In this document: piece after piece, positions 1 through 64,000 of the stretch
Position numbering within the stretch: position 1 is the first letter of the stretch
Layout: each line of letters starts with the position of its first letter
NCBI GenBank assembly: GCA_963802185.1
Contig: CAWDHU010000015.1
Span: forward strand, 657,781-721,780
Length of the DNA stretch: 64,000 nt
Reading direction: 5' to 3'
DNA from: an uncultured Bacteroidales bacterium
GTDB lineage: Bacteria; Bacteroidota; Bacteroidia; Bacteroidales; UBA4417
The notes under the pieces: generated by a model
The model's database searches: none
The model's input: the letters and a program-made list of their open reading frames with translations, nothing else
Told to the model about the DNA's origin: nothing
Program-made: the position numbers and the translations under genes

Positions 1-948
1 TATGCATATTTAGTTAAACAAGATTATTATGCTTCTCAGAAACAGTATGAGAAAGCCCTGGCTTTTGACGAAAATGACACTATTACACACGAATATCTTT
101 ATTATTGCGGATTATATACAGGTAACTCTGCCTATGCCCGTTTTCATGCAGAAAAGCTAACGAATGATCTGAAAAAAAAATTGGGTATTCATGCTTTTAA
201 CCCAATCGCTTCCATTGACCTGGAATATAATTACAAGTACAATAACAGCAACACCCGTTCGAATCCGTCTTTTTATCGTGGGGGAGTGTATACACAAACG
301 GGTTACAGGATTTCAATATATCAATCTGCTTCGAATTATAAACAAACAGTTGACTCTATACTGATAAAACAGCCTGATTACTTTGCATTGATAAACTGGT
401 CAGTATCATCACATGTTTCTCTTTCTTTGGCATATCATCACCTGAATACTAGTCTGGACGGCTATAAATATCCCGGAAACCTTGCCTTTGGTTTACTTTC
501 GACCCGAATAAATCGTTATTCATTTGGTGTGAACGGCTCATTTTTCAGGTATGGCTTAGGCGACTTTAAGCAAATAGGCGTTCAAGCCGGCGTTAGTTTG
601 CCAGGGAAATCAGGTCTTTATTTTTATTCGTACCTTAGTGGAATGATTGAGAAAGAGACCAGCCGGTTAATATTCTCTCAGTATGCCGGGGTAAAGATTT
701 TTAAATCGCTATGGGCCGAAGGTATTGTTACATTGGGCAATATCCAGAATTATCATGATCACAATGGGCTCTATATCTATAATTCAATCGATCCGACTCT
801 TTTCAGAACCGGATTATCGCTCTACTGGTATATCGGGAAAAATCTGACATTGTATGGTAATTACCTGTACGATACAAAACAAGTTGAACAAACCACAAAT
901 CAATATATACAACAGTCATTTTTAGGAGGACTAATATGGAAACTTTAA
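1..948 (+). CDS. Hypothetical protein, 5'-truncated by the window edge. N-terminal part is TPR-like and the C-terminal part is Tyr/Gly/Asn-rich, possibly a beta-barrel.
   Basis: Frame 1 is open from base 1 into the listed ORF 181..948 with no stop in 1-180. The composition is OMP-like. It overlaps the next gene by 13 nt. Confidence 0.4.
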   Translation, partial: YAYLVKQDYYASQKQYEKALAFDENDTITHEYLYYCGLYTGNSAYARFHAEKLTNDLKKKLGIHAFNPIASIDLEYNYKYNNSNTRSNPSFYRGGVYTQTGYRISIYQSASNYKQTVDSILIKQPDYFALINWSVSSHVSLSLAYHHLNTSLDGYKYPGNLAFGLLSTRINRYSFGVNGSFFRYGLGDFKQIGVQAGVSLPGKSGLYFYSYLSGMIEKETSRLIFSQYAGVKIFKSLWAEGIVTLGNIQNYHDHNGLYIYNSIDPTLFRTGLSLYWYIGKNLTLYGNYLYDTKQVEQTTNQYIQQSFLGGLIWKL

Positions 949-1556
949 GAAGAATTTCGTTTACAACATTGTTAACCATCATGTTTGGATACATTATGGC
1001 ACAGAATACGGCTGCGACCCAGGCAACGTTCGTTAAAAGCTTTGAGGCCGAGAAATCAGGAAATTATACTTCGGCTATCAATACAATGAAGACCATTTAT
1101 CAAGCAGATAACTATATAATCAACATTCGACTTGGATGGCTCTATTACCTGGCAAAGCAATATGCTGAATCCATAAAATATTATGAAAAATCCATTGCGC
1201 TGAAACCCTATGCCATCGAAGCGCGTTTTGGTTGTGTAAAGCCACTTAGTGCTATTGAAAGCTGGGACAAGGTGAAGGCAAACTATTTGGAAATACTCAA
1301 AATTGATCCGCAGAATACACTTGCCAACTATTGGTTAGGCGTAATTTACTATAACCGGAAAGATTTCGTAAACGCAACAAAACTTTTCGAAAAGGTAGTC
1401 AATCTTTATCCCCTGGACTACGATTCAGTAATTATGTTAGCCTGGTCGAAACTAAACTCAGGCAAAACAGCTGATGCGAAGATGTTATTTAATCATGCGC
1501 TTATTCTGCGCCCAAATGACAGTTCAGCGCTTGAAGGATTGAAATTGATTAAGTAA
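936..1556 (+). CDS. Secreted TPR-repeat protein
   Basis: Signal-peptide-like N-terminus (LLTIMFGYIMAQ). Repeated TPR-like A/Y/L patterns (AESIKYYEKSIALKP, ANYWLGVIYYNRKDFVNATKLFEKVV). Confidence 0.6.
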   Translation: METLRRISFTTLLTIMFGYIMAQNTAATQATFVKSFEAEKSGNYTSAINTMKTIYQADNYIINIRLGWLYYLAKQYAESIKYYEKSIALKPYAIEARFGCVKPLSAIESWDKVKANYLEILKIDPQNTLANYWLGVIYYNRKDFVNATKLFEKVVNLYPLDYDSVIMLAWSKLNSGKTADAKMLFNHALILRPNDSSALEGLKLIK

Positions 1557-1645
1557 CTGGTTTTCATGATTTTCTGGCAAAGAATATTTTTTATCGACGT
1601 CTGCAATATGGTAGGGAACTCAGAAGCAGTTTGGATTTCATCTCT

Positions 1646-4273
1646 TTAAAACACAATTAAATACGAGATTTTCAGCATAAAGTCGTTTCGTGGCTGTGTA
1701 TTCCATAGTTCTCTGGCATACTGTCCGAAATTATTTGCTCCGTTTTCTTCCAGCTCGGTGCGGCCTTGCGACCAAACCAGGTAGAGGGAAGAGCCGGTTT
1801 TATATTCCCATCGAAAAACCATATTCGACTTGAATTGCAGGTAATGGAAATCGGGTTTGTAAAATCCATAATCAGCTTCTCCATTCGAATCCTCATCAAT
1901 AAAGTAAGCATTCCAGGTTTCGTTATACGAAATTTCAGTGCTGGTGAACTGGTGATACCTGTCAGGAAATTCAGTAGCTCTGGAATCTGTAATACGTTTA
2001 TAATCCGAATATTCACCTGCAAAAATATAAGGTTGGGCATAATATTGAATAGAAAGCCTGGGTGTTAAACTTACGTTCACCCGCACCGAAAGGTCGTACA
2101 CTTTCCTGTTGAGGCTTGCCATGATATAACGGGGTTCGTTATTCATAGATGTATTATCAACATATTGTATCTGGTTAAAACCAGAGGTATACTGTGGTGT
2201 CAGGGAAAAAAGCAATGTATTGGTTGGTTTGTAGGTTATTACCAGTGAGTACTTATGGCTGTCGCTAAAGTCCTGTTGCCCGAAAGATTGGGAAGTGCTT
2301 AAGCGGAATACTATTTTACTGCGGCTATCCGTTTCGGTATAAACATTAAAGCTAAAAATGGGCGGCACTAGCAAGGCCGGCCCTCCCCATAGTTCACTCC
2401 TTGATAATGTTGTGCCGGCGTAATTAATACCAACTCCTGCAGTAAAGTAGTTTTTAAACTGCCCGTTCATGTTAAAGTCTAAGCCTTTGTTTGTATTCTC
2501 CCAGCCAAAATCCCATGTTATATATTCTGTAAAATTGGCTGAAGCCCATCTGAAAATCCAAAAAGGATTGAATTTCCGGTAACCCAGCCAGAACAACTCT
2601 TGTATCTCATCAGCTTGTTTAAGGAAGCCGACATCATTAAATTCAAGACCCGGCGAACGAAATGTAAGATAACTCATATACTGCCAGTTTCCGGTGCCGG
2701 CTTTTCCGGTTTCGAGAGTTCCTCCGTATCCGCTTAACTGTGTCCGCGTGGGATCATAAGTTATATACGTATTGTCGGGACGCTGATAATACCTTACTGC
2801 AGAAGTTTGTAAATTATTTATAGCTTGCTCACTTCCGAAAACCGACGAAAAAACTGCACGTCCTGAAAGATAGTAAGTTTTATTTTTCCAGAAATGGATT
2901 GCATTTAAGCCTCCCGTATAAGCAGCATCTGGCAGAAAATTAAGTTGCGGCTCTTTGATAAAACGGTTAGTCGCTGTAAAAATACCACCTATAGTAGTTG
3001 TGCCTTTGTTGAAATCCTGCGATGCCCTGGCGATGAGGTAATTGGTCAGAGGTTCAATGCCTTCCTTGTGTCTGACGCCTGCTGAATCGATGGTCGCAAA
3101 TTCATTTTGTGTTACTGATTCAACAATTCCCAATGAAAATCCTTTCTTCGTTTTTCCTGACAATTTGAAGGAACCCAGGATGGTGGTCTGCTCCGGTGCT
3201 TTAACATATATTCCTGAGTCAGGATAAAGTGTCAGTTGTGGTGTTCGCCCGATACGACGCGAATAGAACGGCATGTTCATATTGTTTTCACTGTCTGCGC
3301 CTGTGAGTTTAAAAAGGAAGATATTTTTTCCTTCGACAAAGAAAGGCCTTTTCTCAGGAAAAAACGTTTCAAAAGCCGTTAGGTTTACAACAGCGGGATC
3401 AGCTTCTACTTGTCCAAAGTCCGGATTTATAGTGAAATTAAGTGTAAAATCGTTAGTAACCGCTATTTTGCCATCAAGTCCGACAGCCCCTGAATATTCC
3501 TGCCCGGTTTTAAATGGATTTCCTTCTTCTTTTTTATCGAAGCTGGCTTTGGCATATGTATAGGGTAGTAATTCTATCTCGCGCCTTGGTTTGATGCCAT
3601 CGAGACCTTTTAACTCACCAAACAGGCTAACAAGTCCGGGCGCAGTGCGCGGGACAGGCTGCCAGAGTGAAAGTTCCTGTTTGCGATAAATGTACCTGAA
3701 AATATTTATTCCCCAGTTGTGTTTGTCCAATTTGGCAAAGCGCAATTGCGAAAGTGGAATCCGCATCTCAGCTGTCCAGCCTTGTGCATCAATATTTGTT
3801 GCAGTGTAGTAGATGGCTTCCCAGTTGGGATCAGTTACATTATCGTTTACAAACATGAAATCAAATTGAACCCCGGCCGATGTTATTCCGAAACTAAATG
3901 CTGTCTGCTTATCGTTATAGCTATCAATGGAAATGGCAAGATAATCACCGTCATCTTTATCCCGGCGCGAGAGTCGTCTTACGATCTCGCCCGGAACTGA
4001 GTCAAAGGCCCGGATTACAACATAAAGGTTGTCGTCGTCGTATAAAATTTTGAATTTGGTATTTTGCGACGGAGGTGCTCCGTCATTCGGATCACGTTGT
4101 ACAAAATCGCCCGACCAATCAACTGCATTCCAGGCTGATTCGTCATACTTGCCATCAATTACAGGAGGTTTGTTTGTCAGTCTTTGAGTTTGATATACCT
4201 TGGTTTGAGCATTGATAATAGTAATCAGGCCCACAGTAAATCCAATAAATAAAATAAGTCTGGTATATTTCAT
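1646..4273 (-). CDS. Secreted CBM9-like / DUF5916-family protein
   Basis: 875 aa with a signal peptide. The N-terminal motif PPVIDGKYDESAWNAVDW...FKILYDDDNLYV is typical of the CBM9/DOMON-like domain that precedes the large DUF5916 beta-rich domain in Bacteroidota. Confidence 0.6.
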   Translation of the reverse strand: MKYTRLILFIGFTVGLITIINAQTKVYQTQRLTNKPPVIDGKYDESAWNAVDWSGDFVQRDPNDGAPPSQNTKFKILYDDDNLYVVIRAFDSVPGEIVRRLSRRDKDDGDYLAISIDSYNDKQTAFSFGITSAGVQFDFMFVNDNVTDPNWEAIYYTATNIDAQGWTAEMRIPLSQLRFAKLDKHNWGINIFRYIYRKQELSLWQPVPRTAPGLVSLFGELKGLDGIKPRREIELLPYTYAKASFDKKEEGNPFKTGQEYSGAVGLDGKIAVTNDFTLNFTINPDFGQVEADPAVVNLTAFETFFPEKRPFFVEGKNIFLFKLTGADSENNMNMPFYSRRIGRTPQLTLYPDSGIYVKAPEQTTILGSFKLSGKTKKGFSLGIVESVTQNEFATIDSAGVRHKEGIEPLTNYLIARASQDFNKGTTTIGGIFTATNRFIKEPQLNFLPDAAYTGGLNAIHFWKNKTYYLSGRAVFSSVFGSEQAINNLQTSAVRYYQRPDNTYITYDPTRTQLSGYGGTLETGKAGTGNWQYMSYLTFRSPGLEFNDVGFLKQADEIQELFWLGYRKFNPFWIFRWASANFTEYITWDFGWENTNKGLDFNMNGQFKNYFTAGVGINYAGTTLSRSELWGGPALLVPPIFSFNVYTETDSRSKIVFRLSTSQSFGQQDFSDSHKYSLVITYKPTNTLLFSLTPQYTSGFNQIQYVDNTSMNNEPRYIMASLNRKVYDLSVRVNVSLTPRLSIQYYAQPYIFAGEYSDYKRITDSRATEFPDRYHQFTSTEISYNETWNAYFIDEDSNGEADYGFYKPDFHYLQFKSNMVFRWEYKTGSSLYLVWSQGRTELEENGANNFGQYARELWNTQPRNDFMLKISYLIVF

Positions 4274-4527
4274 GTGAGAATAGATACCCTATCCTTTGCG
4301 CGAAGCAAAAGAACAGAAGTTATAAGTGGTTTGGTACTTTATCCGGAAATTTGAAAAAGGTAATACTTTTTTAAAGATAATATTTTGATTAATTCTGATT
4401 GTGCGAAAATACAAGTAAACGGCTTGAAAAGTATAATCCGGAAATCACTTGTTTTGCCTTCCGTATTTCATTATCTTTGTTTATACACTTTCAGCTCGTT
4501 TGCATATTGATTTTTAAAAGGATAGTT

Positions 4528-5607
4528 ATGCGGAGGTTATCGAAAGTATTTATTTTCGTTCTGATTTTTTTTGTGCTCATTTTCATTGGTATTCTTGCAG
4601 GAATTAGTATTGCAAAGCCTGAAAGGGAACCCTTATTATATAAAGAGCACAAAGGAACAGCAGTTGTCATTACCGGTGCTGCTGCCCGTATTGTGCAGGA
4701 ATCAGCCCTGCTAGAGAATCTGCAAAAAGACGGCTGGCTTCAAAACATTTGTTTTATCTCCGGTACAAGTTCAGGGGCTTTAAACACTGTACTGCTGAAT
4801 GCGATACTCGAAAATAAAATCTCGTGGGACCGATACAATTCCATCCTTTTTAATCTCAATAACGACAGTATTTTTATACGGACCGGCAGATCACTTCCTG
4901 TTAATAATGATCCTTTTCAAAACCTTCTTACCCGGGTTATTAACGACAGCCTTGGCTACATAAAAATAGGTGATCTCCCTATTAATAGTTCCATATCCAT
5001 AAGTGCGGTTGATATGTTGCCTCCGTTTTCAACTACTTACCGCCTGAGTAATTTAAAAATAAATGTTGAAAGCAATCCTGGTTTTAACCTGGTAGAAACA
5101 TTACTGGCGTCAACAGCAATTCCAATTCTATTCCCGCCTGTCCGGTTCCGCGAATCATTCGGGTTGCCAAATTCATCGTTCGTGGATGGAGGTGTTGCTG
5201 AGGATCATATTCCGTATGAAGCAGTTTTGCAGTTTGAGAAATACAGGGGTTTTGGAGTAGATACACTGATAATTGTCAGCCGAAAAAGCGATTCCAGGAG
5301 AGGGATGAACGACGAAATTCAAAATTTCGGTAACAACGACTCCAGGATCTTCGACAAACTAAGTTCATGGATCGACAACCTGGCTTCGAATGGATTTATA
5401 AAGAGCATGAAACAGTTACAACAGAAATATCCTGAACTGGCATCACGTACATATGTTTATATTCCTGATTTTCAGGAAAATTTTGCTCTGCTGGACTTCA
5501 CTAATATGCAGAAACAATACGATGTAACTGCTGCCTGGGCTGAATTGCATAAACCTGTTCCTCTGAATCAATTTCTTGCCGAATATGCCCTGGAAGCTAA
5601 GCAATGA
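4528..5607 (+). CDS. Patatin-like phospholipase
   Basis: GxSxG nucleophile (ISGTSSGALN), catalytic DGG (FVDGGVAED) and an N-terminal TM anchor. Start moved to ATG 4528 (MRRLSKVFIF...) because the 43-codon upstream extension looks non-coding. Confidence 0.8.
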   Translation: MRRLSKVFIFVLIFFVLIFIGILAGISIAKPEREPLLYKEHKGTAVVITGAAARIVQESALLENLQKDGWLQNICFISGTSSGALNTVLLNAILENKISWDRYNSILFNLNNDSIFIRTGRSLPVNNDPFQNLLTRVINDSLGYIKIGDLPINSSISISAVDMLPPFSTTYRLSNLKINVESNPGFNLVETLLASTAIPILFPPVRFRESFGLPNSSFVDGGVAEDHIPYEAVLQFEKYRGFGVDTLIIVSRKSDSRRGMNDEIQNFGNNDSRIFDKLSSWIDNLASNGFIKSMKQLQQKYPELASRTYVYIPDFQENFALLDFTNMQKQYDVTAAWAELHKPVPLNQFLAEYALEAKQ

Positions 5608-5645
5608 TAAGTGGTTGCAACTGTTATTAGACTGCCACAGGAAAA

Positions 5646-5853
5646 ATCCCAAGCCTCAAATTCCAAGTCTTAAATTTCAAACTGGTCCCAAAATCCTTGC
5701 TTGTTCAAGCTATGAAGCTGATGCTCTCCAAATTGATAAGAATAAAAAAAACAGATATTACGTGTAAAGATTTAATTCTTGGGGTTTTGCAATTTTGAAC
5801 TTTGAACTTTGGAATTTGGGTCTAGGAATTTGGACCTTGAAATTTGGACCTTT
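5646..5853. repeat. Quasi-palindromic low-complexity intergenic element. C/A-rich words on the left mirror G/T-rich words on the right.
   Basis: The left arm cccaagcctcaaattccaagtcttaaatttcaaactggtcccaaaatcc is roughly complementary to the right-arm words ttggaatttggg, ggaatttggacc and gaaatttggacc. It lies between convergent genes. Confidence 0.4.
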
Positions 5854-5912
5854 TAAAATTTTATGATATTATTCCACGCTACAAGCAGCACTTAAAAGAT
5901 CCGCGAAATCTG

Positions 5913-6788
5913 TTACTCATACTCAATCCGGATGCGATAGTGTTGTGGAACTTGTTGCCCTGGTCTAGCAGAAAGGATGGATGTTGTCAGAGGCCGCTTT
6001 GATCTGTCGTAAGTACGCTCAATGCTGCTCAATAATTCACCATCTTCAGTTTTTACCTCCTGGAGTATTGTGTTTCCCTCTGAATCATAAGCTGTATAGG
6101 TAATCTCGATACCAGCCGAAGTTTCCTCCATTGATTCAGCTAAGCGGCCTTCGGAATCATAAGTGAATGTATCGCGTTCGGTGAGATGTTTGTCTGCATT
6201 ATAACGTCTCCGGACTGAGGCAACTCCCTGTTCATCATAATTATATAGGATCTGATAATTTTCCTCAGGGGTCCTGAAAATTTCTTCGGTAATTTTACCA
6301 TCCTCATTATAGATGATCTTTCTCTGAGTGATGATTTCGCCTGAAATTTCGTATTCAGTTTCCGATGCTAAATTATCCCCATCGAAAACATTCACAACAT
6401 AGTTTCCTGTTTCGCCATCGCTGTCGATGCTGCGCCTGCTGATCAGCCGGCCTTCCTTGTCATATGTGTATATCAACTGATCGGCTGTTCCATCGAGGTA
6501 ATGAATGTATTCTTTTTCAAGTTGTCCTTCGGCATTATATTCCATGCTGCGGTGTTCGGTAACTTCGTCATCTGTCTCAAGCAATAACTCATCAACTACT
6601 TTTCCATCACTGTTATACGTGTATTTATACTTGTGCTCAACACTGCCATCGGGATGGTATGTAATTGCTTCAAGCGGGAGCCCGGCATCATCAAATTCAG
6701 TAAACTGATGGATATATTCTCTATCCCTGATTTCAGTTTCATCCAAATCCGAAATGTTAACAGCCATATATGACTTTACGTATTTCAT
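5913..6788 (-). CDS. Acidic cytoplasmic YD/RHS-like repeat protein
   Basis: 291 aa with no signal peptide. It has about 7 degenerate repeats of the form Y-x-Y-D/N-x-E/D-G-K/R-L/V (YTYNSDGKVV, YTYDKEGRLI, IIYNEDGKIT, FTYDSEGRLA, TAYDSEGNTI). Confidence 0.5.
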   Translation of the reverse strand: MKYVKSYMAVNISDLDETEIRDREYIHQFTEFDDAGLPLEAITYHPDGSVEHKYKYTYNSDGKVVDELLLETDDEVTEHRSMEYNAEGQLEKEYIHYLDGTADQLIYTYDKEGRLISRRSIDSDGETGNYVVNVFDGDNLASETEYEISGEIITQRKIIYNEDGKITEEIFRTPEENYQILYNYDEQGVASVRRRYNADKHLTERDTFTYDSEGRLAESMEETSAGIEITYTAYDSEGNTILQEVKTEDGELLSSIERTYDRSKRPLTTSILSARPGQQVPQHYRIRIEYE

Positions 6789-7018
6789 AAACAGGATTTT
6801 ATGGGTTTATTAATTTGCTGTCATTTTTTGCAAATATAATAATTAATTTATCTGGCAAAAATTAGATTGATTTGCTCTGTTTGGGTTACTGATATTCGGA
6901 AACAAGACTTGCCTTGGAAGCTTTTGTTGAAATATGCTGTTTCCTTTAGATTCAACTTCACATTCAATTTCTTAATATGCCATTTTTATATAATTTTACC
7001 CGGTTTTAAAATCACATT

Positions 7019-9148
7019 ATGAAGACTTTGGTTATAATTGCTTCAATTACTGCCTCGATGGCAATAATGAGCTGTAAAAACAACACACTTGTGCAGGAAA
7101 AAATTAACTACCCGGTAACAAACAAAGTTGCCCAGACCGATGATTACTTTGGCACCCAGGTTGCTGATCCTTACCGCTGGCTCGAAAACGATACTTCAGC
7201 AGAAACCGCTGCATGGGTTAAAGCGGAGAATAAAGTTACCTCCGATTATCTGGCTAAAATTCCTTTTCGCGATCAGATTCATAAACGGCTCGAAGCACTT
7301 TGGGACTTTCCGAAACTGACGGTTCCATTTAAAAAAGGAGAATGGATATTTTTTGAGAAGAACGAAGGCATGCAAAATCAGAGTGTGATTTATGTTCAAC
7401 AGGGTATAACAGGAGAACCTCGTTTGCTGATCGATCCCAATACACTATCAGCGGATGGTACTGTTGCAGTTGGCGACCTCAGTGTTTCGCACGATGGGAA
7501 ATACCTGGCTTATTCAATTAATAAAGCGGGCAGCGACTGGTCGGAATATGATGTGCTGGATGTTGCGACAGGTAAAAACTTACCCGATAAAATTGAATGG
7601 GTTAAATTTTCGGGTGCCTCGTGGCAGGGTGATGGTTTCTATTACAGCCGGTATGATGCACCGTCAAAAGGCAAAGAACTCTCGAACCGAAATGAATATC
7701 ATAAAGTGTATTTCCATAAAATCGGTACGTCGCAAAGCGAGGACAAACTGATATTCGAAAACCGTAATTTCCCTTTGCGCAACTATTATGCAATGACCAC
7801 TGAGGACGAACACTTCCTTATTCTGTCAGAGAGTGAAGGTACGAGTGGAAACTCACTGTTTTGTAAAGATCTCACAAAACCTGGAGCTCAATTTGTAAAA
7901 ATTGCGCCCGGATACGAAAACGAATACTTTGTTGTCGATAATTTGGGTGACAATTTGTTAGTACTCACTAACGAAAATGCACCAAACCGTAAACTGGTTT
8001 TAATTGACCCTAAATCGCCGGCCGCAAAAAACCGGAAAGATATTATTCCTGAAAAGGAAGAAGTACTTGAGAGTGTTGTTCTTGCAGGTAATCAGATGTT
8101 TGCGCAATATATGAAGGATGCTACGAACCGTATTTATGCCTATGACATGGAGGGTAAACTTCTGCAGGAAGTTCAACTTCCGGGATTGGGAACACTGGAA
8201 GGCTTTAACGGCGAAAAAACTGATAATACAGTGTTTTACGGTTTTACATCATTCACTTTCCCGACGTCCATATTTACTTATGATGTAACAAAGAATGCTT
8301 CGGCTGAATTCTTTAAACCAAAACTTGATTTTGATGCTTCAGTTTATGAAACAAAACAGGTGTTTTATGAAAGCAAGGATAAAACCAAAATACCAATGTT
8401 TATTGTTCATAAAAAGGGATTGAAATTGGATGGTACTAATCCTGTTCTTCTATACGCATATGGCGGTTTCAACATAAGCCTGACGCCCGGTTTCAGTGTA
8501 AGTCGCCTGGTGTTCCTCGAAAACGGAGGTGTGTATTGTATGCCTAACCTCCGTGGTGGAGGTGAATATGGCGAAAAATGGCACGAAGCCGGTACCAAGC
8601 TTAATAAACAAAATGTTTTCGACGATTTTATCACTGCTGCAGAATATCTTATCAGAGAAAAATATACAACACCTGAAAAACTGGCTATCTCGGGAGGATC
8701 GAATGGCGGACTTCTGATTGGTGCCTGTATGACGCAACGCCCTGATCTGTTTAAAGTATGTTTGCCCGCCGTTGGAGTAATGGATATGTTGCGCTATCAT
8801 AAATTTACTATCGGATGGGCCTGGGCCGGCGATTATGGCACAAGCGACGACAGCACACAATTCCCTAACTTATATAGCTATTCGCCTTTACACAACATTA
8901 AGGACAGCGTTTGTTATCCTGCAACCTTAATCACTACGGCAGATCACGATGACCGTGTAGTCCCCGCACATTCATTCAAATTTGCTGCCACACTGCAGGC
9001 AAAACAAGGGTGTAACAATCCTGTTTTGATCCGCATCGAAACCAAAGCCGGGCATGGCAGCGGTAAGCCAACTTCGAAAATTATTGAAGAGGCGGCTGAT
9101 ATATACTCGTTCCTGTTTTACAATATGGGAATTAAACCCCGGTATTAG
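7019..9148 (+). CDS. Prolyl oligopeptidase (S9A family), lipoprotein/secreted form
   Basis: 709 aa. N-terminal propeller region (DPYRWLE), catalytic Ser in GGSNGGLL, and the ADHDDRV and GHG motifs of the Asp/His triad. Confidence 0.9.
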   Translation: MKTLVIIASITASMAIMSCKNNTLVQEKINYPVTNKVAQTDDYFGTQVADPYRWLENDTSAETAAWVKAENKVTSDYLAKIPFRDQIHKRLEALWDFPKLTVPFKKGEWIFFEKNEGMQNQSVIYVQQGITGEPRLLIDPNTLSADGTVAVGDLSVSHDGKYLAYSINKAGSDWSEYDVLDVATGKNLPDKIEWVKFSGASWQGDGFYYSRYDAPSKGKELSNRNEYHKVYFHKIGTSQSEDKLIFENRNFPLRNYYAMTTEDEHFLILSESEGTSGNSLFCKDLTKPGAQFVKIAPGYENEYFVVDNLGDNLLVLTNENAPNRKLVLIDPKSPAAKNRKDIIPEKEEVLESVVLAGNQMFAQYMKDATNRIYAYDMEGKLLQEVQLPGLGTLEGFNGEKTDNTVFYGFTSFTFPTSIFTYDVTKNASAEFFKPKLDFDASVYETKQVFYESKDKTKIPMFIVHKKGLKLDGTNPVLLYAYGGFNISLTPGFSVSRLVFLENGGVYCMPNLRGGGEYGEKWHEAGTKLNKQNVFDDFITAAEYLIREKYTTPEKLAISGGSNGGLLIGACMTQRPDLFKVCLPAVGVMDMLRYHKFTIGWAWAGDYGTSDDSTQFPNLYSYSPLHNIKDSVCYPATLITTADHDDRVVPAHSFKFAATLQAKQGCNNPVLIRIETKAGHGSGKPTSKIIEEAADIYSFLFYNMGIKPRY

Positions 9149-9392
9149 CAGTGAATATGGTGTTTTCCCGAAGTTAATGTTGAGTATGTTTGCGCTAATG
9201 CAAATAACTTATTTTATTTAAGGAATTATAATTTTCCTGAAGAATCAGAATTGATAGATTTCAATCCAAAATTAAACGTAAAATCCAGTGGTCAGGAAAT
9301 TACAAATGGTTTTGAATACCAGGATTGCTGAAATGCCCACTGTAATGCCGGTTAATTGTTCTTAATTTACGATCCTAGCCAGACTGAAACCT

Positions 9393-10745
9393 ATGAGTAC
9401 TACATACCTTTTATTTGCTGTTGTACTTGCAGTTGTATTCCTGCTTTTCCTGGTCCTGAAACTTAAGCTGAATGCATTTATTGCTTTAATTATAACAAGC
9501 ATGCTTGTTGGTATAGCCATGGGTATGCCACTATCAGGAATTTTGGAAAGTATCCAGAAAGGAATGGGAGGCACACTTGGGTTTGTAGCAACTGTTGTTG
9601 GCCTTGGTGCTATTTTTGGACAAATGCTCGAAAGTTCAGGTGGGGCAGAGTCTATGGCCCGTTATCTTGTTAAAAAATTTGGAGAAAAACATGCGCCATT
9701 TGCAATGGTATTGACAGGTTTCTTTGTTGGTATTCCTGTCTTTTTTGATGTTGGGTTTATTATTCTGGTACCAATTATATATGCACTTTCACGTGATACA
9801 AAAAAGTCAGTATTGTTTTATGGTATTCCTTTATTAGCTGGTTTGGCGGTGACGCATTCATTTATACCTCCAACACCCGGTCCCGTGGCAGTTGCCGCAA
9901 TTATTCATGCTCAATTAGGTTATGTTATTCTTTGGGGATTTATACTTGGGATACCAATTGCATTACTTGCAGGTCCGGTTTTTGGCCGGTATATCAGCAA
10001 AAAAATTATAGTTTTCCCTCCTGAAAACAGTGTTGATGTTATTCAAAAGGATCAGAGCGAACTGCCCTCATTTGGTTTAATAATCAGTATTATAGGAATA
10101 CCTTTATTATTGATACTGTTGGCGACAGTAACTGATGTTTTGATTAAAAAAGGATTGATTTCTCCAGGAATTGTTCCTGATGTAATTGGTTTTATCGGAC
10201 ATCCTTTCACCGCACTTACCATTGCAACATTGATTGCCATTTATTTCCTCGGAATAAAAAAAGGGTTTGATAAAAAGGAAATTCTTGATCTAAGCACCAA
10301 GGCACTTGGTCCGGCCGGAATTATTATCCTGATAACCGGTGCAGGTGGCGTTTTAAAGCAGATTTTGGTTGACTCAGGAATCGGTGAAATGATGGCTGAA
10401 TCAATTGCAGATTCTTCATTGCCACCAGTTTTACTCGCCTGGATACTTGCCGCAATTGTTCGTGTTACACAAGGCTCGGCTACAGTTGCAATGATTACTG
10501 CTGCTGGAATTATGGCGCCTGTTTTACCCGTTTTCAATCTGTCGCCAACGCACACAGCATTGGTCGTTCTTGCAATAGCATCAGGAGCAACATTATTATC
10601 GCATGTTAACGACAGTGGTTTTTGGTTGGTTGGAAAGTATTTCAGAATGAATGAAAAACAGACACTTCAATCCTGGACCATCATGGAAACCATAATTTCA
10701 GTTTCAGGTTTAATACTAACATTACTTGTAAGCTCATTAATCTAA
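9393..10745 (+). CDS. GntP-family (gluconate:H+ symporter type) permease
   Basis: 450 aa polytopic membrane protein whose length and motifs are typical of GntP permeases (PPTPGP, GSATVAMITAAGI, DSGFW). Confidence 0.85.
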   Translation: MSTTYLLFAVVLAVVFLLFLVLKLKLNAFIALIITSMLVGIAMGMPLSGILESIQKGMGGTLGFVATVVGLGAIFGQMLESSGGAESMARYLVKKFGEKHAPFAMVLTGFFVGIPVFFDVGFIILVPIIYALSRDTKKSVLFYGIPLLAGLAVTHSFIPPTPGPVAVAAIIHAQLGYVILWGFILGIPIALLAGPVFGRYISKKIIVFPPENSVDVIQKDQSELPSFGLIISIIGIPLLLILLATVTDVLIKKGLISPGIVPDVIGFIGHPFTALTIATLIAIYFLGIKKGFDKKEILDLSTKALGPAGIIILITGAGGVLKQILVDSGIGEMMAESIADSSLPPVLLAWILAAIVRVTQGSATVAMITAAGIMAPVLPVFNLSPTHTALVVLAIASGATLLSHVNDSGFWLVGKYFRMNEKQTLQSWTIMETIISVSGLILTLLVSSLI

Positions 10746-10749
10746 TCTC

Positions 10750-10780
10750 TTCGGGGTTATTTCCCCGAAATTCTGCTTCG
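10750..10780 (+). terminator. Hairpin after the GntP gene
   Basis: ttcgggg-ttattt-ccccgaa lies just after the stop codon. The T-tail is weak. Confidence 0.4.
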
Positions 10781-10993
10781 TTTGGGAAACTAAACTCCTT
10801 ATTGGTTCCTCATCAGCTCGAGGTAGTTCATTTAAATTCTAAACGCTGGTGTTACAAATGAGCGAAGAGGGATATACATCCTGAAAAAGGAAAAAGTTCT
10901 GGAAACAATTGAAGAAGAAATAAATTATAATGCATCGTCACACAATAAATCCTTGCTATTGTAATTATATAGTAAGTAAAACCCTTGGCACCT

Positions 10994-12214
10994 ATGATAA
11001 AAAATTTAAAGACTGGTACTCTGTTTGTTATTCTGTTGTGTGTAATTAGTATTGCAAGCATGCCGGTATTTGCCCAGCAAACTGATAACAGTTCCGATAG
11101 CCTTTATGCAGCACGCCTCATGCAGCAGAATCTTGAATTGTATAACCAGGTTGATAGCCTCAATCTGCTGATTAAAGGATATAAGATCAGTAATGAGAAA
11201 CAGGATAAGCAGGTTGACTCTTTAAGGAAGGCGATTGCACAAATCCTTGCTGATCAGGCTATGTCTATTACTAAAGCAGATACGTTGGCATCGCAGAGGC
11301 TGAAAGTTAAACAGGAGTTGCTGGATGTAAAACAGCAAATGCTGACGTTAAGTACTGAACTTGAACAAAAGTTGCAGTTGTTGCGCGACCAGGAGTTTCA
11401 ACTTACAGATTGTAAGATTAAACTGAAGGAAGCGCAGATGGCGGCTTCACTCAACGAGGCAAAACTGGAAGGGAAGAACAATGTTAATTCAACAAAAGTG
11501 GAAGCAAAAAACCGGGAAATTGCGTATATGCAGGAATCCATTAAAGAGAAAGATCGAATTATCAGTGAAAAAACTGCAGAACTGGCAAAGTATTATAATG
11601 ATAAAAGCACTTCATTACGTATTGTCGACTCACTTTCCCGAACCCTTAACGCCAGGGAACTGGAACTGGTTAAAGTTACCGAGCGGTTAAATATTATTGA
11701 AGGCCAATACAATAAGATGATTGCAGCACAAACAGCAGCCACTGACAGAAAGAAAAAAATTCGTTTTGTCCAGGGAGTAGCTTTGAAATTCTATCGTACT
11801 CCCGATTGGCAGCTGGCACCGCAAAGTTCTTCAACTACTGCAGTGTATGTAATCTCAAATAAGAACGCCGGGAAAATTGAGTTTGACTATCTTACCGGAG
11901 TTAGCCTGGCGTTGTATGACCTGAGCAAGCCCGATGATAAATATACATCTGATATCGGTATGTTCTTTGGATTTGGTGGTACCAACCTGTTCAAGAATTT
12001 CTTTATAGCACCCAGCTATAAGGCATTCGATTTCTTCCATTTTATGATTGGTATGAATATAGCCGAATACAACCAGCTAAAGAGTGGATTTAATGAAGGC
12101 GATGTTTTACCGCCAGGTATGAGCATCCCCACTGTCAAACAATGGAAGGCGAATCTTTTTTTCGGTCTAACCCTTGATTTCGAATTACTTTCGAATATTA
12201 CAAAGAAAATTTAG
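10994..12214 (+). CDS. Secreted coiled-coil protein of unknown function
   Basis: Signal peptide (LLCVISIASMPVFAQ), a ~230 aa heptad-rich Q/K/E/L region, then a ~150 aa hydrophobic/aromatic C-terminal domain. ATG 10994 is preferred over TTG 10985. Confidence 0.5.
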   Translation: MIKNLKTGTLFVILLCVISIASMPVFAQQTDNSSDSLYAARLMQQNLELYNQVDSLNLLIKGYKISNEKQDKQVDSLRKAIAQILADQAMSITKADTLASQRLKVKQELLDVKQQMLTLSTELEQKLQLLRDQEFQLTDCKIKLKEAQMAASLNEAKLEGKNNVNSTKVEAKNREIAYMQESIKEKDRIISEKTAELAKYYNDKSTSLRIVDSLSRTLNARELELVKVTERLNIIEGQYNKMIAAQTAATDRKKKIRFVQGVALKFYRTPDWQLAPQSSSTTAVYVISNKNAGKIEFDYLTGVSLALYDLSKPDDKYTSDIGMFFGFGGTNLFKNFFIAPSYKAFDFFHFMIGMNIAEYNQLKSGFNEGDVLPPGMSIPTVKQWKANLFFGLTLDFELLSNITKKI

Positions 12215-12330
12215 TTTAAGGATTTAGGGATTGGGATTTAGGGTTAAAGGCTAAAGGTTCAAATGCTTTCAAGATTCAAAGTTTAAAGATCAAGGTTTCA
12301 ATGCTTTCGGCGTATAAAAATCCTCCCGTT

Positions 12331-12375
12331 TCCCTATTTTCTATTTCCCTATTTTCTATTTTCCATTTTCTATTT
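12331..12375. repeat. 15-nt pyrimidine-rich tandem repeat (two perfect copies and one imperfect)
   Basis: tccctattttctatt occurs at 12331-12345 and 12346-12360, then ttccattttctattt at 12361-12375. Confidence 0.8.
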
Positions 12376-12410
12376 TTCCTTCAACCCAACAAACTTAACG
12401 AAATTGGCAG

Positions 12411-12418
12411 TATCTTTG
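12411..12418 (+). promoter_or_regulatory. Bacteroidota-type -7 box (TAnnTTTG) for ssrA
   Basis: tatctttg lies 23 nt upstream of the mature tmRNA 5' end. Confidence 0.4.
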
Positions 12419-12440
12419 CACCCCTTTAGTAACACAATCA

Positions 12441-12814
12441 GGGGCTGACCGGTTTTGACAGCAAGGACAGTGGGATTGTAAGCATGCCGGGACTTTGAGT
12501 GAATGGCCCGCTAAAACCAAATACTCACGCCAACTAAATGGCAACAATTACGATTACGCATTAGCCGCTTAATCACAGTATTAACCTGCTAATTGTCCTC
12601 CGGGAAGCCTCGCCATCCGGCGTTCCGCTAAAGGGCATCGAAAAGGGAAGGATAAGGTTGCCGGAGTCCTGACGGCAGCTCGAAAACCAAAGGGAATAAG
12701 GCAAGGATTGGGTGGCTTTTTGCCGGTTCCTGCCCGACAATCAACTAGAAGCTAAGCATGTAGAAAGCGGTTTTGCTGCTTGTTTGGACCCGGGTTCGAC
12801 TCCCGGCAGCTCCA
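12441..12814 (+). ncRNA. ssrA: tmRNA (SsrA)
   Basis: The 5' ggggctg pairs with the 3' cagctcc acceptor stem. There is a T-arm ggttcgactcc and an internal tag reading frame ggc aac aat tac gat tac gca tta gcc gct taa (GNNYDYALAA stop). Confidence 0.9.
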
Positions 12815-12838
12815 CAAACAAGAAACAAAAATGTAGAT

Positions 12839-12878
12839 AAAGCATTGTATATTAAATATATACAATGCTTTGTTTCTT
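12839..12878 (+). terminator. Rho-independent terminator of ssrA
   Basis: 13-bp stem aaagcattgtata/tatacaatgcttt followed by gtttcttt. Confidence 0.7.
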
Positions 12879-13057
12879 TAATACACCCACTATTACACCC
12901 ATATTATTAGTTGTCATAAGACCAATTGAGCACATTGATTTTCAAAAGATTACAACTAATTTGTTTTGAGGTTTAGTATTAATATCTTTGGATCTCAATA
13001 TGTTTCCCAAGTATTTTATCTCTTTTTTCAATCGAACTCATTTAATATACTGTATCC

Positions 13058-14416
13058 CTAAAAGATCAAACTAAACACAGTTTCCTTTCCCGGAACCGAC
13101 CGTACCTGAAGACTTCCACCATGAAGCCGCATAATTTGTCTGGAAAGGCTCAAACCAATACCTGAGCCGTTTTCTCTGGTGGTAAAGAACGGAACAAAAA
13201 TCTGTTCCAGAATTTCATCCGGAATTCCAGGGCCATTGTCGATTACCCGGATCTCGGGGCGATGCTCAGAATTAAACCCGGCAATTACCTGGATTTTACC
13301 TTCCGGGTTCTTTTCGTTGGCTTGCAAAGCATTTTTTGTTAAATTGATAAGCACCTGCGAAATCAGGTTTTCATCAGCGAAAAGCTCCATTTCCGGAGGG
13401 TTGACGGTTACAGTCAGTTTTATTATTTCACTGTTTTCGAGCGAAGTATACAAAACTTTAATCCTTGAGATAAGTTCTTCTACCCGGAAGATTTTCTTGT
13501 CAGGTTTTGGAAGCCGGGTTAGTTTCCTGTATGACTCAACGAACAACATCAGGCCATTTCCTTGTTCTTTAATGACACTCAAGCCTCGCAGTGTAGTCTG
13601 TATGGTTGTTTCGGTTACTTCTTCCGGAAGAGCGGGTCGCCCATCGATCATGAAAAACTGGCATAGACTTTCAGAGAGTGACGTGATTGGGGCAATCGAA
13701 TTCATAATTTCGTGCATCAGTACCCGAATTAGTTTCATCCACGAATCGAATTCTTTTTCATCCAGTTCATTCCGGATATCCTGAATCGTAAGTAAAATCA
13801 ATTCATTATCCTTTGTTTTGAATGAGGTCGCCTTTAATCGATAGTTGCATAGATTCCCCGTTCACTGTAGTAACAGAAACTAATTTCTGCTGAAATGGCT
13901 GAATATTCCTGTATGGACTGAAAGAGGTTACGGTTAACTCTTTCCAGTTGATTGATGTGGGTGAGCACATCAACTCCCAACATTTTCTTTGCAGCCGAGT
14001 TGGCATGAAGTACAAATCCCTTTGTATCGAAAGTCACGATTCCTGTACCCACGTGTTCGAGCAAGGTTTGAAAATATTGTTCCTGTTGACTGCTTTCAAT
14101 CTTTAACTGCTGAATTTGTTTATTGACTTTGTTGAGGCCCTCATAGATTTCACGGATCGGTTTGTCTGTAATATTTGTTGGAAACGTAAGCATCGAGTCC
14201 TCATTTTGAACCGATTCCAGGAAATAGCTTATTTTTCGATTTGTCGAATTCAGATAAATGACCAGGTTGAAAATCACAATTATGACCAGAACAATGCACA
14301 AAAAAATCAAGATTGTCCGATTGGCCGGAAGCCAGCAAAAAACCGGCGATCAGGCTAAATAAAACAATCAGTATAATCCTGAAAATGATTTGAAAATAGA
14401 AGTTTCGTCCGATCAT
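13058..14416 (-). pseudogene. Sensor histidine kinase (TM-PAS-HisKA-HATPase), frame-disrupted
   Basis: One kinase is split over four overlapping ORFs (14416-14201, 14310-13834, 14015-13806, 13801-13058). It has an H-box [11 protein letters not shown] and a G-box DNGPGI...GSGIGLSL. One shift maps to an A7 run at 14300-14306. The start overlaps the RR stop (ATGA). Confidence 0.75.
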
Positions 14417-15777
14417 TGTCCCGATTTTTTTATCTTGTTATAAAGTGTCTGCCTTGTAATTCCAAGCTGGTCAGCGGCAGCGCTAAGGTTTCCATTGTTT
14501 TTTTCAATGGCAAGATTGATCATCCGTTTTTCCATTTCCTCAAGGGTAAGTTCTGTTTCGTTTGTTCTATCCGAAAAAACCTGCTTCATGAAAAAATCAT
14601 CGGCTTTCAAGACATTTCCTTCACTCAAGATGACAGCTTTCTCAATGGTATGCTGCAGTTCGCGGATATTTCCGGGCCACGAATATTTGAGCAGTTTATC
14701 CTGAGCCTGCTGGTTGATTTTCAGACTGGGTTTGCTGTATTTTGAGGAATACTTCTTCAGGAAAAAATCGGTCAGCACCAGTATGTCGTTTCCGCGTTCG
14801 CGCAGTGGCGGAACTTCAATCTGTATGGTGTTGATCCGGTATAGCAGGTCCTCGCGGAATAATCCTTCGTGTACCATGCTTTCCAGTTTTTTATTGGTGG
14901 CGCAAATCAGCCTGATGTCAATCGGGATGGTTTGATTGGAACCGATTCGTGAAATCTGTCGGTTCTGGATAGCAGCCAGTAGTTTTGCCTGAAGATGAAA
15001 AGAAAGATTGCCAATCTCATCCAAAAAAAGACTGCCTTTATCGGCAACTTCAAATTTTCCGGGTCGGTTTTCGCGGGCATCGGTAAACGCGCCCTTCACG
15101 TGACCAAATAATTCGCTTTCAAACAAGGTTTCGGCGATGGCACCCATGTCAACACTTACTAATACTTCATGCGAACGTTCAGACAATCGGTGAATCTCGT
15201 GGGCAATCAATTCTTTCCCGGTTCCGTTCTCTCCGGTAATCAGTACATTGGCATCGGTTTTAGCCACTTTCCGCACCAGATTCAGCATCTGCATCAGTTG
15301 CGGTGACGAGCCAACAATAAATTTTTGTTCGCGGTTTATTTCCGTTTTCAGTCCCTTCTCTTTTTCCTTCAGCTGGCTCACTTCCTTCTTCGACCAGTTG
15401 AGCTGAAGGGCTGATTTCAGGGTTGCCAGTAATTTGTTATTGTCCCAGGGTTTCAGGAAAAAATCGGTTGCCCCCATCTTCAATGCTTTCACGGTCAACT
15501 CAATATCGCCAAAAGCGGTAATCATGACAACCGAAATCTCAGGATTTGATTCTTTGATTCGTCCAAGCCAATAAATACCTTCATTGCCGGTATTTATTCC
15601 TGCATTAAAATTCATGTCGAGAATAACCAGGTTATATTCTTTCTTCCGCAGTTCTGTCGGAATCCGATTGGGATCGGAAAGCGTAGTGACGGTTTGAAAT
15701 TCAGGAGTCAGGAAAATCTCCAATGCACTTAAAATACTCTTGTTGTCGTCAACAATCAGAATGTTTCCTTTTGCCAT
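14413..15777 (-). CDS. Sigma-54-dependent response regulator (REC-AAA+-Fis HTH, NtrC family)
   Basis: Receiver domain (IVDDN...ILDMNF), Walker A GENGTGKE, sigma-54 contact loop GAFTDA, and a C-terminal HTH AADQLGITRQTLYNKIKK. It is intact at 454 aa. Confidence 0.9.
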   Translation of the reverse strand: MAKGNILIVDDNKSILSALEIFLTPEFQTVTTLSDPNRIPTELRKKEYNLVILDMNFNAGINTGNEGIYWLGRIKESNPEISVVMITAFGDIELTVKALKMGATDFFLKPWDNNKLLATLKSALQLNWSKKEVSQLKEKEKGLKTEINREQKFIVGSSPQLMQMLNLVRKVAKTDANVLITGENGTGKELIAHEIHRLSERSHEVLVSVDMGAIAETLFESELFGHVKGAFTDARENRPGKFEVADKGSLFLDEIGNLSFHLQAKLLAAIQNRQISRIGSNQTIPIDIRLICATNKKLESMVHEGLFREDLLYRINTIQIEVPPLRERGNDILVLTDFFLKKYSSKYSKPSLKINQQAQDKLLKYSWPGNIRELQHTIEKAVILSEGNVLKADDFFMKQVFSDRTNETELTLEEMEKRMINLAIEKNNGNLSAAADQLGITRQTLYNKIKKSGQ

Positions 15778-15917
15778 TTTTTTGATTTAAAGGCTAATCT
15801 GATACGAAAAGCCGGGTTTCTATCAGGCGATTTTAGTTTTTTGACTTTTTAGAGTATTCAAAGGTAATTGGCTTTCTCTCCAAAATCAATAGAGTGTCAA
15901 ATCTTTATACAAACCAT

Positions 15918-15934
15918 TGTCAATTATTTTAACT
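15918..15934 (+). promoter_or_regulatory. Candidate UAS half-palindrome (TGTCAA-N5-TTAACT) for the adjacent RR
   Basis: It resembles TGTCAA-N5-TTGACA at 24588 and sits 54 nt upstream of the -24/-12 motif. Extra TGTCAA/TTGAC half-sites occur at 15895 and 15964. Confidence 0.45.
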
Positions 15935-15988
15935 CAGGCAAAGTCGTTGGCATTCTAAGTTGTTGACTGACAATATGTTTACGATTTT

Positions 15989-16004
15989 GGCATTATTCTG
16001 GCAC
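15989..16004 (+). promoter_or_regulatory. Sigma-54 (-24/-12) promoter of the exporter operon
   Basis: TGGCATTATTCTGGCA has GG and GC at the spacing of the consensus TGGCACG-N4-TTGCW. Confidence 0.6.
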
Positions 16005-16179
16005 ATTCTTTTCAAATATGCAGAAGAATGAAACGAACGCTTGATTTTTGCAAGGGAACGCGGTTATGGGAGTGAGCCCAAAGGAAGATGGAATAGGAAG
16101 AACGAGGGCCGGAATCCGAAGAAAATATTTGAATAACGCATTTCGGGGCCGGAATTGTAGCTTCAAATTTTTTTACGTG

Positions 16180-17438
16180 ATGGGAATGGATAGAATCTTA
16201 GAAAAGAAAAAAGGCCTGAGACCAAGACAAATCATCTGGATAGCCGGAGGATTGGCATTCGCCTTTTTGTTGTACAAAGTAATTTTTGCTGAAACCGGCC
16301 CAACCTTCAGGGCTGAAAAAGACAAGCTAACCATCAGTACAGTGGAAGACGGCTTGTTTAACGACTACATCACAGTAATTGGCCAGGTTGAACCAATCAC
16401 TACTATTTATCTGGATGCTATCGAAAGTGGGCAGATTCAGGAACGTTTCATCGAAGAAGGATCGATGGTTCAGAAAGGCGACGTGATTCTTCGCCTCGAA
16501 AACCGCCAGTTGTATCAAACCATCCTGAACAGTGAAGCTGCTCTGGCCGAAAAGGAAAACTACCTGCGAAATACGCGCATCAGTTTCGAAACAGAGTTGA
16601 TACAGTCGCGCAAAAATATACTTGACAGCCGGTACCGCCTGAACCGTAAAAAACGTTCGTTCGAGCAGAACAAAGCTCTTTTCGACGAACAGCTGATTTC
16701 GAAAGAAGATTATCTGCAGGCCAAAGAAGATTACGAATATGAAGAGAATATGCTCGAAATCAATAAAGTGAAAGCCAAAAACGATTCACTGATCCGGTTG
16801 ACCTCGATGCAATCACTGGAAACCGACCTGGTAAAAATGCGTCAGATGTTGGTGCTGGTACGCGAACGACTCGATAACCTGAACGTGAAAGCTCCGGTTA
16901 ACGGTCAGCTTGGGAATGCTTGAATGCCGAAATCGGACAGCGAGTCAATGAAGGCCAGCGCATTGGACAAATTAACGTACTCGATAATTTTAAAATCAAT
17001 GCCCTGATTGATGAACATTACATCGACCGCGTGGTTCGGGACCTTCCGGCTACTTTAGACCGCAATGGGACCAATTTCAACCTGAAAGTCAGGAAAGTAT
17101 ATCCTGAAGTGCGCAATGGTCAATTTAAAATCGATGTGGTATTTGATGGCACAACACCCGATAATATCCGCACCGGCCAAAGCTACCACATCAAGCTTGA
17201 ACTGGGCGAATCGGGCAAAGCAGTATTACTGCCACGAGGCGGATTCTTCCAAAGTACCGGGGGTCAATGGGTGTTTGTGCTGAACGAAGACGGAACCGAG
17301 GCAACCAAACGCAATATCAGGATCGGCAAACAAAATCCACAGTATTACGAAGTACTTGAAGGCCTCAAAGCCGGTGAACAAGTCATCACTTCAGGGTACG
17401 AAATGTTTGGAACGAACGACAGGATTGTGTTGAAGTAG
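16180..17438 (+). pseudogene. HlyD/MacA-type periplasmic adaptor subunit, one frameshift near 16915-16925
   Basis: ORFs 16048..16923 and 16920..17438 together form one adaptor: TM anchor, coiled coil, and a C-terminal beta domain (PVNGQLGN / NAEIGQRVNEGQRIGQI). The likely start is MGMDRILEKKKG at 16180. Confidence 0.75.
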
Positions 17439-17591
17439 CAGAAAAGACAATGGGCAGAGAGTTCATAACTTGAATCCGGTAGTAGTAATGATAAGATAAA
17501 ACTTTGTATATTATTTTCATAACTTAAATACATTTAGCAAACATTAATTTGTAATTTTAACGAGATAAAACTTCTAATAAAAATAAAAACA

Positions 17592-18291
17592 ATGATCAGA
17601 ACAGTAAATTTAAACAAAGTGTTCCGCACCGAAGAGATTGAAACCAGTGCGTTGAACGAGGTGAACCTTCACATACAAAAGGGCGAATTTGTAGCCATCA
17701 TGGGACCTTCGGGTTGCGGCAAATCAACTTTACTAAATATTATCGGCCTGTTGGACAATCCAACTTCAGGTGAAGTATTATTTCGACAGTCAGGAAGTAG
17801 GCGATTTTAAAGAACGCAACCGCACTTTGCTCCGAAAAGGCAATATTGGCTTCGTGTTCCAGAGTTTTAACCTGATCGATGAGCGTAACGTGTATGAAAA
17901 TGTGGAACTTCCGCTCATCTACCTGAAATTGAGCGCTAAAGAGCGCAAGGAAATGGTCGAAAAAGTGCTGGAACGTATGAAAATAAGTCACCGGAAGAAA
18001 CACTTCCCGCAACAATTATCCGGAGGACAGCAGCAGCGTGTGGCCATTGCGCGTGCAGTGGTTGCCAATCCAAAACTGATTCTGGCCGATGAGCCAACCG
18101 GAAACCTCGATTCGAAAAACGGTCTGGAAGTGATGAAACTGCTCACGGAACTCAACCGCGAAGGAACCACCATCGTGATGGTGACACACTCCATGCACGA
18201 TTCAGAATTTGCACACCGGGTGGTGAATCTGTTCGACGGGCAAATTATTACTGAGGAAGTGAAAAAGCAGATGGGAGAAATGCTGGTCTAA
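17592..18291 (+). pseudogene. ABC transporter ATP-binding protein (MacB/LolD type), one frameshift near 17768-17772
   Basis: Walker [10 protein letters not shown] lies in ORF 17592..17810. The signature LSGGQQQRVAIARA and Walker B LILADEPTGNLD lie in ORF 17770..18291. Confidence 0.8.
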
Positions 18292-18362
18292 ATAGTCTTG
18301 AATGAACATTATACGTGATTAACTGAAGCCCAGGATTTTGAAAACCCAAACGATATCAGTCC

Positions 18363-20727
18363 ATGCAAAACATATTTAAATCAACTTACCGGAATTTCAT
18401 CAGGAAACCAACCACCAACCTTATCAACCTGATTGGGCTGGCAGTGAGTTTAGCCTTGGTTATCGTATTGTCGGTTTATTCGTACAGCGAACTGACCACC
18501 GACAATTACCATAAGAACGGCGATCGGGTTTATCTTTTCGCCGATATGAATGGTCAATTGCATATGCCTGCAATATTAAAAGACCAGATCGATCTGAATA
18601 TTCCGGAAGTCGAATCAACCGTAAGGATGGCCAGCACATGGGAAACTCCTGTATTCCAGGTCGGAGATCGTGAACCGATAACTTCGGATCTTGTTTTTGC
18701 AGACGAGGATTTCTTCCAACTATTCACCTACCGACCGGTTGAAGGCAATCTCGAAACTTCGTTGAAAGAACCCATGACCATTGTTCTTACCAAAACTCTT
18801 GGCCAAAAAACTTTTTGGAAACGAACCAGCACTGGGCAAAACGGTGAAGCTGAACAACGATAAAGAACTAACAGTTTCAGCAGTTATTAATGAGCCTGAA
18901 GCCAATTCAAGCCTGTCTTTCAGCGCGTTAACCTCAATTGCCACGCGCAAAATTGTTCTTCCCACTGATGGCGAGTTTACTGATTGGGGATGGTGCAGTT
19001 TCCTGACATTCACACTTTTAAAAGAAGGAACTAACCCGGATGAAACTGCGAAAAAGATCATCGCTCTTTTCCCGAAGAACGATCAGGAGAAATACTCTAA
19101 ATTGAAACTGAATCCATTTGGGAAAATCTATTTTTCCAAATTTGCACTTGGTGGAACCAATTATCTGCATTGTGGCGACAAACGAAAAGTAATGATCCTG
19201 ATGATGGTGGCAGCACTGGTACTGATGATTGCATTGGTCAATTTTATTAACATTTCTTCTTCACAATGGATGGAGAAAATCAGGCAAACAGGTGTTCAAA
19301 AGTGTTTGGCGCTGGTAATGTGAACATCCTCATAAATTCACTTTCCGAAGCCTTTATTCTGTTTTTGATGTCGCTTTTTTTTGCAATCCTGATCGTTCGG
19401 GCTCTATTCCCATTCATCAGTAGCATTACCGGAATTCAGTTCAATATTCAATTGCTTTACAAGCCTTCTTTCCTGATGGTTTCCATTGCCGTAACTTTTA
19501 TCCTTAGTATGGTTTTCAGTATTATTCCAGCCTTACGCATCTCCTCGTCGAAAGCAGTTGACAACCTGAAGAAAACAGTTGCAAGGGGTTCTAAAAATTC
19601 CTTTTCCCAGGGACTTCTGGTGACTACCCAATTTGTAATTGCTATTGTGCTAATCGCTTTTACCATTTTGGTTCAAAAGCAGGTTAACTTTGGAAGTAGC
19701 AAACTGGGATTTTATCAGAAAAACATAATAGGTATCAAGTTAACACCACAGTTGAACGGGAAAAAAGAGGTGCTCAAAAAGTTGCTACAGGACAAACCTA
19801 CTGTTACAGAAATCTCGTTTACTCAATATTACCCGGGAAACATGCTTTCGAACTGGAGAACAAATCAGGAAATAAACGGCGTGAGAAAAGAACTCAGTTT
19901 TGATACATTTAATGCTGATGCCAACTTCTGTTCAATGATAGGATTACAACTTATACAAGGACGCTTTTTCTTAGAAGACCTGGCTACCGACCAGCATAAA
20001 ATGATTGTGAATGAAAGCTTCCTTCGGGAAAACAAAATAGACAATCCGATTGGCGCTAAATTCATGATGGGCTTTGGTATGGATGCAGGCCTTTCCGAAA
20101 TAATCGGTGTAGTAAAAGATTTTCATTACAAAGCGGTCAACCAGCCCATCATAGCGTTGGTCATACAAAATGAACCGGATGCATCCTATTGCCTTGTCAA
20201 ACTGCAAACCAACGATTTCACTTCACTGCATACAACCATTCAGGATATCAAAAAAGTAACCAAAGACCTTTCTCCTTCTTTTCCGGTCGAAATCACCTTT
20301 TTCGATCAGGCTATTGAGAATATGTATAAATCGGAATTACAATTTCAACACACCTTTTCACTGTTTGCCGGAATGCGCTATTGTGATCTGTTGCATGGGA
20401 ATTTTCGCCATGTCGCTGTTTGCTTGTCAGCGCCGGATCAAGGAGATCGGCATTCGTAAGGTAAACGGAGCCCGTATTTCAGAAGTAATGACAATGCTGA
20501 ACCGCGACTTTGTGAAATGGGTTGCCATTGCCTTTGTAGTTGCCACGCCCATTGCCTGGTTCATCATGAACAAATGGCTCGAAAGTTTTGCCTACAAAAC
20601 TGACTTGAGTTGGTGGATTTTTGCCCTGGCTGGAATACTGGCCCTGGGAATTGCGCTATTGACGGTGAGCTGGCAAAGCTGGAAAGCAGCGACAAGGAAC
20701 CCGGTGGAAGTATTGAGGTATGAGTAG
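18363..20727 (+). pseudogene. MacB-like FtsX-domain ABC permease (~788 aa), three frameshifts
   Basis: Four overlapping ORFs (18363-18863, 18781-19323, 19266-20459, 20314-20727) read as one permease. The shifts are near 18800, 19298-19301 (an A4 run) and 20367-20382. The C-terminal FtsX motif is EIGIRKVNGA. Confidence 0.8.
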
Positions 20728-20750
20728 CCATTCAAATTAAAAATGAAATT

Positions 20751-23139
20751 ATGAAGAAAGTTAGAAATATTTTCAGGCATCTTATTCGCCGGGGATTGAC
20801 CACTTCGTTTGTGTTGATCAGTTTTACGTTGGCCTTTAGCTGTTGCATTTTAGTGTACCTTTTTGTTGCCGATGAGTTGTCATTCGATAAGCACAATGCA
20901 AATTTTGCCCATATCTACCGACTAAACCTACAGTCGAAAGACAAAACTTATAAGAGTTGTTCGTTCCCGGCTGTTTTCGAGGAAAAGTTCATCAAAATTC
21001 CGGGTATTGAAAAGTACGCAAGGCTTCAGTCCTATATGGGGGAAAATTTTATTTCGATTGATAATACAACTTTTACAGCAACCAGTTTCTTGTTTGCCGA
21101 TCCAGAAATCCTTGATATTCTTCAATTTGATTTCCTTATGGGCAACCCTAAAGAAGCTTTGGCGAAGCCGTTGAATGTTATAATCAGCCAATCGACTGCG
21201 CAAAAATATTTTGGCAATACCAATCCAATAGGAAAGATAATCAGGCAGGACGATCAGGATTTTACGGTTTCAGCAGTTGTGAAAGACCTGCCCAGGCAAT
21301 CGCATTTTACCATGAATTTCCTTGCCCCTGTGGCGAGCTATCAGATAAAAAACGACGACTTGCTTACAAAATGGTACATACAAGCTTTCCGTTTCTATTT
21401 GCTGATCCCGGATGGGGTAAACAAGAAGGAAGTAGAAACCCAATTAGCCAATCTTTATGCCGAAGGGAATGGAATTGACAAAAACAAGCGGGAGTTTGAT
21501 ATGTACCTGGAGCCTTTAAGTGATATTCATCTGAAGTCGGTTGGCACACGTTGGGATAACGCCATTAAAGGCGATATTCAAGTAGTTTATGGATTGTGTA
21601 TCGTTGCGTTGCTCATTCTGGGAATAGCCATTGCCAACTACATCAATATGCTGACCGCCGATTGCCGGCGAAAAGCAAAAGAAACCAGCATACAACGGGT
21701 GAATGGAGCTTCAGGATATAACATTATTGCCGATCAGGTTCTTGAAACATCGATTTTCCTTCTGTTTGCCTTTCTGTTGTCAATGGTATTAACTTTTCAG
21801 ATGTTGCCGGTTGTCAATAACTTAAGCGGCAAATTATTGTCGGTTAATTGGTCGGTGCTGATACCCGGCCTGGCTTTGCTTGCCACGTCCATCATTTTAT
21901 CTGCCATCTATCCAATACTATTCCTGAATTCCATAAAACCTGTTGAAGCCCTTAAAAACCAGATCAACATCATCAAGGTTAAAAGTCAGCAAAAACAGCA
22001 ATGGTTAAGAGGCGCTCTGGTTACCTTCCAATTGGCCATAGCCACCCTGTTAATTGCTTCAACTATTGTGATCAACAACCAGCTACAGTTGGTTATGAAT
22101 GCAAAAACAGGCTTCGATAAAGAAAATACCCTTATCGTTTACAACCCGTATACTGAAGGTATGAATGAACGTTATGATCTGTTCAGGCAAAAACTGAGCA
22201 ATGTGCCCATGATAAAAAGTATCGGTGTTGCACAAAATGCCCCTGGCAATACCATCAATAATTTTTCTCCTGCCTGGTTGCCTGATCAGAAAAATCAAAA
22301 AGCTGACCTTGGCCAAATTTCCGTTGACTACGATTTTCTGCAAACAATAGGTGCAAAATTTGTGGCTGGCCGCAATTTCGACATCAATGTTGCAAGCGAT
22401 AAAACAACAGGGATGATCATTAACCAATCAGCCGTTAGAGCGCTCAATTTAACCGATCCTATAGGTAAAAAAATTGTCGTCCAGAACAATGTTGATACTC
22501 CCAACAATGAACTTGAGGTAATTGGAGTGATCGAAGACATGCAATATTTCACCCTGCGTGAAGCTTCGAAACCAGTAATGTACTATATCAAGGATTGGGG
22601 CAGGTATGAAATTGCCTTGAAACTGGGCAGCGGTAATTATTCTGCAACATTAAAGCAGATTGAAACCATCTGGAAAGAAATAGCTCCTCAATGGCCAATT
22701 CAGCTACCAGTTTTTGGATGAAAGAATCAACAATAATTACAGATCGGAAATAAACACGGGAAAAATAATAACCGGGCTGTCAGGCATTTCCATTTTCCTT
22801 TCCATTCTGGGAATATTGGGTATGATCCTGATTACCATACAGCAACGCACCAAGGAGATTGGAATCCGCAAGGTGAATGGTGCCCAAATCTCCGAAGTAT
22901 TGATGATGCTGAACAAAGACTTTGTAAAATGGGTAGCCATTGCTTTTGTAATTGCCACGCCCATTGCGTGGTATGCTATGCACAAATGGCTCGAAAACTT
23001 TGCCTACAAAACTGAATTGAGCTGGTGGATTTTTGCCTTGGCAGGATTAATTGCATTGGGAATTTCATTGCTTACTGTGAGTTGGCAAAGTTGGAAAGCG
23101 GCCACAAGGAATCCGGTAGAGGCGTTGAGATATGAATAA
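20751..23139 (+). pseudogene. MacB-like FtsX-domain ABC permease paralog (~796 aa), one frameshift near 22701-22705
   Basis: ORFs 20751..22721 and 22714..23139 join as ...WPIQ/YQFLDERINNNY. The C-terminus is almost identical to that of the preceding paralog (EIGIRKVNGAQISEV...AATRNPVEALRYE). Confidence 0.8.
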
Positions 23140-23278
23140 CCGAGTATTTAATTTCAATGATGAAGTAATTTTAATATGTTTTCAGGTATTCATCAACCGA
23201 TCGAACATGAATTCGCATGAGTTGCCACGAAAGGCTTAACTCGATTCCGGAAAATACTCTTTTCTCGATTTAATGAAA

Positions 23279-23305
23279 GGCTGTCATTTTGTGACGGTCT
23301 TTTTC
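23279..23305 (+). terminator. Rho-independent terminator of the exporter operon
   Basis: ggctgtca-ttttg-tgacggtc followed by ttttt. Confidence 0.65.
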
Positions 23306-23369
23306 CTTTTCACGCTCCTTCTGCAACTTGATTCTTTCTTTAGCCAGCTGTAAATAGTGTCAGGGTAAT

Positions 23370-23386
23370 TGCCAATTTATTTGACA
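23370..23386 (+). promoter_or_regulatory. Candidate UAS (TGCCAA-N5-TTGACA)
   Basis: Imperfect palindrome located 53 nt upstream of the -24/-12 motif. Confidence 0.5.
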
Positions 23387-23439
23387 CATTCAAACCTCAG
23401 AAGATTTACAATACACTGATATTGAGCATATAAAGCTTT

Positions 23440-23455
23440 TGGCATGAATCTGGCA
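23440..23455 (+). promoter_or_regulatory. Sigma-54 (-24/-12) promoter
   Basis: TGGCATGAATCTGGCA lies 80 nt upstream of ATG 23536. Confidence 0.6.
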
Positions 23456-23535
23456 TCCAGAAATACTAAAAGACAAAATCGAAACAAAATTTAGGTTTCA
23501 AAAAAATAACTTATTTATCTTTAACACTCAAAATC

Positions 23536-24342
23536 ATGAACACAATAACCAATTATCAGGAATCAGAAAACTTAGGAACAATCAGAAAATCTCTTTTGGC
23601 ATTACTGATGATGAAAAATAAATTGATTTTTGTATTAACATTTCTGATTTCAGTAGTGATTGTGAGGATTCTTATGATCAGATACTTTATTGATATTAGT
23701 CCCATAGTTGTTGCTATAGCTTTTATATTGATTCTACGTGATAAGTTTTCGGACTTACGTTTACGGCTGTTTAATCCTTTGTCATTCATTGTAATTATAT
23801 TAATTACTTATGTTGTATTGTTTTTAACGATTTCTAATTCAGTCCTACTTTAAATTCAGTGAATTTTCGTTCATTACTGATAAAGGTACAATAATAGGAT
23901 ATTTTTTGTCTGCAATAATTATGTGGGATTTACAGAGGAAACTGCCTGGCGTGGTTATTTATTTAGCAAATTAAAAGATTTGACCTGGTTTCAAATTACG
24001 ATAATTATTAACCTGATTTGGGCAATCTGGCATATCCCATCTCATTTTAATGTCCTTGAGGGTCATATCTGGATAAGTTTTCCTTTATTTATTGTGACGT
24101 GTTTTGAGCTTGGAATCATTATGCAATATTTGAGAGTAAAGACAGATTCTGTTATTCCATGTATTCTTTTTCATGCATTATTTATATTTCCATTAATGTT
24201 GGCTGGTTTAAAAACTAAAGTTTTATATTTAGGGAGTTTTCCATACATTATTATGTTACTGTTGTTGTTGCCAATAACTATTTATTGCTATAGAGCAGGA
24301 CAAAGAATCCATGAAAAACAAAACAACAGGGCAAAACGATAG
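23536..24342 (+). pseudogene. CPBP-family (CAAX/Abi-like) intramembrane glutamic protease, two frame disruptions
   Basis: The N-terminal TM part is ORF 23536..23853 and the catalytic part is ORF 23923..24342. The catalytic part carries EExxxR (FTEETAWRG), FxxxH (AIWHIP) and a later FHALF. The linking segment reads only in another frame (KFSEFSFITDKGTIIGYFLSAII, 23852-23922). Confidence 0.65.
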
Positions 24343-24494
24343 CACAATGCTTAATTTCGCGCCAAACTAACCCCCAAAAAAGCTTTGGCTAAGCCCTTGA
24401 TGTTATCCTAAACCGACCGGCCATGAAGTCGAATGATTTGCCGCGACAGGCTCAACCCTATTCCTAGAAATAATCTGACCTCGAATTAATGAAA

Positions 24495-24522
24495 GACTGT
24501 CACTTAATGACGGTCTTTTTTT
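24495..24522 (+). terminator. Rho-independent terminator after the CPBP gene
   Basis: gactgtca-cttaa-tgacggtc followed by ttttttt. Confidence 0.65.
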
Positions 24523-24587
24523 CTTTTCACGCACCTTCTATTACTTGATTCTTTCTTTAGCCATCTGTAAAATATCACCAGGGTAAT

Positions 24588-24604
24588 TGTCAATTTATTT
24601 GACA
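24588..24604 (+). promoter_or_regulatory. Candidate UAS, perfect palindrome TGTCAA-N5-TTGACA
   Basis: tgtcaatttatttgaca lies 53 nt upstream of the -24/-12 motif. Confidence 0.55.
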
Positions 24605-24657
24605 CATTCAAACCTTAACAACTTCGCAACACACTGATAATGAAGAAATAAAATTTT

Positions 24658-24673
24658 TGGCATGAATCTGGCA
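24658..24673 (+). promoter_or_regulatory. Sigma-54 (-24/-12) promoter
   Basis: TGGCATGAATCTGGCA lies 81 nt upstream of ATG 24755. Confidence 0.6.
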
Positions 24674-24754
24674 TCCTGAAATACTACAAGACAAAATGAA
24701 AACAAACAACAGGTTTAGAAAACAAAAACATATTAATCTTAAACCCTTAAAATC

Positions 24755-27233
24755 ATGACAACAACAATCAATTATCATCAATCAGAAAACCGGGGAACAA
24801 TCAGAAAATCTCTTTTGGCATTACTGATGATAGTTTTGTTTACAACACTGGCTTTCAGTCAGAAACTTATCACAAACCGTAAGAGGCACTATACTTGATG
24901 CCGACAGTAAATTGCCGCTGATAGGCGCTACAGTTATAATACCTGGTACCGACCCGTTAATTGGTGCGACAACTGATTTAGACGGTAAGTTCAGACTGGA
25001 AAACATACCAATAGGCAGAATTACAATCCAATTGTCCTACATGGGTTACGATCCTGTAACAATTCCAAACATTGAAGTGAATTCGGGTAAGGAGGTCGTT
25101 TTAAATCAAAGCATGCAGGAATCGGCAATAAAACTGGATGAAATTGTAGTATCGGGCCGAAAAAAAGGAGAAGCAATAAACGACATGTCTCAGTTAAGTT
25201 TACATTCCATTACACTTGAAGAAACTAAACGTTTTACCGGGGGAATGGACGATCCTGCCCGCGTAGTTTCCAGTTTTGCAGGAGTAGCCAGTACGCCCAA
25301 TGGCAGCAGCGATATTATAGTACGCGGAAATTCACCCAAATACATGCAATGGCGTTTGGAAGGAGCAGAAATTTCGAGTCCTTACCATATGGATGATCAA
25401 AATGCTTCGTTTGGAGCCCTTACAGCCCTGAATAATAATTTATTAGCCACCTCCGATTTTTATACAGGGGCTTTTTCGTCAGAATATGGCGATGCATTAT
25501 CGTGTGTTTACGATGTAAAACTCCGGTCGGGAAATAACGAAAAGTTTGAAGCAACCGGCGGGATTGGCTTAATGGGTACAGAACTTACCCTTGAAGGTCC
25601 GCTTAAAAAGGGATATGCAGGCTCATGCCTGTTTAATTACAGGTACTCTACAATTTCGCTGATTAAAGAGCTGGGGCTGGTGGATGTGCCCGGAGGTGTG
25701 AATTACCAGGATGCAACCTTTAAAGTAGTTCTGCCTACTAAAAAAACAGGTACTTTTTCCATCTATGGGTTGGGTGGTTTAAGTGGTGTTTCAATGGAGA
25801 ATATGGGGCCAACAGGCCTGTCAACACCAGGCAGACCAGTCACAAACGCTCTTGTCAGCCGAGATTTTTACAAGGCAAATTATCTGGCTAATCTTGGAAT
25901 GAACCATGTTTTATCGCTTAACGAAAAAAGCTTTATTAAAACGTCATTTAATTATTCGGGAACTGGTATGGACGATGATATTTATGAGAAGGATACAATA
26001 AAAACATATAACAATATTGATGAATTTACTGGTGATTCCATTTCTCCCAGAACACAAATGCTTCAAGGCAGGATTGTGAATTCAGCAATCAGGGGGGCAA
26101 CTACTTACAGCAATAAAATCGATGAAAAAAATAAAATTCAAATAGGTACAAAATACACGCTTTATAACTTCAATTACAATCAAAACATCTATAGCAGTGA
26201 GGTAGATTCCATGGTTAACGTAAATGACTTTAAAAATAATTTAAGTACAATAAATAATTTTATAAACTGGAAACACAGCTTTAATGATAAAATGGTTGTT
26301 GTGGCAGGTATACATAACATGAATGTTTTAAACAAAAATATAAGCACGATTGAACCAAGATTAAGTATTAACTGGAATATGAATGAAACCAATTCGCTGC
26401 ATGCAGGATACGGTATGCACAGCACCACAGAAAGTATACATAATTATTTTACAAAAATCCCGCAAGCAGATGGCAGTTTTATTGAGCCAAATAAAAATCT
26501 CGGATTGTTAAAAGCCCATCATTATGTATTGGGCTATGAAAAACGCTTCACGGAAAATTTAGTGGGGAAAATTGAGGTTTACTACCAGTCGCTTTACAAT
26601 TTGCCGGTCGAAAATAACGACAGCAGTTATTATTGCACCATTAACGAGGGCATCGATTTTAAATATGTTGAACTGGTTAATAAAGGCACAGGTAAAAACT
26701 ACGGCGTGGAAATGTCCATCGAACGGTTTTTTGATAATAATTTCTACTTTTTGCTAAATGGATCGTTATTCGATTCGAAATACAAATCCTTGGAAGGAGT
26801 GTGGCGAAATACCCGGTATAATAACAAATATATTGTAAATATTTTAGGTGGAAAAGAGTTTAAAAATCTTGGTAAAAAACAAAACCAGACCCTGGCAGTA
26901 AATACGAAAATATTCTTCGAAGGTGGCCAACGGTATATTCCGCTTCTGAGAGATGCCCAGGGAAATGTAGCTGTTGAACCCGAAAACGACAGATATTTTG
27001 ACTATAGCAAAGCATATAATGATAAACTTGACAACATATTTTACCTGAATTTATCGGTCAGCTACAAGTTAAATAAACCCAGGGCTACACATGAAATTTT
27101 TCTGGATCTGATGAACCTTACAAACAATCAGGCCAGAATGACTGAATATTATGATGAGAGCAAACCTGACAAAGTTGGCTATACTACTTCATTTGGATTT
27201 TTCCCAAACTTAATGTACCGGGTATATTTTTAA
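24755..27233 (+). pseudogene. TonB-dependent receptor (CarboxypepD_reg-like domain, plug, barrel) with a frameshift just after the signal peptide (~24866-24870)
   Basis: ATG 24755 encodes MTTTINYHQSENRGTIRKSLLALLMIVLFTTLAFSQKL and then stops. The main ORF (listed as 24912..27233) is open further upstream as SQTVRGTILDADSKLPLIGATVII. The C-terminus NLMYRVYF is typical of a TBDR. Confidence 0.8.
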
Positions 27234-27263
27234 GATTGTTAAAACGCGCAAACTCAAAATGCA

Positions 27264-28544
27264 ATGAAAATTTTCCTTATTTCTTTACTGATTCTTATTC
27301 CCGGTATTCTTACTGCCCAGGAATGTAAGATTGATTTGCGCAACTTGGCACAACCGGATATTACTATGAGCCAGTTAAATAAATTCGGTCAGAGCAAAAT
27401 TTTTAAAATTGTTTTATCTGAAGGTTTTGATACCATAGCCAATAAGGATATTATCAATCAGTTATCGCAATGGTTTTTAAATCAGAACTCCCAGATTGAC
27501 ATAATAAATGTTAACGACGTTAAAAAGCTAGAGGATAGCTGCCACTATCTGATTATTGGCTTAACACGCAAACTAAATGATCTTTCGGTTTTTGATTTAC
27601 CCGTAAAGATTAACGATAACAAATGTACCCTTGGAACAATTGAACTTACAGAAGATTGCGATGCAATAACAGTGACTAACGAAAAGGCAAACTGTACAGC
27701 TGTAATTGGTAATTCATACGAAGCGTTAAGGTATATGTCATCCGGGCGTTTTCTGGGATTATATGATTATTATATTCTCAGGAATAATAAAATGGGCTAT
27801 CTGGGTAATTTGAAGGAAAATAAATTTACAGCAGATAGCCTTGTGGATTTGGCACTTATCCGAATTAAAAACTACACTCAAACAATTGATAATAAATATA
27901 TAGAATCTTGTTTTTCGTGTAAATACAAAACGGTTAGCCAGTTTCAGGGTTCGATAGATGCCTTAATAGATTCATTTGATAATTTCTGCAGGCTTTATGA
28001 AGTAGAGAAACCATCCCAAAAACTAAAATTCTTTATACATAGTGATCAACTGGAGATAAATATCGTCAGCGGTGACCCAAAACCCGGTTCGACCGGAGGA
28101 ATCGTGATCGACAGTCTGATTCATACAGTTGGGTTAGATGAGGAGCTGTTAACACATGAAGGAGTTCATTATATATTTAATTCCAATTTAAAGAGTCCAA
28201 ATGCTTTTTTTAACGAAGGTATTCCTTTGTCTTTTGCGTTGTTTCAACATTCTGAGCGTATCACGAATGATTGTAAATTAATTCAAGACAATTTAGAAAT
28301 AGAAGATTTAGTAACCGGAAAAACAGGATTCTGGAACGCACCATATAAAAACGGGCAATGTTTATCATATCCAATATCAGGCCTTTTTGTAAAATTCTTA
28401 CTGGATAAATATGGGATTGAAAAGTTAAAGAGATATTATCAATTTTCGGATGTAGCTGAAGGCTTTAAGGCTGTTTATAATGCAGAACTCCCAATAATGG
28501 TAAAAGAATGGAAAAATTATGTGCTGAAAAATATTTCTAGTTAA
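27264..28544 (+). CDS. Secreted HExxH protein, peptidase-MA-like (putative zincin)
   Basis: Signal peptide (LLILIPGILTAQ). Motif THEGVHYIF followed 15 residues later by NEGIPLSFA, which resembles the HExxH...EG arrangement of MA-clan peptidases. Confidence 0.45.
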   Translation: MKIFLISLLILIPGILTAQECKIDLRNLAQPDITMSQLNKFGQSKIFKIVLSEGFDTIANKDIINQLSQWFLNQNSQIDIINVNDVKKLEDSCHYLIIGLTRKLNDLSVFDLPVKINDNKCTLGTIELTEDCDAITVTNEKANCTAVIGNSYEALRYMSSGRFLGLYDYYILRNNKMGYLGNLKENKFTADSLVDLALIRIKNYTQTIDNKYIESCFSCKYKTVSQFQGSIDALIDSFDNFCRLYEVEKPSQKLKFFIHSDQLEINIVSGDPKPGSTGGIVIDSLIHTVGLDEELLTHEGVHYIFNSNLKSPNAFFNEGIPLSFALFQHSERITNDCKLIQDNLEIEDLVTGKTGFWNAPYKNGQCLSYPISGLFVKFLLDKYGIEKLKRYYQFSDVAEGFKAVYNAELPIMVKEWKNYVLKNISS

Positions 28545-28574
28545 AAAGAAAGAAAATTAAATAACAAGATTGCC

Positions 28575-29291
28575 ATGAAAATCGAAACAATTAAAACGAA
28601 AGGTTTTGCAATTTCAGTTATTGCATTTCCGGTAATGTTGCTCGCAGGGTTTTTAATGCACCCTAATCTCCTGAAGCTGGAGGCGCTGCAAACGGTTGAA
28701 CAACTGGTTGGAAGGTTTCATAATCAGCCTATATACCACATCGGGCACTTAATTGTAATGTTTACCGTCCCTGTCATAATGATAGCTTTGATTAGTTTCA
28801 TGAATGTATTGAACGGAACAGGCAAAAAGTTAGGTTTTTGGGGTGGAATAATAGGTTTGTTTGGAGCATTCATCTTAGCAGTCGATAAAGGCGCTTTATG
28901 TTTGGTGCTTTCGGCATTCGATACCTTGCCGGAAGATCAGTTTAAGGAGTTCGTTCCATTCCTCAGTGTTATTGTAAACAAAGCAGGAATGCTTTGGGTG
29001 GTTTGGCTGTTGCCATTATTGCCGGTTGGAGCAGCCATACAGGCATTCGGGCTGATGAAAGAGAAATTTATCAGCAAATGGCAGGGCGTATGTATTATTG
29101 TCGGCCTTCTGTTGTTGAACAACCCCGATATAGAATTAATCAGCTCCATCGGCGCTTTGCTGATGTGCGCGGGATATATTCCGTGGGGTGTTAGAATTCT
29201 TCAGGGAAGAATGAAATGTTTCTCAATAACTTGCCCTATATACGACACAAAAAAAGATAGAAACTTTAAATGCCTGAAGCCATGTGGATAG
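28575..29291 (+). CDS. Polytopic membrane protein with a Cys-rich C-terminal tail
   Basis: About 6 hydrophobic segments. The tail is CFSITCPIYDTKKDRNFKCLKPCG. Confidence 0.45.
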   Translation: MKIETIKTKGFAISVIAFPVMLLAGFLMHPNLLKLEALQTVEQLVGRFHNQPIYHIGHLIVMFTVPVIMIALISFMNVLNGTGKKLGFWGGIIGLFGAFILAVDKGALCLVLSAFDTLPEDQFKEFVPFLSVIVNKAGMLWVVWLLPLLPVGAAIQAFGLMKEKFISKWQGVCIIVGLLLLNNPDIELISSIGALLMCAGYIPWGVRILQGRMKCFSITCPIYDTKKDRNFKCLKPCG

Positions 29292-29428
29292 TTATTGGAA
29301 TAGTTACCATTTGGACGATAATTAAACGAAAGCAAAAAGGGAAAAGTGATGGATTAAACCACACTGTTGACAGCGTCAAAGCCTGACAGAAAGAAACCAA
29401 TGTTCACAATTTTATAAACAAAACGACA

Positions 29429-30697
29429 ATGAAAAATATAACACATATTCTTTTCCTGCTTCTTATAGCACAACTTTCATTCGCCCAATCCAACGAAAAA
29501 ACGAAAATATTTATAGAATGTACAAACTCATGGCTTTGCGATTTTGATTACCTGCGAACCGAATTAAGCATGGTTGATTTTGTGCGTGACCGATTTATGT
29601 CCGATGTACATGTGCAGGTAAATACACAATTCAACAGTTCGGGCAGCGAGCAAAACACCGTTATATTTAAAGGCCAGAATACTTTTTTGAATCAGGACGA
29701 CACGCTTGCTTATTTTAATGAATCCACGTTGAGTGAAGATGAGAAAAGAAAAAAAATGGCAAAAAGCATAACCCTGGGTTTGATAAAATACATTTCACAT
29801 ACCGAAGCCGCTAATAACATTGTAATTACCTACAACAAGCCTTCAAATACAGATACAGTTAATTCTGTGAAACAAACAGATCCATGGAATTATTGGATAA
29901 TAAGTTTGGGTGCAAGCGGTTTTTTTAACGGCGATGCAAATTATAAATCTCAGAGCATCAATGGTTATATGTTTGCTGACCGGGAAACTGAAGAAACAAA
30001 AACTAACATTGGCGTATCTTATAATTACAGTAAAAACGAGTTTGTGATTTCTGACGAAGAAACAGTAGTAAATGTAAAACCACAAACAAACGGATATGTA
30101 AATTTTATAAATAAAATAAATCAGCATTGGGGCTATGGGATATTCAGCACCTATGTAAATAGCGAATTTTCCAATTATGACATCAAGCTAAGTGTAATTC
30201 CTAAAGTTGAATATGATGTTTTTAAGTACAAAGACTTTAATAATCAGCGCGTTGTAATTAATTATGGTTTGGGAATTCAGTACAATAATTATAAAGACAC
30301 CACCCTGTTCTTCAAAACAGAAGAATCTTTGTTGGTTCAGAATGCAGCTGTTATAAGTTCCTTTAACAAACCGTGGGGAAGTATAAATGTTGGGGCATTC
30401 TACAACAGCTATCTGCACGACCTTACTAAATATTCACTTTCCTTTTCCGGTGCTGTTAACTGGAATATTTTTAAGGGACTAAAATTTGCTGTTGGTGGCA
30501 GTTATGATATTACCCATAACTTAATTCAGCTTTCGAAGGAGGGTGCTTCCCGTGACGAGGTTCTGCTGCAGCAAAAGCAACTTGAAAGTCAGTACAGCTA
30601 TTTTTTCGGAGTAGGTATAAGTTACCAGTTTGGAAGCAAGTTTAACAATTACATTAATCCTGCTTTTAAAGGCTTAAGTTGGGGACTAAGCTTTTAA
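29429..30697 (+). CDS. Putative outer-membrane beta-barrel protein
   Basis: Signal peptide (LLLIAQLSFAQ), alternating aromatic/Gly/Asn beta-strand pattern, and a C-terminal ...SWGLSF. Confidence 0.5.
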   Translation: MKNITHILFLLLIAQLSFAQSNEKTKIFIECTNSWLCDFDYLRTELSMVDFVRDRFMSDVHVQVNTQFNSSGSEQNTVIFKGQNTFLNQDDTLAYFNESTLSEDEKRKKMAKSITLGLIKYISHTEAANNIVITYNKPSNTDTVNSVKQTDPWNYWIISLGASGFFNGDANYKSQSINGYMFADRETEETKTNIGVSYNYSKNEFVISDEETVVNVKPQTNGYVNFINKINQHWGYGIFSTYVNSEFSNYDIKLSVIPKVEYDVFKYKDFNNQRVVINYGLGIQYNNYKDTTLFFKTEESLLVQNAAVISSFNKPWGSINVGAFYNSYLHDLTKYSLSFSGAVNWNIFKGLKFAVGGSYDITHNLIQLSKEGASRDEVLLQQKQLESQYSYFFGVGISYQFGSKFNNYINPAFKGLSWGLSF

Positions 30698-30801
30698 TTC
30701 CTAATTTTATAATTCAAACAAATAAGATTATTGCTTTTGTAGTTCGTAAAAGTGTTGGCATTAAAATCGGGACGGACCATCAAACTTAAATAACAGATAA
30801 T

Positions 30802-31731
30802 ATGGAAATGATGAAAGCAATTATTTGCACCAAATACGGACCACCTGAAGTACTTCAGGTAAAAGAAGTCGCGAAACCATTGCCAAAGCACAATGAAGTG
30901 CTGGTAGAAATAGTTGCAACTTCAGTAACAGCAAGTGATTGTATTATCAGGGGTTTCAAATTGCCTGTTAAAATGTGGATTCCTGCACGTTTGGCTTTGG
31001 GTTTAACAAAACCAAGAAAACCTATTTTAGGACTTGTATTCTCTGGAGTGGTTGAAAAAGTTGGTGTGAGTGTAACTCAATTTAAAAAGGGCGATAAAGT
31101 GTTTGCCCATACATTATTTCAATTCGGCGCTTACGCTGAATATATATGTGTTGCCGCGACCAGCGCAATTGCCCTGATGCCTTCCAATACATCATTTGAA
31201 GAAGCAGCCGCAATTCCTTTTGGCGGAACTTTAGCCTTATATTATCTGGAAAAAGCAAATATTCAGAAAGGGCAGAAAGTTCTGATTTATGGGGCTTCGG
31301 GAGCAACAGGCACTTCAGCAGTACAGCTTGCCAGGCATTTTGGCGCAGAAGTCACAGGTGTGTGCAGCACAGCTATTCTGGAATTAGTCAGATCCTTAGG
31401 TGCTGATACAGTAATTGACTACACAAAGGAGGATTTTACAGACTCCGGAAAGCATTATGATTTAATATTTGATGCCGTCGGAAAGAAAAAGAGTTCACAT
31501 TTGCTTTATAAAAAAGCCTTAAATCCCAATGGGAAATTCTTATCAGTTGATGATGATAGTCCCGGGAAACAGGCGGTTTGTAAGGCTAATCTGAATATCC
31601 TCAAAAAACTTACTGAGAATGGCATATTAAAACCTGTTGTAGGCAGAATTTATCCATTGGATCAAACAAAAGAGGCTCATAGGTATGTTGACAAAGGTCA
31701 TAAAAAAGGGAATGTAATTATTACTATTTAG
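30802..31731 (+). CDS. NAD(P)H-dependent quinone oxidoreductase / zinc-type alcohol dehydrogenase-like (MDR family)
   Basis: MKAIICTKYGPPEVLQ, nucleotide-binding LIYGASGATGTSAVQLA, and a C-terminal [19 protein letters not shown]. Confidence 0.85.
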   Translation: MEMMKAIICTKYGPPEVLQVKEVAKPLPKHNEVLVEIVATSVTASDCIIRGFKLPVKMWIPARLALGLTKPRKPILGLVFSGVVEKVGVSVTQFKKGDKVFAHTLFQFGAYAEYICVAATSAIALMPSNTSFEEAAAIPFGGTLALYYLEKANIQKGQKVLIYGASGATGTSAVQLARHFGAEVTGVCSTAILELVRSLGADTVIDYTKEDFTDSGKHYDLIFDAVGKKKSSHLLYKKALNPNGKFLSVDDDSPGKQAVCKANLNILKKLTENGILKPVVGRIYPLDQTKEAHRYVDKGHKKGNVIITI

Positions 31732-31741
31732 TTTAAAAAGC

Positions 31742-32374
31742 ATGAAATCAACAAAAAAAATTGCAATAATTGTCGGGCTACTATTTTTAGTTTCGACATT
31801 AACGTTTATGATAGGAAGTAACCTGATACAATCTTTTTTAATTGATAAAGCTCAAAATAAATCCCCATTAATTACGGGTGTTATTCTTGAAATCATTTGT
31901 GGAGTTGCTATTTTTGGCATTGGAGTTTTGATGTTTCCGATATTAAAACTGTTTAACAAAAGATTAGCTCTTGGATATGTTGTTTTCAGGGTTATTGAGT
32001 GCACAATTATAATTGTTGGGGGCATTTACTTATTATCTCTGTTAAAATTAATGTGGAAGTACGAAATGATAATTTTTGTTTTCACCGCATTAGGCGGGCT
32101 TATGTTTTCATATTTACTATTTCAGTCAAAACTTATTCCACGATATTTTTCTGGACTTGGAATAATAGGGTATGTAATATTATTGCTCGGAGTTATGTTG
32201 GATATGTTTAACATTTTTAATATTAACGATGGTGCAGGTATGCTTATATATCTTCCAGGTGGATTATTTGAATTATTTCTTCCGATATGGCTTTTTATAA
32301 AAGGTTTTAATTCATCAGCAATCGTTTCAGTGTACGACAAAACATACAGACAATCAAACCTTAATGTGAGATAA
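31742..32374 (+). CDS. DUF4386-like membrane protein
   Basis: 210 aa with 5-6 TM segments and the composition of that family. It is sandwiched between two MDR oxidoreductase paralogs. Confidence 0.45.
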   Translation: MKSTKKIAIIVGLLFLVSTLTFMIGSNLIQSFLIDKAQNKSPLITGVILEIICGVAIFGIGVLMFPILKLFNKRLALGYVVFRVIECTIIIVGGIYLLSLLKLMWKYEMIIFVFTALGGLMFSYLLFQSKLIPRYFSGLGIIGYVILLLGVMLDMFNIFNINDGAGMLIYLPGGLFELFLPIWLFIKGFNSSAIVSVYDKTYRQSNLNVR

Positions 32375-32375
32375 T

Positions 32376-33318
32376 ATGCAAAAGATGAAAGCAGTTATTT
32401 GCACCAAATACGGACCACCGGAAGTCCTGCATTTAAGAGAAGTTGAAAAACCTGTTCCAAAAGATAATGAAGTACTGATAAAAGTAATTGCAACAACAGT
32501 ACACATTGGCGACACTAAGATCCGGCGATTAGAGCCCGGTATGGGACCCGTCAAAGATTTCTTTTTCAAGCCCATGATGCGGTTCATGTTGGGTTTCAAA
32601 GGACCAAGAAATAAAATACTTGGAATGGAACTGGCCGGAGACGTGGAAGAAGTAGGCAAAGACGTAACGCAGTTTAAGCCAGGCGATCCCGTTTTTGCAT
32701 CCACTGAATTCAGAATGGGAGCGTATGTCGAGTATTGCTGTATTCCTGAAAACGGGATTCTTGGCAATAAAACCAACCAACATGACTTACGAGGAAGCCG
32801 CACCGGTTTCCAATGGTGGATTAACAGCCTTGATAAGTCTTCGGAAAGCAAATATTCAGAAGGGGCAAAAGGTACTGATCTATGGTGCTTCCGGTAGTGT
32901 TGGTACTTATGCAGTGCAGATTGCCAAACACTTTGGGGCAGAGGTTACAGGAGTATGCAGCACTGCGAATCTGGAAATGGTTAAATCCCTTGGTGCCGAT
33001 AAGCTTATCGATTACACCCGGGAAGATTTTACACAAAGCAGTGATACTTATGACGTTATTTTTGATGCTGTAGCCAAGATTGCATCTTCAAAACGTAAGA
33101 AAGCTTTGAAAAAGTCTGGAATCTATCTAAGCGCTCATGATTTGTCAGGCAATATAAAGCTAAAGGTTAAAGACCTGATTTATCTCAAAGAACTCTGCGA
33201 GGCTGGAAAGCTAAAAACAGTCATTGACAAACGCTACCCAATGGAGCAGATAGTTGAGGCTCACAGGTATGTTGACAAAGGACACAAAAAAGGAAATGTT
33301 GTGATCACAATAGAATAA
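32376..33318 (+). pseudogene. Second MDR quinone oxidoreductase paralog, frameshift near 32760-32766
   Basis: ORF 32376..32897 (N-terminal half) and ORF 32695..33318 (C-terminal half, [17 protein letters not shown]...[20 protein letters not shown]) align end to end with 30802..31731. Confidence 0.8.
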
Positions 33319-33444
33319 TTATAAAAATGAAACGAAAGCAAAAAAAATATTGATTGTAATTCTTGGATTGATAGTCATTCCAATAGTAGGATTTAAAATT
33401 TGCTTTGAAATTAGTAATGCTGTCTATAATAAAAAATTAAACAT

Positions 33445-34284
33445 ATGGTTGACAACAATGAATTAGCAGTTCAGATTGAGAGTTCAATTGAAAACAAAAC
33501 TCTGAAAATGAATGGATATGAAATCCATTACAATGTATCAGGAAAGGAGAATAATGATCTGATTGTATTTTTACATCCTGCTTTTTCTGACCATCGGGCA
33601 TTTGATCAACAAATTGATTACTTCTCAAAAGATTATAGAGTTATTACCATTGATTTAATAGGACACGGATTATCAAAAGCAAATAAATCAAAAGATAAAA
33701 TTGATGCATCTTCAGAACACATTCGTAAAATTCTTGATTTTGAAGGGAATGATAGAGCACATCTTGTTGGAGTTTCGATGGGTTCACTAATTGCACAATA
33801 TTTTGCACTTCAATACCCTGATAAAGTAAAATCTTTAACAGCATTAGGAGGTTATGAAATAAACAAAGAAAATAAGGAAGTTGAAAAAAAACAGAGGGCT
33901 TCAAATTTGGGTTTGTTATTCAGGGCGGTGTTTTCAATGAAATCATTTAGAAAGAAAACTGCAGAAATAACGTGCATAACAAAAAAAGGACAAGCCTTAT
34001 TTTATGAAACTTCCAGCTTTTATGAAAGAAAATCATTTATGGTTATGCAGGGACTTCAAAATGTTATTAAAGACAGAAAGAATATCAAACCAAAATATCC
34101 AACATTGATAGTAACAGCTGAATTTGATATAGAATTAGCAAAGAAACTGGCAAAAGAGTGGCATACAAATTCGGAAAATAGTGAATATTTTATGATTAAA
34201 AATGCCGGGCATTGCGCTAATTTGGATAAACCATCAGAATTCAATAGACTCGTAAAGGAGTTTATAGATAGATCTAATAAATAA
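33445..34284 (+). CDS. Alpha/beta-fold hydrolase
   Basis: HPAFSDHRAF oxyanion region, nucleophile elbow LVGVSMGS, and a C-terminal AGHCANLDKP (catalytic His). Confidence 0.8.
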   Translation: MVDNNELAVQIESSIENKTLKMNGYEIHYNVSGKENNDLIVFLHPAFSDHRAFDQQIDYFSKDYRVITIDLIGHGLSKANKSKDKIDASSEHIRKILDFEGNDRAHLVGVSMGSLIAQYFALQYPDKVKSLTALGGYEINKENKEVEKKQRASNLGLLFRAVFSMKSFRKKTAEITCITKKGQALFYETSSFYERKSFMVMQGLQNVIKDRKNIKPKYPTLIVTAEFDIELAKKLAKEWHTNSENSEYFMIKNAGHCANLDKPSEFNRLVKEFIDRSNK

Positions 34285-34348
34285 CTACGCCTGATAAGTA
34301 AGTCTATAAAAAATCTGGATGATATTTTAAACTTAACAAAAGGTAATT

Positions 34349-35836
34349 ATGAAAAAGAAAGTATTAATAATCGGTGGTGGAGTTGCCGGCTTATCAGCCG
34401 GGATTTATTCCGCGATGAATGGTTTTGATACCGAAATTATTGAATTGCACAATGTAGCCGGTGGACAATGTACGGCATGGGAACGCAAAAAGTATCGTTT
34501 CGATTATTGTCTGCATTGGCTGGTAGGTACTTCGAAAGGCGCTTTTCATGAAATATGGAAAGAAACCAATGTTATTAATAACGAAACCGAGATAATTGAC
34601 CACGAAGTACATTCTCAGCTATTTGATAAAGACAGGAATAAATTAATTATATATACAAATATCGACCGTTGGGAAAAATACCTTCTCGAAATGGCACCTG
34701 AAGATAAAAAAGCTATCCAAAGAATGTGCAACGATATGCGTAAAAGCGGTTTATTAGAACCTTTTGCGTTACCACCCGAACTTCGTAATCCGCTCGACTA
34801 TATCAGGATAATTCCAACGATGCTTCCAATTCTTATACTGGTTAAAAAATTCGGAAGGTTAACCTGTAAAGAGTATTTTGACAAACTTGACTTTAAAACT
34901 GAAAAAATAAAATCGTTTTTTGATGAATTCTACGGCGAAAGAAATTATTCCGCATTGGGTTTTATTTTTATGCTTGCTTGGTTTAATCAAAAAAATGCGG
35001 GCTATATAAAAGGTGGTTCTTATCCATTGGCTCAGCGAATGGTCGAAAAATTCGAAAGACTTGGCGGTAGAATTTCATACAACAAGAGAGTTGAAAAAAT
35101 CAGTGTTGAAAAGAACATGGCTAAAGGTGTGATTTTAACTGATGGAACAAAGATTTCATCCGATTATGTAATCAGCACTGCCGACGGTTATACTACCATC
35201 TATAAAATGCTGGAAGGAAAATACATTTCTAAAAAAATCGATTTTGCCTACAAAAACTGGGAATTATTTACACCGCTTGTCCAGGTTTCGTTCGGAATTA
35301 ATAAAGTGGTTGAATATGCATCTCCGATTACTATAAATATTTCAAAAGATCTGAAAATAGGAAGAACCCAATTGGAATACGGCTATTCGATAATGAATTA
35401 TTCGTACGACACAACCATGGCGCCCGAAGGAAAAACTTCAATTGTTATGCGCTACGACAGCCCCTGGAAACTTTGGGAAAATTTGGAAGGAGATGAATAT
35501 AAAAATGAAAAACTTCAGATAGAAAAAGATGCCACCGGATTTTTGGAATTAGAATATCCGGGTATTACTCAATATATTGAAGTAATTGATGTAGCAACAC
35601 CTAAAACCGATGTTCGTTATACAGGAGTAAAAGATGGTGCTTACGAAGGGTTTATGCCTTCGAAGGAAAATATGATGAAATCGCTGGATATGCAGCTTCC
35701 TAAACTTAAAAATTTCCTGATGGCAGGACAATGGCTATTCCCGGGCGGCGGATTACCTCCATCAGCACAAACAGGTAAATGGTCAGTTCAATTGATTTGT
35801 AAAAAAGAGAAACAAAAATTTATCTCTGACAAATAA
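34349..35836 (+). CDS. FAD-dependent oxidoreductase of the phytoene-desaturase (CrtI-like) family
   Basis: N-terminal dinucleotide fold VLIIGGGVAGLSAG...E...GGQC. 495 aa with family-typical length and C-terminus. Confidence 0.75.
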   Translation: MKKKVLIIGGGVAGLSAGIYSAMNGFDTEIIELHNVAGGQCTAWERKKYRFDYCLHWLVGTSKGAFHEIWKETNVINNETEIIDHEVHSQLFDKDRNKLIIYTNIDRWEKYLLEMAPEDKKAIQRMCNDMRKSGLLEPFALPPELRNPLDYIRIIPTMLPILILVKKFGRLTCKEYFDKLDFKTEKIKSFFDEFYGERNYSALGFIFMLAWFNQKNAGYIKGGSYPLAQRMVEKFERLGGRISYNKRVEKISVEKNMAKGVILTDGTKISSDYVISTADGYTTIYKMLEGKYISKKIDFAYKNWELFTPLVQVSFGINKVVEYASPITINISKDLKIGRTQLEYGYSIMNYSYDTTMAPEGKTSIVMRYDSPWKLWENLEGDEYKNEKLQIEKDATGFLELEYPGITQYIEVIDVATPKTDVRYTGVKDGAYEGFMPSKENMMKSLDMQLPKLKNFLMAGQWLFPGGGLPPSAQTGKWSVQLICKKEKQKFISDK

Positions 35837-35873
35837 GAAAAAATGAAAAAATCATCCATTAAACATAATTGAT

Positions 35874-36840
35874 ATGAAACGACAAATTATTCTGACAACA
35901 TTGCTAATTTCTCTTTTCATTAGCGCAAAGGCCCAAACTGATTCTGCAATAGATAGTTTATTAAACCAGTATGTTTTATCATCGGCAAATCCAAATGCCG
36001 GAGATATTGGCAGGTGTAATTGATTGTAATACTGGTATTTTAAAAACCTTTTCAAACGGAGCAATTGACAAGGGAAATGATTTACGCCTGGTCTGTCCGG
36101 GTTCGAAACCTGCAATCAGCTATCTGATTTTGAAAAACGGGTTAAATATTCAATCTACGATTGATAAATGGTTTCCACTGGATCGAGGCTATAAAATGTC
36201 TGACAAAATCACTATTAAAATGCTACTGTCGAATACCAGTGGGATCAATGATTATGTTGCATTGTTATTCAATTGCAAGCGAGTCGGCAATGCTCAGTTA
36301 ACCATTGATACAGCTTACAAAAACAAAGAATTGGCATTTAATCCGGGGGAATCTGTTCTGTATTCAAACACGGGTTTTAATATGGCCGGGATTATTTTAG
36401 AAAAGGAAACCGGGAAAACTGTCGATAAATTATTATCCGAACAGTTTAAAGGAATTTCACCTTCCATACGAATGGATGATGGGAATGGGAATTATCCAAA
36501 AGGATACATGCCCTGGCCTTATCATTATAGCTTATCCTCTTATTCCGGTGGTATGATCGGGACAATTGAAGATTATTTAAGAATGATGGCTTATATAAGT
36601 GAACAACCCGAATTTAAAATAATGAAAGATTGGGTTAAGGTTGTAAATGGATGGGGGCATGGTCTTGGGATTGAAGGTGAAGGGAATAAAGTTATTTATC
36701 CGGGTAATTCCGGCGCAAACTTGTCCTGGTTAGTCATGGTTGATTCGAAGATTATCTATGTTCATACAGCAAATGAATTAGATTATATAAAGTTCCAGGG
36801 ATTGCTGGATAATGTGATTCCATTACTTACTAAACTTTAA
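35874..36840 (+). pseudogene. Serine hydrolase / beta-lactamase-family protein, frameshift near 36000
   Basis: The signal-peptide ORF from ATG 35874 (MKRQIILTTLLISLFISAKAQ...) stops at 36023. The body continues in ORF 35971..36840 (ILAGVID..., LLSNTSGI, YSNTGFNMAGIILE). Confidence 0.6.
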
Positions 36841-37453
36841 TAAACACGCAGGTAACAGTATATTTATTTTAATTGGATTGATGAAGCGTTTGGCAGGTTC
36901 ACTACTTTTTGTTAAACTTTTCAAACATGTGGCAAATCAAGTTTCAAACTCCCAAACACAACAAATACGCAAATCATTGGGTACAATTATACTGAACGGC
37001 ACAAACGGTAAGAATAAAATTTAGTTGTTGGTTTCAAATTGACCGCAGATGAAAGATAAGCGCTCTTATCTTCCAATCACCAATCTGGTTTCTATAACCG
37101 AGTGGGTTAGGCGAAAATACATTTGCTAAAAAAAACCGCGCTTGGAATCACCCAGGCGTTCCATTTTTACAATACCGGCTCGCGGGTACCAGATTTTAAT
37201 TAAGAATACACCTCAAATTAATATCAGTTTATTAAAACAATTTCTGAGGACTCCACCAAAGTAAAATTGATATGAGAAAGCACTGTATTGAAAAAATATG
37301 GTGCTTTTTCTATAAAACACTCGCTTTTCTGTCATAGATACTATCACTAATTCAGGTTGAATTAGTAAGTTTGCAGATAAATAACAAGCAATTATACATT
37401 ACGTCCATCGGAAGGTTCGCACCGTAAGTGTATAAGTTATTATTGATATAGTT

Positions 37454-38110
37454 ATGCAGAATATAAAAATGTATACTAAGCGGGAAGAAAAGGCTAATTA
37501 CCTGACTCATTTCGTCGGAGTGTTGATGGCATTAGCAGCTATAGTCGTATTATTAAATAAATCAATTGTAGCCGGGAATGTGTGGGCAACTGTTGCATAT
37601 TCTATATATGGATTTGGTATGCTGGCTTGTATGTTGTCGTCCACAATATACCACTATGCCAGGGAACCAAAACGAAAGGCTGTTTTACGTCATTTCGATC
37701 ATGCGAGCATTTATGTGCTTATTGCATCTACCTATTCGCCTTTCACCCTGATATTGTTACGAAACGAAGGCCTGTGGGGCTGGGGGCTTTTTGTCCTGAT
37801 CTGGCTGACAGCACTTATAGGTATAGGGTTTAGCTTAGGTACTCTCAAAGCAAACAGTAACCTTAAAACAGCTTCATACGTAATTATGGGTTCGGCTGTA
37901 TTAATCGCTATCAAACCCTTTATTGACGTTGCCCGGGCAGAAGATTGCCTTGCCGTTTTGTATTGGCTGGGAGCCGGCGGAGTATTTTATATTACAGGTG
38001 CCTTCTTCTATGCTTTAGCAAAACGCGAATTTGTACACACAGTATTCCACGTGTTTGTGCTTATGGGTTTGGTAAGTCATATTGTTGCAGTTTTCCTGAT
38101 TCCGCTATAA
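37454..38110 (+). CDS. Hemolysin III / PAQR-family membrane protein
   Basis: 7-TM protein with the N-terminal EEKANYLTH motif, HFDHASIYVLIA, and a C-terminal HVFVLMG. The alternative start ATG 37469 is possible. Confidence 0.85.
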   Translation: MQNIKMYTKREEKANYLTHFVGVLMALAAIVVLLNKSIVAGNVWATVAYSIYGFGMLACMLSSTIYHYAREPKRKAVLRHFDHASIYVLIASTYSPFTLILLRNEGLWGWGLFVLIWLTALIGIGFSLGTLKANSNLKTASYVIMGSAVLIAIKPFIDVARAEDCLAVLYWLGAGGVFYITGAFFYALAKREFVHTVFHVFVLMGLVSHIVAVFLIPL

Positions 38111-38193
38111 GTAACTCTTTTCATTATTATTAAAAGATTATCTGACGCGCCAGCCTTTAAGAATAGTTTCTGATTTTTCTGGAGTATTGATTA

Positions 38194-38829
38194 TTACTTA
38201 TTTGCTGGTTTGGAAGACATCGCCCGATCCCGTAACAAACTAATTGTATTCAACGGCATTTGAGTGACAAGCATGTTGTATAGCCAGGGTGGCACATTTC
38301 CTCCCAGGTATACATACCCTTGGAGTACAACATGCATCTTACTATTATCTATAGGTTGAACTGACCATTTTTGCCAGTATCTATTAATACGAACTAATCC
38401 AGGATTTTCAGGCATTTTATTTAGTATTGGTTTTGACGTAACAGTATAAATATGGGCAGCTGAATCCATTTTTATCATTGATTCCACTACCAGGTCGCGA
38501 TCCGTAACCGGCCACGGCATATTATAGATAAAATAATATTGGATGAACTTCTGATCTTCATGTTCAAGAATTTCAATTTTAGTAAAGTCCTCTCCCCACC
38601 AGTCAAAATTCTTGGCTGTACCTAACAAAGTGCATACTTTCTCCATTGGGGCATTAATATTAGCTTCACCTTTATATGATTTCAGAGGGCTGTTATTTTC
38701 TACTCTTGTGTAGATTCGTATCCCATCTTGTTCTTTAACGAAAGTCCATGGCTGCGCATTAAGACTGTTAACAAAAAACTGTGTTATTACAGATAGGAAG
38801 ATGCTGGGCAGAAAAACAAAGGATTTCAT
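38194..38829 (-). CDS. Secreted START/SRPBCC-like lipid-binding domain protein
   Basis: Signal peptide, then W-x-x-V-K-E-x-D-G-I-x-I-Y-x-R... and the later motifs WPVTDRD and NRYWQKW that are typical of START-like domains. Confidence 0.5.
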   Translation of the reverse strand: MKSFVFLPSIFLSVITQFFVNSLNAQPWTFVKEQDGIRIYTRVENNSPLKSYKGEANINAPMEKVCTLLGTAKNFDWWGEDFTKIEILEHEDQKFIQYYFIYNMPWPVTDRDLVVESMIKMDSAAHIYTVTSKPILNKMPENPGLVRINRYWQKWSVQPIDNSKMHVVLQGYVYLGGNVPPWLYNMLVTQMPLNTISLLRDRAMSSKPANK

Positions 38830-38994
38830 TTTGTAATCGACTTAAACATAATTGGACGAATTATTTTCAGTAAATAGAAAGAAGCAGACCTGACAGGAAT
38901 TATTTTATTTAAATAACTTCTCCGTACCACAGGTAAAGTACTTTAAAAACACCCCTGATAATCAAAATACACATCTTTTTTGTGTAGGTCATAT

Positions 38995-39108
38995 TTACGC
39001 CGGAGCCAAACAGGGCTTTACCTTTTGCTCTATTTCAGAAGCAATTTTTCCAGTTTTTCCACAGCCTGCAGTAGGGTTAACCACCATATGCATATTGTTG
39101 TTATTCAT
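38995..39108 (-). pseudogene. 37-codon relic resembling the N-terminus of a DAGK/YegS-type lipid kinase
   Basis: MNNNNMHMVVNPTAGCGKTGKIASEIEQKV matches the (I/V)(I/V)NPxAGxGK signature. The ORF stops after 37 aa. Confidence 0.3.
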
Positions 39109-39127
39109 GATGTTAGATTATAGAGTT

Positions 39128-39895
39128 CTATTTTAAGGGAATGCTACTAATCAACAAGTTCTTTACTTCAGGTACGCTATCTGATGATGCTGTGTGGTGC
39201 CAGAGACAAATAATTTCACTCAGTTTTAAACCATATGTATTTGAATATGCCCGATATTGGGGAGTGAGATCAGTGCAACTCTGGCAATAAGCTGTTCCGG
39301 CATAAAGTTGACGGGCAAGCTGATGTTCAATGGCAACATTGTCAGTATACCTTTCAACGTTGTACACATACTTTTTAGATAAAAGATATTTGAGGGCAAA
39401 TTTCATGGTTTGAGCATTATTCATTTGATCATATGTAAGCATATGAGCCACCTCGTGAGCAATGAATCCTATTCGGACATCTTCCGATAATTCAGCAATG
39501 GGCAAACCTTTTTCTTTTCCCGTATTGTTGTTGATGATAATCCGGTATGTACGGTTTTCCTTTCTCATAAATAAGTTCCGAAAGCATGGCCTGGAATTCA
39601 TGGTCTGTTTTATTGAAGTGTAATAAACTTTAATTTTCTTGCCTTGAAGTTCCGGGTAATAGGATAATACAAACTGAACATCCGTCAAGAGATCCGGATA
39701 TTTTTCAGATGAAGACCCAACCTGGCATAAAAGCGGTAACCGGCCGCCGGAAACTGTTTCTAAACTTAAGGATTCCTGAAAAAACAACAATGAATCGTTC
39801 GGTGAGTATCCTTTGCAGTAAAATGTTTTTTCAAAATCGGGTTGGGCTAAAGTGCTATTAAACAGCAGAATAAATAAGCTTGAAAATATTAGCAT
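39128..39895 (-). CDS. Secreted HExxH protein (putative metallopeptidase), unknown family
   Basis: Signal peptide from ATG 39895 (MLIFSSLFILLFNSTLAQ). Motif IGFIAHEVAHMLTY. Confidence 0.45.
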   Translation of the reverse strand: MLIFSSLFILLFNSTLAQPDFEKTFYCKGYSPNDSLLFFQESLSLETVSGGRLPLLCQVGSSSEKYPDLLTDVQFVLSYYPELQGKKIKVYYTSIKQTMNSRPCFRNLFMRKENRTYRIIINNNTGKEKGLPIAELSEDVRIGFIAHEVAHMLTYDQMNNAQTMKFALKYLLSKKYVYNVERYTDNVAIEHQLARQLYAGTAYCQSCTDLTPQYRAYSNTYGLKLSEIICLWHHTASSDSVPEVKNLLISSIPLK

Positions 39896-40114
39896 GATCT
39901 TAATGGGAAGGACGGGCCTGGATTCGATCGCTTCCGGGAAGCTGAGATTTATATGGCGGACTGACATAACAATAGCTGTATTAAATTTTAACACCAGACA
40001 AACTATAATGAAACTAAACGGATTGAGGGAAAGGCCGTGAATTTTTCTCACATGCGTGAGAGGCCTTGATCAGAAAGAAAACTTGCTCAGATTAAGTCTG
40101 ATGCAGGTAGATTC

Positions 40115-40837
40115 TTATTTACACTTCTGATCATACACAAAAACATGAGCTGCTACATCGCTCCATTTTATTTTATCTCCCTGGTAGTAAGCGATCATTT
40201 CAGGACAATCACCATTAAGCTCCTTAAAATCCTTTTTATAATCACCTTTTGTAACTTTTACTGCTTTTTGATCTCCTTTTACACAAAAATATGATTTATC
40301 CATACCACCGGTAACGTTGATCATTCCAACACTTAAACCCATGGTTTTATTGCCATCATCACAGGCATATACTTTTATTTTACTGTCAAAACCAGGATTT
40401 AGCAGCTGAAAGAGAATGGATTTATCTGATTTCTTTGCTGATTGAGCTGTTTCGAAGATTATATATTCCCGATTTATAATTTCCTCGAAGTTAGTATTTG
40501 TCGCTTCTTTTATGGATGAACCAGAAGAAGTTACCAAGGTTATTTTTGCCAGATCAAAGGCCTTTATTTTCACTAAAACACACTCTTCAGGTTTAAACTT
40601 AACTTTATCTCCATTTTCCAGTTTTATAGTTAGTTTAGTCAATCCACTGCTTCCGCCGGAAGCTCCTGATAGTGTGCCGGTTATCACTTCACCGGATGCC
40701 AAGGTTACGATGCATTCATTGCCATATAAAGTGGAGAATCCTTCACCTTCTATTTCTTTTATGAATTCCTGGTCGAAAACAAATTTGGTTCCCAGTACTG
40801 CCAGGATAATACTGCAAAATACTAAAATTCTTTTCAT
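40115..40837 (-). CDS. Secreted hypothetical protein
   Basis: Signal peptide from ATG 40837 (MKRILVFCSIILAVLG). Beta-rich, K/G-rich sequence with no recognisable motif. Confidence 0.4.
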   Translation of the reverse strand: MKRILVFCSIILAVLGTKFVFDQEFIKEIEGEGFSTLYGNECIVTLASGEVITGTLSGASGGSSGLTKLTIKLENGDKVKFKPEECVLVKIKAFDLAKITLVTSSGSSIKEATNTNFEEIINREYIIFETAQSAKKSDKSILFQLLNPGFDSKIKVYACDDGNKTMGLSVGMINVTGGMDKSYFCVKGDQKAVKVTKGDYKKDFKELNGDCPEMIAYYQGDKIKWSDVAAHVFVYDQKCK

Positions 40838-41132
40838 GACTTTAAAGGTTTTAAAATAAGGCAATGGGTTAATTAGATTTATTTTTTTAAGCCATTTATT
40901 GAAATCTTCAAATCATTCTGGTTAGATAAAAGGGTCTTAATTGTGAGAGAATTTTTGTTTTGAATGCAAGCTGATATTTTTTCATTTTTATTTGATTCTG
41001 ATACATCTTGTGAAAAGTAGCAATGCAGTTTTGAATTTAAACTACAATGATGGATAGCGAGTATTAATTATTCTGCTTTATTTACGATGATTAGAGTTGT
41101 TAAAGAACTCAATGAGCAAGGATTATAGTGAA

Positions 41133-41867
41133 TCATAGTTTTAATCCAAATGCAAAGAATAGATTCAGATGACTAAAATTGATTTTGCTTTCAGGAAAAA
41201 TTTGTGAATTACCCCCAAAATTTTCAGATGTATAGGGCCCCATTTTGCAGTCAGTAGTTAAAAGGTAGTTTGCACCAATCTTACCAAATGTCCCGGTGCG
41301 GTCCCATAACTTTAAATTTAAACCGGTAAATAACCCTAAAGAGTATATAGTGTATTGTTCCTCTGATACCGGTGATCCTAACTCGTATTTATCACATGAA
41401 TTGACCATCACAGCAGGCCCAGCCTGAATTTCCAGGTAATCTTTCACTTCATAAGTATAAAAAGGAATTATAGAAATATTAGACAAATGGACATCCAAAT
41501 ATCCATTAACAGAAGAGTACCCCTTTACTTCACCAAAACCTGAGTAGTTTACCATGATTCCTAGTTGACTTCTTTTTGCTATTGGGTAACTAAAGTCAAT
41601 TTGTGTGGTAAAACCTGCACTTGAATAAATTGGATATGTAATATAATCTTTACTGTTTTTAAATATTTTTATCCAAACTTTCTCAGTATAACTATAGCCG
41701 TACTTTCTCATTAAATCCCCCATTTGCATTTGGGGACCTGAGCAGTTTATACCAATTCCGAATTCAACTTTCAATTTTTTGTCGGATTTGGCTTCCTGGG
41801 CTGATGCGGTAAACATCATACAGTTTATTGCAACAATCGCTAACAATAGCAAACAATGTGTTTTCAT
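41133..41867 (-). CDS. Outer-membrane beta-barrel protein (paralog of 46593..47354)
   Basis: Signal peptide ending ASAQ, beta-strand periodicity, and a C-terminal ...FFAFGLKL. Its 5' flank is homologous to the flank of the other OMP gene. Confidence 0.5.
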   Translation of the reverse strand: MKTHCLLLLAIVAINCMMFTASAQEAKSDKKLKVEFGIGINCSGPQMQMGDLMRKYGYSYTEKVWIKIFKNSKDYITYPIYSSAGFTTQIDFSYPIAKRSQLGIMVNYSGFGEVKGYSSVNGYLDVHLSNISIIPFYTYEVKDYLEIQAGPAVMVNSCDKYELGSPVSEEQYTIYSLGLFTGLNLKLWDRTGTFGKIGANYLLTTDCKMGPYTSENFGGNSQIFPESKINFSHLNLFFAFGLKL

Positions 41868-41910
41868 GGTATTTGGTTTTTAATGTTTGATTTTTACTTG
41901 TAAAAAGAAA

Positions 41911-41926
41911 TTCAACAACCAGGCCA
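41911..41926 (-). promoter_or_regulatory. Sigma-54-like -24/-12 element with a non-canonical -12 (TGGCCTGGTTGTTGAA on the minus strand)
   Basis: It is conserved with 47383..47398, lies ~48 nt upstream of ATG 41867, and sits exactly 65 nt from the palindrome. Confidence 0.35.
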
Positions 41927-41991
41927 GACGATGCAATTATCAGATATACAGATATATAATAGTTTTTTTGAGTGGGAAGCTGAAATTCTTT

Positions 41992-42008
41992 TGTAGCGTT
42001 TCGCTACA
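41992..42008. promoter_or_regulatory. Perfect palindrome TGTAGCG-N3-CGCTACA (candidate UAS), plus an extra half-site CGCTACA at 42025-42031
   Basis: tgtagcgtttcgctaca is identical to 47464..47480. Confidence 0.55.
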
Positions 42009-42089
42009 TTTTATTGTTTCAGATCGCTACACTTAAGTTTACTTCCCTAATAATTGATGCTTACCATATTTATGATATTGATTTGCAAA

Positions 42090-42410
42090 GCAGAAAACCG
42101 ATCGGATTTGTAATATATCGGATGTTAATAATGACTCAGATAGGGGTGTTTACAGCAGAGTTTGTATTGAAAAGACTATTTTGCAGAGTTTATATCTTGT
42201 CAAATCTTGTATTTATTCATTGATGCAATCAGAAACCAAATGTGATGTGATCCTGTTCAGCAGGAATATTGCCAGGAACATTATTCCTGTCAATGAAGGT
42301 CTGAAATGGATTGTGAAAATTCTGCAGGTTGATCCCGAAGCATGGGGAATAAAAATAACTGCTTATTGTAAAACAGGTGTAATCGTTGAGGTTATTAAAT
42401 GGAACTGAAT
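42090..42410 (+). pseudogene. Decayed relic of a sigma-54 response-regulator receiver domain
   Basis: It aligns in frame to codons 1-110 of RR 47561. The ATG is replaced by cag, the acidic pocket VVDDD has become DVNND, and the phospho-acceptor LLDMNF has become LFSRNI. It retains EGLKWIVKILQVDPE...ITAY and is truncated by a stop at 42408. Confidence 0.7.
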
Positions 42411-42482
42411 GCCTGGTTTGCCATGATAATCTTTGCCATACGAAGTAGGAGATTGAGTGCTCTTTCTGCCATTTTTTTACCT

Positions 42483-42686
42483 CTATGGTAAGTGATTCTT
42501 TCTGTATATCTGGACTCCCAGTATGATCGCAGAACTAATTACTACAATAAATAAAATTATCAAGCCAGTTAAATATCCATTGCCATATTTTGTAAGCCGG
42601 TGAACGTCCATTACTAATATCCGGACAATTTTGAAGGATAGAACTAAAGCAAAAAACAAGATTAGCGAAAAGATAGTTTTTTTCAT
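42483..42686 (-). CDS. Small two-TM membrane protein
   Basis: 67 aa with two hydrophobic helices. No homology is recognisable by eye. Confidence 0.3.
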   Translation of the reverse strand: MKKTIFSLILFFALVLSFKIVRILVMDVHRLTKYGNGYLTGLIILFIVVISSAIILGVQIYRKNHLP

Positions 42687-42727
42687 AACACTGATGGATT
42701 AGAAATATTGTTTTCAAAACATTCACA

Positions 42728-42765
42728 ATAGAGAGAGAGGAAATTTCTATTTCCTCTCTCTCTAT
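42728..42765 (-). terminator. 17-bp perfect hairpin downstream of the Bor-like gene
   Basis: atagagagagaggaaat-ttct-atttcctctctctctat. Confidence 0.55.
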
Positions 42766-42773
42766 CCAATTAA

Positions 42774-43079
42774 TTATTTTTGGACTGTGGTTGTCGTTGG
42801 AGTGTATATTCCAAAAGTTAAACCAGCTACCAATCCATTTACAAATGATTGACTGGTTTTTACACTATAATCTTTGGTTTCGCCAGCCAATTGTTTAGGG
42901 TTCGAAACTCCCACAGGGATTAAGCCAAAAAGGACATAACTATTCCATTTTTTAACTTCTTGGGTTCCTTTGGCCCCTTCACCGACTATGGTGGTATATG
43001 TATAACATGAAGTTAACATGCATGAGCATAAGATTGCTCCAATTAACAATTTGAAGATTTTTGTTTTCATTGTTGTCAT
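42774..43079 (-). CDS. Bor/Iss-family small lipoprotein
   Basis: Lipobox LTSC. The pattern CYTYTTIVG...KWN.Y.LFGLIP...Y.V.T.QSF.NGL...TFGIYTPTT is typical of the Bor family. Alternative start at 43070. Confidence 0.55.
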   Translation of the reverse strand: MTTMKTKIFKLLIGAILCSCMLTSCYTYTTIVGEGAKGTQEVKKWNSYVLFGLIPVGVSNPKQLAGETKDYSVKTSQSFVNGLVAGLTFGIYTPTTTTVQK

Positions 43080-43171
43080 ATGAAGTTTGATGTATATAAT
43101 TGTTTAAATTATTTTGAGTCATTTGCTTTTTCATCAGTAGTTATATCTGACAAATAGCATTTCTTTCAGTG

Positions 43172-44521
43172 TTAATTCAAATTAATATGGAGTTGGTTAT
43201 CAGCAGGAGGCAGGTCTGTCCAGATGCTATACAATGCCCCATCAAGTGGAGGCGGAAATGTACCAATTGTCTGAAGTAATTCTGGAGAGGGTGACTCATC
43301 TCCTGCGTAGTGTGCCATCCAGCCATCCCTGAAGTATGGTGCCAGATAGGATGCCGTTTCCTCATCTAATCCATATGAAGCACTTAAAACATATGCGAAA
43401 TACCCATCAAAGTGACTGCTCAGAAACACATTGGAATAGTCGGTGAAACTCATGCCTCCTGGTAAAGAATAGTTAATGGATGTAACCCAATTGGTGTTTA
43501 TGTCCATACTTTGCTTAGTGAGGGTAACCAGACGGTATGGGCTTGGAGGTGTAACCAGGGAGCCGGTTTCAATATCATATAAAACATCGCTGCCTTTCGT
43601 ACCCATCATGGTGATATCATTTGCATGATAATGACCAGTGAACATTATTTTCAGACCAGCAGCCATCAACCTTGGCCCATCCTCTAAATAATTATCTGTC
43701 ACATAACCGGGATCCAATTGTTGTTCCCCCATATAATGTTCAACAATTCCATGATGCATCATGCTGAGTACAGTTATGTTCTTTTGTTTGGCTTCCTGTA
43801 ATTTTCCTAAAATCCATGTCATGGTTTCCGGCTTGATTACTCCGGATACTAGGGCCAGGTTAGTATTGTCGTAATATTTGCAATCATCAATACCCAGAAT
43901 CCATAATCCGTTATAAGGCTGACTAATGTAAGTTAGCGAATTTGGATCTCGGCAGATGGCGTTTTTATACCCGAAATTGCCATAAATTTTAGGAAAATCA
44001 CTTACCTTGATACTGGGAGCTTTGCTTTCGTTATCTCCGTTATATATCCGGGCTTCAGGGTTATTGATATCATGATTTCCGGGTATTACAAATACTTTAA
44101 TCCCACAGTCGGCAAGTTGTTGAAGCATACTGGCTAAGGCTTCATGGCACACTTTTTCGCCATCCTTTGTCAGGTCGCCAGGAATTAGCACGATATCCGG
44201 TTTATCACGTTTTAATTGCGAAATCACTTTCCTTAAAATAGGATCACTGTATTCAAGTAATTTCGGGTCGGCCGCGAGGTAGGCCTGAAATGCTTCACCA
44301 TTTGCTGCACCATTCTTTAGCAGCGAAGGTGACATATAATGAATATCCGACACCACAGCAATTTTTATCTGGAGTGGTTTGCATTTCAACGCATTGTAGC
44401 CATCATCTGTTGCCTGTGGTGAATTATCTGCCAGGTAATCTTTCGTACAGGCTGCTACAACGAAGATCATTAGTATTAGAATCAAAAATTTCAGCTTTTT
44501 CATAAGTTTTGGTTTTAACAA
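43172..44521 (-). CDS. Calcineurin-like metallophosphoesterase lipoprotein
   Basis: Lipobox VVAAC. Motifs SDIHY, GDLTKDGE, GNHD, MMHHG and GHYHAN. Alternative start at 44503. Confidence 0.8.
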   Translation of the reverse strand: MLKPKLMKKLKFLILILMIFVVAACTKDYLADNSPQATDDGYNALKCKPLQIKIAVVSDIHYMSPSLLKNGAANGEAFQAYLAADPKLLEYSDPILRKVISQLKRDKPDIVLIPGDLTKDGEKVCHEALASMLQQLADCGIKVFVIPGNHDINNPEARIYNGDNESKAPSIKVSDFPKIYGNFGYKNAICRDPNSLTYISQPYNGLWILGIDDCKYYDNTNLALVSGVIKPETMTWILGKLQEAKQKNITVLSMMHHGIVEHYMGEQQLDPGYVTDNYLEDGPRLMAAGLKIMFTGHYHANDITMMGTKGSDVLYDIETGSLVTPPSPYRLVTLTKQSMDINTNWVTSINYSLPGGMSFTDYSNVFLSSHFDGYFAYVLSASYGLDEETASYLAPYFRDGWMAHYAGDESPSPELLQTIGTFPPPLDGALYSIWTDLPPADNQLHINLN

Positions 44522-44755
44522 TTAAACAGTGTATTAATGATTGATTCAACATTAGATAAAATGATATCGACTTGAAAATAGAAAGAAGTTAATTGACAAT
44601 TCGCTGAATAGCGTAAGGCTTCTAGAGGGTTTGCTCGTTAAGCCCTTGGAAGTGCATTCATGAGAAAATAGTGTAGAACCAGTAATCAAAAAAGTACACC
44701 AAGAGACGCTATGCATGTTATTCGGTAATATTCAATAATAGGTCCACTCAAACCA

Positions 44756-45589
44756 TTATACTGGACTGCCAACAAACAGAATATAATTTTCCTTTTTCTT
44801 GAGCATATTCGTATTGTAACCTGTATGCACAACAGCGTAAAACCTGTACCCTAAATAATTTATCCAGGTTTTGAAATTCTCACGCCTGACCCATTTTGAA
44901 CTGCCCTGGTATCCTTGTATAATATGGCTTGTGATATTCTCCCTGTACTCAATTTTTAAGCCTGAACCTGCAAACGATGAGATGTAATCTGACTCTTCCC
45001 AATGGTTAAAAGCCATCTTGTTTTTCCACCCTTTCGAAAGATACTTCCGGTTTGGAAATATATTCACAATGTCAGCAATTACAAATTCCCCTGATGGTTT
45101 CAGTACACGACTAACCTGTTTGAGGAACAATTCTTTATGTGGATAATGAAAAGCACTCTCGATGCAAATCAGCACATCGATTGAATGATCACTTATGGTA
45201 TCAAGCTTTTGTGCATCATCTACTTTGAAATCAATATTTTTCTGACCGGCTTTGTGTTGAAGTGCTATTGAAATATTATCCGGATTCAAATCAATTCCGG
45301 TAAGGTTCAGGGGCGATCTGGTATCAGAAATATACATGGACTGAATACCATTTCCACATCCTACTTCCAACACTTTTTTATTTGCTAGCCCTTCAATATG
45401 CGAGAGACAATAATTGGTAAGATTCTCCTGCCGCTTTTCAAGTGATTCAAAATCTTCCGTGTAGAAAGGATAGTGGAGCATCAGATGCTTCCCGAAAAGC
45501 TGGAGGTAGACATCATTGATCGATACATAATAATCCCGGACCGAATAGGCCGCTGAAATTAAACTTGGTCTTTTTACAATCTTTTTCAT
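44756..45589 (-). CDS. Class I SAM-dependent methyltransferase
   Basis: Motif I VLEVGCGNG, post-I GIDLN, and motif II/III DVLICIESAFHY...LKPSGEF. Confidence 0.8.
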   Translation of the reverse strand: MKKIVKRPSLISAAYSVRDYYVSINDVYLQLFGKHLMLHYPFYTEDFESLEKRQENLTNYCLSHIEGLANKKVLEVGCGNGIQSMYISDTRSPLNLTGIDLNPDNISIALQHKAGQKNIDFKVDDAQKLDTISDHSIDVLICIESAFHYPHKELFLKQVSRVLKPSGEFVIADIVNIFPNRKYLSKGWKNKMAFNHWEESDYISSFAGSGLKIEYRENITSHIIQGYQGSSKWVRRENFKTWINYLGYRFYAVVHTGYNTNMLKKKENYILFVGSPV

Positions 45590-45756
45590 TTTTTTAGAGT
45601 GTTTTGGTTAATGAAAGTAAATTTTGACTTTATAATTAACATTTAACAATTCCTAATTTGAATAATCAATGATATGGTTATCCTTATTTTATGAGTCAGA
45701 AATATATTTTTTCCGGACATCTGTATCTGCAAAACAATTAGGGAGAATTACAAGCT

Positions 45757-46608
45757 TTACTCATTAATACGTTTAAACTCGTACCCGATTTCACCATTAT
45801 TTATTCTTAAACTTAAATAGCCAGCATTACTCAGACCATCTTCCAGGGCATCAACTACTATATAAGTGGTAACTCCAAATACTTTAACATCCTTTTCGTG
45901 GTCATGCCCTGTAATAACCATATCGACATTATTCCTGGCAAATAAATCCATTAAAAAAACTAATTCTTCCTCCACCAGGTTGGTGCTCTCTGTTTTCCTG
46001 GGTCTGAACAGATTGATATGTGTAATTACAATGCATCGACGGAAGGAAGAACGCATAGTTTGCAGAATCTGAGTGAACCATTCAGTTTGTAGCTTTCCTA
46101 GAGTGCCTCCGCCTGTATCAAGACAGATAAACAGATCTGTACCTGAAGGTGTTATTACAGTAAAATAATAACTGGAAGAACCAAATCTGGAATAAAACTC
46201 TTCCCAGCCGTTATGCCACAGATCATGATTACCTGCGAGATAGAATGATCTCAGGGAATCATTCTTTGGGAAATGTTTCTCAAATTCATTATAGTCCTCA
46301 GCTTTACCACCATTAAGATCGCCATCAATTATAACCGCTGCCGGTTTAACGGATAGTGAAATGTTTAAGAACTTGTCAAGATTAATTGTAGTACCAACAT
46401 GAATATCAGCCATTGTTAAAATTGTATAGTCTTCCGATTCGACATTTATTTCGGTGTAAGGATGATTCATGTTCCATTCCATTGATTCATGGAAACGCTT
46501 ATCGACCGGTTCACTTGAGCTGGTGGGACCTTCTACTTTCCCACAGGCTGTTACCAATAAAGCCATAGCTGCAATAAGCAGCGATTTTTGATTTAATTGA
46601 CATTCCAT
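45757..46608 (-). CDS. Calcineurin-like metallophosphoesterase lipoprotein
   Basis: Lipobox LVTAC. Motifs ADIHVG, GDLNGG, GNHD, ITHIN and GHDHE. It overlaps the upstream OMP gene by 16 nt. Confidence 0.75.
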   Translation of the reverse strand: MECQLNQKSLLIAAMALLVTACGKVEGPTSSSEPVDKRFHESMEWNMNHPYTEINVESEDYTILTMADIHVGTTINLDKFLNISLSVKPAAVIIDGDLNGGKAEDYNEFEKHFPKNDSLRSFYLAGNHDLWHNGWEEFYSRFGSSSYYFTVITPSGTDLFICLDTGGGTLGKLQTEWFTQILQTMRSSFRRCIVITHINLFRPRKTESTNLVEEELVFLMDLFARNNVDMVITGHDHEKDVKVFGVTTYIVVDALEDGLSNAGYLSLRINNGEIGYEFKRINE

Positions 46609-47354
46609 TGTACACCTCCTCTGATTACGAAACCAAAATAATTTGAACAGATATTTGTTACCCCTGCATTCTTATACCATCCTTCAGCAAACAGGCAAAC
46701 CTGAGTACTTAATTTGTAGTAACCTTTCAGATTAACATAGGGGTTTGTTTCCTGGTTAATCATAAAATGATCAATGTTAGTCAAGGTTACTCCTGCATTC
46801 CATTTGTAGTCTGATGGTTTGATATTATAACCGAATGAATATAACAGGTTAAAATTCTCATGAATTTTTAATGCATCTTTTCCAATTTCATAGTCCTTCA
46901 ATGCTTTTCTCCTAAAACTATACGTCCTGGAGTTGGTACCGATCCGTAAGTCAAAATGATTGCTATTCATCGAGATAACAAAGCCATAATTTGTTTCCTG
47001 AAGAAGCCGGGAGGCACTTGTCCACAACCAGAATCCGTGTATACCAAGCAGAGTGTTTTTTATTTTGAACTCCCTTGAACCATCAATCCGATAACCTGAT
47101 AGAGTAATATTATTACCATTAAGCAGGTTAGTCTGAAGTCCTGCATTCAGCTTATAATTCCCTGATATGTACTGTCCAAGGAATGCAGACTTTATAAACA
47201 TGCCATCAGAAACAGAATTTCTGGCAACATCGGCATAAATAGTTAAACCAGGCTGTGCAACCACATTTACCCTGATTATAATAAGAATGATGATCAAAAC
47301 TCCTGTAATTTTATGCGAATGGCCTTGTGAACTCATGGGAACCAGGTTTTTCAT
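46593..47354 (-). CDS. Outer-membrane beta-barrel protein
   Basis: Start taken at ATG 47354 (MKNLVPMSS...), which aligns with the paralog start at 41867. It has a signal/TM segment and beta-strand periodicity. Confidence 0.5.
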   Translation of the reverse strand: MKNLVPMSSQGHSHKITGVLIIILIIIRVNVVAQPGLTIYADVARNSVSDGMFIKSAFLGQYISGNYKLNAGLQTNLLNGNNITLSGYRIDGSREFKIKNTLLGIHGFWLWTSASRLLQETNYGFVISMNSNHFDLRIGTNSRTYSFRRKALKDYEIGKDALKIHENFNLLYSFGYNIKPSDYKWNAGVTLTNIDHFMINQETNPYVNLKGYYKLSTQVCLFAEGWYKNAGVTNICSNYFGFVIRGGVQWNVN

Positions 47355-47382
47355 TGTTTGGTTTGTTGGTGCTAAATAGAAA

Positions 47383-47398
47383 TTCAACAATCAGACCA
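47383..47398 (-). promoter_or_regulatory. Sigma-54-like -24/-12 element with a non-canonical -12 (TGGTCTGATTGTTGAA on the minus strand)
   Basis: It is conserved with 41911..41926 and lies 65 nt from the palindrome. Confidence 0.35.
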
Positions 47399-47463
47399 CC
47401 TGATGTATATATCTAATATTCAGTCGTATAAGTGATTATGTGGATTGTTGTTAAAAATTTATT

Positions 47464-47480
47464 TGTAGCGTTTCGCTACA
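47464..47480. promoter_or_regulatory. Perfect palindrome TGTAGCG-N3-CGCTACA (candidate UAS/operator), plus a half-site at 47497-47503
   Basis: It lies in the divergent region between the OMP operon and the RR-HK operon. Confidence 0.55.
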
Positions 47481-47560
47481 TTTTTTTGTTTCAGATCGCT
47501 ACACTTATTATCTTTACACATCTTTGTGTCTTCGCATTTTATTATTATTAATTTGCAAAC

Positions 47561-48952
47561 ATGAAACCAGACCGGTTTTGCAATCTATTGGTTGTTGATG
47601 ATGACACAGATGTTCTGTTCACAGCAAAGCTTTTATTCAAAGGATTGTTTGGCAAGGTCGATACTCTGGCACGCCCTTCATTTATTCCTGATTGCCTTCG
47701 CGATTGCAAGTATGATCTGATCCTTCTCGATATGAATTTTACCCGTGGAATTACCTCGGGAAAAGAAGGACTCGAATGGCTGGCGAAAATATTGGAGATT
47801 GATCCTGAGGTCCGCGTAATCGTAACCACTGCTTACGGGGAAATAGATTTAGCTGTTCAGGCTATGAAACTTGGTGCGGTTGATTTTATCATCAAACCCT
47901 GGAATAAAGCACAACTGATTGCTACTATCAGGAATGTATTTGCAAAGGACAAAATAATCAGTGTATCCAATGGTCATAAAAGCAAACCCACTGATTCCCG
48001 TCATCATGCAAATAGCAGATACCCCGAAATTTTTACACGTTCGGCTAGCATGAAGCAGGTTATTGAAACCATAAAAACTGTTGCATCCACAGATGCCAAT
48101 ATACTGATATTAGGTGAAAATGGTACTGGTAAGGAGCTGGTAGCCTGGTCGTTGCATTCTCAATCATTACGAAAGCAACAAGCATTTGTGCATGTTGACT
48201 TAGGTGCTATTCCCGAAACTCTGTTCGAAGCTGAGTTATTCGGGCATATCCGAGGTGCTTTTACAGATGCAAAAGAAGACAGAACCGGAAGATTTGAAGC
48301 AGCTTCGGGTGGAACATTATTTCTTGACGAGATCGGTAACCTTAGTATGCCAATGCAGGCTAAACTTCTGACTGCTGTTCAAAACAGGGAAATTATTAAA
48401 ATTGGAACCAATCATCCTGTAAATATAAATGTGAGGTTGATTTCAGCAACCAATATGCCTTTATATCAAATGGCGGAATCATTTGAATTCAGGCAGGACT
48501 TGCTTTATCGCCTGAACACTGTTGAGATTATATTGCCTCCACTGAGAGACCGTAAAGAAGATATTGAACTCTTAGCAGACTTTTTTATAAAACAATTTTC
48601 AGAACAGTATAGTAAACAAGGAATTAGCATAAGTGAAGATGCCCTTGAAGTTATGAAACTATACAACTGGCCTGGGAATATCCGTGAGCTGGCTCACGTA
48701 ATCGAAAGGGCAATCATACTTAATAAAAGCGGAATCCTTAAGCCTGAAGATTTTACTTTGAAAGTAAAAGCACAAGCAGTACTGGTTCTTGATGAACCAA
48801 TCGTCAGCATAGGAGATTATGAGAGAAAAGTTATTTCAAATGCATTAAGTAAATATAACGGAAACCTTTCCAGGGCTGCTGACGATTTAGGAGTTGCCAG
48901 GACCACATTATACAGGAAGATATCACGGTTCGGACCGGAATTCTGGAAATAA
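47561..48952 (+). CDS. Sigma-54-dependent response regulator (REC-AAA+-Fis HTH)
   Basis: VVDDD...LLDMNF receiver, Walker A GENGTGKE, GAFTDA loop, and HTH AADDLGVARTTLYRKI. Confidence 0.9.
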   Translation: MKPDRFCNLLVVDDDTDVLFTAKLLFKGLFGKVDTLARPSFIPDCLRDCKYDLILLDMNFTRGITSGKEGLEWLAKILEIDPEVRVIVTTAYGEIDLAVQAMKLGAVDFIIKPWNKAQLIATIRNVFAKDKIISVSNGHKSKPTDSRHHANSRYPEIFTRSASMKQVIETIKTVASTDANILILGENGTGKELVAWSLHSQSLRKQQAFVHVDLGAIPETLFEAELFGHIRGAFTDAKEDRTGRFEAASGGTLFLDEIGNLSMPMQAKLLTAVQNREIIKIGTNHPVNINVRLISATNMPLYQMAESFEFRQDLLYRLNTVEIILPPLRDRKEDIELLADFFIKQFSEQYSKQGISISEDALEVMKLYNWPGNIRELAHVIERAIILNKSGILKPEDFTLKVKAQAVLVLDEPIVSIGDYERKVISNALSKYNGNLSRAADDLGVARTTLYRKISRFGPEFWK

Positions 48953-49015
48953 CCAATTCGAAAAATACTCAATGAGTTTTAATTTTAGATCATACTATTT
49001 ATAAAAACAGGAATT

Positions 49016-50431
49016 ATGAAGAAAGTATGGAATTATATTTCCAATCTCGGTCTAAGGGAAGATGAGGACGAGTTGATGCGGCGGTCAATTATGCTCAGTA
49101 ACAAGTTAAACTTTGTGATGTTGATTTTGACGGTATTGCTTTTTGCTACGGTTGTTCCTGTAATGCTTATTACCCATGATCCGATGTCATATGGTACACT
49201 CAGGGTTGCTATTCTATTAGGTTTCACTTTGCTGAACCTTGCAGTTGCCGGTTTTGGATTTCCTAAACTCAGCAGGCTATTACTTATATATATGCCTCCT
49301 GTTATTTTCCTGCTTGGTCCTACTTTTATAGGTTATGTTGAAGAAGAAAGCTATACCTATTATCCTTATATTCTTGTTTGTACATCAGTCATTCCCCAAC
49401 TGCTTCTGAATCCTAAAAAGGAAAAGTTGTTGTTCTGGTTGTCCATGATCTATTATTTTGCATTGATACTGAGTATTGATTGGTTAATGATTCACTTTGA
49501 AACAAACTATTTCCCGATTGTCGACAGAATAAATACTTTTTATCCTTTTTATAAAATTGCCCAGATTACACTTTTTATCTTCATTAATGCCTGTATATTT
49601 TATCTCCGGTTGCTTAATTTCCGTTTTGAAGAAGAGTTGCAACAGAAAAACCGGGAGTTGGACGAACAGAATCGGGAACTAATAATTCAAAAAAATGAAA
49701 TCGCGAGCCAGAAAGATGAACTTGTAAGCAAAGAAACAAGTACCTGGCAAAAACTGATAAATATTATTTCTCATGAAATAGTAAACTCTGCTATACCTAT
49801 CACAAACCTGGCAGGAATGAGCAGCCAGATGCTTGAAGACGAGTCGGGAACTGTGCTGAAGCCTTCCAGGATAGGGGAGGAGGCAATTGAGGATATTCAT
49901 CACGGGCTCAAGATAATCGAATCAAGAACCCGGGCCCTGGTAAATTTTGTAACATCTACTAAAAGCCTCACCCAGATTCCGAAACCAGTAATCAGGCAAA
50001 TAAGTGTCAGGGAGTTATTCGACAGGATTGCAATTCTGTTCCAGCCCAGGTTTAAAGATAAAGGGATTCAATATGAAAAACACATTACTCCTCCAGATCT
50101 TAAATTTGAAGCTGACCTGGAGCTTATTGAAAATGTGATAATAAATCTGATTCAAAATGCAATGGAGGCGATGGAAGAAATCGCAGATCCCAGGCTTTCA
50201 TTTGTGGCAGAAACATCCGAACTGAACCAGGTTCAGATATCCATAACCGACAATGGAAAAGGCATAAGTGCTGACGCTATGGAAAGGATTTTCCTTCCAT
50301 ACTATTCAACAAAACCAAATAATTCAGGTATAGGACTGAGTTTGTCACAGCAAATAATGTTGTTGCATAAAGCCCGGCTGGAGGTGATCTCACAACCTGG
50401 TGAGGGAGCCACCTTTACAATGATATTCTGA
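49016..50431 (+). CDS. Membrane sensor histidine kinase (multi-TM N-terminus, coiled coil, HisKA, HATPase)
   Basis: About 6 TM segments, H-box ISHEIVNSAIPITNL, N-box LIQNAMEA, and G-boxes DNGKGI and NSGIGLSL. Confidence 0.85.
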   Translation: MKKVWNYISNLGLREDEDELMRRSIMLSNKLNFVMLILTVLLFATVVPVMLITHDPMSYGTLRVAILLGFTLLNLAVAGFGFPKLSRLLLIYMPPVIFLLGPTFIGYVEEESYTYYPYILVCTSVIPQLLLNPKKEKLLFWLSMIYYFALILSIDWLMIHFETNYFPIVDRINTFYPFYKIAQITLFIFINACIFYLRLLNFRFEEELQQKNRELDEQNRELIIQKNEIASQKDELVSKETSTWQKLINIISHEIVNSAIPITNLAGMSSQMLEDESGTVLKPSRIGEEAIEDIHHGLKIIESRTRALVNFVTSTKSLTQIPKPVIRQISVRELFDRIAILFQPRFKDKGIQYEKHITPPDLKFEADLELIENVIINLIQNAMEAMEEIADPRLSFVAETSELNQVQISITDNGKGISADAMERIFLPYYSTKPNNSGIGLSLSQQIMLLHKARLEVISQPGEGATFTMIF

Positions 50432-50635
50432 CAAAGTAATAATTTCAAATCCTATTAATTACTGAAGGCTGGAGGAACAACTCTTTATTATTGAAATCTT
50501 AATCTCTTAAGAGCCAGCAATAAATATATTTGCCAGGTACGGATTGAACATCTGAGTCTAAGCAATAGAATTCTCCTTATATTGAAATAAGACATCACCT
50601 CAATCTTTAAAATGCCACCACTATAAGCCAATCCT

Positions 50636-51991
50636 ATGAAGAAAACTCTAACATTGGTTTTTGTTTTGTCCGGATTTATATTGTCGCAAATACCGGTATT
50701 GGCACAGGATGAAAAAACAAAAAAGGAAGCAAAAATACCCACCGGTTTTTCATTCGGCGCTCTGCCAACCGTTTCATACGATGCTGATATGGGATTTCAA
50801 TATGGTGGCCTGGTAAGTTTGTACGATTATGGCGATGGCAAATTGTATCCATCATATAAGCAAATGATGAAAGCGGAAATTTCGCGTTATACCAAGGGTT
50901 CAGGAACCAACCAATTGTTTTATGATGCCAAGAATCTTTTACCGAATCATTTACGGCTTACAGCCGATTTGAGTTATCTCACTGAAAGAGCACTTGATTT
51001 TTATGGGTTTAACGGCTATCAGAGTAGATATTCGCCGGAATTCATTGATGAAGGATCACCTGATTACATAACTCGGGTATTTTATCGTGAGTCCCGCAAA
51101 ATGTTTCGCTTTACTGTTGACCTTCAGGGACAATTATCAGGCGAACATCTTCACTGGCTGGTTGGTCTTGGTATTATGAATATGAAAACCGGCCGTGTTG
51201 ACTTTGCTGCTATCAATAAAAGGAAAGATGATAAAGATAAGCTGGTAGACACCACTACCCTTTTTGATGATTACGTTGCATGGGGCATCATCACTGAAGC
51301 TGAAAAAGACGGGGGAAGCGCCAATTTCGTAAAAACAGGCATTGTGTATGATACCCGCGACAACGAAGCCAATTCTATGAAAGGAATGTGGAGTGAAGCG
51401 CTTATAACATATGCCCCAAAATTCTTTTTCAACCCTGAATTTTCATATGCTAAATTGGTATTGATACACAGGCAGTATTTTACGATTATAAAGGACAAAC
51501 TTTCATTTGTTTACCGGCTTGGTTACCAGGGAACCATTGGTGGTAAGGCACCATTTTTTATGCAACCATATATGATGAGTTCTTATTCTGCCATCACAAA
51601 TCCTGATGGTCTTGGGGGAGGCAACTCATTACGGGGCATAATGCGCGACAGGATTGTAGGAGACGGCATTGCTTATGGAAATATAGAGTTACGATGGAAA
51701 TTTCTTAAAACCCATGTTGGGAAACAAAACCTGTATTTTGCATTAAATGGTTTCTCCGATTTCGGACTAGTTGTTCAACAAGTGAAGTTTGATAAATTAA
51801 AAATTAACGATGAAGATCAGGCAACTTATTTTGATTTCTCATTCGAAAAAGACAAGTTGCATCCCGGCATTGGAGCCGGATTAAGGATTGCTTTAAATGA
51901 AAACTTTATACTTGCTGCCGATTATGGTTTTGCTTTGAATAAACAGGATGGCATTAAAGGACTTTATGTAACTGTTGGAAATTTATTTTAG
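50636..51991 (+). CDS. Omp85/BamA-like outer-membrane protein without POTRA repeats
   Basis: Signal peptide and a C-terminal barrel with LRG...G.......E.R motifs (NSLRGIMRDRIVGDGIAYGNIELRW), ending in ...GNLF. Confidence 0.55.
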   Translation: MKKTLTLVFVLSGFILSQIPVLAQDEKTKKEAKIPTGFSFGALPTVSYDADMGFQYGGLVSLYDYGDGKLYPSYKQMMKAEISRYTKGSGTNQLFYDAKNLLPNHLRLTADLSYLTERALDFYGFNGYQSRYSPEFIDEGSPDYITRVFYRESRKMFRFTVDLQGQLSGEHLHWLVGLGIMNMKTGRVDFAAINKRKDDKDKLVDTTTLFDDYVAWGIITEAEKDGGSANFVKTGIVYDTRDNEANSMKGMWSEALITYAPKFFFNPEFSYAKLVLIHRQYFTIIKDKLSFVYRLGYQGTIGGKAPFFMQPYMMSSYSAITNPDGLGGGNSLRGIMRDRIVGDGIAYGNIELRWKFLKTHVGKQNLYFALNGFSDFGLVVQQVKFDKLKINDEDQATYFDFSFEKDKLHPGIGAGLRIALNENFILAADYGFALNKQDGIKGLYVTVGNLF

Positions 51992-52084
51992 CACAGGGTA
52001 ATTATAATTATACTTTAAACATTCTTCAGGTTTTCAAGATCCACTTGCGGGAAATATGCAGAAAGTGTCTACTATATAAGGTTC

Positions 52085-52945
52085 TTACCTATTCCTTATA
52101 TATTGGCTTGGAGTTATTCCTTTTATTTTTTTAAATTGTTCGTTGAAATTTGAGACATTATTGAACCCGCTTTCATAACATATGCCTGAAATATTCATTT
52201 TGTTTTCAATTAATAGTTTACAGGCATGACCTACTCTTATTTCGTTTAAAACCGTATGAAATGATTTCTTTGTATGCTTTTTAAAATACCTGCAAAATGA
52301 GGTGGGGGTCATACCTATAATATCTGATACCGTATTAAGGGATATGTTTTGGTGAAAATTCTCAATCATATAGCGGTGTGCCTTATCAAAACGATCAAAA
52401 TCAGCTGATTTTCTGATTTTTGAATATCCCGGACTGGCTAATAACTGTTTCTCTTTGGTTTTAGACATAACATCAAGTAATTCAATGAGCTTTACCAGCT
52501 TTTCAATGCCCTTCGTACGAATTATCCCTTTCATCAGCGCTTCTATATCCGTTCGGGCAGTGCCCGTAAATTTTATTCCAAACTGAGAATCATACAGCAA
52601 TTGATTAATCCCATGCATTTCGGGCAAAACTGCGAGTGAACTTTTAAAAATCTCATGATTAAAGTGCACTACCAATACCCGGGCTACTAATCCGGGTATA
52701 TTCTTTTGGTAGATCGGATCACTTTTCCAAACGTGTGGCAGATTAGCTCCAATCAACCCAACATCTCCATCTCCAAATTGCTCGGAATGATCTCCAACAA
52801 AACGGGAACCGGTACTTTTTTCGATATAAATTATTTCTGTTTCCGGATGGTAATGCCATGGTACATCTAAACAAGGCACTTCAACCTCTAAGAAATTAAT
52901 ACTGTACTCTGATTCTTTTGTCAGTTTTTCATAAAATACATCCAT
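52085..52945 (-). CDS. AraC-family transcriptional regulator (cupin-like sensor plus 2x HTH)
   Basis: The N-terminus WHYHPETEIIYI looks like a cupin. The C-terminus has the AraC signature (ISGICYESGFNNVSNFNEQFKKIKGITPSQY). Confidence 0.85.
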   Translation of the reverse strand: MDVFYEKLTKESEYSINFLEVEVPCLDVPWHYHPETEIIYIEKSTGSRFVGDHSEQFGDGDVGLIGANLPHVWKSDPIYQKNIPGLVARVLVVHFNHEIFKSSLAVLPEMHGINQLLYDSQFGIKFTGTARTDIEALMKGIIRTKGIEKLVKLIELLDVMSKTKEKQLLASPGYSKIRKSADFDRFDKAHRYMIENFHQNISLNTVSDIIGMTPTSFCRYFKKHTKKSFHTVLNEIRVGHACKLLIENKMNISGICYESGFNNVSNFNEQFKKIKGITPSQYIRNR

Positions 52946-53508
52946 CTTACTATCTGGTTTAATTTAAAGTTTGTAAATATATGATAAATTACCATTAAAT
53001 GCTGAAAATATACTTGTATTCCTTACCTGATTCTGCATATACATTTGTTATCTCATTATACCAGACATAATTGGAAGAATCACCTGCTTTTTTTTTGTAG
53101 CATCTCATTTTATTTAGCTCTCTTATTTTAGGAAATTCAGTACCAGGAATTGATGAATGTATCAAATACCAATTTCCCAAACTATAAATGAATGATGAAC
53201 TAAAATAAAATCATATATAAAATACTGGTTAACAGCTAAATGCCAAATATTTGATGCAATAAAGATGTAATTAACAAATGAAATTGATGAACATTTGAAG
53301 TACTTCTAAATATTGAATTGAGACAGTGTCATATTAAATTTGCTTTAATTAAATAAAATGGAAATAAATACACTAATAAAATCTGAACCAATTATTTTTA
53401 AATTATCATTAGAAAACCGTACTTAAAATTTATTACCAAATCAACCAATTAATACAAATCAATCCAACAATTCACCAATTATTAACCCCAACAACCAAAA
53501 TTCAATTT

Positions 53509-56500
53509 ATGAAAAAAAATCTCTACAATTACATGCACTGCGGCATAAGATGCAAAGTGCTGATGCTTACCGGGATTTTATGGCTGAGCGCATTTACGCT
53601 TGTTTTTGCACAACAAACGAAGACCGTAACAGGTGTTGTGTATGATCAATCCAATGCTACCTTACCCGGAGCAACAATTATGGTTAAAGGAACTACCAAT
53701 GGCACAACTACCGATGTGGAAGGAAAATTTACCCTACAGGTACCTGCTGATGCAACAACACTCGTTGTTTCCTTTATCGGTATGGTATCGCAGGACGTAG
53801 CCATTACCTCCGAACCGTTAAAGTCACACTCAGTACTGAGGCAACCAACCTGGATCAGGTTATTGTAGTAGGATATGGTGTCAAGAAGAAAAGTCTTGTA
53901 ACCGGTTCTATTTCCTCAGTTAAAGCAAAAGATCTGCAAGCCACTGCTTCTTCAAGAGCTGACCAGGCTATCCAGGGAAAAGTTTCAGGTGTTATGGTAT
54001 TGCCAACATCAGGCTCACCGGGTGCGGGTTCCAAAATCAGGATCAGGGGAACCAACTCAAACTCAAATTCGAACCCTTTGTATATTGTTGACGGTATGAA
54101 AACCGGGGATATTAATAACATCGATCCAGGTGATATTGAATCAATGGAAGTTTTGAAAGATGCTGCATCATCTGCAATATATGGAACCGAAGGTGCAAAT
54201 GGAGTTATATTATTAACCACAAAATCTGGTAAAGCAGGTAAAGGAGTAGTTAATTATGATTTCCAGTATGGCACCCAAAGTGTAAAAACTGACATGAAAA
54301 TGATGGATGCGACACAATACAAACAGTGGATGACCGAATCAGGCCAGGTAACCCAGGATCGTTTCGGAGCCAATACTGATTGGTTAAGTGAAACTTTCCA
54401 GACAGCTCCTATGCAAAAACACCATATTTCTTTTTCAGGTGGCAATGATAAAACTACCTATATGCTTTCAGGTTCTTATCTTACCCAGGATGGTATAGTT
54501 GGCGGTGATAAAGCCAATTACAAAAGATATACATCAAGGCTGAATTTAAAAAGCGATGTAAAAAAATGGCTCGAAGTTGGAGGTAATTTCAGTTATAGCC
54601 ATTCGAACCAGAAAAATGTAGGACAAGATGATGAATATAGAAGTCTGGTAAACAGCGCTTTGTTAATTGACCCGTTAACTCCGGTTCTTTATTCAGGAAC
54701 CCCTGCTAATGTACAGTCACTTTTAGATCAGGGATACGTTATTGTTAAAAATAGTAATGGTGATTATTATGGCTTAACAGAAAATGTATCGGGAGAAATG
54801 TCAAATCCCGTAGCAACACTTCAAACTTATCATAATACTACAGAGCAAGACAAATTGATGGGAACCGGTTATGTAACAGTAAAACCTTTTAATGGGTTTT
54901 CCTTTACTTCCAGGATAGGTCTTGATCTGACTTATCAAAATCAACACATATGGACTCCCCTTTATTATTTCTCAACTGAAAACCAAAATGGTACAACCAA
55001 TGTTTCCGATAACCTGAATAAATGGAATACCTGGTTATGGGAGAATTTTGCCACTTATAGCAAAGATTTTGGCGATCATTCTTTGACATTACTGGCTGGA
55101 TATTCTGCCCAGGAGCTTAAAGCTGATGTATACACTATGTATTCAGCACCAATGGTTGCCGAAGGCGATCAATATGCAAACCAGGGATCAACTACATCCG
55201 ACCTGTATGACAGAACCGGAGGTACTCCTTATGGAAACACTATGGCATCCATGTTTGGACGTCTTTCCTACAGTTACAAGGGAAAATATTTATTGGAAGG
55301 TTCAGTCCGCAGGGATGGAGCAAGCCAATTCCCAACTGATTCAAAATATGCAACTTTCCCTGCAGTTTCTGCCGGATGGGTTGTAAACAATGAAGACTTC
55401 TTTACAACAAAAGCTATTTCTTATTTAAAAATAAGAGCAAGTTGGGGCGCCAACGGAAGCAGATCAAACCTTCCCGGAAATGAGGATAAAGAATTATGGA
55501 CACTTGCAGGTATCAAGTATCCGGATCCAACCGGAACTTACCAGCCTGGTGCACAAATTGCCAAATTAGTGAATAAGGAATTGTTATGGGAAAGAACCGA
55601 AATGGCTGATATCGGAGTTGATGTCAGGTTATTAAATAATAAAGTCAACTTCACTGCTGACTGGTATAACAAAAACACCAAAAACCTGATTGCTCTGGGT
55701 ACTTTCCCTATGTCAACCGGAGGAGGTATGCCTTTTGTTAACGCTGGAACTGTTAATAATAAAGGATTTGAATTTGAACTCGGCTATACAAACCTGGATA
55801 ATGACTTTACCTATGGTGCTAGTCTGAACATGTCTACCTTGAAAAATGAAGTAACCCAGTTGGATGTTAATGCCCCGGTTGCCGGAGCAAATGTTCGTGG
55901 ATATAATTTAACATGGTTCGAAGAAGGACAGCCTATCTGGTATTTCAAAGGGTATAAGACCGATGGTATTTTCAATGATAAAGCTGAAGCTGACGCATAC
56001 AATGCAAAATATGGAACTACTTTCCAGGCCGGTGATCCAATCGTTGTGGATGCAAATTTAGATAACACTATCTCACCTTCAGACCAGACTTATATCGGCA
56101 GCCCGCAGCCTTCGTTAATTTATGGAGGTAACATTTCATTGGGATACAAAGGATTTGATTTCAACCTGGCATTCCAGGGTGTTTCAGGCAATGATATTTT
56201 CATGGCGTGGTACCGTACCGACAGGAGTTTGTCAAATAAACCAGCCTATTTATTTGAAGACAGGTGGACTCCTACAAACACAAATGCCAGCTCTCCAAGA
56301 GCAGATAATAACAGCGATTATGTTTACCGCAGCGACCTGATGATTTCCAATGGATCATACATGAGAATCAAACAAATCCAGTTAGGTTACACAATAGCTA
56401 AAGACATTACTGCTAAATTCGGAGTCAGTTCGCTCAGGGCATATATCTCCTTCGACGATTATTTTACTTTTACCAAGTACAAAGGATTGGATCCTGAAGC

Positions 56501-56591
56501 CGGTAGTAACAATAATCAAAGCCAGGGCGTAGATAGAGGTCTGTACCCGATTGCTGCCAAGATGTTATTTGGTCTTTCAGCTAGTTTCTAA
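53509..56591 (+). pseudogene. SusC/RagA-family TonB-linked outer-membrane receptor, frameshift at the A3 run 53820-53822
   Basis: ORF 53509..53868 holds the signal peptide and the CarboxypepD_reg-like domain. The main ORF (listed from 53994) is open upstream as VTLSTEATNLDQVIVVGYGVKKKSLVTGSISSV (TonB box/plug). It ends ...LFGLSASF. Confidence 0.85.
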
Positions 56592-56610
56592 TCTCAAAAA
56601 ACGATAAACC

Positions 56611-58170
56611 ATGAAAAAAATAATATATAGCATAATGCTTGTACTCGCCTTTGCAGGTTGCAGTAAAGATTTTTTAGAAGTTGCACCGGTTGGACAGCTC
56701 TCCAGCGACAATTTTCTGAAAAATGACAATGATGTGAAACTCGCCACTATGGGGGTTTATAATAAAATCCAGGGAGCCTATTCCTCCGGTTCCTGGACCA
56801 GTGTGTATTTTATGAAAAACCTTCCGGCTGACGATACCAAGTGTGCCGGACCAAATGCTGGTGATACTCCTGAATATCAGTATCTTGATGATTTTAATAT
56901 TACATCTGACAATACCAAGATTGCAGCCATCTGGACTAATTTTTACAGTATCATTAATTCCTGTAATACAATTATTAGTAATGTCGGAGCAAACACTGCA
57001 GCTACAGCCGGAATGAAGACCATGGTGGGAGAAGCAAAGGCTTTGAGAGCTTATACTTACCTCGACCTTGTAATTATGTTTGGCGGGGTTCCATTAATGA
57101 CCGTAAATCCTGCATCAACTTCAGAGTTCAATCTGCCACGTGCAACTGCTGAAGAAGTTTATGCCCAGATCGAAACAGATTTAAAAGATGCAATTGCTGT
57201 TTTACCTGTGAAGAGTGCTTACGCTCAGGTTGATAAGTTCCGTTTTTCAAAAGGTACCGCTCAGGCTTTGCTTGGTAAAGCATACCTGTATCAAAAGAAA
57301 TATTCAGATGCAGCCACAGTATTAGGTGCTTGTATTGCCAGCAATGAGTATAGCCTTGAACCGGATTATACTACCATATGGTCAAAATCCAAAGAATTTG
57401 GAGTTGAATCCATTTTTGAAATTTCCTATACATCACAGGAGAATTACGGCTGGGGCAATTTCCCATGGGGTGGTGGTAACGAAAGCAATATTGAAATGCA
57501 GCTCGAAGGCCCACGTACTGACGGTGATGGTGCATTTGACTTTTCAAACCTGGATCTTTCTAAAGTTAATATCCAAGGTGGATGGGGATTTAACCTGCCT
57601 TCGAAGAAAATTGGTGATCTTTTATATTCAAATCCTGCTGACAAGCGCATTAAAGGTTCAGTACTTTCTGAAGCTGATTTTTTCGCAGCAGGCGGAGCTT
57701 ACCAGGTTGGTGAATATCCATACGACTATGAAGGTTACATCAGGCTGAAATATGCTTGTAAAGCAACTGAAACCACTGATCCGGCTACTGGACAGCCCGA
57801 ATTAAACTACGGTTCCAACTACAGGATCATTCGTTATGCTGATGTTTTATTAATGGCAGCTGAAGCTTATAACAAAAGCACTCCCGCAAATGATGCTGCT
57901 GCTCAGGCAGAACTGAAAAAAATAACTGACAGGGCAGGAATTGCAGCTCATACAGAAACAGGAACAGCCCTATTTGATCAGATTGTGATTGAAAGAGCAA
58001 AAGAACTGTGTTTCGAGGACAGCCGCTACTGGGATTTAGTCCGTTGGGGAATGTCTTCAGAACAACAAGCAGGTTTTGTTCCAGGCAAGCATGAATTATT
58101 TCCTATTCCTCTGAATGAGATTCTATCTAACACGGCTATGAGTGAAGCAGATCAAAATCCCGGATACTAA
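56611..58170 (+). CDS. SusD/RagB-family nutrient-binding lipoprotein
   Basis: Lipobox FAGC, the TPR-like SusD core (ALRAYTYLDLVIMFGGVPL, RYADVLLMAAEA, ERAKELCFEDSRYWDLVRW), and a position immediately downstream of SusC. Confidence 0.85.
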   Translation: MKKIIYSIMLVLAFAGCSKDFLEVAPVGQLSSDNFLKNDNDVKLATMGVYNKIQGAYSSGSWTSVYFMKNLPADDTKCAGPNAGDTPEYQYLDDFNITSDNTKIAAIWTNFYSIINSCNTIISNVGANTAATAGMKTMVGEAKALRAYTYLDLVIMFGGVPLMTVNPASTSEFNLPRATAEEVYAQIETDLKDAIAVLPVKSAYAQVDKFRFSKGTAQALLGKAYLYQKKYSDAATVLGACIASNEYSLEPDYTTIWSKSKEFGVESIFEISYTSQENYGWGNFPWGGGNESNIEMQLEGPRTDGDGAFDFSNLDLSKVNIQGGWGFNLPSKKIGDLLYSNPADKRIKGSVLSEADFFAAGGAYQVGEYPYDYEGYIRLKYACKATETTDPATGQPELNYGSNYRIIRYADVLLMAAEAYNKSTPANDAAAQAELKKITDRAGIAAHTETGTALFDQIVIERAKELCFEDSRYWDLVRWGMSSEQQAGFVPGKHELFPIPLNEILSNTAMSEADQNPGY

Positions 58171-58191
58171 ATAAACCGGGAAAGTACAATT

Positions 58192-58309
58192 AAAAAGGAG
58201 GTTGGCAGGGTAACTATTTTTCATAGACTTTGAGGTTTATATTTAAAATTAGTTCTCATTTCAATTTGGTTGGTTGGCTGAGCGGGTTGCCCTGTTCAGC
58301 CTCCTTTTT
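58192..58309 (+). terminator. Long-range imperfect stem-loop ending in a T-run after susD
   Basis: aaaaaggaggttggcagggtaac (58192-58214) pairs with gttgccctgttcagcctccttttt (58286-58309). The loop is ~70 nt. Confidence 0.4.
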
Positions 58310-58670
58310 AATATCTCAATACTTTTAGCAGTGGACAAATAGTTTTCTCAAAATTGTTCTTATTCATTCCTGGACAAATTTTGTGGGAACTTTACGTGGC
58401 TGCTTTATTAAGGTCAGTTATAAGTAGCAAAAAAAAATCAAAAAATAGTACATACAATTACGAAAATAGGATTAGTTAGTTTAATCCAAAAACTTAATTT
58501 TTGCAGTTTCAAATTAGAATAATGGCAAAAAACTGTGCTTAAATTCATATGAGAAAAAATAGCATAAATACATTTTATTGTCCTGAACAGTAAGTAAAAA
58601 AAACTAAAAATAAGCTATACTATTTAGCTTGTAACACGGCGTCAGTGCTTTACAGTTTAATCTCATCCCA

Positions 58671-60284
58671 ATGAATTCAATCAATCAAAAACTAAAATTT
58701 ACTGAGAAAGTCGGTTATGCACTTGGCGACGGGGCTGCAAACATTGCCTGGCGTGGGGTTTCCACTTTCTTATTTATCTTCTATACTGATGTGTTTGGGA
58801 TAAATCCAGCTGCTGTGGGAATGCTTTTATTAATTGCCAGGTTTAGTGATGGTGTGAGCGATGTAGCTATGGGAGTGATCGGTGACAGAACGAACAGCAA
58901 ATATGGTAAATTCCGTCCCTGGATATTATGGTCGGCTATTCCGCTTGGAGTTATACTTTCGTTGCTATTCATGAGCCCGAACTTAAGTGAGACAGGGAAA
59001 ATTATTTATGCCTATACAACCTATATAATCTTTACACTGGTTTATACTGCTAACAACATTCCTTACGGTGCGCTTATGGCTGTAATGACCGGTGACGATA
59101 AGGAGCGTACCAGCCTGGGTTCGTACCGCATGGTTGGTGCTTTTACCGGTGGAATGCTGGTGCAGGGTGCTTTGTTGTTCCTGGTAGCCAATTTTGGAAA
59201 TATTAACCCAACTATTGCAGTCGACAAGCTGGATGCAAAAAAATACGAAGTAACTGTATCCACTACCGAAGATGTTAAAAATGTAAACATCAAAACCAAA
59301 AATGGAATTGCCATGTTTACCTGGGCCGGTTCACAAATTGCCGACAGTCTCAATGTCCCGACTCAAGGGAAAAGTTTCTCAATGGTGGCAAGAAAGGATT
59401 ATTCCTTTATTGTGACCGGTGAAGAAAACATTAACACCAGGAGCATTTCCATCATTGACCAGAAAAAAGGATATAGTTATTCCATTTATTTATTGTCGGT
59501 TTTCCTGTCTTTGGCTCTGATTATAACGTTTTTAACCACGAAGGAACGGGTAACCCCGCCAAAAGCACAGAAAAGCAATCTGAGTAAAGATTTAAAAGAT
59601 TTGATCCGAAACAAGCCCTGGCTGATTTTATTGGGGATTGGATTATTATTCCAGGTTTACAACTCAATTAAACAAGGAATTGTTGTAATTTATTTCGCAC
59701 ATTATCTGCATAATCAGCTGCTTGCTGCATCGTTTATGATTGCTTTAATGATAGCATCTATCGGAGGCGCAATGGTAACAGCTCCACTGGCAAAACGACT
59801 GGGTAAGCGTAACTTGTTTATCTATGCCTTTATCTTTTCAGGTGCTGTAAATGCATTGCTTGTTTTTTGCGGCCCTGGAAATTTAGGAAGCATTTTCGCT
59901 TTAGGAATAATTTCCGAGTTTGGCGCTGCCATATTCCCGACATTGTTTTTTGCCATGCTTGGCGATGCTGCCGATTACTCTGAGTTTAAAAACGGGCGGA
60001 GAGCTACAGGACTAATCTATTCCGCTGGTTCTTTCTCAACCAAGTTTGGTGGGGGTGTCGCTGGCGCTATTATTGGTTTTGTTTTAGCCGCATTTCATTA
60101 CAATGGTCAGGACGAAGTTGCTATTCAGGGTGCAGTTCCCGGAATTATTATGCTTATGAGTTGGATTCCGGCAATTGTAGCCTTTATCGCTGCCGGGTTT
60201 ATGACACTCTATCCTTTGACCCAAAAGAAAATGGATGAAATCACTACAGAGTTGAACAACCGAAGGGTTAACGAATTGGCTTAA
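58671..60284 (+). CDS. GPH-family (MelB/XynP-like) glycoside:cation symporter with an ~90 aa loop insertion
   Basis: N-terminal signature KVGYALGDGAANIAW...FYTDVFG...D.V.D...G...DRT.SKYGKFRPW. 537 aa. Confidence 0.8.
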   Translation: MNSINQKLKFTEKVGYALGDGAANIAWRGVSTFLFIFYTDVFGINPAAVGMLLLIARFSDGVSDVAMGVIGDRTNSKYGKFRPWILWSAIPLGVILSLLFMSPNLSETGKIIYAYTTYIIFTLVYTANNIPYGALMAVMTGDDKERTSLGSYRMVGAFTGGMLVQGALLFLVANFGNINPTIAVDKLDAKKYEVTVSTTEDVKNVNIKTKNGIAMFTWAGSQIADSLNVPTQGKSFSMVARKDYSFIVTGEENINTRSISIIDQKKGYSYSIYLLSVFLSLALIITFLTTKERVTPPKAQKSNLSKDLKDLIRNKPWLILLGIGLLFQVYNSIKQGIVVIYFAHYLHNQLLAASFMIALMIASIGGAMVTAPLAKRLGKRNLFIYAFIFSGAVNALLVFCGPGNLGSIFALGIISEFGAAIFPTLFFAMLGDAADYSEFKNGRRATGLIYSAGSFSTKFGGGVAGAIIGFVLAAFHYNGQDEVAIQGAVPGIIMLMSWIPAIVAFIAAGFMTLYPLTQKKMDEITTELNNRRVNELA

Positions 60285-60333
60285 ATGGTAAGCACAGTTT
60301 AAAAGGAAATATCGAATATAATATAATTAAGAC

Positions 60334-62772
60334 ATGAAATTCGGACATTTTGACGACAAAAACCGTGAGTATGTGATCACCAACCCACAAACGCCGTGGC
60401 CATGGATCAACTACCTGGGCAATGAAGATTTCTTTTCTTTGATCTCCAATACTGCCGGAGGGTATTCTTTTTATAAAGATGCAAAATTCCGGCGGTTAAC
60501 ACGCTATCGTTACAATAACGTTCCAATGGACAGCGGTGGCCGTTATTTTTACATTAAAGATGAAGAAACAACCTGGTCGCCGGGATGGAAACCTTGCAAA
60601 ACATCGCTCGACAGTTACGAATGCCGTCATGGAATGAATTATACATCTATCCAGGGCGAGAAAAATAGTGTAACAGCAAAGGTTCTTTTCTTTGTGCCTC
60701 TAAAAACTTGGGCCGAAGTTCAAATGCTCACGCTCACCAACAACTCATTGGGAGTTAAGAAATTAAAAATCTTTTCATTTATTGAATGGGCCATGTGGAA
60801 TGCGGCAGCCGACATGGAAAATTTCCAGCGTAACTTTTCTACCGGAGAAGTGGAAATTGAAGGTTCAGTTATTTATCACAAAACTGAATACAGAGAGCGT
60901 CGCAACCATTATGCTTATTATTCAGTTAATACTCCAATTTCAGGCTTTGATACCGATCGCGAAACATTCTTCGGCTTATACAATGGTTTCGACGAACCAC
61001 AGGTTGTTTCTGAAGGTAATCCTACCAACACTGTAGCTCACGGCTGGTCGCCAATCGCATCCCATTGCATCGAGGTAGAACTTCAACCCGGCGAATCGAA
61101 AGATTTTGTGTTTGTTTTAGGTTACGTTGAAAATGAGGAAGACGAAAAATGGGAATCGAAAAATATCATCAACAAGACTAAAGCCAAAGAAACGATAGCC
61201 AGATTCAACACTGCAGCAAAAGTAGATACTGCATTTTTGGAATTGCGTGCATACTGGGATAATTTGCTGAGTGCTTACAATGTTAACTCAGGCGACGAAA
61301 AACTCGACCGCATGGTGAACATCTGGAACCAATACCAGTGCATGATCACTTTCAACTTCTCCCGTTCGGCTTCTTTTTTCGAAAGCGGAATCGGGCGTGG
61401 AATGGGTTTCCGCGACTCGAACCAGGATTTGATTGGTTTCGTTCACCAGATACCAGAACGTGCCCGCGAACGGATTATAGATATTGCTTCTACACAATTC
61501 CCTGATGGTGGCTGTTATCATCAGTATCAGCCATTAACCAAAAGAGGAAATAACGACATTGGCGGAGGTTTTAACGACGACCCTATGTGGTTGATACTAG
61601 GAACTATCAGCTATATTAAAGAAACAGGCGATTTCACCATACTTGATGAAATGGTCCCGTTCGACAATGACATGAATTTAGCGAAAACTTTGTTCGATCA
61701 CCTTACAGTTTCTTTCGACCACGTGGTGAATAACCTCGGCCCTCACGGCTTGCCTTTAATTGGAAGAGCCGATTGGAACGACTGTCTGAACCTGAATTGT
61801 TTCTCAAAAGATCCGAATGAGTCGTTTCAAACTACTGAAAACAAATCAGAAGGTTCAAAAGCTGAATCATTGATGATTGCTGGCCTGTTTGTGATTTATG
61901 GCCGCGATTATGTAACCCTTTGCAAAAAACTGGGTAAAACAAATGAGGCACAGCGTGCTCAATCACACATTGATTCCATGGTTACCGCAGTGAAAAAACA
62001 CGGCTGGGATGGCGAATGGTTTCTGCGTGCCTACGATTATTATGGCAACAAAATAGGCAGCAACGAAAACGAGGAAGGTAAAATATTTATTGAATCGAAT
62101 GGCATGTGTACTATGGCTGGAATAGGTAAAGAAGAAGGCCTTTGCAACAAAGCACTTGACTCGGTAAACGAACGCCTGGATTCGAAGTATGGTATTGTTC
62201 TTAATAATCCTGCATTTACTAAATATTACATCGAATATGGTGAAATATCAACCTATCCGGCAGGATATAAAGAGAATGCAGGTATTTTCTGCCACAACAA
62301 CCCATGGATCATGATTGGCGAAACTGTTGTTGGCAACGGCAACCGTGCATGGGAGTATTACCGTAAAATATGTCCGTCGTACCTCGAAGATATCAGCGAA
62401 TTACACAAGACCGAGCCTTATGTGTATGCTCAGATGATTGCAGGCAAAGATGCTTTTAAGCCTGGTGAAGCCAAAAACTCGTGGTTAACAGGTACAGCTT
62501 CCTGGAATTTTTATGCTATAACTCAGTTTATCCTTGGTATTCAGCCAGATTATGATGGGCTTAGAGTTGATCCTTGTATTCCAAATGAATGGAAAAGCTA
62601 CAAAATAAACCGAAAATTCAGGGGTGCAACCTACAGGATCGAAATTCAAAATCCTGATGGAAAATCAAAAGGAGTTAAGGAAATTTTGGTTGATGGAAAG
62701 CCACAGGTTTCTAACCTGGTACCTTTATTTAGCAGAGGGACTGAACATGAAGTGATTGTTATAATGGGGTAA
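60334..62772 (+). CDS. GH94 cellobiose (or chitobiose/cellodextrin) phosphorylase
   Basis: 812 aa. The N-terminus [29 protein letters not shown]...[33 protein letters not shown] closely resembles characterised cellobiose phosphorylases. The catalytic region is RADWNDCLN. Confidence 0.85.
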
Positions 62773-62915
62773 GATTTTCATGAATCTCCGCTGCTTTCGG
62801 GTTAAATATTTTTATTATTGAGTCCTGATTCAATTCTGTTTACTAAATTTATAACATGTATTGGTGAAAAGCATCACCTGGATTGGTAAGTTTAATTAGT
62901 AGAAAAACTGTTGCT

Positions 62916-63593
62916 ATGAACAAAAAAAACGATTTTTATTATTCGGTCCTATTCATTACTGTACTGCTCTTTTTAGCATATGGCAGCGCTTTTTCGCAGG
63001 AAAAATACAAAGGCCAGGCATGGAAAGAGAGCATTCAGCAGATTCCAGGCAAAATTCAATGCGAGTTATATGATCAGGGAGGGGAAGGAGTTGCTTATCA
63101 TGATACTGATTCAACTAACAACGGCAGTGGCAGACTCAATCCGGCTGACGGAACATTCCTGAATGAATTCAGAATGAATGAAGGAGTTGATATTTCTTAT
63201 ACCAAAACCGGTGAGGTGGATAATAATCCTTACAATGTGGTTGAGCCAATTATGGGCCAGTTATATACAGGCTGGACGGAACCCGGCGAGTGGATTAATT
63301 ATACGGTAAACGTAAATAAGACAGGCACCTATGAAATTGGCATCATGTATACTGCCAGTGGCGATGGAAGTATTTCATTAGATCTGGATGGGAAAGAACT
63401 GACTAAGGAACTAAAGATTCCTTCCACACGCAATGATAATGAGCCGCTCGCCTGGAGACAATGGCACCATTGGAACCGTATAGATTCATTGGCAACTGTG
63501 AAGCTTAAAAAAGGGATTCATATACTGACATTGAAAACCGTTTCGCACGGAAATATGAATTACGATTACCTTGATTTCAAAATAATAAAATAA
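62916..63593 (+). CDS. Secreted CBM6-like carbohydrate-binding protein with no catalytic domain
   Basis: Signal peptide from ATG 62916 (LLFLAYGSAFSQ). The motifs YDQGGEGVAYHDTD, GWTEPGEWINYTVNV..GTY and NYDYLDF are typical of CBM6. Confidence 0.7.
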   Translation: MNKKNDFYYSVLFITVLLFLAYGSAFSQEKYKGQAWKESIQQIPGKIQCELYDQGGEGVAYHDTDSTNNGSGRLNPADGTFLNEFRMNEGVDISYTKTGEVDNNPYNVVEPIMGQLYTGWTEPGEWINYTVNVNKTGTYEIGIMYTASGDGSISLDLDGKELTKELKIPSTRNDNEPLAWRQWHHWNRIDSLATVKLKKGIHILTLKTVSHGNMNYDYLDFKIIK

Positions 63594-63600
63594 ATTTAGA

Positions 63601-64000
63601 ATGGAATATTCCCATTTCCTGCAAAGCGTGGAACGTATTATCTCTGAAATTGTGGAGTTAATCCCCGATTACACTTCCGATCCGGAAGACTATGGTATTT
63701 CAAATGGGAATGTAGCCATTTGTATAATCAATGAAGATGGTTTGGTTAGTGGAAGACTATTTGGCAATAATAAAATCCGCTCCCGCGAGTCATATAAAGT
63801 AGCATGGACAAAAGCCAGCCAGGTCTGGATCACAGGTTTTAAAACCGGTGAATACGAAACGTTGGTTTACAGCAATCAAATTAATGAAAATGATTATGGC
63901 ATCAGTCGTCCGGATATGATTGGCTGGGAAGGTGGTCAGCCGGTTACTCTTAAGGATGGAACCAGGTTAAGTATTGGCTTTAGCGGATTTCGAGGTAAAA
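63601..64000 (+). CDS. GlcG/DUF336-like protein, 3'-truncated by the window edge
   Basis: An open frame runs from ATG 63601 to the window end and was not listed in the ORF track because it has no stop. The segments AICIINEDGLV and SIGFSGFRG resemble the DUF336 fold. Confidence 0.4.
   Translation, partial: MEYSHFLQSVERIISEIVELIPDYTSDPEDYGISNGNVAICIINEDGLVSGRLFGNNKIRSRESYKVAWTKASQVWITGFKTGEYETLVYSNQINENDYGISRPDMIGWEGGQPVTLKDGTRLSIGFSGFRGK

Follow-up and report, generated by a model that had tools for sequence, protein, structure and literature searches.

Described systems closest to the locus

Indel errors in the consensus of long-read-only metagenome assemblies have been quantified by IDEEL-type tests for truncated open reading frames (ORFs) (Sereika et al. 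2022, PMC9262707; nanoMDBG benchmark, PMC13087279), and a mock-community benchmark reports ~4 indels per 100 kb for ONT metagenome assemblies (PMC13087279). The locus described here lies in a 64,000-nucleotide stretch of DNA (the window) and resembles such errors in several respects: single-base indels cut short otherwise conserved ORFs, the background rate of breaks is near published values, the same defects occur in a close relative's documented Nanopore/Flye/Medaka metagenome-assembled genome (MAG; L020), and the same locus is free of them in short-read-style assemblies. It differs in that the breaks in one patch are ~25 times as dense as in the published average. The breaks of the window are also mainly non-homopolymer insertions, whereas loss of bases from homopolymers is the usual description of Nanopore consensus errors.

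Pseudogenisation of operons or regulons, as in Mycobacterium leprae and the host-restricted enterics, likewise disrupts the frames of several adjacent, functionally linked genes. Unlike those cases, the window contains no nonsense mutations, larger deletions or IS insertions, its dN/dS is not raised, and its indel spectrum is insertion-biased and limited to 1 nt; the lineage is free-living, environmental and of large genome size, and all relatives keep the module unbroken.

The genes themselves have the domain set of MacAB-TolC, DevBCA and DarCDE exporters under a sigma-54 two-component system (AtoSC/ZraSR-like): an HlyD-type adaptor that passes the TIGR01730 cut-off, a MacB/DarD-like ATPase, MacB_PCD+FtsX permeases, a Sigma54_activat regulator and a PAS/HATPase kinase, with -24/-12 elements ahead of each unit. 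They differ from the described systems in that the proteins fall below every NCBIfam equivalog cut-off, permease and ATPase are separate genes with 1–3 permease paralogues, this genome's copy is without an OEP gene, and the regulator reads GAFTDA in place of GAFTGA.

Frame breaks and the genes that carry them

Gene identities were taken from Pfam domain matches, and the frame breaks were placed by alignment with the close relatives L001, L020, L081 and L083. We found 13 single-base breaks at 13831–24869, all 1 nt in size, with 11 extra and two missing bases, most of them not in homopolymers and all private to this assembly in the comparison with the four relatives. The original prediction had counted about 12 disruptions in ~12 kb (kinase three, HlyD one, ABC ATPase one, FtsX-1 three, FtsX-2 one, CPBP two, receptor one), and this tally by gene agreed with the alignment. 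Clustering is strong, as 18.5% of the window holds 12 of the 15 events (binomial P = 4e-7; rate ratio ~18), and the 11 kb of the cluster have a local density of ~110 per 100 kb. Seven genes are broken, namely those for the kinase, the HlyD adaptor, the ABC ATPase, two FtsX/MacB permeases, the CPBP protease and the TonB-dependent receptor. Removing 11 bases and adding two opens all seven genes to full length, without internal stops and with the lengths of their orthologues (451, 419, 232, 787, 795, 268 and 825 aa).

As a gene system, the module is ordinary and conserved. Its AtoS/NtrY-like kinase and sigma-54 enhancer-binding regulator are divergent from a tripartite ABC exporter of the MacAB/DarCDE type, made up of the HlyD adaptor, the ATPase and the FtsX/MacB permeases; 3' of the exporter lie the CPBP protease and the TonB-dependent receptor. 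The PAS/HATPase_c sensor histidine kinase gene (HK; 13058–14416, minus strand) is spread over three reading frames, and the removal of three bases gives a 451-aa ORF, the homologues being uniformly 450 aa. Two of the extra bases, AAA[G]GCG at 13831 (extra relative to L001, L020 and L083) and AT[A]CAGG at 13912, both read on the coding strand, are outside homopolymers. The third had been assigned to the A7 run at 14300–14306. That run exists, but the extra base fits best just beside it, within the 8 nt at 14307–14314 (minus strand), because dropping one A of the run gives SDNLDFLC where the homologues read SD(T/S)LIFLC. The response regulator gene (RR; Response_reg + Sigma54_activat + HTH_8; 14413–15777, minus strand) is intact in the middle of the cluster, as predicted, with a single ORF of 454 aa that is 98% identical to the L001 orthologue. 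Its escape is compatible with chance and not statistically remarkable (P = 0.23 for zero breaks in its 1.37 kb).

The remaining genes of the module are on the plus strand. The HlyD/MacA-type periplasmic adaptor (HlyD_3; 16177–17438) carries two +1 bases 11 nt apart, at 16909–16912 and 16919–16923 (net +2), and the MacB/DarD-type ATPase (ABC_tran; 17592–18291), now in two pieces, has a +1 at 17771–17773 (GGTGA[A]GTAT). FtsX/MacB_PCD permease 1 (18363–20727) is left in four pieces by a +1 at 18798 (ACT[C]TTGG), a -1 at 19297 and a +1 at 20374 (GGAA[T]GCGC). Permease 2 (20751–23139) is left in two by a +1 at 22697 (GGCC[A]ATTC), and its corrected length of 795 aa is that of six intact cluster mates. 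The +1 sites at 17771–17773, 18798 and 22697 correspond to the non-homopolymer shifts that had been placed at ~17768, ~18800 and ~22701. The A4 run at 19298–19301, proposed as a homopolymer site, is a plausible place of base loss; L020 has A5 there. The CPBP (Rce1-like) intramembrane protease gene (23536–24342) is in two pieces, with a +1 at 23836 (TTTCT[A]ATTC) and a -1 at 23925, and is unbroken in L083, whose gene order is that of the window, CPBP included. The TonB-dependent receptor (TBDR; CarboxypepD_reg/Plug; 24755–27233) has a +1 at 24869 (AACTT[A]TCAC), and its L081 orthologue is 821 aa long.

Predicted sigma-54 promoters (TGGCAT-N5-CTGGCA) precede all three units, and the window holds five matches to this type of element against 0.35 expected. 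The motif match 5' of the exporter operon, TGGCATTATTCTGGCA (15988–16003, plus strand), is also present in 83 of 129 orthologous loci. Two further elements lie within direct repeats on the plus strand: copy A (23181–23612) encloses a terminator-like hairpin (23275–23303), a -24/-12 element (23440–23455) and the first ~25 CPBP codons, and copy B (24397–24831) a terminator-like hairpin (24491–24519), a -24/-12 element (24658–24673) and the first ~25 TBDR codons.

The rest of the window contains three single-base breaks (n = 3), a density ~18-fold lower than in the cluster. These sites, previously listed as 32760, 36000 and 53820, are real and fall in unrelated genes on the plus strand: a zinc-ADH gene split into ADH_N and ADH_zinc_N (32376–33318; frame 0 to 1, +1, near 32760), a beta-lactamase-family gene (+1 at 36002 relative to L081, GCCGG[A]GATA) and a second TonB-dependent receptor (53509–56591; net -1 within 53812–53822, at ~53816). 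At ~6 per 100 kb this rate is near the published ~4, so the error background of the contig is of the long-read type.

Consensus error as the probable source of the breaks

Very probably, the frame breaks are consensus errors that affect 11 kb of a metagenome assembly built from long reads. From the sequence evidence, an artefact is the most likely account of the finding, not real gene decay, and the organism itself most likely carries the genes unbroken. That the assembly is built from long reads is suggested by its 1.02-Mb contig from an uncultured, Prolixibacteraceae-like lineage and by the Flye-style "contig_N" names of the L020 and L081 contigs.

These two relatives carry similar defects at other sites. 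L020 is a MAG from the MFD project, which relied on Nanopore reads, Flye and a single round of Medaka (PMC12313526), and it has four private frame-breaking +1 insertions. L081 has four to six private insertions clustered at window-equivalent 27191–30586, where the window genes are unbroken, and all three of its FtsX genes are unbroken. This empirical match is the reason why we favour consensus error despite the atypical insertion spectrum. L001 (SPAdes-named) and L083 (a JGI contig) are fully unbroken. In a screen of orthologous loci for frame switches, which overlooks closely spaced or terminal shifts, none was found in the other HK (106), RR (132), HlyD (95) and ABC (97) genes; the only loci with any switch were the window and L020, and three other MFD MAG loci (L044, L065 and L073) had no breaks in the screened genes.

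The errors would be mostly spurious single-base insertions confined to the patch, which is about one read length, the scale of depth fluctuation in a low-coverage long-read assembly. Reads of co-occurring relatives or strains, 90–94% identical over exactly this conserved block, may also have piled up there during polishing, which could leave some sites with both SNP alleles in tandem. We infer low depth and/or mixed-strain heterogeneity as the local cause.

A narrower form of the consensus-error explanation, and no true alternative to it, is a chimeric or collapsed consensus in which real DNA from at least two co-occurring strains or species was merged, the frameshifts being artefacts of the merger at polymorphic positions. 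We regard it as possible but somewhat doubtful. The window's closest orthologues are 90–94% identical over the conserved block, and homology with L001, L020 and L083 begins abruptly at ~13040, so only this block would attract such reads. Ten of 13 insertions resemble both alleles of a synonymous SNP in tandem, an only moderately significant pattern (chance 0.41, P = 0.01); at 16923, for instance, the window reads ATG[C][T]TG against C in L001 and T in L020, and relatives are polymorphic at the exact codon position of 16923 and 22697. However, the pattern occurs in just four of the eight insertions of L020 and L081, the window insertions at 14313, 20374 and 22697 do not fit it, and the right flank to ~30.7 kb is also common to L081 yet error-free in the window.

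Gene decay and recoding as improbable explanations

The original prediction had left two explanations open, poor local assembly quality and a decaying regulon whose activator survives; the data support the first and not the second. It is improbable that the sigma-54 regulon as a whole, from the kinase and exporter to the CPBP protease and receptor, has very recently undergone genuine pseudogenisation in this lineage with its activator still unbroken. Such decay would account for breaks that are real in the deposited sequence, limited to one functional unit and present in all seven non-regulator genes, and relatives vary in the structure of the locus (1–3 FtsX genes, OEP present or absent, a synteny break beside a tmRNA gene). 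The coding sequences argue against it. Once the frames are corrected, the five biggest broken genes are free of nonsense codons over 2703 aligned codons. Of random mutations in these codons, ~71% would be non-synonymous and 3.8% nonsense, and twelve neutral indels at a typical indel:substitution ratio of 1:10 predict ~4.5 nonsense codons (P of zero ~0.01). In the dN/dS-type comparison over the same codons, the window branch has 52 non-synonymous and 110 synonymous changes, against 75/200 and 101/160 on two sister branches; the ratio is not above that of the intact sister lineages, and the window branch shows no relaxed selection.

Mira, Ochman and Moran in 2001 and mutation-accumulation studies reportedly found ~10 substitutions per small indel and a preference for deletions in bacteria. 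From the codon-change counts we estimate room for at most ~17 neutral substitutions beside the 12–13 indels, and the insertion-heavy (11:2), mostly non-homopolymer 1-nt spectrum runs opposite to that of bacterial indels. Decay is further unsupported because look-alike private +1 insertions occur elsewhere in the sister long-read-style assemblies, because the screen of ~95–130 other loci gave no frame switch in their kinase, regulator, adaptor or ATPase genes, and because survival of the activator fits chance.

In vivo decoding, whether by transcriptional slippage, programmed +1 ribosomal frameshifting or another form of recoding, would suit shifts that are nearly all +1 in frames that stay open and conserved, but it has a negligible probability and appears effectively refuted already by the non-conservation of the sites. 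They are private to this assembly, orthologues of 90–94% identity lack them, and they have no counterpart in ~100 other loci. Neither a motif nor a slippery run nor a stop codon is common to them, and we know of no bacterial precedent for thirteen recoding sites in seven unrelated genes.

The patch corresponds roughly to one functional unit. A random dip in depth would not predict this extent, and a pile-up of reads from relatives that have just this block in common would.

Gene module and sigma-54 elements

Searches with Pfam and NCBIfam profiles show that one conserved gene module spans 13058–27233. On the minus strand lie a PAS/HATPase_c histidine kinase (HK; Pfam) and a sigma-54-dependent response regulator (RR; 14413–15777), the latter intact at 454 aa and containing, by Pfam, the Sigma54_activat domain (PF00158, 1e-66), a receiver domain (PF00072) and a Fis-type HTH (PF02954). 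In the translated RR, the sigma-54-contact loop (residues ~229–234) reads GAFTDA, the canonical form being GAFTGA. Divergent from HK and RR are a HlyD/MacA-type adaptor, a MacB/DarD-like ABC ATPase and two permeases with MacB_PCD and FtsX domains (FtsX-1 and FtsX-2), followed by a CPBP (Rce1-like) protease and a TonB-dependent receptor (TBDR). The module therefore holds the adaptor, the MacB-type ATPase and the MacB_PCD+FtsX permease of a MacAB-type tripartite ABC exporter. The adaptor scores 156 bits against TIGR01730 (cut-off 94.9) in NCBIfam, and the best named NCBIfam matches of the exporter are DarC, DarD and MacB, all under their equivalog cut-offs.

We aligned the window to orthologous loci from four close relatives: L001 (SPAdes-named, 93% nt identity), L020 (a Microflora Danica MAG, 90–94%), L081 (contig_73981 of ERZ25039527, 90–92%) and L083 (a JGI contig, 90–94%). 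No outer-membrane factor (TolC/OEP) gene was found at this locus in the window, L020 or L083, and one may lie elsewhere in the genome; unlike these three, L001 has a TolC-like OEP gene between RR and HlyD. The window comes from an uncultured Prolixibacteraceae-like Bacteroidota bacterium, and its nearest loci belong to MAGs labelled Lentimicrobiaceae, Prolixibacteraceae, Odoribacter or Bacteroidales.

Predicted sigma-54-type -24/-12 elements (TGGCAT-N5-CTGGCA) lie upstream of the target units at 15988, 23440 and 24658. The window contains five matches to this element against 0.35 expected, and the element at 15988 is kept in 83 of 129 orthologous loci. Taken together, the activator domains and the spaced -24 GG/-12 GC elements predict a sigma-54 regulon. 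A sigma-54-controlled module of MacAB-like exporter, CPBP protease and receptor is conserved and unremarkable; many Prolixibacteraceae-like Bacteroidota have it, so it is no novelty.

CPBP and TBDR are each preceded by a copy of a ~430-nt direct repeat (23181–23612 and 24397–24831; 77–89% identity). Each copy contains a hairpin resembling a terminator, one sigma-54 -24/-12 element and the first ~25 codons, so the two genes have a predicted promoter and an N-terminal leader in common (MNTITNYQESENLGTIRKSLLALLM / MTTTINYHQSENRGTIRKSLLALLM). L083 and L020 show the same layout as the window, and L081 lacks it. The FtsX/MacB_PCD permease is present in one copy in L083, two in the window (18363–23139) and three in L020 and L081, and the 3' ends of the copies are 78–86% identical (for example 20396–20695 versus 22808–23107), which suggests that copy number may change by gain and loss through recombination between paralogues. 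The spacer between HlyD and the ABC ATPase carries an AT-rich insertion of 54–55 nt relative to L020 and L083 (17480–17538).

Distribution and type of the frame breaks

The alignments to the four relatives reproduce the gene-by-gene tally of frame breaks in the original prediction. Extra bases lie at 13831, 13912, 14307–14314, 16909–16912, 16919–16923, 17771–17773, 18798, 20374, 22697, 23836 and 24869, and bases are missing at 19297 and 23925. Thus 11 of the 13 cluster events are insertions and two are deletions, all of 1 nt and most outside homopolymers. The HK shift that had been assigned to an A7 run lies beside that run, not inside it. Homopolymer slippage as a general cause was rejected, as it fits only 19297 and perhaps one or two sites more, and a methylation-type systematic error was rejected as well, no shared motif at the insertion sites being visible in the alignments.

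Three further breaks lie outside the cluster in unrelated genes, namely an alcohol dehydrogenase (ADH; ~32760), a beta-lactamase-family gene (36002) and a second TBDR (~53816), and all three proved to be real disruptions of the assembled sequence. The ADH belongs to a pair of zinc-type paralogues (30802–31731 and 32376–33318) with a DUF4386 gene between them, and the second copy is the broken one. The concentration of breaks in the exporter region, as originally predicted, is borne out: 12 of 15 events fall within 18.5% of the window (P=4e-7, rate ratio ~18). The RR in the midst of the cluster is intact, as had also been noted, but its survival carries no signal, since a 1.37-kb gene would escape 12 random hits with P=0.23.

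Consensus error versus regulon decay

The original prediction left two options open, a decaying regulon with a surviving activator and poor local assembly quality. Our analysis bears out the second: the frame breaks very probably arose as local errors in the consensus of a long-read assembly. This verdict rests on sequence-internal and comparative evidence. Three features are those of long-read indel artefacts, in that single-base edits restore the reading frames, scattered breaks occur elsewhere in the window, and the breaks are private to this assembly.

Thirteen single-base edits yield seven ORFs with no internal stops, of 451, 419, 232, 787, 795, 268 and 825 aa, and these lengths agree with those of intact orthologues. 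More than 100 homologues of the kinase have 450 aa (451 aa restored), six cluster mates of FtsX-2 have 795 aa, exactly the restored length, CPBP is 267 aa in L083 (268 aa restored) and the receptor is 821 aa in L081 (825 aa restored).

Comparison with the orthologous loci supports assembly error, as the breaks are private to the window and both L001 and L083 are intact at the break sites. Two of the sister assemblies, both with contig names in the style of Flye, carry private breaks of their own at other positions. L020 has four frame-breaking +1 insertions, spread over its RR and all three of its FtsX genes, and the project that produced it used Nanopore reads, Flye assembly and one round of Medaka polishing (PMC12313526). 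L081 has four to six private +1 insertions at window-equivalent 27191–30586, where the window genes are intact; these insertions (L081 13,800–18,400; also window-equivalent 36266) break up four or five genes whose window counterparts are whole, and the three FtsX genes of L081 are clean. In a frame-switch screen of all fetched loci, some of them duplicates across collections, only the window and L020 showed any switch, and none was found in the other loci for the kinase (106), RR (132), adaptor (95) or ATPase (97), the screen being blind to closely spaced or terminal shifts. At ~6 single-base breaks per 100 kb, the window background is similar to the indel rate of ~4 per 100 kb reported for ONT metagenome assemblies of a mock community, in a study that also reports more frameshifts for soil data (PMC13087279).

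Exact-protein look-ups found the window fragments on the 1,023,520-bp source contig only and no independent same-strain assembly. Two flanking proteins have exact matches on a Logan contig of ERR12035938. Look-ups of six further window proteins, RR and the FtsX-2 fragment among them, gave no match in a patchy index; as they were blank inside and outside the cluster alike, they allow no regional inference. A search with the corrected HK returned more than 2500 homologues, almost all of 450 aa and none above 91% identity, hence no direct same-strain control.

Genuine recent pseudogenisation of the regulon would account for the frame disruptions present in the DNA, yet it is unlikely, as the coding sequence and the indel spectrum both argue against it. 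In three-way codon alignments of the five largest broken genes (2703 codons), the window branch has no nonsense codon. Its private changes (52 non-synonymous/110 synonymous) show no raised ratio against the two sister branches (75/200 and 101/160), so decay is unsupported and relaxed selection on the window branch is not indicated; random mutation of the same codons would give ~71% non-synonymous and 3.8% nonsense changes. These figures leave room for an estimated ~17 neutral substitutions at most. Bacterial mutation-accumulation work gives roughly one small indel per ten substitutions, and at a ~1:10 ratio 12 neutral indels would be accompanied by ~4.5 nonsense codons, so that the observed zero has P ~0.01. 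Spontaneous indels in bacteria vary in size and are homopolymer-prone, and in 2001 Mira, Ochman and Moran reportedly described them as deletion-biased. With 11 insertions against two deletions, all of 1 nt and mostly away from homopolymers, the cluster does not have the spectrum expected of a biological process.

Were the breaks real, they would make an unusual case, in which a conserved sigma-54 regulon was inactivated in concert and very recently. It is quite improbable that all 13 changes are real and that the lineage has just silenced its exporter/receptor regulon while keeping the activator, by a process both insertion-biased and locally concentrated; we know of no bacterial counterpart to such a mutational process. 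Programmed +1 frameshifting or recoding, which would make the shifts functional, can be dismissed, given that the sites share no common motif and are absent from orthologues 90–94% identical.

For the consensus-error reading the caution is a practical one. An 11-kb patch with ~1 frameshift per kb in a megabase-scale MAG contig could pass for regulon decay, and would silently drop seven genes from annotation. Such patches can be separated from true pseudogenes by read-free checks: an insertion-only 1-nt spectrum, absent nonsense codons, an unchanged branch N/S and private breaks in sister assemblies.

Possible local origin of the probable errors and surroundings of the module

Low depth may explain why the errors are local. 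When depth is low, the coverage by long reads rises and falls together over roughly the length of a read, and error patches of 5–15 kb would then be expected; the patches span 11.0 kb in the window, ~3.4 kb in L081 and ~6.5 kb in L020. Reads of co-occurring relatives might add to this. Homology and synteny to L001, L020 and L083 start abruptly at ~13040, so reads of relatives would pile up only on the block to the right of that point.

Consistent with such mixing, in 10 of 13 insertions (11 in the cluster and two +1 sites outside) either the extra base or the one next to it gives a synonymous form of the same codon, against a chance expectation of 0.41 (P=0.01). Among these sites are CT[T][G]GGA and ATG[C][T]TG in HlyD, where L001 and L020 have different letters at precisely this base; another is GA[A][G]TAT in the ATPase. 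The same pattern holds for only four of eight insertions in the sister assemblies. Tandem retention of both SNP alleles was therefore rejected as the sole cause, and the merging of mixed alleles is suggested as a contributor, not an established one. A chimeric contig from a different organism was also rejected, given the right-flank synteny and an identity of 90–94% both inside and outside the cluster.

The ~13040 boundary falls just past a tmRNA gene on the plus strand (12441–12817; Rfam RF00023, 150 bits; tag GNNYDYALAA), and the module starts ~240 nt to its right. The window contains neither a second copy of the tmRNA 3' end nor an integrase, and there is thus no evidence for an integrated island; a genomic island at the tmRNA gene was rejected on these grounds and because synteny with L081 extends through the right flank as far as ~30.7 kb.

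Elsewhere in the window, a small lipoprotein on the minus strand (42774–43079) matches the phage-lambda Bor family (PF06291, 1e-22) and lies beside ~900 nt of non-coding sequence (41867–42774). The 875-aa CBM9/DUF5916 ORF (1646–4375, minus strand) has 909-aa homologues that align in the same frame from ~100 nt upstream, so its listed ATG is probably not the true start.

Follow-up and report, generated by a model that had tools for sequence, protein, structure and literature searches.

The 64-kb window analyzed here, a stretch of DNA from an uncultured Bacteroidales bacterium, probably carries the sigma-54 regulon of a single two-component system, with an ancestral promoter (P1) at an exporter operon and two further promoters (P2 and P3) that are copies of one cassette. 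In this model, a PAS kinase, anchored in the membrane by two transmembrane helices that leave hardly any periplasmic loop between them, would phosphorylate an NtrC-family activator, and dimers of the activator would bind two 17-bp sites (TGTMAA-N5-TTKACA) spaced 23 bp apart, with centers ∼111 and ∼88 nt upstream of where transcription is predicted to start. DNA bending may be assisted by a conserved YTGA box near −50, and the AAA+ ring would contact RNA polymerase-sigma-54 at TGGCAY-N5-TGGCA, leading to promoter opening. P1, found family-wide, is predicted to drive a MacB-type tripartite exporter whose architecture (TolC, HlyD adaptor, ABC ATPase, and duplicated FtsX permease(s)) is evident from the genes.

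The first-pass annotation had reported TGGCAT-N4-CTGGCA at three places, each with an upstream palindrome, and this observation proved to be real. When up to one mismatch was allowed, TGGCATNNNNCTGGCA was found in the window only at 15988-16003, 23440-23455, and 24658-24673, all exact and all on the + strand. The TGGCAT-N4-CTGGCA motif was thus observed 3 times versus 0.28 in shuffles of the 64 kb, with three or more in 0 of 100 shuffles, and the composite TGYCAA-N5-TTRACW-N50-56-TGGCAT-N4-CTGGCA had exactly three matches (15918-16003, 23370-23455, and 24588-24673). Two details were corrected: copy 1 starts at 15988 rather than 15989, and the gap between element and promoter is 53 nt in each composite rather than 54, 53, and 53 nt. 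With one mismatch allowed, three matches to the palindrome TGTMAA-N5-TTKACA were present in 64 kb (15895, 23370, and 24588), each upstream of one promoter; the count itself is not significant (3 versus 1.47 expected), whereas the co-location with the promoters is. The sigma-A-type box TAnnTTTG, proposed earlier as the competing promoter type, was absent from the + strand upstream of the three target genes. The three promoters do share an architecture, but they are not three independent cases: copies 2 and 3 count as one observation because both lie in a direct repeat, which leaves two.

The regulatory genes and the P1 region contain the following features.

13058-14416, − strand: sensor histidine kinase (Pfam PAS_8, HATPase_c)
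14413-15777, − strand: NtrC-family response regulator/sigma-54 enhancer-binding protein, intact reading frame
15859-15866, − strand: TACCTTTG, sigma-A-type −7 box (TAnnTTTG) facing the activator gene
15895-15911, + strand: predicted activator site A (distal), TGTCAAATCTTTATACA, one mismatch
15918-15934, + strand: predicted activator site B (proximal), TGTCAATTATTTTAACT; TGTCAATTATTTTWAC conserved in orthologues
15963-15977, + strand: YTGA box, TTGACTGACAATATG; TTGA starts at −25 nt and CTGA at −21 nt from TGGCA
15988-16003, + strand: promoter P1, TGGCATTATTCTGGCA, with −24 GG and −12 GC, facing the efflux-pump operon

The Pfam architecture of the divergent gene is complete (Response_reg, Sigma54_activat at 1e-66, AAA_lid_14, and HTH_8), in agreement with its earlier identification as a sigma-54 activator: a REC domain precedes an AAA+ domain with a GAFTDA loop, an accepted functional variant (PMC4641369), and a Fis-type HTH. 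Its top NCBIfam matches, PrsR, AtoC, and ZraR, all fall below their cut-offs. The kinase consists of two transmembrane helices, a loop of ∼5 residues, PAS, and HATPase_c, a topology taken from the intact orthologues in L043 and L084; several frameshifts interrupt the window copy (indels at 13837-13912 and 14307-14360 in comparison to L084, L020, and L001). The TACCTTTG box is the sole TAnnTTTG within the three upstream regions, and its equivalent, CAAAGNTA, lies at the left edge of the orthologue alignment; it is a candidate promoter of the regulator-kinase operon, adjoining the binding sites. P1 has two tandem sites and not one, with site A starting 93 nt and site B 70 nt upstream of the P1 TGGCA, 23 bp apart. 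The element at 15918-15934 is thus present as described earlier, but its label of degenerate does not hold, as the right half TTAACT is the form conserved in orthologues. Both cassette copies and many orthologues have CTGATA/CTGATT-type sequences that start 24-25 nt upstream, and the YTGA box may serve for DNA bending of the IHF/HU type or as an additional point of protein contact.

P1 was compared across 80 related loci from Prolixibacteraceae/Marinilabiliales (1.38 Mb), in which the activator orthologues (n = 80) are 59-98% identical and the HTH sequence LSAAAxQLGITRQTLYNKIKK is nearly invariant (88 loci). By relaxed matching, 63 of 80 genomes have the same −24/−12 motif between the regulator gene and a divergently oriented TolC-HlyD-ABC-FtsX operon, against a chance expectation of ∼0.25 pump-promoter sites in shuffles of the same DNA. 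Both half-sites accompany 50 P1-type promoters, their offsets are fixed at 92/93 and 69/70 nt upstream in 50 of 52 orthologous promoters, and many of the orthologous A sites are perfect palindromes (e.g., TGTCAAATATTTTGACA). In ∼50 orthologous loci the P1 motif is the only one of its kind within at most 10 kb on the operon side. Among the 63 genomes, the motif with its tandem palindromes stays beside the activator gene down to ∼57-60% protein identity, and the architecture also occurs with activator orthologues of 55-60% identity, where it faces TolC-HlyD-FtsX-FtsX-ABC operons. The −12 GC is absent in many orthologues (TGGTA, TAGTA, TGGAT, and TAGAA); −12 elements without GC are unusual among sigma-54 promoters. 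A scan of the related DNA with the composite, as suggested in the first-pass annotation, found it nowhere but in the regulator/pump locus, where it occurs at the pump promoter and at genes for small exported proteins. Of 17 matches in a metagenome-wide scan, all 11 with enough flanking DNA lie in the regulator/pump locus, 4 are short contigs that bear the same cassette or class II promoter, and 2 are unrelated or uncertain. From this comparison P1 is strongly supported, and the 63 of 80 loci, the fixed offsets, and the nearly invariant HTH favor the earlier proposal that the sigma-54 promoters are served by the adjacent NtrC-type activator.

The operon behind P1 comprises the following.

16028-16075, + strand: start of a TolC-family outer-membrane factor gene (MKRT...), a remnant with 48 nt left
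16180-17438, + strand: HlyD/MacA-type periplasmic adaptor (Pfam HlyD_3, Biotin_lipoyl_2), frameshift near 16910-16923
17592-18291, + strand: MacB/FtsE-type ABC ATPase (Pfam ABC_tran), frameshift near 17771
18363-20727, + strand: duplicated FtsX/MacB_PCD permease 1, ∼790 aa (Pfam FtsX, MacB_PCD), at least three frameshifts (indels 18798, 19298, 20373)
20751-23139, + strand: duplicated FtsX/MacB_PCD permease 2, ∼796 aa (Pfam MacB_PCD 3e-27, FtsX), frameshift at 22697
23276-23305, + strand: intrinsic terminator hairpin and T-run at the pump operon end, 13-bp stem conserved in 8 copies

These domain matches uphold the earlier HlyD, ABC, FtsX, and FtsX labels. Among the named NCBIfam families none reaches its cut-off for the transporter, the nearest being DarC for the adaptor, DarD for the ATPase, and ADOP and DarB for permease 2. 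In the closest genome (L001) the operon is intact and reads OEP-HlyD-ABC-FtsX, with 1.7 kb of extra DNA, coding for an OEP/TolC protein, at the place of the TolC remnant; orthologous operons mostly open with a TolC-like gene, and the ATGAAACGAAC start is common to L025 and L030. On this alignment the rest of the TolC gene is deleted in the lineage of the window.

Between 13.8 and 24.9 kb, reading frames are broken by at least 12 indels, which affect the kinase, the adaptor, the ATPase, both permeases, the CPBP gene, and the 5′ end of the receptor gene described below. Given these indels and the TolC deletion, the system may be inactive in this genome. It is possible, although we think it unlikely, that the locus is a decaying relic in which the motifs are intact but the genes for the kinase, the pump, the CPBP protease, and the receptor have become pseudogenes, and that the regulon works in relatives only. 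Most of the indels are single-base insertions outside homopolymers, several are each backed by two to five orthologous loci, the tested genes elsewhere in the window give full-length domain matches, and the truncated 47-aa receptor ORF (P0002) is called likewise in the public assembly. However, the contig is a 1.02-Mb assembly, probably of long reads, such that clustered indels could be local consensus errors, and L020, a nanopore MAG, has similar indels. The activator is perfectly preserved, as are all cis elements, and the same gene order, also lacking TolC, occurs in L084 with its reading frames intact.

The two cassette copies and the genes behind them are as follows.

23195-23251, − strand: antisense fossil of a histidine-kinase C terminus (SGIELSLSWQLMRIH..VRSV), left part of repeat copy 1 (tblastn E=1.4e-5)
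23309-23611, + strand: cassette copy 1 (half-site, palindrome, P2, A-rich 5′UTR, 25 codons)
23349, + strand: TGTAAA half-site of copy 1
23370-23386, + strand: palindrome TGCCAATTTATTTGACA of copy 1
23416-23425, + strand: CTGATATTGA of copy 1
23440-23455, + strand: promoter P2, TGGCATGAATCTGGCA
23536, + strand: ATG and first 25 codons (MNTITNYQESENLGTIRKSLLALLM) after the A-rich 5′UTR of copy 1
23536-24342, + strand: CPBP (Rce1-like) intramembrane protease (Pfam Rce1-like 2e-16), frameshifts 23834 and 23926
24408-24466, − strand: antisense fossil of a histidine-kinase C terminus, left part of repeat copy 2 (tblastn E=1.5e-8)
24492-24522, + strand: intrinsic terminator hairpin and T-run after the CPBP gene
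24526-24830, + strand: cassette copy 2 (two sites, P3, 5′UTR, 25 codons)
24566-24582, + strand: site A′, TGTAAAATATCACCAGG, of copy 2
24588-24604, + strand: perfect palindrome TGTCAATTTATTTGACA of copy 2
24634-24643, + strand: CTGATAATGA of copy 2
24658-24673, + strand: promoter P3, TGGCATGAATCTGGCA
24755, + strand: ATG and first 25 codons (MTTTINYHQSENRGTIRKSLLALLM) after the 5′UTR of copy 2
24755-27233, + strand: TonB-dependent-receptor-like outer-membrane protein (signal peptide, CarboxypepD_reg, barrel), frameshift at ∼24869
27264-28544, + strand: HExxH zincin-like protein, intact
28575-29291, + strand: membrane protein, 238 aa, intact ORF
29429-30697, + strand: putative outer-membrane protein, 422 aa, intact ORF

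The direct repeat, at roughly 23195-23611 and 24400-24830, extends over ∼420 bp (mean column identity 84%, and 83% by blastn for the promoter/leader part) and spans terminator, binding sites, promoter, 5′UTR, and first 25 codons. In more than 15 genome loci, the 3′ end of the real kinase gene is matched by the DNA of the first fossil segment, and the second fossil is 83% identical over 18 aa to the kinase of the window itself. Across 11 cassette copies, conservation was 0.98 for the site A half, 0.97 for site B, 0.98 for the YTGA box, 0.98 for the −24 element, and 1.00 for the −12 element, versus 0.78-0.80 for the spacers. The half-site offsets are 91-92 and 70 nt, and the cassette has just one full palindrome plus a half-site. 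Orthologous copies are 87.8% identical versus 83.3% for paralogous copies; the duplication is therefore older than the split of the window and L084 lineages. P2 and P3 would thus be two copies of a ∼300-bp cassette made up of sites, promoter, an A-rich leader of ∼80 nt, start codon, and first 25 codons.

Relatives appear to carry this arrangement ahead of a gene that converges on the kinase gene and codes for a small exported protein. The genome loci contain six further composite promoters, each immediately past the kinase and predicted to drive a small exported protein that starts MKTT..QKTEN, and an equivalent promoter stands beside the same two-component system in L011, L015, L022, L023, L027, L039, and L089/L091. 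The cassette was probably derived from such a sigma-54-driven gene, and in the lineage of the window it would have been copied along with a scrap of the kinase 3′ end and is now seemingly fused to the CPBP gene and the TonB-receptor cluster. In close relatives it heads at least six different envelope genes, with apparent fusions also to small outer-membrane proteins and a lipoprotein; these fusions would therefore place the envelope genes under the same signal. Where context is available, the cassette adjoins the regulator/pump locus (L081, L083, L084, L089/L091, and L090). The cassette before the CPBP gene of L020 has kept the palindrome and is without the −24/−12 element.

The Pfam match confirms the CPBP label, and the intact orthologue in L084 has 269 aa (Rce1-like 2e-17); the gene is absent from L081 and L083, and in other relatives the cassette is followed by different genes. 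The receptor has orthologues of 81-86% identity in L081, L083, and L084. The protein named TonB receptor has CarboxypepD_reg and a sub-threshold Plug match (E=0.0014), and the one named zincin has an HEGVH motif and a weak Peptidase_MA_2 match. The 238-aa and 422-aa proteins matched no family in the Pfam/NCBIfam profiles. The gaps between the four genes are 31, 31, and 138 nt, and on the basis of this spacing alone the three genes at 27264-30697 are probably co-transcribed with the receptor gene. The cassettes support membership of the CPBP and TonB-receptor genes in the regulon, as had been proposed, but this membership is confined to a narrow lineage.

We consider it improbable that the adjacent activator controls P1 while a paralogous enhancer-binding protein encoded elsewhere controls P2 and P3, with no single regulon. 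The sites do differ, with one perfect TGTCAATTTATTTGACA and a half-site in the cassette compared to TGTMAA-N5-TTKACA and TGTCAATTATTTTWAC at P1, and several such activators are usual in Bacteroidota (three in Flavobacterium psychrophilum; PMC9723704). Yet both classes share the half-site, the 5-nt spacer, the 92/70-nt offsets, and the YTGA box, and the attachment of the cassette to the regulator/pump locus, its fossil of this very kinase family, and the equivalent promoters beside the same two-component system all speak for one activator. Still harder to sustain is the idea that TGGCA-N6-TGGCA is a direct-repeat operator, with starts from sigma-A promoters and with palindromes that serve an unrelated repressor as operators. 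With TGGCA in place of TTGCW as its −12 element, the motif does read as a direct repeat, and the loss of the −12 GC in many orthologues would fit, but a nearly invariant −24 TGGCAY with a weaker −12 and fixed spacing is the sigma-54 pattern. The motif is, moreover, always beside a sigma-54 activator gene, the upstream coding strand lacks the TAnnTTTG box, and tandem sites ∼110 and ∼88 nt upstream have classical enhancer geometry. No rpoN was seen within the 64-kb window, and the gene is present in the lineage, full-length and 1.6 kb beyond the kinase in the related locus L043. We give equally little credence to the suggestion that P2 and P3 are alike merely through recent segmental duplication with unselected, hitch-hiking elements, as the 83-84% identity extending over fossil, terminator, and first codons might imply, given the five conserved elements in copies from several genomes, the age of the duplication, and the same elements at the same offsets in the independently evolving P1.

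The most likely role of the regulon assembled around P1 and the cassettes is a response to envelope stress or to a toxic peptide/amphiphile, with efflux induction and outer-membrane remodelling; this is the weakest step of the model. The sigma-54 regulon of F. psychrophilum concerns envelope stress and exported proteins (PMC9723704). The combination of exporter, protease, and uptake module had been put forward as undescribed, but a link between sigma-54 and FtsX permeases in Bacteroidia is already on record: a 2025 in-silico survey reported an enrichment of sigma-54 promoters upstream of the COG0577 permease genes (PMC12316311).

The motif TGGCATNNNNCTGGCA, with at most one mismatch allowed, had three matches in the 64-kb window, all exact and on the + strand, compared with 0.28 matches per window expected from shuffles. 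These predicted sigma-54 promoters precede the efflux pump operon (P1), the gene for a CPBP protease (P2), and the gene for a TonB-receptor-like protein (P3). The palindrome TGTMAA-N5-TTKACA, again with at most one mismatch, had only three matches in the window, one upstream of each promoter; at P1 it is accompanied by a tandem partner.

Predicted elements of the locus, by window position
14413-15777, - strand, activator gene
15859-15866, - strand, TAnnTTTG-type sigma-A box, TACCTTTG
15895-15911, site A, palindrome match and tandem partner of site B at P1, TGTCAAATCTTTATACA
15918-15934, site B, starting 23 bp from the start of site A, TGTCAATTATTTTAACT
15988-16003, + strand, P1
from 23370, palindrome match upstream of P2
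23440-23455, + strand, P2
from 24588, palindrome match upstream of P3
24658-24673, + strand, P3

The first-pass annotation had reported the same three promoters, and its count and the second and third copies were correct, but it placed the start of the first copy one base too far to the right and gave that copy a gap of 54 nt between element and promoter, where the gap (from site B at P1) is 53 nt in all three. Its full composite pattern, scanned across the window, returned exactly three matches. All three promoters read TGGCAT-N5-TGGCA, one mismatch (at position 13) from the TGGCAC-N5-TTGCW consensus, and have the GG and GC of a -24/-12 element 10 nt apart. Taking the -12 C as position -12, the predicted centers of sites A and B lie at about -111 and -88 and that of the YTGA box, an element between the sites and the promoter, at about -50, a predicted spacing that is classical enhancer geometry. 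A sigma-A -7 box (TAnnTTTG), which had been named as the competing kind of promoter, was looked for and is absent from the + strand upstream of all three promoter-bearing genes. The sole such box in these upstream regions, at 15859-15866, faces the activator gene; because it adjoins site A, autoregulation of the activator gene is suggested. Matches to the looser pattern TGGCAY-N5-TKGCW at 7150-7165 (+), in a prolyl oligopeptidase gene, and at 9515-9530 (-), in a GntP permease gene, lie inside coding regions without an upstream palindrome and are probably due to chance. A CRP/FNR-type reading of the palindrome was dropped because the dyad is TGTCA-N7-TGACA, not TGTGA-N6-TCACA.

The divergently encoded protein had been described as a sigma-54 activator with a GAFTDA loop and a Fis-type HTH, and its Pfam matches agree: Response_reg (8e-20), Sigma54_activat (1e-66), AAA_lid_14, and HTH_8 (1e-14). 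GAFTDA is one of the tolerated variants of GAFTGA (PMC4641369). With its receiver domain, AAA+ domain with a GAFTGA-type loop, and HTH_8, the predicted product is an enhancer-binding protein of the NtrC type. It scored below every named NCBIfam cut-off (403 versus 502.6 for PrsR, 383 versus 714 for AtoC, 350 versus 760 for ZraR, and 341 versus 559 for NtrC) and by these models is not an equivalog of any of the four. The C-terminal HTH, LSAAAxQLGITRQTLYNKIKK, is nearly invariant across 88 loci. Downstream of the activator gene is that of a PAS histidine kinase, which has two predicted transmembrane helices joined by a loop of about five residues and no periplasmic sensor domain. The activator is a candidate cognate regulator of the sigma-54 promoters in that its gene is adjacent and the tandem predicted sites stand at fixed offsets. 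No rpoN gene was found within the 64-kb window. In the related locus L043 a gene at 7549-9006 (+) encodes RpoN at full length, including the AID, CBD, and DBD domains; it lies 1.6 kb beyond the orthologous kinase gene, and only a gene for a class II aminoacyl-tRNA synthetase separates the two.

When the activator protein served as query, 80 genome loci were recovered at 59-98% identity, from MAGs of Prolixibacteraceae, Marinilabiliales, and Bacteroidales. In about 50 of these, over as much as 10 kb toward the operon, TGGCAY-N5-TKGCW matched once, usually 137-142 nt from the activator ATG and facing the divergent operon, and the TGTMAA half-sites started 92/93 and 69/70 nt upstream of the promoter in 50 of 52 loci. 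The orthologous site A is often a perfect palindrome (e.g., TGTCAAATATTTTGACA), the orthologous site B is TGTCAATTATTTTWAC, and in many loci, as at P2 and P3, a YTGA box begins 24-25 nt before TGGCA. Loci that fail the strict pattern keep the palindromes and TGGCAY-N5 and have degenerate -12 halves (TGGTA, TAGTA, TGGAT, or TAGAA); among orthologues generally the -24 half is nearly invariant, and the -12 half degenerates in some. A relaxed composite was detected at the divergent promoter in 63 of the 80 loci (1.38 Mb), as against approximately 0.25 sites in block shuffles of the same DNA. Judged by these comparisons, the predicted P1 architecture is conserved at the level of a bacterial family. 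In L001, the closest genome, where the activator is 98% identical, the OEP/TolC-HlyD-ABC-FtsX operon is intact, and many orthologous operons are headed by a gene with a TolC-like start, as seen from the N-terminal sequence alone.

Alignment of 23100-23640 with 24310-24860 revealed a direct repeat of ∼420 bp with a mean column identity of 84% (83% by blastn for the promoter and leader part). It comprises a conserved 3' element, a terminator hairpin, the palindrome, the promoter, an A-rich 5'UTR of ∼80 nt, the ATG, and the first 25 codons, and the encoded peptides start MNTITNYQESENLGTIRKSLLALLM and MTTTINYHQSENRGTIRKSLLALLM. Since P2 and P3 lie inside one duplicated unit, the three promoters of the first-pass annotation count as only two independent cases. 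A search of metagenomes with TGTCAA-N5-TTGACA-N48-58-TGGCAY-N5-TGGC yielded 17 loci. Class I consists of ten copies on nine of them (L081-L084 and L087-L091, with two in L084), in which the whole ∼300-bp module, hereafter the cassette, is common and the downstream genes differ.

Genes downstream of the cassette in Class I loci
L081, L083, L084 (second copy): TonB-receptor-like protein
L084 (first copy), L090: CPBP protease
L082: 211-aa lipoprotein with only MKTT in common
L088, L087: 221-aa putative outer-membrane protein ending in Phe
L089/L091: 161-aa exported repeat protein

L084 is syntenic with the window and its genes are intact. The FtsX gene is followed directly by the cassette and receptor gene in L081 and L083, without a CPBP gene, and by the cassette and CPBP gene in L090; in L089/L091, with an 88% identical activator, the cassette gene and the kinase gene converge. 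Across 11 copies, conservation was 0.98 for the site A half, 0.97 for site B, 0.98 for the YTGA box, 0.98 for the -24 element, and 1.00 for the -12 element, with 0.78-0.80 in the spacers. In the close relative L020 the cassette before the CPBP gene (1-400, - strand) keeps a perfect palindrome and is missing ∼45 nt including the -24/-12 element; this is a genuine loss of the promoter or else an error in the assembly, L020 being a nanopore MAG.

An Rfam search over 13-26 kb with E values up to 1 gave one chance sRNA match, and neither the cassette nor the 3' element belonged to a known RNA family in that search. The fold of the leader with the first codons was not significant (single-sequence z = -0.15; consensus -3.9 kcal/mol with one compensatory pair), and in the 3' element the terminator hairpin alone was supported. 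The first 25 codons have 13, 11, and 10 variable columns at codon positions 1, 2, and 3, respectively, a small sample. With no third-position excess and no significant leader fold, it seems to be the nucleotide sequence of the common N-terminus that is conserved and not the peptide, unless the segment is just of recent origin. That third positions vary no more than first and second ones also hints at a second, post-transcriptional layer common to the members, in which the segment might enhance translation initiation or be recognized by a small RNA or an RNA-binding protein. AGAAAAC/CAGAAAA motifs recur in the leaders and first codons of cassette genes (e.g., at 24716-24810 of the window); they are also present at 16820-16900 (- strand) of L023, in a homologous small-protein gene that apparently has a TAnnTTTG-type promoter instead.

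Scanning both sides of the 80 genome loci uncovered six more composite promoters (L011, L015, L022, L023, L027, and L039), all just beyond the kinase gene and convergent with it, with half-site offsets of 92/70 and the layout of L089/L091. They precede genes for small exported proteins of 137-203 aa that start MKTT..QKTEN... The conserved element ahead of each of the two window copies carries an antisense fragment of a kinase C-terminus, detected by tblastn at 24408-24466 (E = 1.5e-8, 18 protein letters) and 23195-23251 (E = 1.4e-5), and this DNA segment matches the true kinase 3' end in >15 loci. The simplest reading of the cassette's origin is that a duplication took in the promoter and 5' end of the small-protein gene beside the kinase gene, along with a piece of the kinase 3' end, and that the copy would then have been reused before other envelope genes. 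The P3 copy in the window is closer to its orthologue before the receptor-like gene of L084 (87.8%) than to the P2 copy (83.3%), so the duplication is older than the split of those lineages.

The junction between cassette and downstream gene falls after ∼4 codons in L082, after ∼25 codons in most copies, and, in L081 and L087, after a free-standing 47-codon ORF, with a main gene that has its own signal peptide ∼250 nt downstream. In L081 (3767-3910, +) this ORF encodes MNTADNYQKSENRGTIRKSLLALLMIVMFTVIGELINSFCQKADYNG and is followed by a T-run, the signal peptide of the main gene starting MKK; L087 (- strand) is alike. The ORF could be a leader peptide or attenuator, or the remnant of an earlier fusion. 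A 47-aa ENA protein (P0001) is 91% identical to its product, and a search with the 47-aa query for proteins having the common N-terminus matched two small ORFs and nothing else, the window's own among them. The CPBP gene is flanked by direct repeats, and only some of the close relatives have it. Because of this patchy presence and the variable junctions, we tentatively consider, as a rather doubtful reading, that the ∼300-420-bp unit is a portable recruitment cassette that spreads by recombination and plugs arbitrary envelope genes into the regulon. The unit so read consists of the enhancer sites, sigma-54 promoter, A-rich leader, start codon, and 25 codons, with the terminator and kinase fossil upstream. 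A MITE or other mobile element was set aside, as the content (gene 3' fossil, terminator, promoter, and codons) better fits segmental duplication or recombination.

Four further metagenome loci (L085, L086, L093, and L097) form Class II, in which the activator is 55-57% identical and the divergent operon begins with a TolC-like gene and then HlyD, continuing with FtsX permeases and an ABC ATPase where the locus is long enough. These operons stand behind TGTCAATAATGTTGACA ... TGGCACGGTGGTGGCA. The promoter and first gene on the short contig L092 are as in Class II, and L094 has a 68% identical activator and two perfect palindromes. On L095, a high-GC metagenome contig, the same composite at 603-687 (- strand; TGTCAAGTAACTTGACA ... 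TGGCACGATTCTGGCA) precedes a gene for a PadR-like regulator and has no activator gene adjacent. The ORF after the regulator resembles the N-terminal prefix of an ADOP/FtsX-type permease, and the divergent gene seems to encode an alpha/beta-hydrolase. This composite may be a chance match or may reflect a sigma-54/FtsX-permease pairing that reaches beyond Bacteroidota.

The + strand genes after the activator encode, in order, HlyD, the ABC ATPase, two ∼790-aa FtsX/MacB_PCD permeases, and the CPBP protease. Pfam (HlyD_3, ABC_tran, FtsX, and MacB_PCD) upheld the first-pass labels of exporter operon and CPBP protease, and the same pump genes are intact in L001. The predicted adaptor, ATPase, and FtsX/MacB_PCD permeases are those of a MacB-type tripartite pump. 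As for the outer-membrane factor, the start of a TolC gene (48 nt) alone remains in the window; a TolC is possibly encoded elsewhere in the genome. The CPBP (Rce1-like) intramembrane protease matched PF02517 at 60.5 bits (cut-off 22.4) and its EETAWR fits EExxxR; its gene is frameshifted in the window, and the L084 orthologue is intact (269 aa, 63.5 bits). The cluster behind P3, labeled TonB-receptor/zincin/membrane/OMP, held up in part: the receptor-like protein has a CarboxypepD_reg domain (7.6e-15) and the zincin-like protein an HExxH motif, but Plug was sub-threshold (19.6 versus 23.9 bits, E = 0.0014), no barrel model matched, and two proteins had no family match. The sole PDB match of the receptor-like protein was the N-terminal domain of a TonB-dependent receptor, and a PDB sequence search returned nothing for the zincin-like or 422-aa protein. 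A protein-level search of the 80 loci found the receptor, zincin, membrane protein, 422-aa protein, lipoprotein, and small outer-membrane proteins in the closest relatives only, so these genes are not conserved neighbors of the system.

The regulatory logic is textbook NtrC type. As in NtrB/NtrC-glnAp2 (and AtoSC and ZraSR), a receiver, AAA+, and Fis-type HTH protein is combined with tandem dyads ∼90-110 nt upstream of a -24/-12 element, a possible bending site lies between them, and the regulator gene is divergent from its target with its own promoter beside the sites. Unlike NtrC, whose site is TGCACC-N5-GGTGCA, the window site is TGTMAA-N5-TTKACA, and the target is an efflux pump with envelope proteins, not nitrogen assimilation. 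Like ZraPSR, the envelope-stress system of Enterobacteria, this is a predicted sigma-54-dependent two-component system whose regulator genes have beside them a gene for a small protein of the regulon, exported or periplasmic, and ZraR is among the best NCBIfam matches of the activator. ZraS has a periplasmic sensor domain, and the ZraR core regulon is not known to include a pump. The pump resembles the type VII ABC pumps of the MacAB-TolC kind and their relatives DarBCD, DevBCA, and the ADOP permeases (outer-membrane factor, HlyD-type adaptor, MacB/FtsE-type ATPase, and FtsX with MacB periplasmic core) but differs in its separate ATPase polypeptide, its duplicated ∼790-aa FtsX permeases, and the deletion of the outer-membrane factor gene from the window. 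The nearest NCBIfam models are ADOP, DarB, DarC, and DarD, at scores far below the equivalog cut-offs (94 versus 700 for DarB, 70 versus 450 for DarC, and 199 versus 375 for DarD), and no darA- or darE-like gene was seen in the window. BceRS-BceAB of Firmicutes, a module for sensing and detoxifying peptide antibiotics, likewise places an FtsX-type ABC transporter beside, and under the control of, a two-component system whose two-helix kinase has virtually no extracellular loop; here the activator is of the sigma-54 and not the OmpR type, the kinase has a cytoplasmic PAS domain, and the pump is tripartite and Gram-negative with duplicated FtsX/MacB_PCD permeases rather than a 10-TM BceB-type one, so the likeness to a Bce-type module is no more than a functional analogy. 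Bacteriocin immunity is a role with which CPBP/Abi proteins have been linked.

The link between sigma-54 and FtsX is already known as a prediction: in an in-silico survey published in PLoS One in 2025, predicted sigma-54 promoters in Bacteroidia were enriched upstream of COG0577 FtsX-like permeases (PMC12316311). In Flavobacterium psychrophilum, sigma-54 (motif SM4) was linked to envelope stress and to exported proteins without known function (PMC9723704). The searched passages of these two papers mention no activator, binding site, fixed enhancer geometry, small exported-protein member, or duplicated cassette. Literature searches returned no description of the site consensus, the tandem geometry, the small exported-protein member, or regulon growth via a copied cassette and kinase fossil, no experimental study of sigma-54 with MacB or Bacteroides, and no binding site for any Bacteroidota sigma-54 enhancer-binding activator.

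At the sequence level, our analysis establishes a predicted cis-architecture that is conserved and is linked to the activator. By the NtrC paradigm, the PAS kinase would phosphorylate the activator, dimers of which on sites A and B would assemble an ATPase ring that remodels the sigma-54 holoenzyme at TGGCAY-N5-TGGCA. From the gene content, the output would be a MacB-type tripartite exporter together with exported and outer-membrane proteins, which fits a response to envelope stress or to toxic peptides or amphiphiles and flags the locus as a likely envelope-stress or resistance module. Such a response is consistent with the F. psychrophilum sigma-54 regulon (PMC9723704) and the COG0577 enrichment (PMC12316311). 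The site consensus, 23-bp tandem spacing, fixed offsets, intermediate box, and promoter constitute a testable predicted cis-code for Prolixibacteraceae and Marinilabiliales, of use for regulon prediction and for better annotation of many "hypothetical" envelope genes. Experiments should be feasible because cultured genera (Draconibacterium, Mariniphaga, Sunxiuqinia, and Tangfeifania) occur among the related MAG loci. Sigma-54 biology in Bacteroidota is poorly charted, and the copying of a promoter-leader cassette before new envelope genes, leaving a datable kinase fossil, would be a route by which a sigma-54 regulon grows.

In this assembly many reading frames of the locus are broken. Comparison with L084, L020, L001, L081, and L083 showed that the stretch from 13.8 to 24.9 kb (13837-24872) has at least 12 indels that disrupt a frame, mostly single-base insertions outside homopolymers, which hit the genes for the kinase, adaptor, ATPase, both permeases, and CPBP protein and the 5' end of the receptor gene. 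The activator gene is intact, as are the main part of the receptor gene and the three genes that follow, and tested genes elsewhere in the window gave full-length domain matches. The truncated 47-aa ORF at 24755-24898 is a called protein on a public contig of 1,023,520 bp, so the indels belong to the deposited assembly; they are either local assembly or consensus errors or a sign of pseudogenization. The TolC-family gene, which heads the operon in L001 (OEP, 3e-51) and many relatives, is reduced to the 48-nt remnant at 16028-16075 (MKRTLDFCKGTRLWE*) and is also absent from L020 and L084. Synteny with L001, L020, and L084 starts only at ∼13040, just past the tmRNA gene, which indicates that the regulator and pump genes occupy a different genomic neighborhood here; a rearrangement, or an insertion beside ssrA, may have brought them there. 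The tmRNA gene (12441-12815, +; tag GNNYDYALAA) lies immediately before the kinase 3' end. Farther along the window, two zinc-type alcohol dehydrogenase paralogues (30802-31731 and 32376-33318, 50-61% identical) flank a DUF4386 gene, and a frameshift near 32700-32900 divides the second of them.

What the first reader, a model, noticed from the sequence alone, without database searches (positions are those of the whole stretch)
23195..24831. A ~420 bp portable cassette (terminator, UAS, sigma-54 promoter, 5'UTR, first 26 codons) is duplicated onto two unrelated genes
Segments 23195-23612 and 24411-24831 align along their full length. Each contains a hairpin terminator (23279-23305 and 24495-24522), the palindrome, the -24/-12 motif and an ~80 nt leader. 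Each also encodes nearly the same N-terminal peptide: MNTITNYQESENLGTIRKSLLALLMM versus MTTTINYHQSENRGTIRKSLLALLMI. Homology stops abruptly at codon ~26. After that point one copy continues as a CPBP protease and the other as a TonB-dependent receptor. This looks like promoter-plus-leader capture that recruits a new gene into the regulon. The result is a chimeric N-terminus in which a TBDR-type extended signal peptide is fused to a polytopic inner-membrane protease.
Basis: seen in the sequence. Interest (0 to 1): 0.7.

Follow-up and report, generated by a model that had tools for sequence, protein, structure and literature searches.

The report
Duplicated sigma-54 promoter-leader captures protease gene
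A 420-base control region of an outer-membrane receptor gene (terminator, activator site, sigma-54 promoter, leader, first 25 codons) was copied long ago onto the start codon of an unrelated membrane-protease gene; this is a clear but fairly ordinary case of bacterial promoter capture.

Summary
The repeat is real. Window 23195-23612 and 24411-24831 align over 421 nt at 82% identity (E 1e-115), and there are only two copies in the window. Each copy has a terminator hairpin, a TGTCAA-N5-TTGACA palindrome exactly 70 nt upstream of an invariant TGGCATGAATCTGGCATCC sigma-54 promoter, an A-rich leader of about 80 nt, and an ATG plus 25 shared codons.

Relatives show the direction of capture. The receptor (TBDR-like) lineage owns the N-terminal peptide. 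CPBP orthologs elsewhere start at MKNKLIF, which is codon 26 here, exactly at the junction. The CPBP-linked copies form one clade, so this was a single old duplication. It recurs in independent assemblies, so it is not an assembly artefact.

The locus is polymorphic among relatives:
- Some lack CPBP.
- Some have lost copy A's promoter and terminator, or nearly all of copy A, while keeping CPBP intact.
- In others the same cassette is fused at different points to a small OMP or a lipoprotein.

The cassette is therefore a reused regulatory module, not a discrete mobile element. Only part of the signal peptide was transferred, and it appears dispensable. In this assembly both genes carry 1-nt frameshifts. 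Sigma-54 dependence and regulon membership are inferred, not shown. Verdict: new member of a known kind, moderate interest.

The parts
23195..23612 (+). Cassette copy A, upstream of and fused to CPBP. The weaker left edge starts at 23181.
   Evidence: 82% identical to copy B over 421 nt, E 1e-115.
24411..24831 (+). Cassette copy B, the native 5' region of the TBDR-like gene. The weaker left edge starts at 24397.
   Evidence: It is 85.5% identical to the single cassette of relative L001, against 77% for copy A.
23275..23303 (+). Intrinsic-terminator-like hairpin plus T-run in copy A, downstream of the FtsX permease gene.
24491..24519 (+). Intrinsic-terminator-like hairpin plus T-run in copy B, downstream of CPBP.
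23370..23386 (+). Candidate enhancer (UAS) palindrome TGCCAA-N5-TTGACA in copy A. Its start lies 70 nt upstream of the start of the -24 element.
   Evidence: This block is conserved in 12 cassette copies.
24588..24604 (+). Candidate enhancer (UAS) palindrome TGTCAA-N5-TTGACA in copy B (perfect). Its start lies 70 nt upstream of the start of the -24 element.
23440..23458 (+). Sigma-54-type -24/-12 promoter in copy A: TGGCATGAATCTGGCATCC, with GG-N10-GC spacing.
   Evidence: Identical in all 11 cassette copies that retain the promoter (it is deleted in L011 copy A).
24658..24676 (+). Sigma-54-type -24/-12 promoter in copy B.
23459..23535 (+). A-rich leader of copy A, ending in the invariant AAAATCATGA start context.
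   Evidence: no conserved RNA structure; no Rfam hit.
24677..24754 (+). A-rich leader of copy B.
23536..24342 (+). CPBP/Rce1-like intramembrane protease gene. Codons 1-25 come from the cassette. The native start codon is at 23611 (M26). The frame is broken at about 23836 (+A) and about 23926 (-T) in this assembly.
   Evidence: Pfam PF02517, E 1e-16, on the frame-corrected translation. Ortholog N-termini. L025 homology starts at 23611. Indels.
24755..27233 (+). TBDR-like outer-membrane protein gene (CarboxypepD_reg-like domain, weak Plug, barrel). The signal peptide is MTTTINYHQSENRGTIRKSLLALLMIVLFTTLAFSQ. There is a +1 indel at about 24869 in this assembly.
15988..16003 (+). Third sigma-54-type promoter, TGGCATTATTCTGGCA, in front of the HlyD/ABC/FtsX operon. 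TGTCAA-type half-palindromes lie at 15895-15911 and 15918-15934, the latter also 70 nt upstream.
14413..15777 (-). NtrC-type sigma-54-dependent response regulator, divergent from the operon. It is the most likely activator of all three promoters. This is an inference.
   Evidence: Pfam Sigma54_activat E 1e-66, Response_reg, HTH_8. NCBIfam.
13058..14310 (-). Sensor histidine kinase, in two ORF fragments, partner of the response regulator.
   Evidence: HATPase_c E 1e-24. ORFs.
16048..23139 (+). HlyD-like adaptor, ABC ATPase and two MacB/FtsX-type permease genes, with several frameshifts. The operon ends just before copy A.
24372..24407 (+). Relic of an FtsX/MacB_PCD coding fragment just upstream of, and running into, copy B. 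The left breakpoint of the duplication lies at the right-hand edge of this relic.
   Evidence: 86% identity to 21146-21181. The L017 version is 83% identical over 52 nt.

Best explanation
The 5' regulatory region of a TBDR-like outer-membrane protein gene was duplicated once, long ago. The duplicated segment holds a decayed FtsX fragment, an intrinsic terminator, an activator-binding palindrome, a sigma-54 -24/-12 promoter, an A-rich leader, the ATG and 25 codons of the signal peptide. Its right end was joined by illegitimate recombination to the native start codon of an accessory CPBP (Rce1/Abi-type) intramembrane protease gene.

The product is FtsX - [copy A] - CPBP - [copy B] - TBDR. Each gene is insulated by its own terminator and has its own copy of the enhancer and promoter. 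The promoters are most probably fired by the adjacent NtrC-type two-component system, which also drives the HlyD/ABC/FtsX operon from a third promoter with the same 70-nt enhancer-promoter geometry.

Translation of CPBP probably starts at the cassette ATG and adds a 25-residue, non-functional N-terminal tail in front of the native Met. The tail and copy A's promoter are dispensable.

Shown: the repeat, its anatomy, the donor/recipient polarity, the single origin, and the polymorphism among relatives. Inferred: sigma-54 and response-regulator dependence, terminator function, and which start codon is used.
For: - Repeat: 421 nt, 82% identity, E 1e-115, two copies only.
- Anatomy.
- The promoter 19-mer is identical in all 11 cassette copies that retain it (deleted in L011 copy A) and the palindrome block is conserved across 12 copies, within sequence otherwise 70-88% identical.
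- A sigma-54 activator lies next door. A third promoter has the same 70-nt spacing.
- Polarity: the TBDR clade carries the extension in loci that have one cassette and no CPBP (L001, L016, L023).
- Most of the 35 CPBP homologs with an intact N-terminus start at MKNK/MKKK; four of the 35 (P0121-P0123, P0150) carry the extension.
- L025 has the CPBP gene at 90% nt identity in an unrelated context, with homology starting exactly at 23611.
- Single origin: the CPBP-linked copies of four genomes cluster together in an NJ tree.
- Not an artefact: the same layout appears in JGI, Logan, ENA/megahit and MAG assemblies.
- Arbitrary breakpoints: the left end lies at the edge of an FtsX relic and the right end inside the signal peptide.
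- Dispensability: L011 lost the terminator, 42 nt including the promoter, and the reading frame of the extension. L024 keeps only about 36 nt of copy A. Both retain an intact CPBP ORF.
- The cassette ATG is a real start: in L015 a lipoprotein with a classical lipobox begins exactly there.
Against: - No expression data exist. Sigma-54 dependence, terminator function and the regulator assignment rest on motifs and proximity.
- A second sigma-54 response regulator/kinase pair lies at 47561-50431.
- rpoN was not found in the window, and the rest of the genome was not searched.
- In this assembly both CPBP and TBDR are frameshifted. The locus may be decaying here rather than functioning.
- The NJ tree has no support values and rests on about 290 columns.
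- Copy A is slightly closer to copy B of the same genome (83%) than to its orthologs (79-81.5%). Gene conversion may therefore blur the history.
- pN/pS of about 1 for the shared codons in both gene sets gives no evidence that the peptide itself is under selection.
Confidence: 0.75

Rival explanations
1. The cassette is a recombination docking site. Because it flanks accessory genes as direct repeats, homologous recombination between copies excises or inserts whole gene modules and swaps them between strains. This would create a 'plug-in expression slot' at the end of the FtsX operon. The duplication would then be maintained because it enables this turnover.
For: Close relatives show CPBP presence/absence (L001, L016, L023 vs window, L003, L011, L021, L024). 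The same cassette is fused to a 229-aa small OMP (L003), a lipoprotein (L015) and a truncated remnant followed by small OMPs (L017). A window-specific shared substitution (TTG GCA in both copies, TTA in all other copies) suggests conversion between copies.
Against: The fusion junctions differ: ATG+10, codon 25, about codon 31, about codon 45. That points to separate illegitimate events, not exchange at one site. The single cassettes of CPBP-less relatives are copy-B-like along their whole length, not A/B hybrids. No circular or excised form was observed.
Confidence: 0.2
2. The shared first 25 codons, and especially the invariant blocks AATCAGAAAAC and AACAATCAGAAAATCT, form a cis-acting nucleotide-level element. 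This could be a translation enhancer or a target of an RNA or protein regulator. It would have been co-duplicated because expression from this leader needs it.
For: The two blocks contain an 11-nt direct repeat, CAATCAGAAAA, read in different frames. They are almost invariant in 11 copies, including synonymous positions, while pN/pS of the region is about 1.
Against: L015 uses the cassette only up to ATG+10. L024 and L011 dispense with or disrupt the region. No conserved RNA structure or covariation was found and there is no Rfam match. There are few independent sequences.
Confidence: 0.12
3. In this genome the whole locus is a decaying pseudogene cluster. The duplicated cassette would then be a fossil with no present function.
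For: Window-specific 1-nt indels break the kinase, HlyD, ABC ATPase, both FtsX genes, CPBP (twice) and TBDR.
Against: The indels are mostly single +A or -T events at sites where three or four relatives agree. A related MAG (L011) carries its own, different frameshifts, while short-read contigs are intact. That pattern is typical of long-read consensus errors. The promoter and palindrome are perfectly preserved.
Confidence: 0.25
4. The cassette is a discrete mobile element, such as a MITE or an IS-derived outward promoter, that inserts upstream of genes.
For: The same roughly 300-420 nt lies in front of four unrelated gene families.
Against: No terminal inverted repeats or target duplications were found. 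Left and right boundaries vary. There are only two copies in 64 kb. A related 835-kb contig/genome holds one exact copy of the 19-mer, and no other Bacteroidales genome among 185,579 species representatives holds any.
Confidence: 0.04
5. The repeat is an assembly artefact, either a mis-joined or a duplicated region.
For: The window shows signs of consensus errors.
Against: The copies differ at 18% of positions. The arrangement is reproduced in at least five independent assemblies from different samples and pipelines.
Confidence: 0.01

Closest known systems
Putative mobile promoters / promoter propagation (Matus-Garcia, Nijveen & van Passel 2012, PMC3488235)
   Same: Highly similar upstream regions (at least 80% identity over at least 50 nt) lie in front of non-homologous genes with non-homologous upstream neighbours. 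This is read as reuse of a ready-made promoter for transcriptional rewiring.
   Different: Here the unit is much longer (about 420 nt) and carries a terminator, an enhancer and a sigma-54 promoter. It runs 25 codons into the coding region, creating a chimeric N-terminus. The donor gene and the polarity can be identified from relatives.
Promoter capture by duplication junctions, e.g. the rnk-citT module of Cit+ E. coli in the long-term evolution experiment (own knowledge, not checked here)
   Same: A duplication creates a new junction that puts a gene under another gene's active promoter, while the original promoter-gene pair is kept.
   Different: That case is a recent tandem duplication selected in the laboratory with a sigma-70 promoter. 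Here the event is old (copies 18% diverged), natural, in frame, and involves an activator-dependent promoter.
Horizontal regulatory switching of intergenic regions (Oren et al. 2014, own knowledge; cited in PMC5890482)
   Same: Orthologous genes sit behind different, non-homologous regulatory regions in related strains. TBDR orthologs lie behind a LytS/LytTR system in L007 and L028, and behind the sigma-54 cassette here.
   Different: That work concerns replacement of one gene's upstream region between strains, not within-locus duplication onto a second gene.
Conserved 5' expression/signal-peptide blocks of variable surface protein gene families, e.g. Mycoplasma vlp/vsp (own knowledge)
   Same: Promoter, leader and signal-peptide coding sequence are shared by genes whose mature parts differ.
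   Different: Those are paralogous families used for phase and antigenic variation. Here the downstream genes are unrelated in fold and compartment, and no switching machinery is seen.

Membership tests
Putative mobile promoter (PMP) as defined in PMC3488235 | Upstream regions align over more than 50 nt at 80% identity or more | tested here: met
   82% over 421 nt. The promoter-plus-UTR part alone is 81.6%.
Putative mobile promoter (PMP) as defined in PMC3488235 | Downstream coding sequences are not homologous | tested here: met
   Rce1-like versus CarbopepD_reg_2/Plug. No similarity beyond codon 26. The first 25 codons are shared, which is outside the strict definition.
Putative mobile promoter (PMP) as defined in PMC3488235 | Upstream coding sequences are not homologous | tested here: met
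   FtsX permease versus CPBP.
Sigma-54-dependent, enhancer-activated promoter | -24 GG and -12 GC elements with canonical spacing (TGGCAC-N5-TTGCW) | tested here: met
   TGGCATGAATCTGGCA: correct GG-N10-GC spacing, two departures from the TGGCAC-N5-TTGCW consensus (C to T in the -24 element, T to G in the -12 element). Identical in all 11 cassette copies that retain the promoter.
Sigma-54-dependent, enhancer-activated promoter | Upstream activator-binding palindrome and a bEBP encoded nearby | tested here: met
   TGTCAA-N5-TTGACA lies 70 nt upstream at all three promoters. A response regulator with a Sigma54_activat domain, E 1e-66, is at 14413-15777. Binding is inferred.
Sigma-54-dependent, enhancer-activated promoter | Transcription depends on RpoN and the activator | not testable with these tools
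   No expression data. rpoN was not found among the window proteins that were scanned with Pfam; not all ORFs were scanned.
CPBP / Rce1-like intramembrane protease (PF02517) | Profile match above the curated threshold | tested here: met
   61.2 bits against a cut-off of 22.4 on the frame-corrected translation. The intact ortholog P0121 also matches CPBP-type NCBIfam models weakly.
CPBP / Rce1-like intramembrane protease (PF02517) | Catalytic motifs EExxxR, FxxxH, HxxxN/D | tested here: inconclusive
   EETAWR and WAIWH are present. In the third motif the His is present (FHALF) but the N/D is not evident. This was read from the sequence.
CPBP / Rce1-like intramembrane protease (PF02517) | Intact reading frame in this window | tested here: not met
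   Two compensating 1-nt indels at about 23836 and about 23926 relative to four relatives. They may be consensus errors.
TonB-dependent receptor | Plug domain and 22-strand barrel profiles | tested here: inconclusive
   Plug scores 19.4 bits, below the 23.9 cut-off. No PF00593 hit on this protein. Some orthologs carry precomputed PF07715/PF00593. The only PDB hit is the N-terminal domain of a TonB-dependent receptor, 6ytc_A, E 2e-6.
TonB-dependent receptor | N-terminal CarboxypepD_reg-like domain typical of Bacteroidota receptors | tested here: met
   PF13715, E 1e-18.
Mobile element carrying an outward promoter (MITE/IS) | Terminal inverted repeats, target-site duplication, many dispersed copies | tested here: not met
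   No flanking inverted repeats. Two copies in the window. One exact 19-mer in the only related representative genome. Junctions vary.
Extended signal peptide region (ESPR, PF13018) of type V secreted proteins | Profile match in the N-terminal extension | tested here: not met
   No such Pfam hit at E up to 0.01 for either the TBDR or the chimeric CPBP.

The most novel reading that the evidence does not exclude
The sigma-54 promoter-leader cassette at the end of the FtsX operon works as a general 'expression slot'. Diverse envelope genes (TBDR, CPBP protease, small OMPs, lipoprotein) are repeatedly plugged in behind copies of it and exchanged between strains by recombination at the cassette. 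This would give one two-component system a rapidly changeable output set, without any dedicated integrase.
Probability: 0.15. Interest if true: 0.6.

Novelty: new member of a known kind. Interest (0 to 1): 0.35.

Why it matters
This is a well-resolved natural example of how a newly placed accessory gene acquires activator-dependent regulation in one step. A whole control region was copied: terminator, enhancer, sigma-54 promoter, leader and start codon. Related genomes preserve the 'before' state, the 'after' state and several 'decay' states.

It shows that such captures can run into coding sequence and leave a tolerated, probably useless N-terminal tail. That matters for start-codon annotation and for signal-peptide prediction.

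It also marks the 3' end of these Bacteroidales sigma-54/FtsX loci as a hot spot of envelope-gene turnover. It does not reveal a new mechanism.

Tried and rejected
- Rfam scan of 23100-24950 at E up to 1: no hit.
- Consensus folding of nine leader sequences: -2.6 kcal/mol and no covariation, so no structured RNA element.
- My first motif patterns had the wrong spacing and found nothing. They were corrected.
- Look-up of the window's own truncated TBDR product (P0003): not on record, so the source record could not be identified.
- The 42-aa profile search and the 36-aa phmmer search of 1.84 billion representatives returned only short remnant ORFs and no further gene families.
- Scan of genome representatives with the promoter 19-mer: one relevant genome with one copy, plus four chance hits. 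A genome-wide repeat family is therefore not supported. The source genome itself was not in that set.
- P0028 contig: no DNA available. The near-identity of its TBDR signal peptide to a small-OMP signal peptide could therefore not be checked at the nucleotide level.
- pN/pS on the 24 shared codons was about 1 in both sets. The sample is too small to separate peptide-level from nucleotide-level constraint.
- Assembly artefact, mobile element and shared ancestral N-terminus were each considered and rejected (see rivals).


Full report
**Observation**

BLASTN of each against the whole 64-kb window returns one reciprocal hit, 23195-23612 vs 24411-24831: 421 columns, 81.9% identity, E 1e-115. No further copies were found. 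The repeat finder finds four colinear blocks from 23181/24397 to 23612/24831, and MAFFT shows that homology stops abruptly after ...CTGATGAT.

Each copy contains the following features.
- A terminator-like hairpin with a T-run, at 23275-23303 and 24491-24519.
- The palindrome TGTCAA-N5-TTGACA. It is perfect at 24588-24604 and has one mismatch at 23370-23386.
- The 19-mer TGGCATGAATCTGGCATCC at 23440 and 24658, which fits the sigma-54 GG-N10-GC geometry.
- An A-rich leader of about 80 nt.

- In this assembly neither gene is an uninterrupted ORF. CPBP has a +A at about 23836 and a -T at about 23926. The TBDR-like gene has a +A at about 24869. Both are relative to several relatives.
- Only the n-region and about 6-8 residues of the hydrophobic core of the signal peptide are shared. 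That is too short to act as a signal peptide or a membrane helix.

**Context**

The cassette lies at the end of a sigma-54-type locus.
- An NtrC-type response regulator (14413-15777, minus strand; Sigma54_activat E 1e-66) and a fragmented histidine kinase are divergent from a HlyD-like/ABC-ATPase/two-MacB-FtsX-permease operon at 16048-23139.
- That operon has its own TGGCATTATTCTGGCA motif at 15988. A TGTCAA-type site lies at 15918, again exactly 70 nt upstream (start to start), as in both cassette copies.
- Downstream genes: CPBP matches PF02517 (61 bits on the frame-corrected translation). The other gene has a CarboxypepD_reg-like domain and a sub-threshold Plug match, and its orthologs are annotated as TonB-dependent-receptor-like.
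- A second sigma-54 regulator/kinase pair sits at 47561-50431. Assigning the cassette to the nearer regulator is therefore an inference.

**Which gene owned the N-terminus**

- Of 120 TBDR orthologs, the closest clade (P0001, P0021, P0023, P0025, P0045) begins MxTTNNYQKSENRGTIRKSLL..., followed by the rest of the signal peptide (...FTTLAFSQ).
- More distant TBDR orthologs begin MKKFISTTLMIAVFTTLAFSQ.
- Of 35 CPBP homologs, most with an intact N-terminus begin MKNKLIF.... Only four of the 35 (P0121-P0123, P0150) carry the extension in front of MKNKLIF.
- Locus L025 has the CPBP gene at 90% nucleotide identity in an unrelated neighbourhood. Its homology to the window starts exactly at 23611, the native ATG (codon 26 here).
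- Loci L001, L016 and L023 have FtsX - one cassette - TBDR and no CPBP.

The TBDR is therefore the donor and CPBP the recipient. The joint lies on CPBP's own start codon.

**Age and authenticity**

The duplicated layout recurs in independent assemblies: L002-L005 (two JGI metagenomes and two Logan runs), L011 (a Bacteroidales MAG), L021, and L024 (ENA/megahit). An alignment of 12 cassette copies shows the promoter 19-mer identical in all 11 copies that retain it (it is deleted in L011 copy A) and the palindrome block conserved across the 12, while overall identities run 70-88%. In an NJ tree the four CPBP-linked copies group together. This indicates one old duplication rather than repeated events or an assembly artefact. 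One substitution (TTG GCA) is shared only by the two window copies, and the last 38 nt before the junction are identical. This suggests some gene conversion.

**Breakpoints**

The sequence just upstream of copy B, running into it, resembles an internal FtsX/MacB_PCD coding fragment. It is 86% identical to 21146-21181, and the L017 version is 83% identical over 52 nt. The left breakpoint of the duplication therefore lies at the right-hand edge of a pseudogene relic, and the right breakpoint lies inside a signal peptide. No terminal inverted repeats or target duplications are present. These are the marks of a segmental duplication with arbitrary ends, not of a transposable unit. A scan of 185,579 species-representative genomes with the 19-mer found only one related genome, with one exact copy.

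**Turnover in relatives**

- In L003 copy B plus the entire signal peptide (homology up to window 24889) is fused to a 229-aa small outer-membrane protein instead of the TBDR.
- In L015 the cassette up to ATG+10 precedes a lipoprotein whose lipobox signal peptide starts at that ATG. This shows the cassette ATG is a working start.
- In L017 a truncated remnant ORF is followed by two small OMP genes, and P0157 is an intact 47-aa version of that remnant.
- In L011 copy A has lost its terminator and 42 nt including the promoter, and a 4-nt deletion puts the cassette ATG out of frame. The 272-codon CPBP frame is nevertheless open.
- In L024 only about 36 nt of copy A remain, directly after the FtsX stop, and CPBP starts MMKNK.

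Copy A's promoter and the N-terminal tail are therefore dispensable, and CPBP can evidently be served by read-through from the FtsX operon.

**A parallel case with a different regulator**

In lineages where the TBDR lacks the extension, it lies behind a LytS/LytTR two-component system (L007, L028). In L007 a different 104-nt upstream block is repeated three times, before CPBP, a 781-aa TBDR paralog and the 810-aa TBDR. A relic of the LytTR gene's 3' end lies before the third copy. Duplication of the control region together with gene insertion is thus a recurrent theme for this gene set, and CPBP and the TBDR travel together under two unrelated regulators.

**Function of the shared coding part**

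- pN/pS over the 24 shared codons is about 1 in both the CPBP set (1.28) and the TBDR/OMP set (0.85).
- Two blocks containing the 11-nt direct repeat CAATCAGAAAA, read in different frames, are almost invariant.
- No conserved RNA structure and no Rfam family was found.
- A nucleotide-level role is possible but unsupported, and L015, L011 and L024 argue it is not essential.

**Mechanism proposed**

The TBDR 5' region underwent a segmental duplication whose right end was joined, probably by microhomology around ATGAT, to the CPBP start codon. The result is two insulated transcription units, each with its own enhancer and sigma-54 promoter, co-regulated with the efflux/permease operon by the adjacent two-component system. 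The sequence relationships are shown. Sigma-54 dependence, activator identity, terminator efficiency and start-codon usage are inferred.

**Comparison with known systems**

The pair satisfies the operational definition of a putative mobile promoter: at least 80% identity over at least 50 nt, with non-homologous upstream and downstream genes (PMC3488235). It differs from that definition in three ways. It is much longer, it carries an activator-dependent promoter with its enhancer and terminator, and it extends in frame into the coding region. It resembles promoter capture by duplication junctions and regulatory switching of intergenic regions (own knowledge). It is not a MITE or IS element, and it is not an ESPR-type extended signal peptide (no Pfam hit).

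**Status of the frameshifts**

Window-specific single-base indels, mostly +A, occur at sites where three or four relatives agree. The related MAG L011 has different frameshifts of its own, and short-read contigs are intact. Consensus error is the likelier cause, but real decay of the locus in this genome cannot be excluded.

**Verdict**

It is overstated on the 'signal peptide fusion' and on portability as a discrete unit. This is a new member of a known kind, of moderate interest.

Noticed in passing
window 16048-27233 (indels at 19294, 20372, 22697, ~23836, ~23926, ~24869): There is an unusually dense set of window-specific 1-nt indels, mostly an extra A. They break HlyD, the ABC ATPase, both FtsX permeases, CPBP and the TBDR. 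Relatives agree with each other at these sites. The cause is probably long-read consensus error, possibly local pseudogenisation.
   Followed up: partly
window 24372-24407 vs 21146-21181: The spacer just upstream of cassette copy B is a decayed fragment of an FtsX/MacB periplasmic-domain coding sequence (PKEALAKPL...). The same relic is present in L016 and L017, where no CPBP precedes it.
   Followed up: partly
window 23560-23589 and 24779-24808: An 11-nt direct repeat, (C/G)AATCAGAAAA, occurs twice 19 nt apart inside the shared codons and is read in two different frames. It is almost invariant in 11 cassette copies, including synonymous positions.
   Followed up: partly
window 15895-16003: A third sigma-54-type promoter (TGGCATTATTCTGGCA) sits before the HlyD/ABC/FtsX operon, with two TGTCAA-type sites. 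One of them has the same 70-nt distance as in the cassette.
   Followed up: yes
window 47561-50431: A second sigma-54-dependent response regulator and histidine kinase pair is present. No matching promoter or palindrome was seen next to it.
   Followed up: no
L011 5185-5447 (inside cassette copy B of that MAG); related footprint in L023: A roughly 450-nt insertion lies between the terminator position and the UAS, containing a MITE-like element with 44-nt inverted repeats that are 98% complementary. L023 carries the flanking parts of the same insertion without the core.
   Followed up: partly
L007 194-297, 1061-1164, 3691-3794: In a lineage regulated by LytS/LytTR, a different 104-nt upstream block (78% identity) is repeated before CPBP, a 781-aa TBDR paralog and the 810-aa TBDR. 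A relic of the LytTR gene's 3' end lies before the third copy.
   Followed up: partly
L003 2851-3540 (= L002 1466-2155); L015 2287-2922; L017 (reverse strand): The same sigma-54 cassette is fused at different points to a 229-aa small OMP, to a 211-aa lipoprotein, and to a 47-codon remnant ORF (intact as P0157) upstream of two small OMP genes.
   Followed up: yes
P0028 (TBDR) vs small OMP in L017: The signal peptide MKKLTLTSLIIVMCMSLAFSQN of one TBDR ortholog is 21/22 identical to that of an unrelated small OMP (MKKITLTSLIIVMCMSLAFSQN). This hints at a second, independent sharing of a 5' region. No DNA was available to check it.
   Followed up: no
window 32376-33318: A zinc-type alcohol dehydrogenase gene appears split into two overlapping ORFs (32376-32897 and 32695-33318). 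This is probably another frameshift in the assembly.
   Followed up: no

Follow-up and report, generated by a model that had tools for sequence, protein, structure and literature searches.

A copied control region very probably explains how the outer-membrane beta-barrel gene OMP A came under a distal response regulator (RR) in the 64,000-nucleotide stretch of DNA analysed here (the window). The region between the RR gene and its divergent neighbour OMP B would have been duplicated and OMP A recruited behind the copy, the RR stub that travelled with it would be dead, and the intact RR would control both OMP genes jointly. Herein, the cassette comprises the UAS, the spacer and the promoter box; copy A lies at ~42 kb and copy B, the original, at ~47 kb; W denotes the window copy or its genome, and L001, L002 and so on are loci from relatives. 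The features concerned are as follows.

41133 to 41867, minus strand: OMP A, a live gene for a small outer-membrane beta-barrel and the putative recruited target of the copied cassette
41875 to 41884, minus strand: OMP B start remnant, ATTAAAAACC, formerly ATGAAAAACC; left end of the duplicated segment
41906 to 41926, minus strand: promoter box copy A, -24/-12-like, TGGCCTGGTTGTTGAATTTCT; 19/21 identical to copy B
41927 to 41988, unstranded: spacer from box to UAS, free in sequence and fixed in length; 28/62 differences between the window copies
41989 to 42035, unstranded: UAS copy A, tandem dyads; 2/47 differences from copy B
42036 to 42090, plus strand: former RR promoter and 5' region, decayed; 20/53 differences from copy B
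42091 to 42408, plus strand: RR pseudogene, a stub that keeps RR codons 1-104 (as far as ~42402) and runs through junction sequence to a TGA at 42406-42408
46593 to 47354, minus strand: OMP B, the divergent partner of the RR in the ancestral arrangement; its model is a 12-stranded beta-barrel
47378 to 47398, minus strand: promoter box copy B (original), -24/-12-like, TGGTCTGATTGTTGAATTTCT
47461 to 47507, unstranded: UAS copy B, dyads at 47464-47480 and 47487-47503
47561 to 48952, plus strand: NtrC-type RR/sigma-54 EBP, intact, with receiver, AAA+ domain bearing GAFTDA and HTH_8 (Pfam, NCBIfam)
49016 to 50431, plus strand: cognate membrane histidine kinase (HATPase_c)

Pairwise alignment revealed a direct repeat, 41875-42400 versus 47345-47870, whose copies lie 5.47 kb apart. 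Its local alignment score of 220 was far above that of shuffled sequence (25.3±2.6, maximum 33, n=50 shuffles). The repeat contains the 10-nt OMP B start remnant, the -24/-12-like box, a spacer of 64-65 nt, the tandem-dyad UAS and RR codons 1-104, so that the copied control region amounts to ~525 bases with the first 104 RR codons included. Within it, a block of 53 nt reaches 94% identity (41983-42035 versus 47455-47507). The first-pass annotation had drawn a wider block, in which 41133-42410 repeats 46593-47900 with the OMP gene included. The repeat is real, and the control region and the RR 5' end belong to it as claimed, but it is narrower than proposed: on the OMP side it ends 8 nt away from the ATG of OMP A and reaches 10 nt into OMP B, and the OMP gene lies outside.

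The two OMP genes were compared by homologue searches and predicted structures. OMP A has 13 homologues (identity 38-69%, 39 columns invariant) and a weak Pfam match to OMP_b-brl_2; its AF2 model (pLDDT 79) best matches the OmpA TM domain, Ail, OmpX and OmpW. OMP B, which heads the string OMP B, MP283, methyltransferase, MP449, Bor and p67, has 80 homologues and no family in Pfam or NCBIfam, and its AF2 model (pLDDT 79.7) best matches KdgM, NanC and OmpG. The models thus resemble different barrel classes, OmpA/OmpX-like for OMP A and KdgM/OmpG-like for OMP B. In addition, the mutated ATTAAAAACC remnant of the OMP B start sits upstream of OMP A's own ATG. The corresponding remnant is intact in L001, where ATGAAAAACC begins a 33-codon uORF before OMPA2, and at L001 OMPA1 it is fused to the gene as MKNLFI-MKKH. 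A dead OMP B start upstream of the OMP A ATG indicates that the cassette was placed before a different gene.

The stub matches the RR by BLASTP with E=3e-15; the second EBP of the window (14413-15777), considered as its source, was rejected on its far weaker match (E=2e-5). As the first-pass annotation had reported, the RR start codon is lost (ATG to CAG at 42091-42093), the acidic pocket and the phospho-acceptor are replaced (DDD to NND, Asp57 to Ser), and the frame ends after ~110 codons, frame 1 being open from 42082 to the TGA at 42406-42408. The further claim, 106 codons without an internal stop, holds for the frame as it now stands, but the ancestral frame is not intact: one base gained at ~42142 (+1) and one lost at ~42236 (-1) place the middle ~31-33 codons, about one third of the stub, outside it, with an ungapped identity there of 29%, and the ancestral frame meets a TGA stop at 42221-42223. 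ORF 42014..42223 reads this ancestral frame through the frameshifted middle, where VFTAEFVLKRLFCRVYILSNLVFIH and its stop align with RR residues 18-42; like ORF 42181..42408, it is a by-product of the stub, as had been suspected.

The mode of decay was assessed from changes per codon position at RR-invariant sites, in the order of positions one, two and three. The values were 0.33/0.28/0.15 for the W stub, 0.20/0.16/0.21 for the L001 stub and 0.21/0.19/0.13 for the L009 stub, versus 0.14/0.07/0.38 for RR orthologues. Substitutions in the stubs are therefore evenly spread, with positions 1 and 2 changing as much as position 3 or more. The orthologous stubs, from two metagenome relatives, carry stops as well, four in 83 codons in L001 and one at codon 18 in L009. 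The W, L001 and L009 stubs share a breakpoint, at which ...ATGAAA meets T(AC/GG)(AAC/GAT)TGAAT, and the neighbouring p67-Bor-MP449 genes, which points to a single origin. Collectively, the lost ATG, the frameshifts, the ancestral-frame stop, the even codon-position changes and the stops in orthologous stubs bear out the description of the RR relic as a fossil, and the stretch 42091-42408 is a non-functional pseudogene with no purifying selection on its coding frame.

The UAS has kept its structure. In copy A, dyad 1 is perfect (TGTAGCG-TTT-CGCTACA, 41992-42008) and dyad 2 is half-degenerate (TGTTTCA-GAT-CGCTACA, 42015-42031), with centres 23 bp apart, roughly 100 and 123 bp upstream of a start site predicted near 41900; for copy B the predicted start would be near 47372. 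Copies A and B have the same palindrome without any change, the UAS is conserved in 18 aligned copies, and its pattern matches five times in the window versus 0.95 expected. Among the ~37 cassette copies in related Bacteroidales, a TGG-N8-TTG box lies 63-65 nt from the dyad, with the box consensus TGGYCYGATTRTTGRAWTTC.

Divergence between copies A and B was then compared region by region. Differences numbered 2/21 in the box and 2/47 in the UAS versus 28/62 in the spacer, 14/38 in the 5'UTR, 20/53 between the UAS and the RR start and 107/308 in the stub (UAS versus stub, Fisher p=4.7e-6), which upholds the earlier observation that the palindrome and promoter box are kept whereas the coding relic has drifted. 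The contrast between UAS and stub recurs when the stub-linked copies of W, L001 and L009, which are orthologous, are compared with one another (p=3.6e-4 to 2.2e-3); UAS copy A, for example, shows 5/47 differences from the L001 and L009 copies, versus ~35% in the stub. Between the RR-linked copies of W and L001, the region from UAS to RR differs at 7/53 positions, against the 20/53 of decayed copy A. These rates show that the UAS and the box are under constraint; the stub, the spacer sequence, the 5'UTR and the former RR promoter have drifted at the neutral rate.

The distribution of the cassette was examined in relatives. A strict UAS pattern had no match in GTDB species genomes, a looser pattern found 10 loci in metagenomes, and an RR-based genome scan gave 80 loci, 19 of which (L015-L033) were scanned. 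In Bacteroidales MAGs, the RR and OMP B-MP283 stay divergently arranged in relatives whose RR is as little as 61% identical, and the palindrome lies ~99 nt ahead of the RR gene. The palindrome is absent in RR relatives at ≤52% identity (among loci listed up to L053), which suggests a motif specific to the RR orthologous group. The cassette lies just upstream of all seven OMP A-family genes with DNA available (W, L001 twice, L002, L003, L004 and L007), and OMP B start-codon remnants occur inside cassette copies upstream of OMP A genes. The conserved RR-OMP B divergence and these remnants together give the direction of the copy: the RR divergent from OMP B is the ancestral state and OMP A a later recruit. 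Copies within one genome share lineage-specific UAS variants: the centre reads TTTCG in the two W copies and TTTTA in the two L002 copies, and the L015 pair has CGTAGC... plus GAACGCTACA, so that some gene conversion between copies is possible.

The intact RR has the make-up of a sigma-54 activator. Its receiver (PF00072, E=3.8e-17) retains DDD at residues 13-15 and D57, and it is followed by a sigma-54 interaction AAA+ domain (PF00158, E=3.6e-63) and a C-terminal Fis-type HTH (PF02954, E=3.4e-11). The loop of the AAA+ domain reads GAFTDA, which is among the motif variants expected to retain activator function (PMC4641369). The histidine kinase is syntenic in L001, L002, L007 and L013-L033. 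An rpoN gene is not visible in the 64-kb window; the two EBP genes there imply that the genome uses sigma-54. The boxes at 41906-41926 and 47378-47398 have GG at -24 and TTG at -15 to -13 in canonical sigma-54 spacing without the canonical C at -12: of 40 listed sequences, 3 of them spurious, 30 have A at this position and 8 have G, and the single C belongs to a spurious L013 match, so that no genuine copy has it. Three further sites in the window, of the form TGGCAT-N5-TGGCA, do have the canonical GC at -12. Given a non-C at -12 in all copies and canonical sites in the same window, the sigma-54 dependence of the box is not certain. A literature check for a Bacteroidetes-specific variant at -12 gave only the "typical -24/-12" promoters of F. 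psychrophilum (PMC9723704).

We propose that ~0.5 kb of the divergent RR/OMP B control region was copied in an old segmental duplication, reaching from the opening codons of OMP B (a few of them at least) to RR codon 104, and that the copy came to lie at the distal end of the OMP B...p67 string, directly before the unrelated OMP A. One possible route would be a tandem duplication of ~42403-47872 after which the left copy lost the stretch between p67 and OMP B codon ~4-9. Selection would then have kept two blocks, the RR binding sites (two 17-bp dyads) and the -24/-12-type box 64-65 nt from the UAS. Phosphorylated RR from the intact gene at 47561 would bind both UAS copies, assemble there as an AAA+ oligomer and loop to sigma-54 holoenzyme at each -24/-12 box. 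Both units would be activated together, namely OMP B-MP283-methyltransferase-MP449-Bor-p67 and OMP A, the latter possibly with two downstream ORFs. RR binding, sigma-54 dependence and co-regulation are read from the DNA, and it is the conservation of the copied cassette alone that suggests its activity. That OMP A is probably under the distal RR, as the first-pass annotation held, is nevertheless a well-supported inference, with the cassette in place upstream of every OMP A-family gene that could be inspected.

Other readings of the locus were considered. The first-pass annotation took OMP A for a diverged paralogue of OMP B, left by a duplication of the whole block with its OMP gene, control region and RR 5' end. 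Both products are indeed small outer-membrane beta-barrels with a signal peptide and similar in length, their genes occupy equivalent positions next to the cassette, and in L001 both cassettes drive OMP A-type paralogues 55% identical to each other. However, no homology between OMP A and OMP B was found by BLASTP (E=18) or by profile-profile hhalign (probability 1.2%), in which the signal peptides alone aligned; the predicted fold classes differ, DNA homology ends at the start codons, and a dead OMP B start codon precedes the OMP A ATG. Paralogy is already largely refuted on these grounds, and we regard it as very unlikely. It is likewise very improbable that the stub is still a gene, with 42082-42408, or an ORF from the TTG at 42181, giving a small receiver-derived protein such as a kinase decoy. 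The absence of a stop in 109 codons speaks for such a product, since neutral simulation of the W stub gave P(0 stops)≈0.01 with 4.3 stops expected, and the C-terminal two-fifths are still receiver-like. Yet the ATG is lost with no canonical start before 42181, a receiver fold cannot form with the middle third outside the ancestral frame, substitutions are not concentrated at third codon positions, the L001 and L009 stubs are full of stops, the class-2 cassettes (L002, L006, L012 and L014) have no stub at all, and the stub has no Pfam match. The stop-free W frame was noticed post hoc, in just one stub out of three, and the 106-codon open frame is best read as chance.

Two further readings concern the conserved DNA itself. 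A terminator scan flagged TGTAGCGTTTCGCTACA+TTTT at both copies, as would be expected if the palindrome and its T-run were an intrinsic terminator or RNA hairpin and no protein-binding site. Context and pattern of variation led us to reject this, and we give it hardly any credence: the flanking genes are transcribed divergently, so that nothing reads into the palindrome; the outer TGTAG/CTACA never varies, and changes at inner positions are uncompensated (e.g., TGTAGCGTTTTACTACA); at a distance of 13 nt there is a third CGCTACA half-site that is just as well conserved; and the palindrome adjoins an EBP gene at a fixed distance from a -24/-12-like box. An Rfam search of 38-50 kb found no family. 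Alternatively, the copied cassette may be inert, its UAS and box kept by gene conversion from the RR-proximal copy and OMP A using another promoter. The lineage-specific variants common to copies within W, L002 and L015 fit conversion, but the tracts would have to match the 47-nt and 21-nt blocks exactly and skip a 62-nt spacer that is 45% different; moreover, the seven OMP A-family genes examined all have the cassette, always in the same position, and no other conserved promoter-like element lies between cassette and OMP A. We consider an inert cassette unlikely, and keep to recruitment of OMP A by a probably active copy.

The event is of a known kind, a clear but ordinary addition to a regulon by promoter copying, and reveals no new mechanism. 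It is a well-resolved natural example of bacterial regulon growth, in that stubs of both flanking genes within the copy make its source, direction and breakpoints directly readable. The three orthologous stubs serve as an internal neutral clock against which two selected short blocks and a fixed spacer length stand out. The locus also yields a testable prediction for an envelope-related two-component system of uncultured Bacteroidales, with a putative binding site, promoter and target genes. More speculatively, and with considerable doubt on our part, the cassette may be a repeatedly propagating enhancer-promoter module by which a clade of uncultured Bacteroidales brings new envelope genes under a single two-component system; to date the cassette has been seen in front of OMP A, OMP B and the genes for a Cys-rich secreted protein of 152 aa and a lipoprotein of 252 aa. 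If so, the direct-repeat copies would be recombination substrates that reshuffle the gene next to the regulator, and the invariant non-C at -12 may set these boxes apart as a sigma-54 promoter class with a function of its own.

The closest known systems are the NtrC-family EBPs, e.g. NtrC at glnAp2. NtrC sites have a 7-3-7 dyad geometry, the same as the UAS dyad here. Shared with this family are the RR receiver, sigma-54-interaction AAA+ and Fis-type HTH domains, the two 17-bp 7-3-7 dyads ~two helical turns apart and ~100-125 bp upstream of a -24/-12-type box, and a regulator divergently transcribed from its target. The present system differs in its -12 element (TTGA/TTGG in every copy; canonical TTGC), in its loop (GAFTDA, not GAFTGA) and in its putative targets, with small outer-membrane barrels, phosphoesterases and a Bor-like lipoprotein in place of nitrogen genes. 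Truncated pseudogenes at duplication junctions show the same lost start, frameshifts, orthologue stops and equal rates at the three codon positions, although the W copy stays open for 106-109 codons, which reads as chance (P≈0.01). Putative mobile promoters and promoter propagation in prokaryotes were described by Matus-Garcia, Nijveen and van Passel in 2012 (PMC3488235) as ≥80% identity over 50-100 nt before non-homologous genes of one genome, and the 53 nt at 94% found here fall within that definition. Like them, the cassette is a highly similar upstream stretch that precedes unrelated genes of the same genome, and related genomes have members of the family too. Unlike mobile promoters (PMC3488235), the copy has recognisable pieces of the genes on either side, which shows an origin by segmental duplication of a divergent control region and not through a transposon or MITE, and its conserved parts are assignable to a regulator encoded beside the original.

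Local DNA alignment of 41100-42500 with 46560-48000 gave a single collinear match, 41875-42400 against 47345-47870, with a score of 220; shuffled sequence scored 25.3±2.6 (maximum 33, n=50 shuffles). Independently of this alignment, a repeat finder returned a 53-nt block of 94% identity (41983-42035 and 47455-47507) and a second block of 82 nt at 73%. The features concerned are listed here.

41133-41867, minus strand, OMP A, the left-hand outer-membrane protein gene
41906-42035, cassette copy A: UAS of tandem dyads, spacer, -24/-12-like promoter box
42091-42408, plus strand, stub derived from the response regulator (RR) gene
46593-47354, minus strand, OMP B, the right-hand outer-membrane protein gene
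47378-47507, cassette copy B
47561-48952, plus strand, intact NtrC-type RR, 463 aa: receiver, sigma-54-interaction AAA+ and Fis-type HTH domains
49016-50431, histidine kinase, directly after the RR
50636-51991, plus strand, Omp85-family outer-membrane protein after the histidine kinase (NCBIfam NF047779, 350 bits, cutoff 200)
14413-15777, minus strand, second NtrC-type response regulator of the window, a sigma-54 enhancer-binding protein (EBP)

The two cassette copies lie 5,470 bp apart in direct orientation. The match stopped 8 nt short of the OMP A ATG and, in the right-hand copy, 10 nt into OMP B; the gene bodies did not align in this comparison of both regions. OMP A had been described in the first-pass annotation as a paralogue of OMP B. 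BLASTP of the two proteins gave E=18, and profile-profile comparison (15-sequence alignment for OMP A, 4-sequence alignment for OMP B) gave a probability of 1.2%, with the signal peptides alone paired. Using alignments of database homologues, AlphaFold modelled both as transmembrane beta-barrels (pLDDT 79-80); the folds closest to the OMP A model were the OmpA TM domain, Ail, OmpX and OmpW, and the OMP B model was a 12-strand barrel closest to KdgM, NanC and OmpG. The models thus resemble barrels of different classes. The label 'OMP' is fair for both genes; the claim of paralogy is not.

Differences between copies A and B were distributed as follows.

Differences between the two copies, by segment
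UAS block: 2/47
-24/-12-like box: 2/21
Spacer: 28/62
5'UTR: 14/38
Former RR-promoter region: 20/53
Stub versus RR: 107/308

The UAS diverged far less than the stub (p=4.7e-6, Fisher's test on the two window copies), and orthologous stub-linked copies gave a like pattern (p=3.6e-4 to 2.2e-3). The UAS and box counts, set against that of the stub, bear out the proposal of a dead stub beside a live control region. The former RR-promoter region differed at 7/53 positions between RR-linked copies (the window and L001, a related metagenome locus) and at ~38% in stub-linked copies, as expected if OMP-side function alone survived there.

The stretch 42091-42402 was homologous to RR codons 1-104 (BLASTP, E=3e-15) and matched the second EBP of the window far more weakly (E=2e-5). 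Every lesion reported at first pass was present: the start codon changed from ATG to CAG, the acidic pocket from DDD to NND and the phospho-acceptor position from Asp57 to Ser, and the frame was closed by TGA at 42406-42408. Multiple alignment added a +1 insertion at ~42142 and a -1 deletion at ~42236, and in the interval bounded by these indels the frame now read departs from the ancestral frame, with an ungapped RR identity of 29%. The frame reported as open over 106 codons is indeed open (frame 1, 42082 to 42408), but it is not an intact gene, given the indel pair, the displaced middle and a stop in the ancestral frame. ORF-track entry 42014..42223 reads that ancestral frame, and its tail, VFTAEFVLKRLFCRVYILSNLVFIH followed by a stop, matches RR residues 18-42; thus both ORF-track entries, this one and 42181..42408, are by-products of the stub, as had been suggested.

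The open frame might still be taken as a sign of function. A neutral simulation of the window stub, with the observed substitution number and indels as input, gave 4.3 expected stops and P(0)=0.01, so that their absence is unusual under neutrality, although judged post hoc. A functional stub is made unlikely by the two indels, by the loss of the start codon and by the many stops in orthologues: the L001 stub is interrupted by 4 in-frame stops over 83 codons, and that of L009, another metagenome contig, has a stop already at codon 18. The weight placed earlier on the open frame is not justified. Where five RR orthologues all agree, changes per codon position (1/2/3) were 0.33/0.28/0.15, 0.20/0.16/0.21 and 0.21/0.19/0.13 for the window, L001 and L009 stubs, respectively, and 0.14/0.07/0.38 among live RR orthologues; the three stubs were altered about equally across positions. 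Stub-to-stub p-distances (0.35-0.37) approximated the third-position distance between live RRs, as neutral decay that began at about the time of the split would predict.

Related loci (94 in total) were gathered from OMP A homologues, a degenerate-UAS metagenome scan and an RR genome scan, and the nearest, L001-L033, were scanned; the genome-derived relatives were uncultured Bacteroidales MAGs, e.g. Prolixibacteraceae UBA9940. Divergent transcription of the RR and OMP B-MP283, the palindrome lying ~99 nt 5' of the RR start, was found in L016-18, L020, L024-25, L029 and L031-33 and kept down to 61% RR identity, and for this reason we take it, on comparative grounds, to be the ancestral arrangement. 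In L018 (9027-9741), from a Bacteroidales MAG, the match to the OMP B orthologue falls in two adjacent reading frames, owing to a frameshift or else to an error of assembly. The window structure (MP449-Bor-p67 of the OMP B gene string, RR stub, cassette, target gene) recurred in L001 and L009. All three stubs have one breakpoint, ...GCTATGAAA followed across the junction by T(AC/GG)(AAC/GAT)TGAAT..., and common flanking sequence; a single duplication therefore preceded the split of these lineages. Remnants of the OMP B start lie in the OMP A-linked cassette copy of the window (ATTAAAAACC, 41875-41884), in L001 copy 2 (intact ATGAAAAACC heading a 33-codon uORF) and in L001 copy 1 (fused in frame, MKNLFI-MKKH...); the copied segment thus began in OMP B and was set before a different gene.

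At its 3' end, the gene string that the original cassette would drive adjoins the stub. From this and the spacing of the direct repeats, the simplest route would be a tandem duplication of ~42403-47872, joining RR codon 104 to the p67 flank, followed by a deletion reaching, in the left copy, from p67 into the opening codons of OMP B, which would have joined the cassette to an OMP A gene that had until then ended the string. The differing arrangements in relatives are consistent with cassette copies having recombined later: the RR adjoins OMP A in L007 and the P0005 contig, L001 has two OMP A paralogues, one 16-kb contig carries three cassettes, and in L002, L006, L012 and L014 a 152-aa Cys-rich gene precedes stub-less cassettes, which begin immediately past its stop codon. 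This secreted protein is conserved (L002 2731-3189, L006 5392-5850, L012 355-813).

The UAS comprises a perfect 7-3-7 dyad, TGTAGCG-TTT-CGCTACA, and, 23 bp onward centre to centre, a half-degenerate one, TGTTTCA-GAT-CGCTACA. In ~37 copies the box TGGYCYGATTRTTGRAWTTC stands at a constant 63-65 nt from the UAS, and its TGG-to-TTG distance is the exact sigma-54 -24/-12 spacing. Start sites would fall at ~41900 and ~47372, with leaders of 33 nt (OMP A) and 18 nt (OMP B) and dyad centres near -100 and -123. Two protein-contact blocks, free spacer sequence and fixed spacer length are what looping of an EBP to sigma-54 would impose; the RR, as EBP, would loop from the UAS to the closed sigma-54 complex at the box. 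Its AAA+ loop reads GAFTDA, among the variants expected to keep activator function (PMC4641369). We consider sigma-54 dependence of the box reasonably probable, and rate it no higher because -12 is A or G, and C in none, of the ~37 copies, three other window sites of the form TGGCAT-N5-TGGCA (15988, 23440, 24658) have GC there, and the sigma-54 promoters described for flavobacteria are of the typical kind (PMC9723704). With its control blocks conserved against a decayed stub, OMP A very probably remains under the distal RR, as first proposed. The Omp85-family gene, syntenic with the RR and kinase in L001, L016 and L017, points to an envelope-related two-component system.

Dyad copies within one genome carry lineage-specific variants: the window pair (41992-42008, 47464-47480) centres on TTTCG, the L002 pair has TTTTA, and the L015 pair (754-793, 2034-2073) begins CGTAGC and has the half-site GAACGCTACA. 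Such sharing suggests that the copies evolve in concert, or that they co-evolve with the HTH of the RR. Element TGGCATTATTCTGGCACATTCTTTTC (15988-16013) lies in the divergent intergenic region before ORF 16048-16923, near the second EBP. A second regulatory block of ~430 nt is duplicated at 23190-23615 and 24406-24835 (mean column identity 86%), with a near-canonical sigma-54 site (TGGCATGAATCTGGCA) and the opening ~24 codons of an ORF (MNTITNYQESENLGTIRKSLLALLMM and MTTTINYHQSENRGTIRKSLLALLMI); the genes behind the copies differ (a 105-aa ORF and Rce1-like protein; a 773-aa CarboxypepD_reg protein). This genome seems to have re-used promoters repeatedly. Direct repeats of 78-86% (20396-20695 and 22808-23107; 30772-30927 and 32346-32501; 31252-31301 and 32845-32894) lie inside or beside MacB/FtsX-type permease and zinc-dehydrogenase ORFs, with an apparently truncated member per pair (a 141-aa FtsX C-terminal fragment; a 173-aa ADH_N-only ORF), suggesting genes duplicated in tandem, some copies being partial. 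At 42728-42765 a perfect inverted repeat of 17 bp with a loop of 4 nt (ATAGAGAGAGAGGAAAT and ATTTCCTCTCTCTCTAT), between the Bor-like lipoprotein gene and a 67-aa membrane ORF, may be an intra-operon hairpin.

The duplicated cassette with its dead stub is a clean, well-documented case of a known process, of moderate interest for regulon evolution and Bacteroidales envelope regulation and no surprise to specialists. In function, the cassette resembles a sigma-54 promoter with an NtrC-type enhancer; in evolution, it is a case of promoter propagation or re-use (PMC3488235), here with a junction pseudogene in addition.
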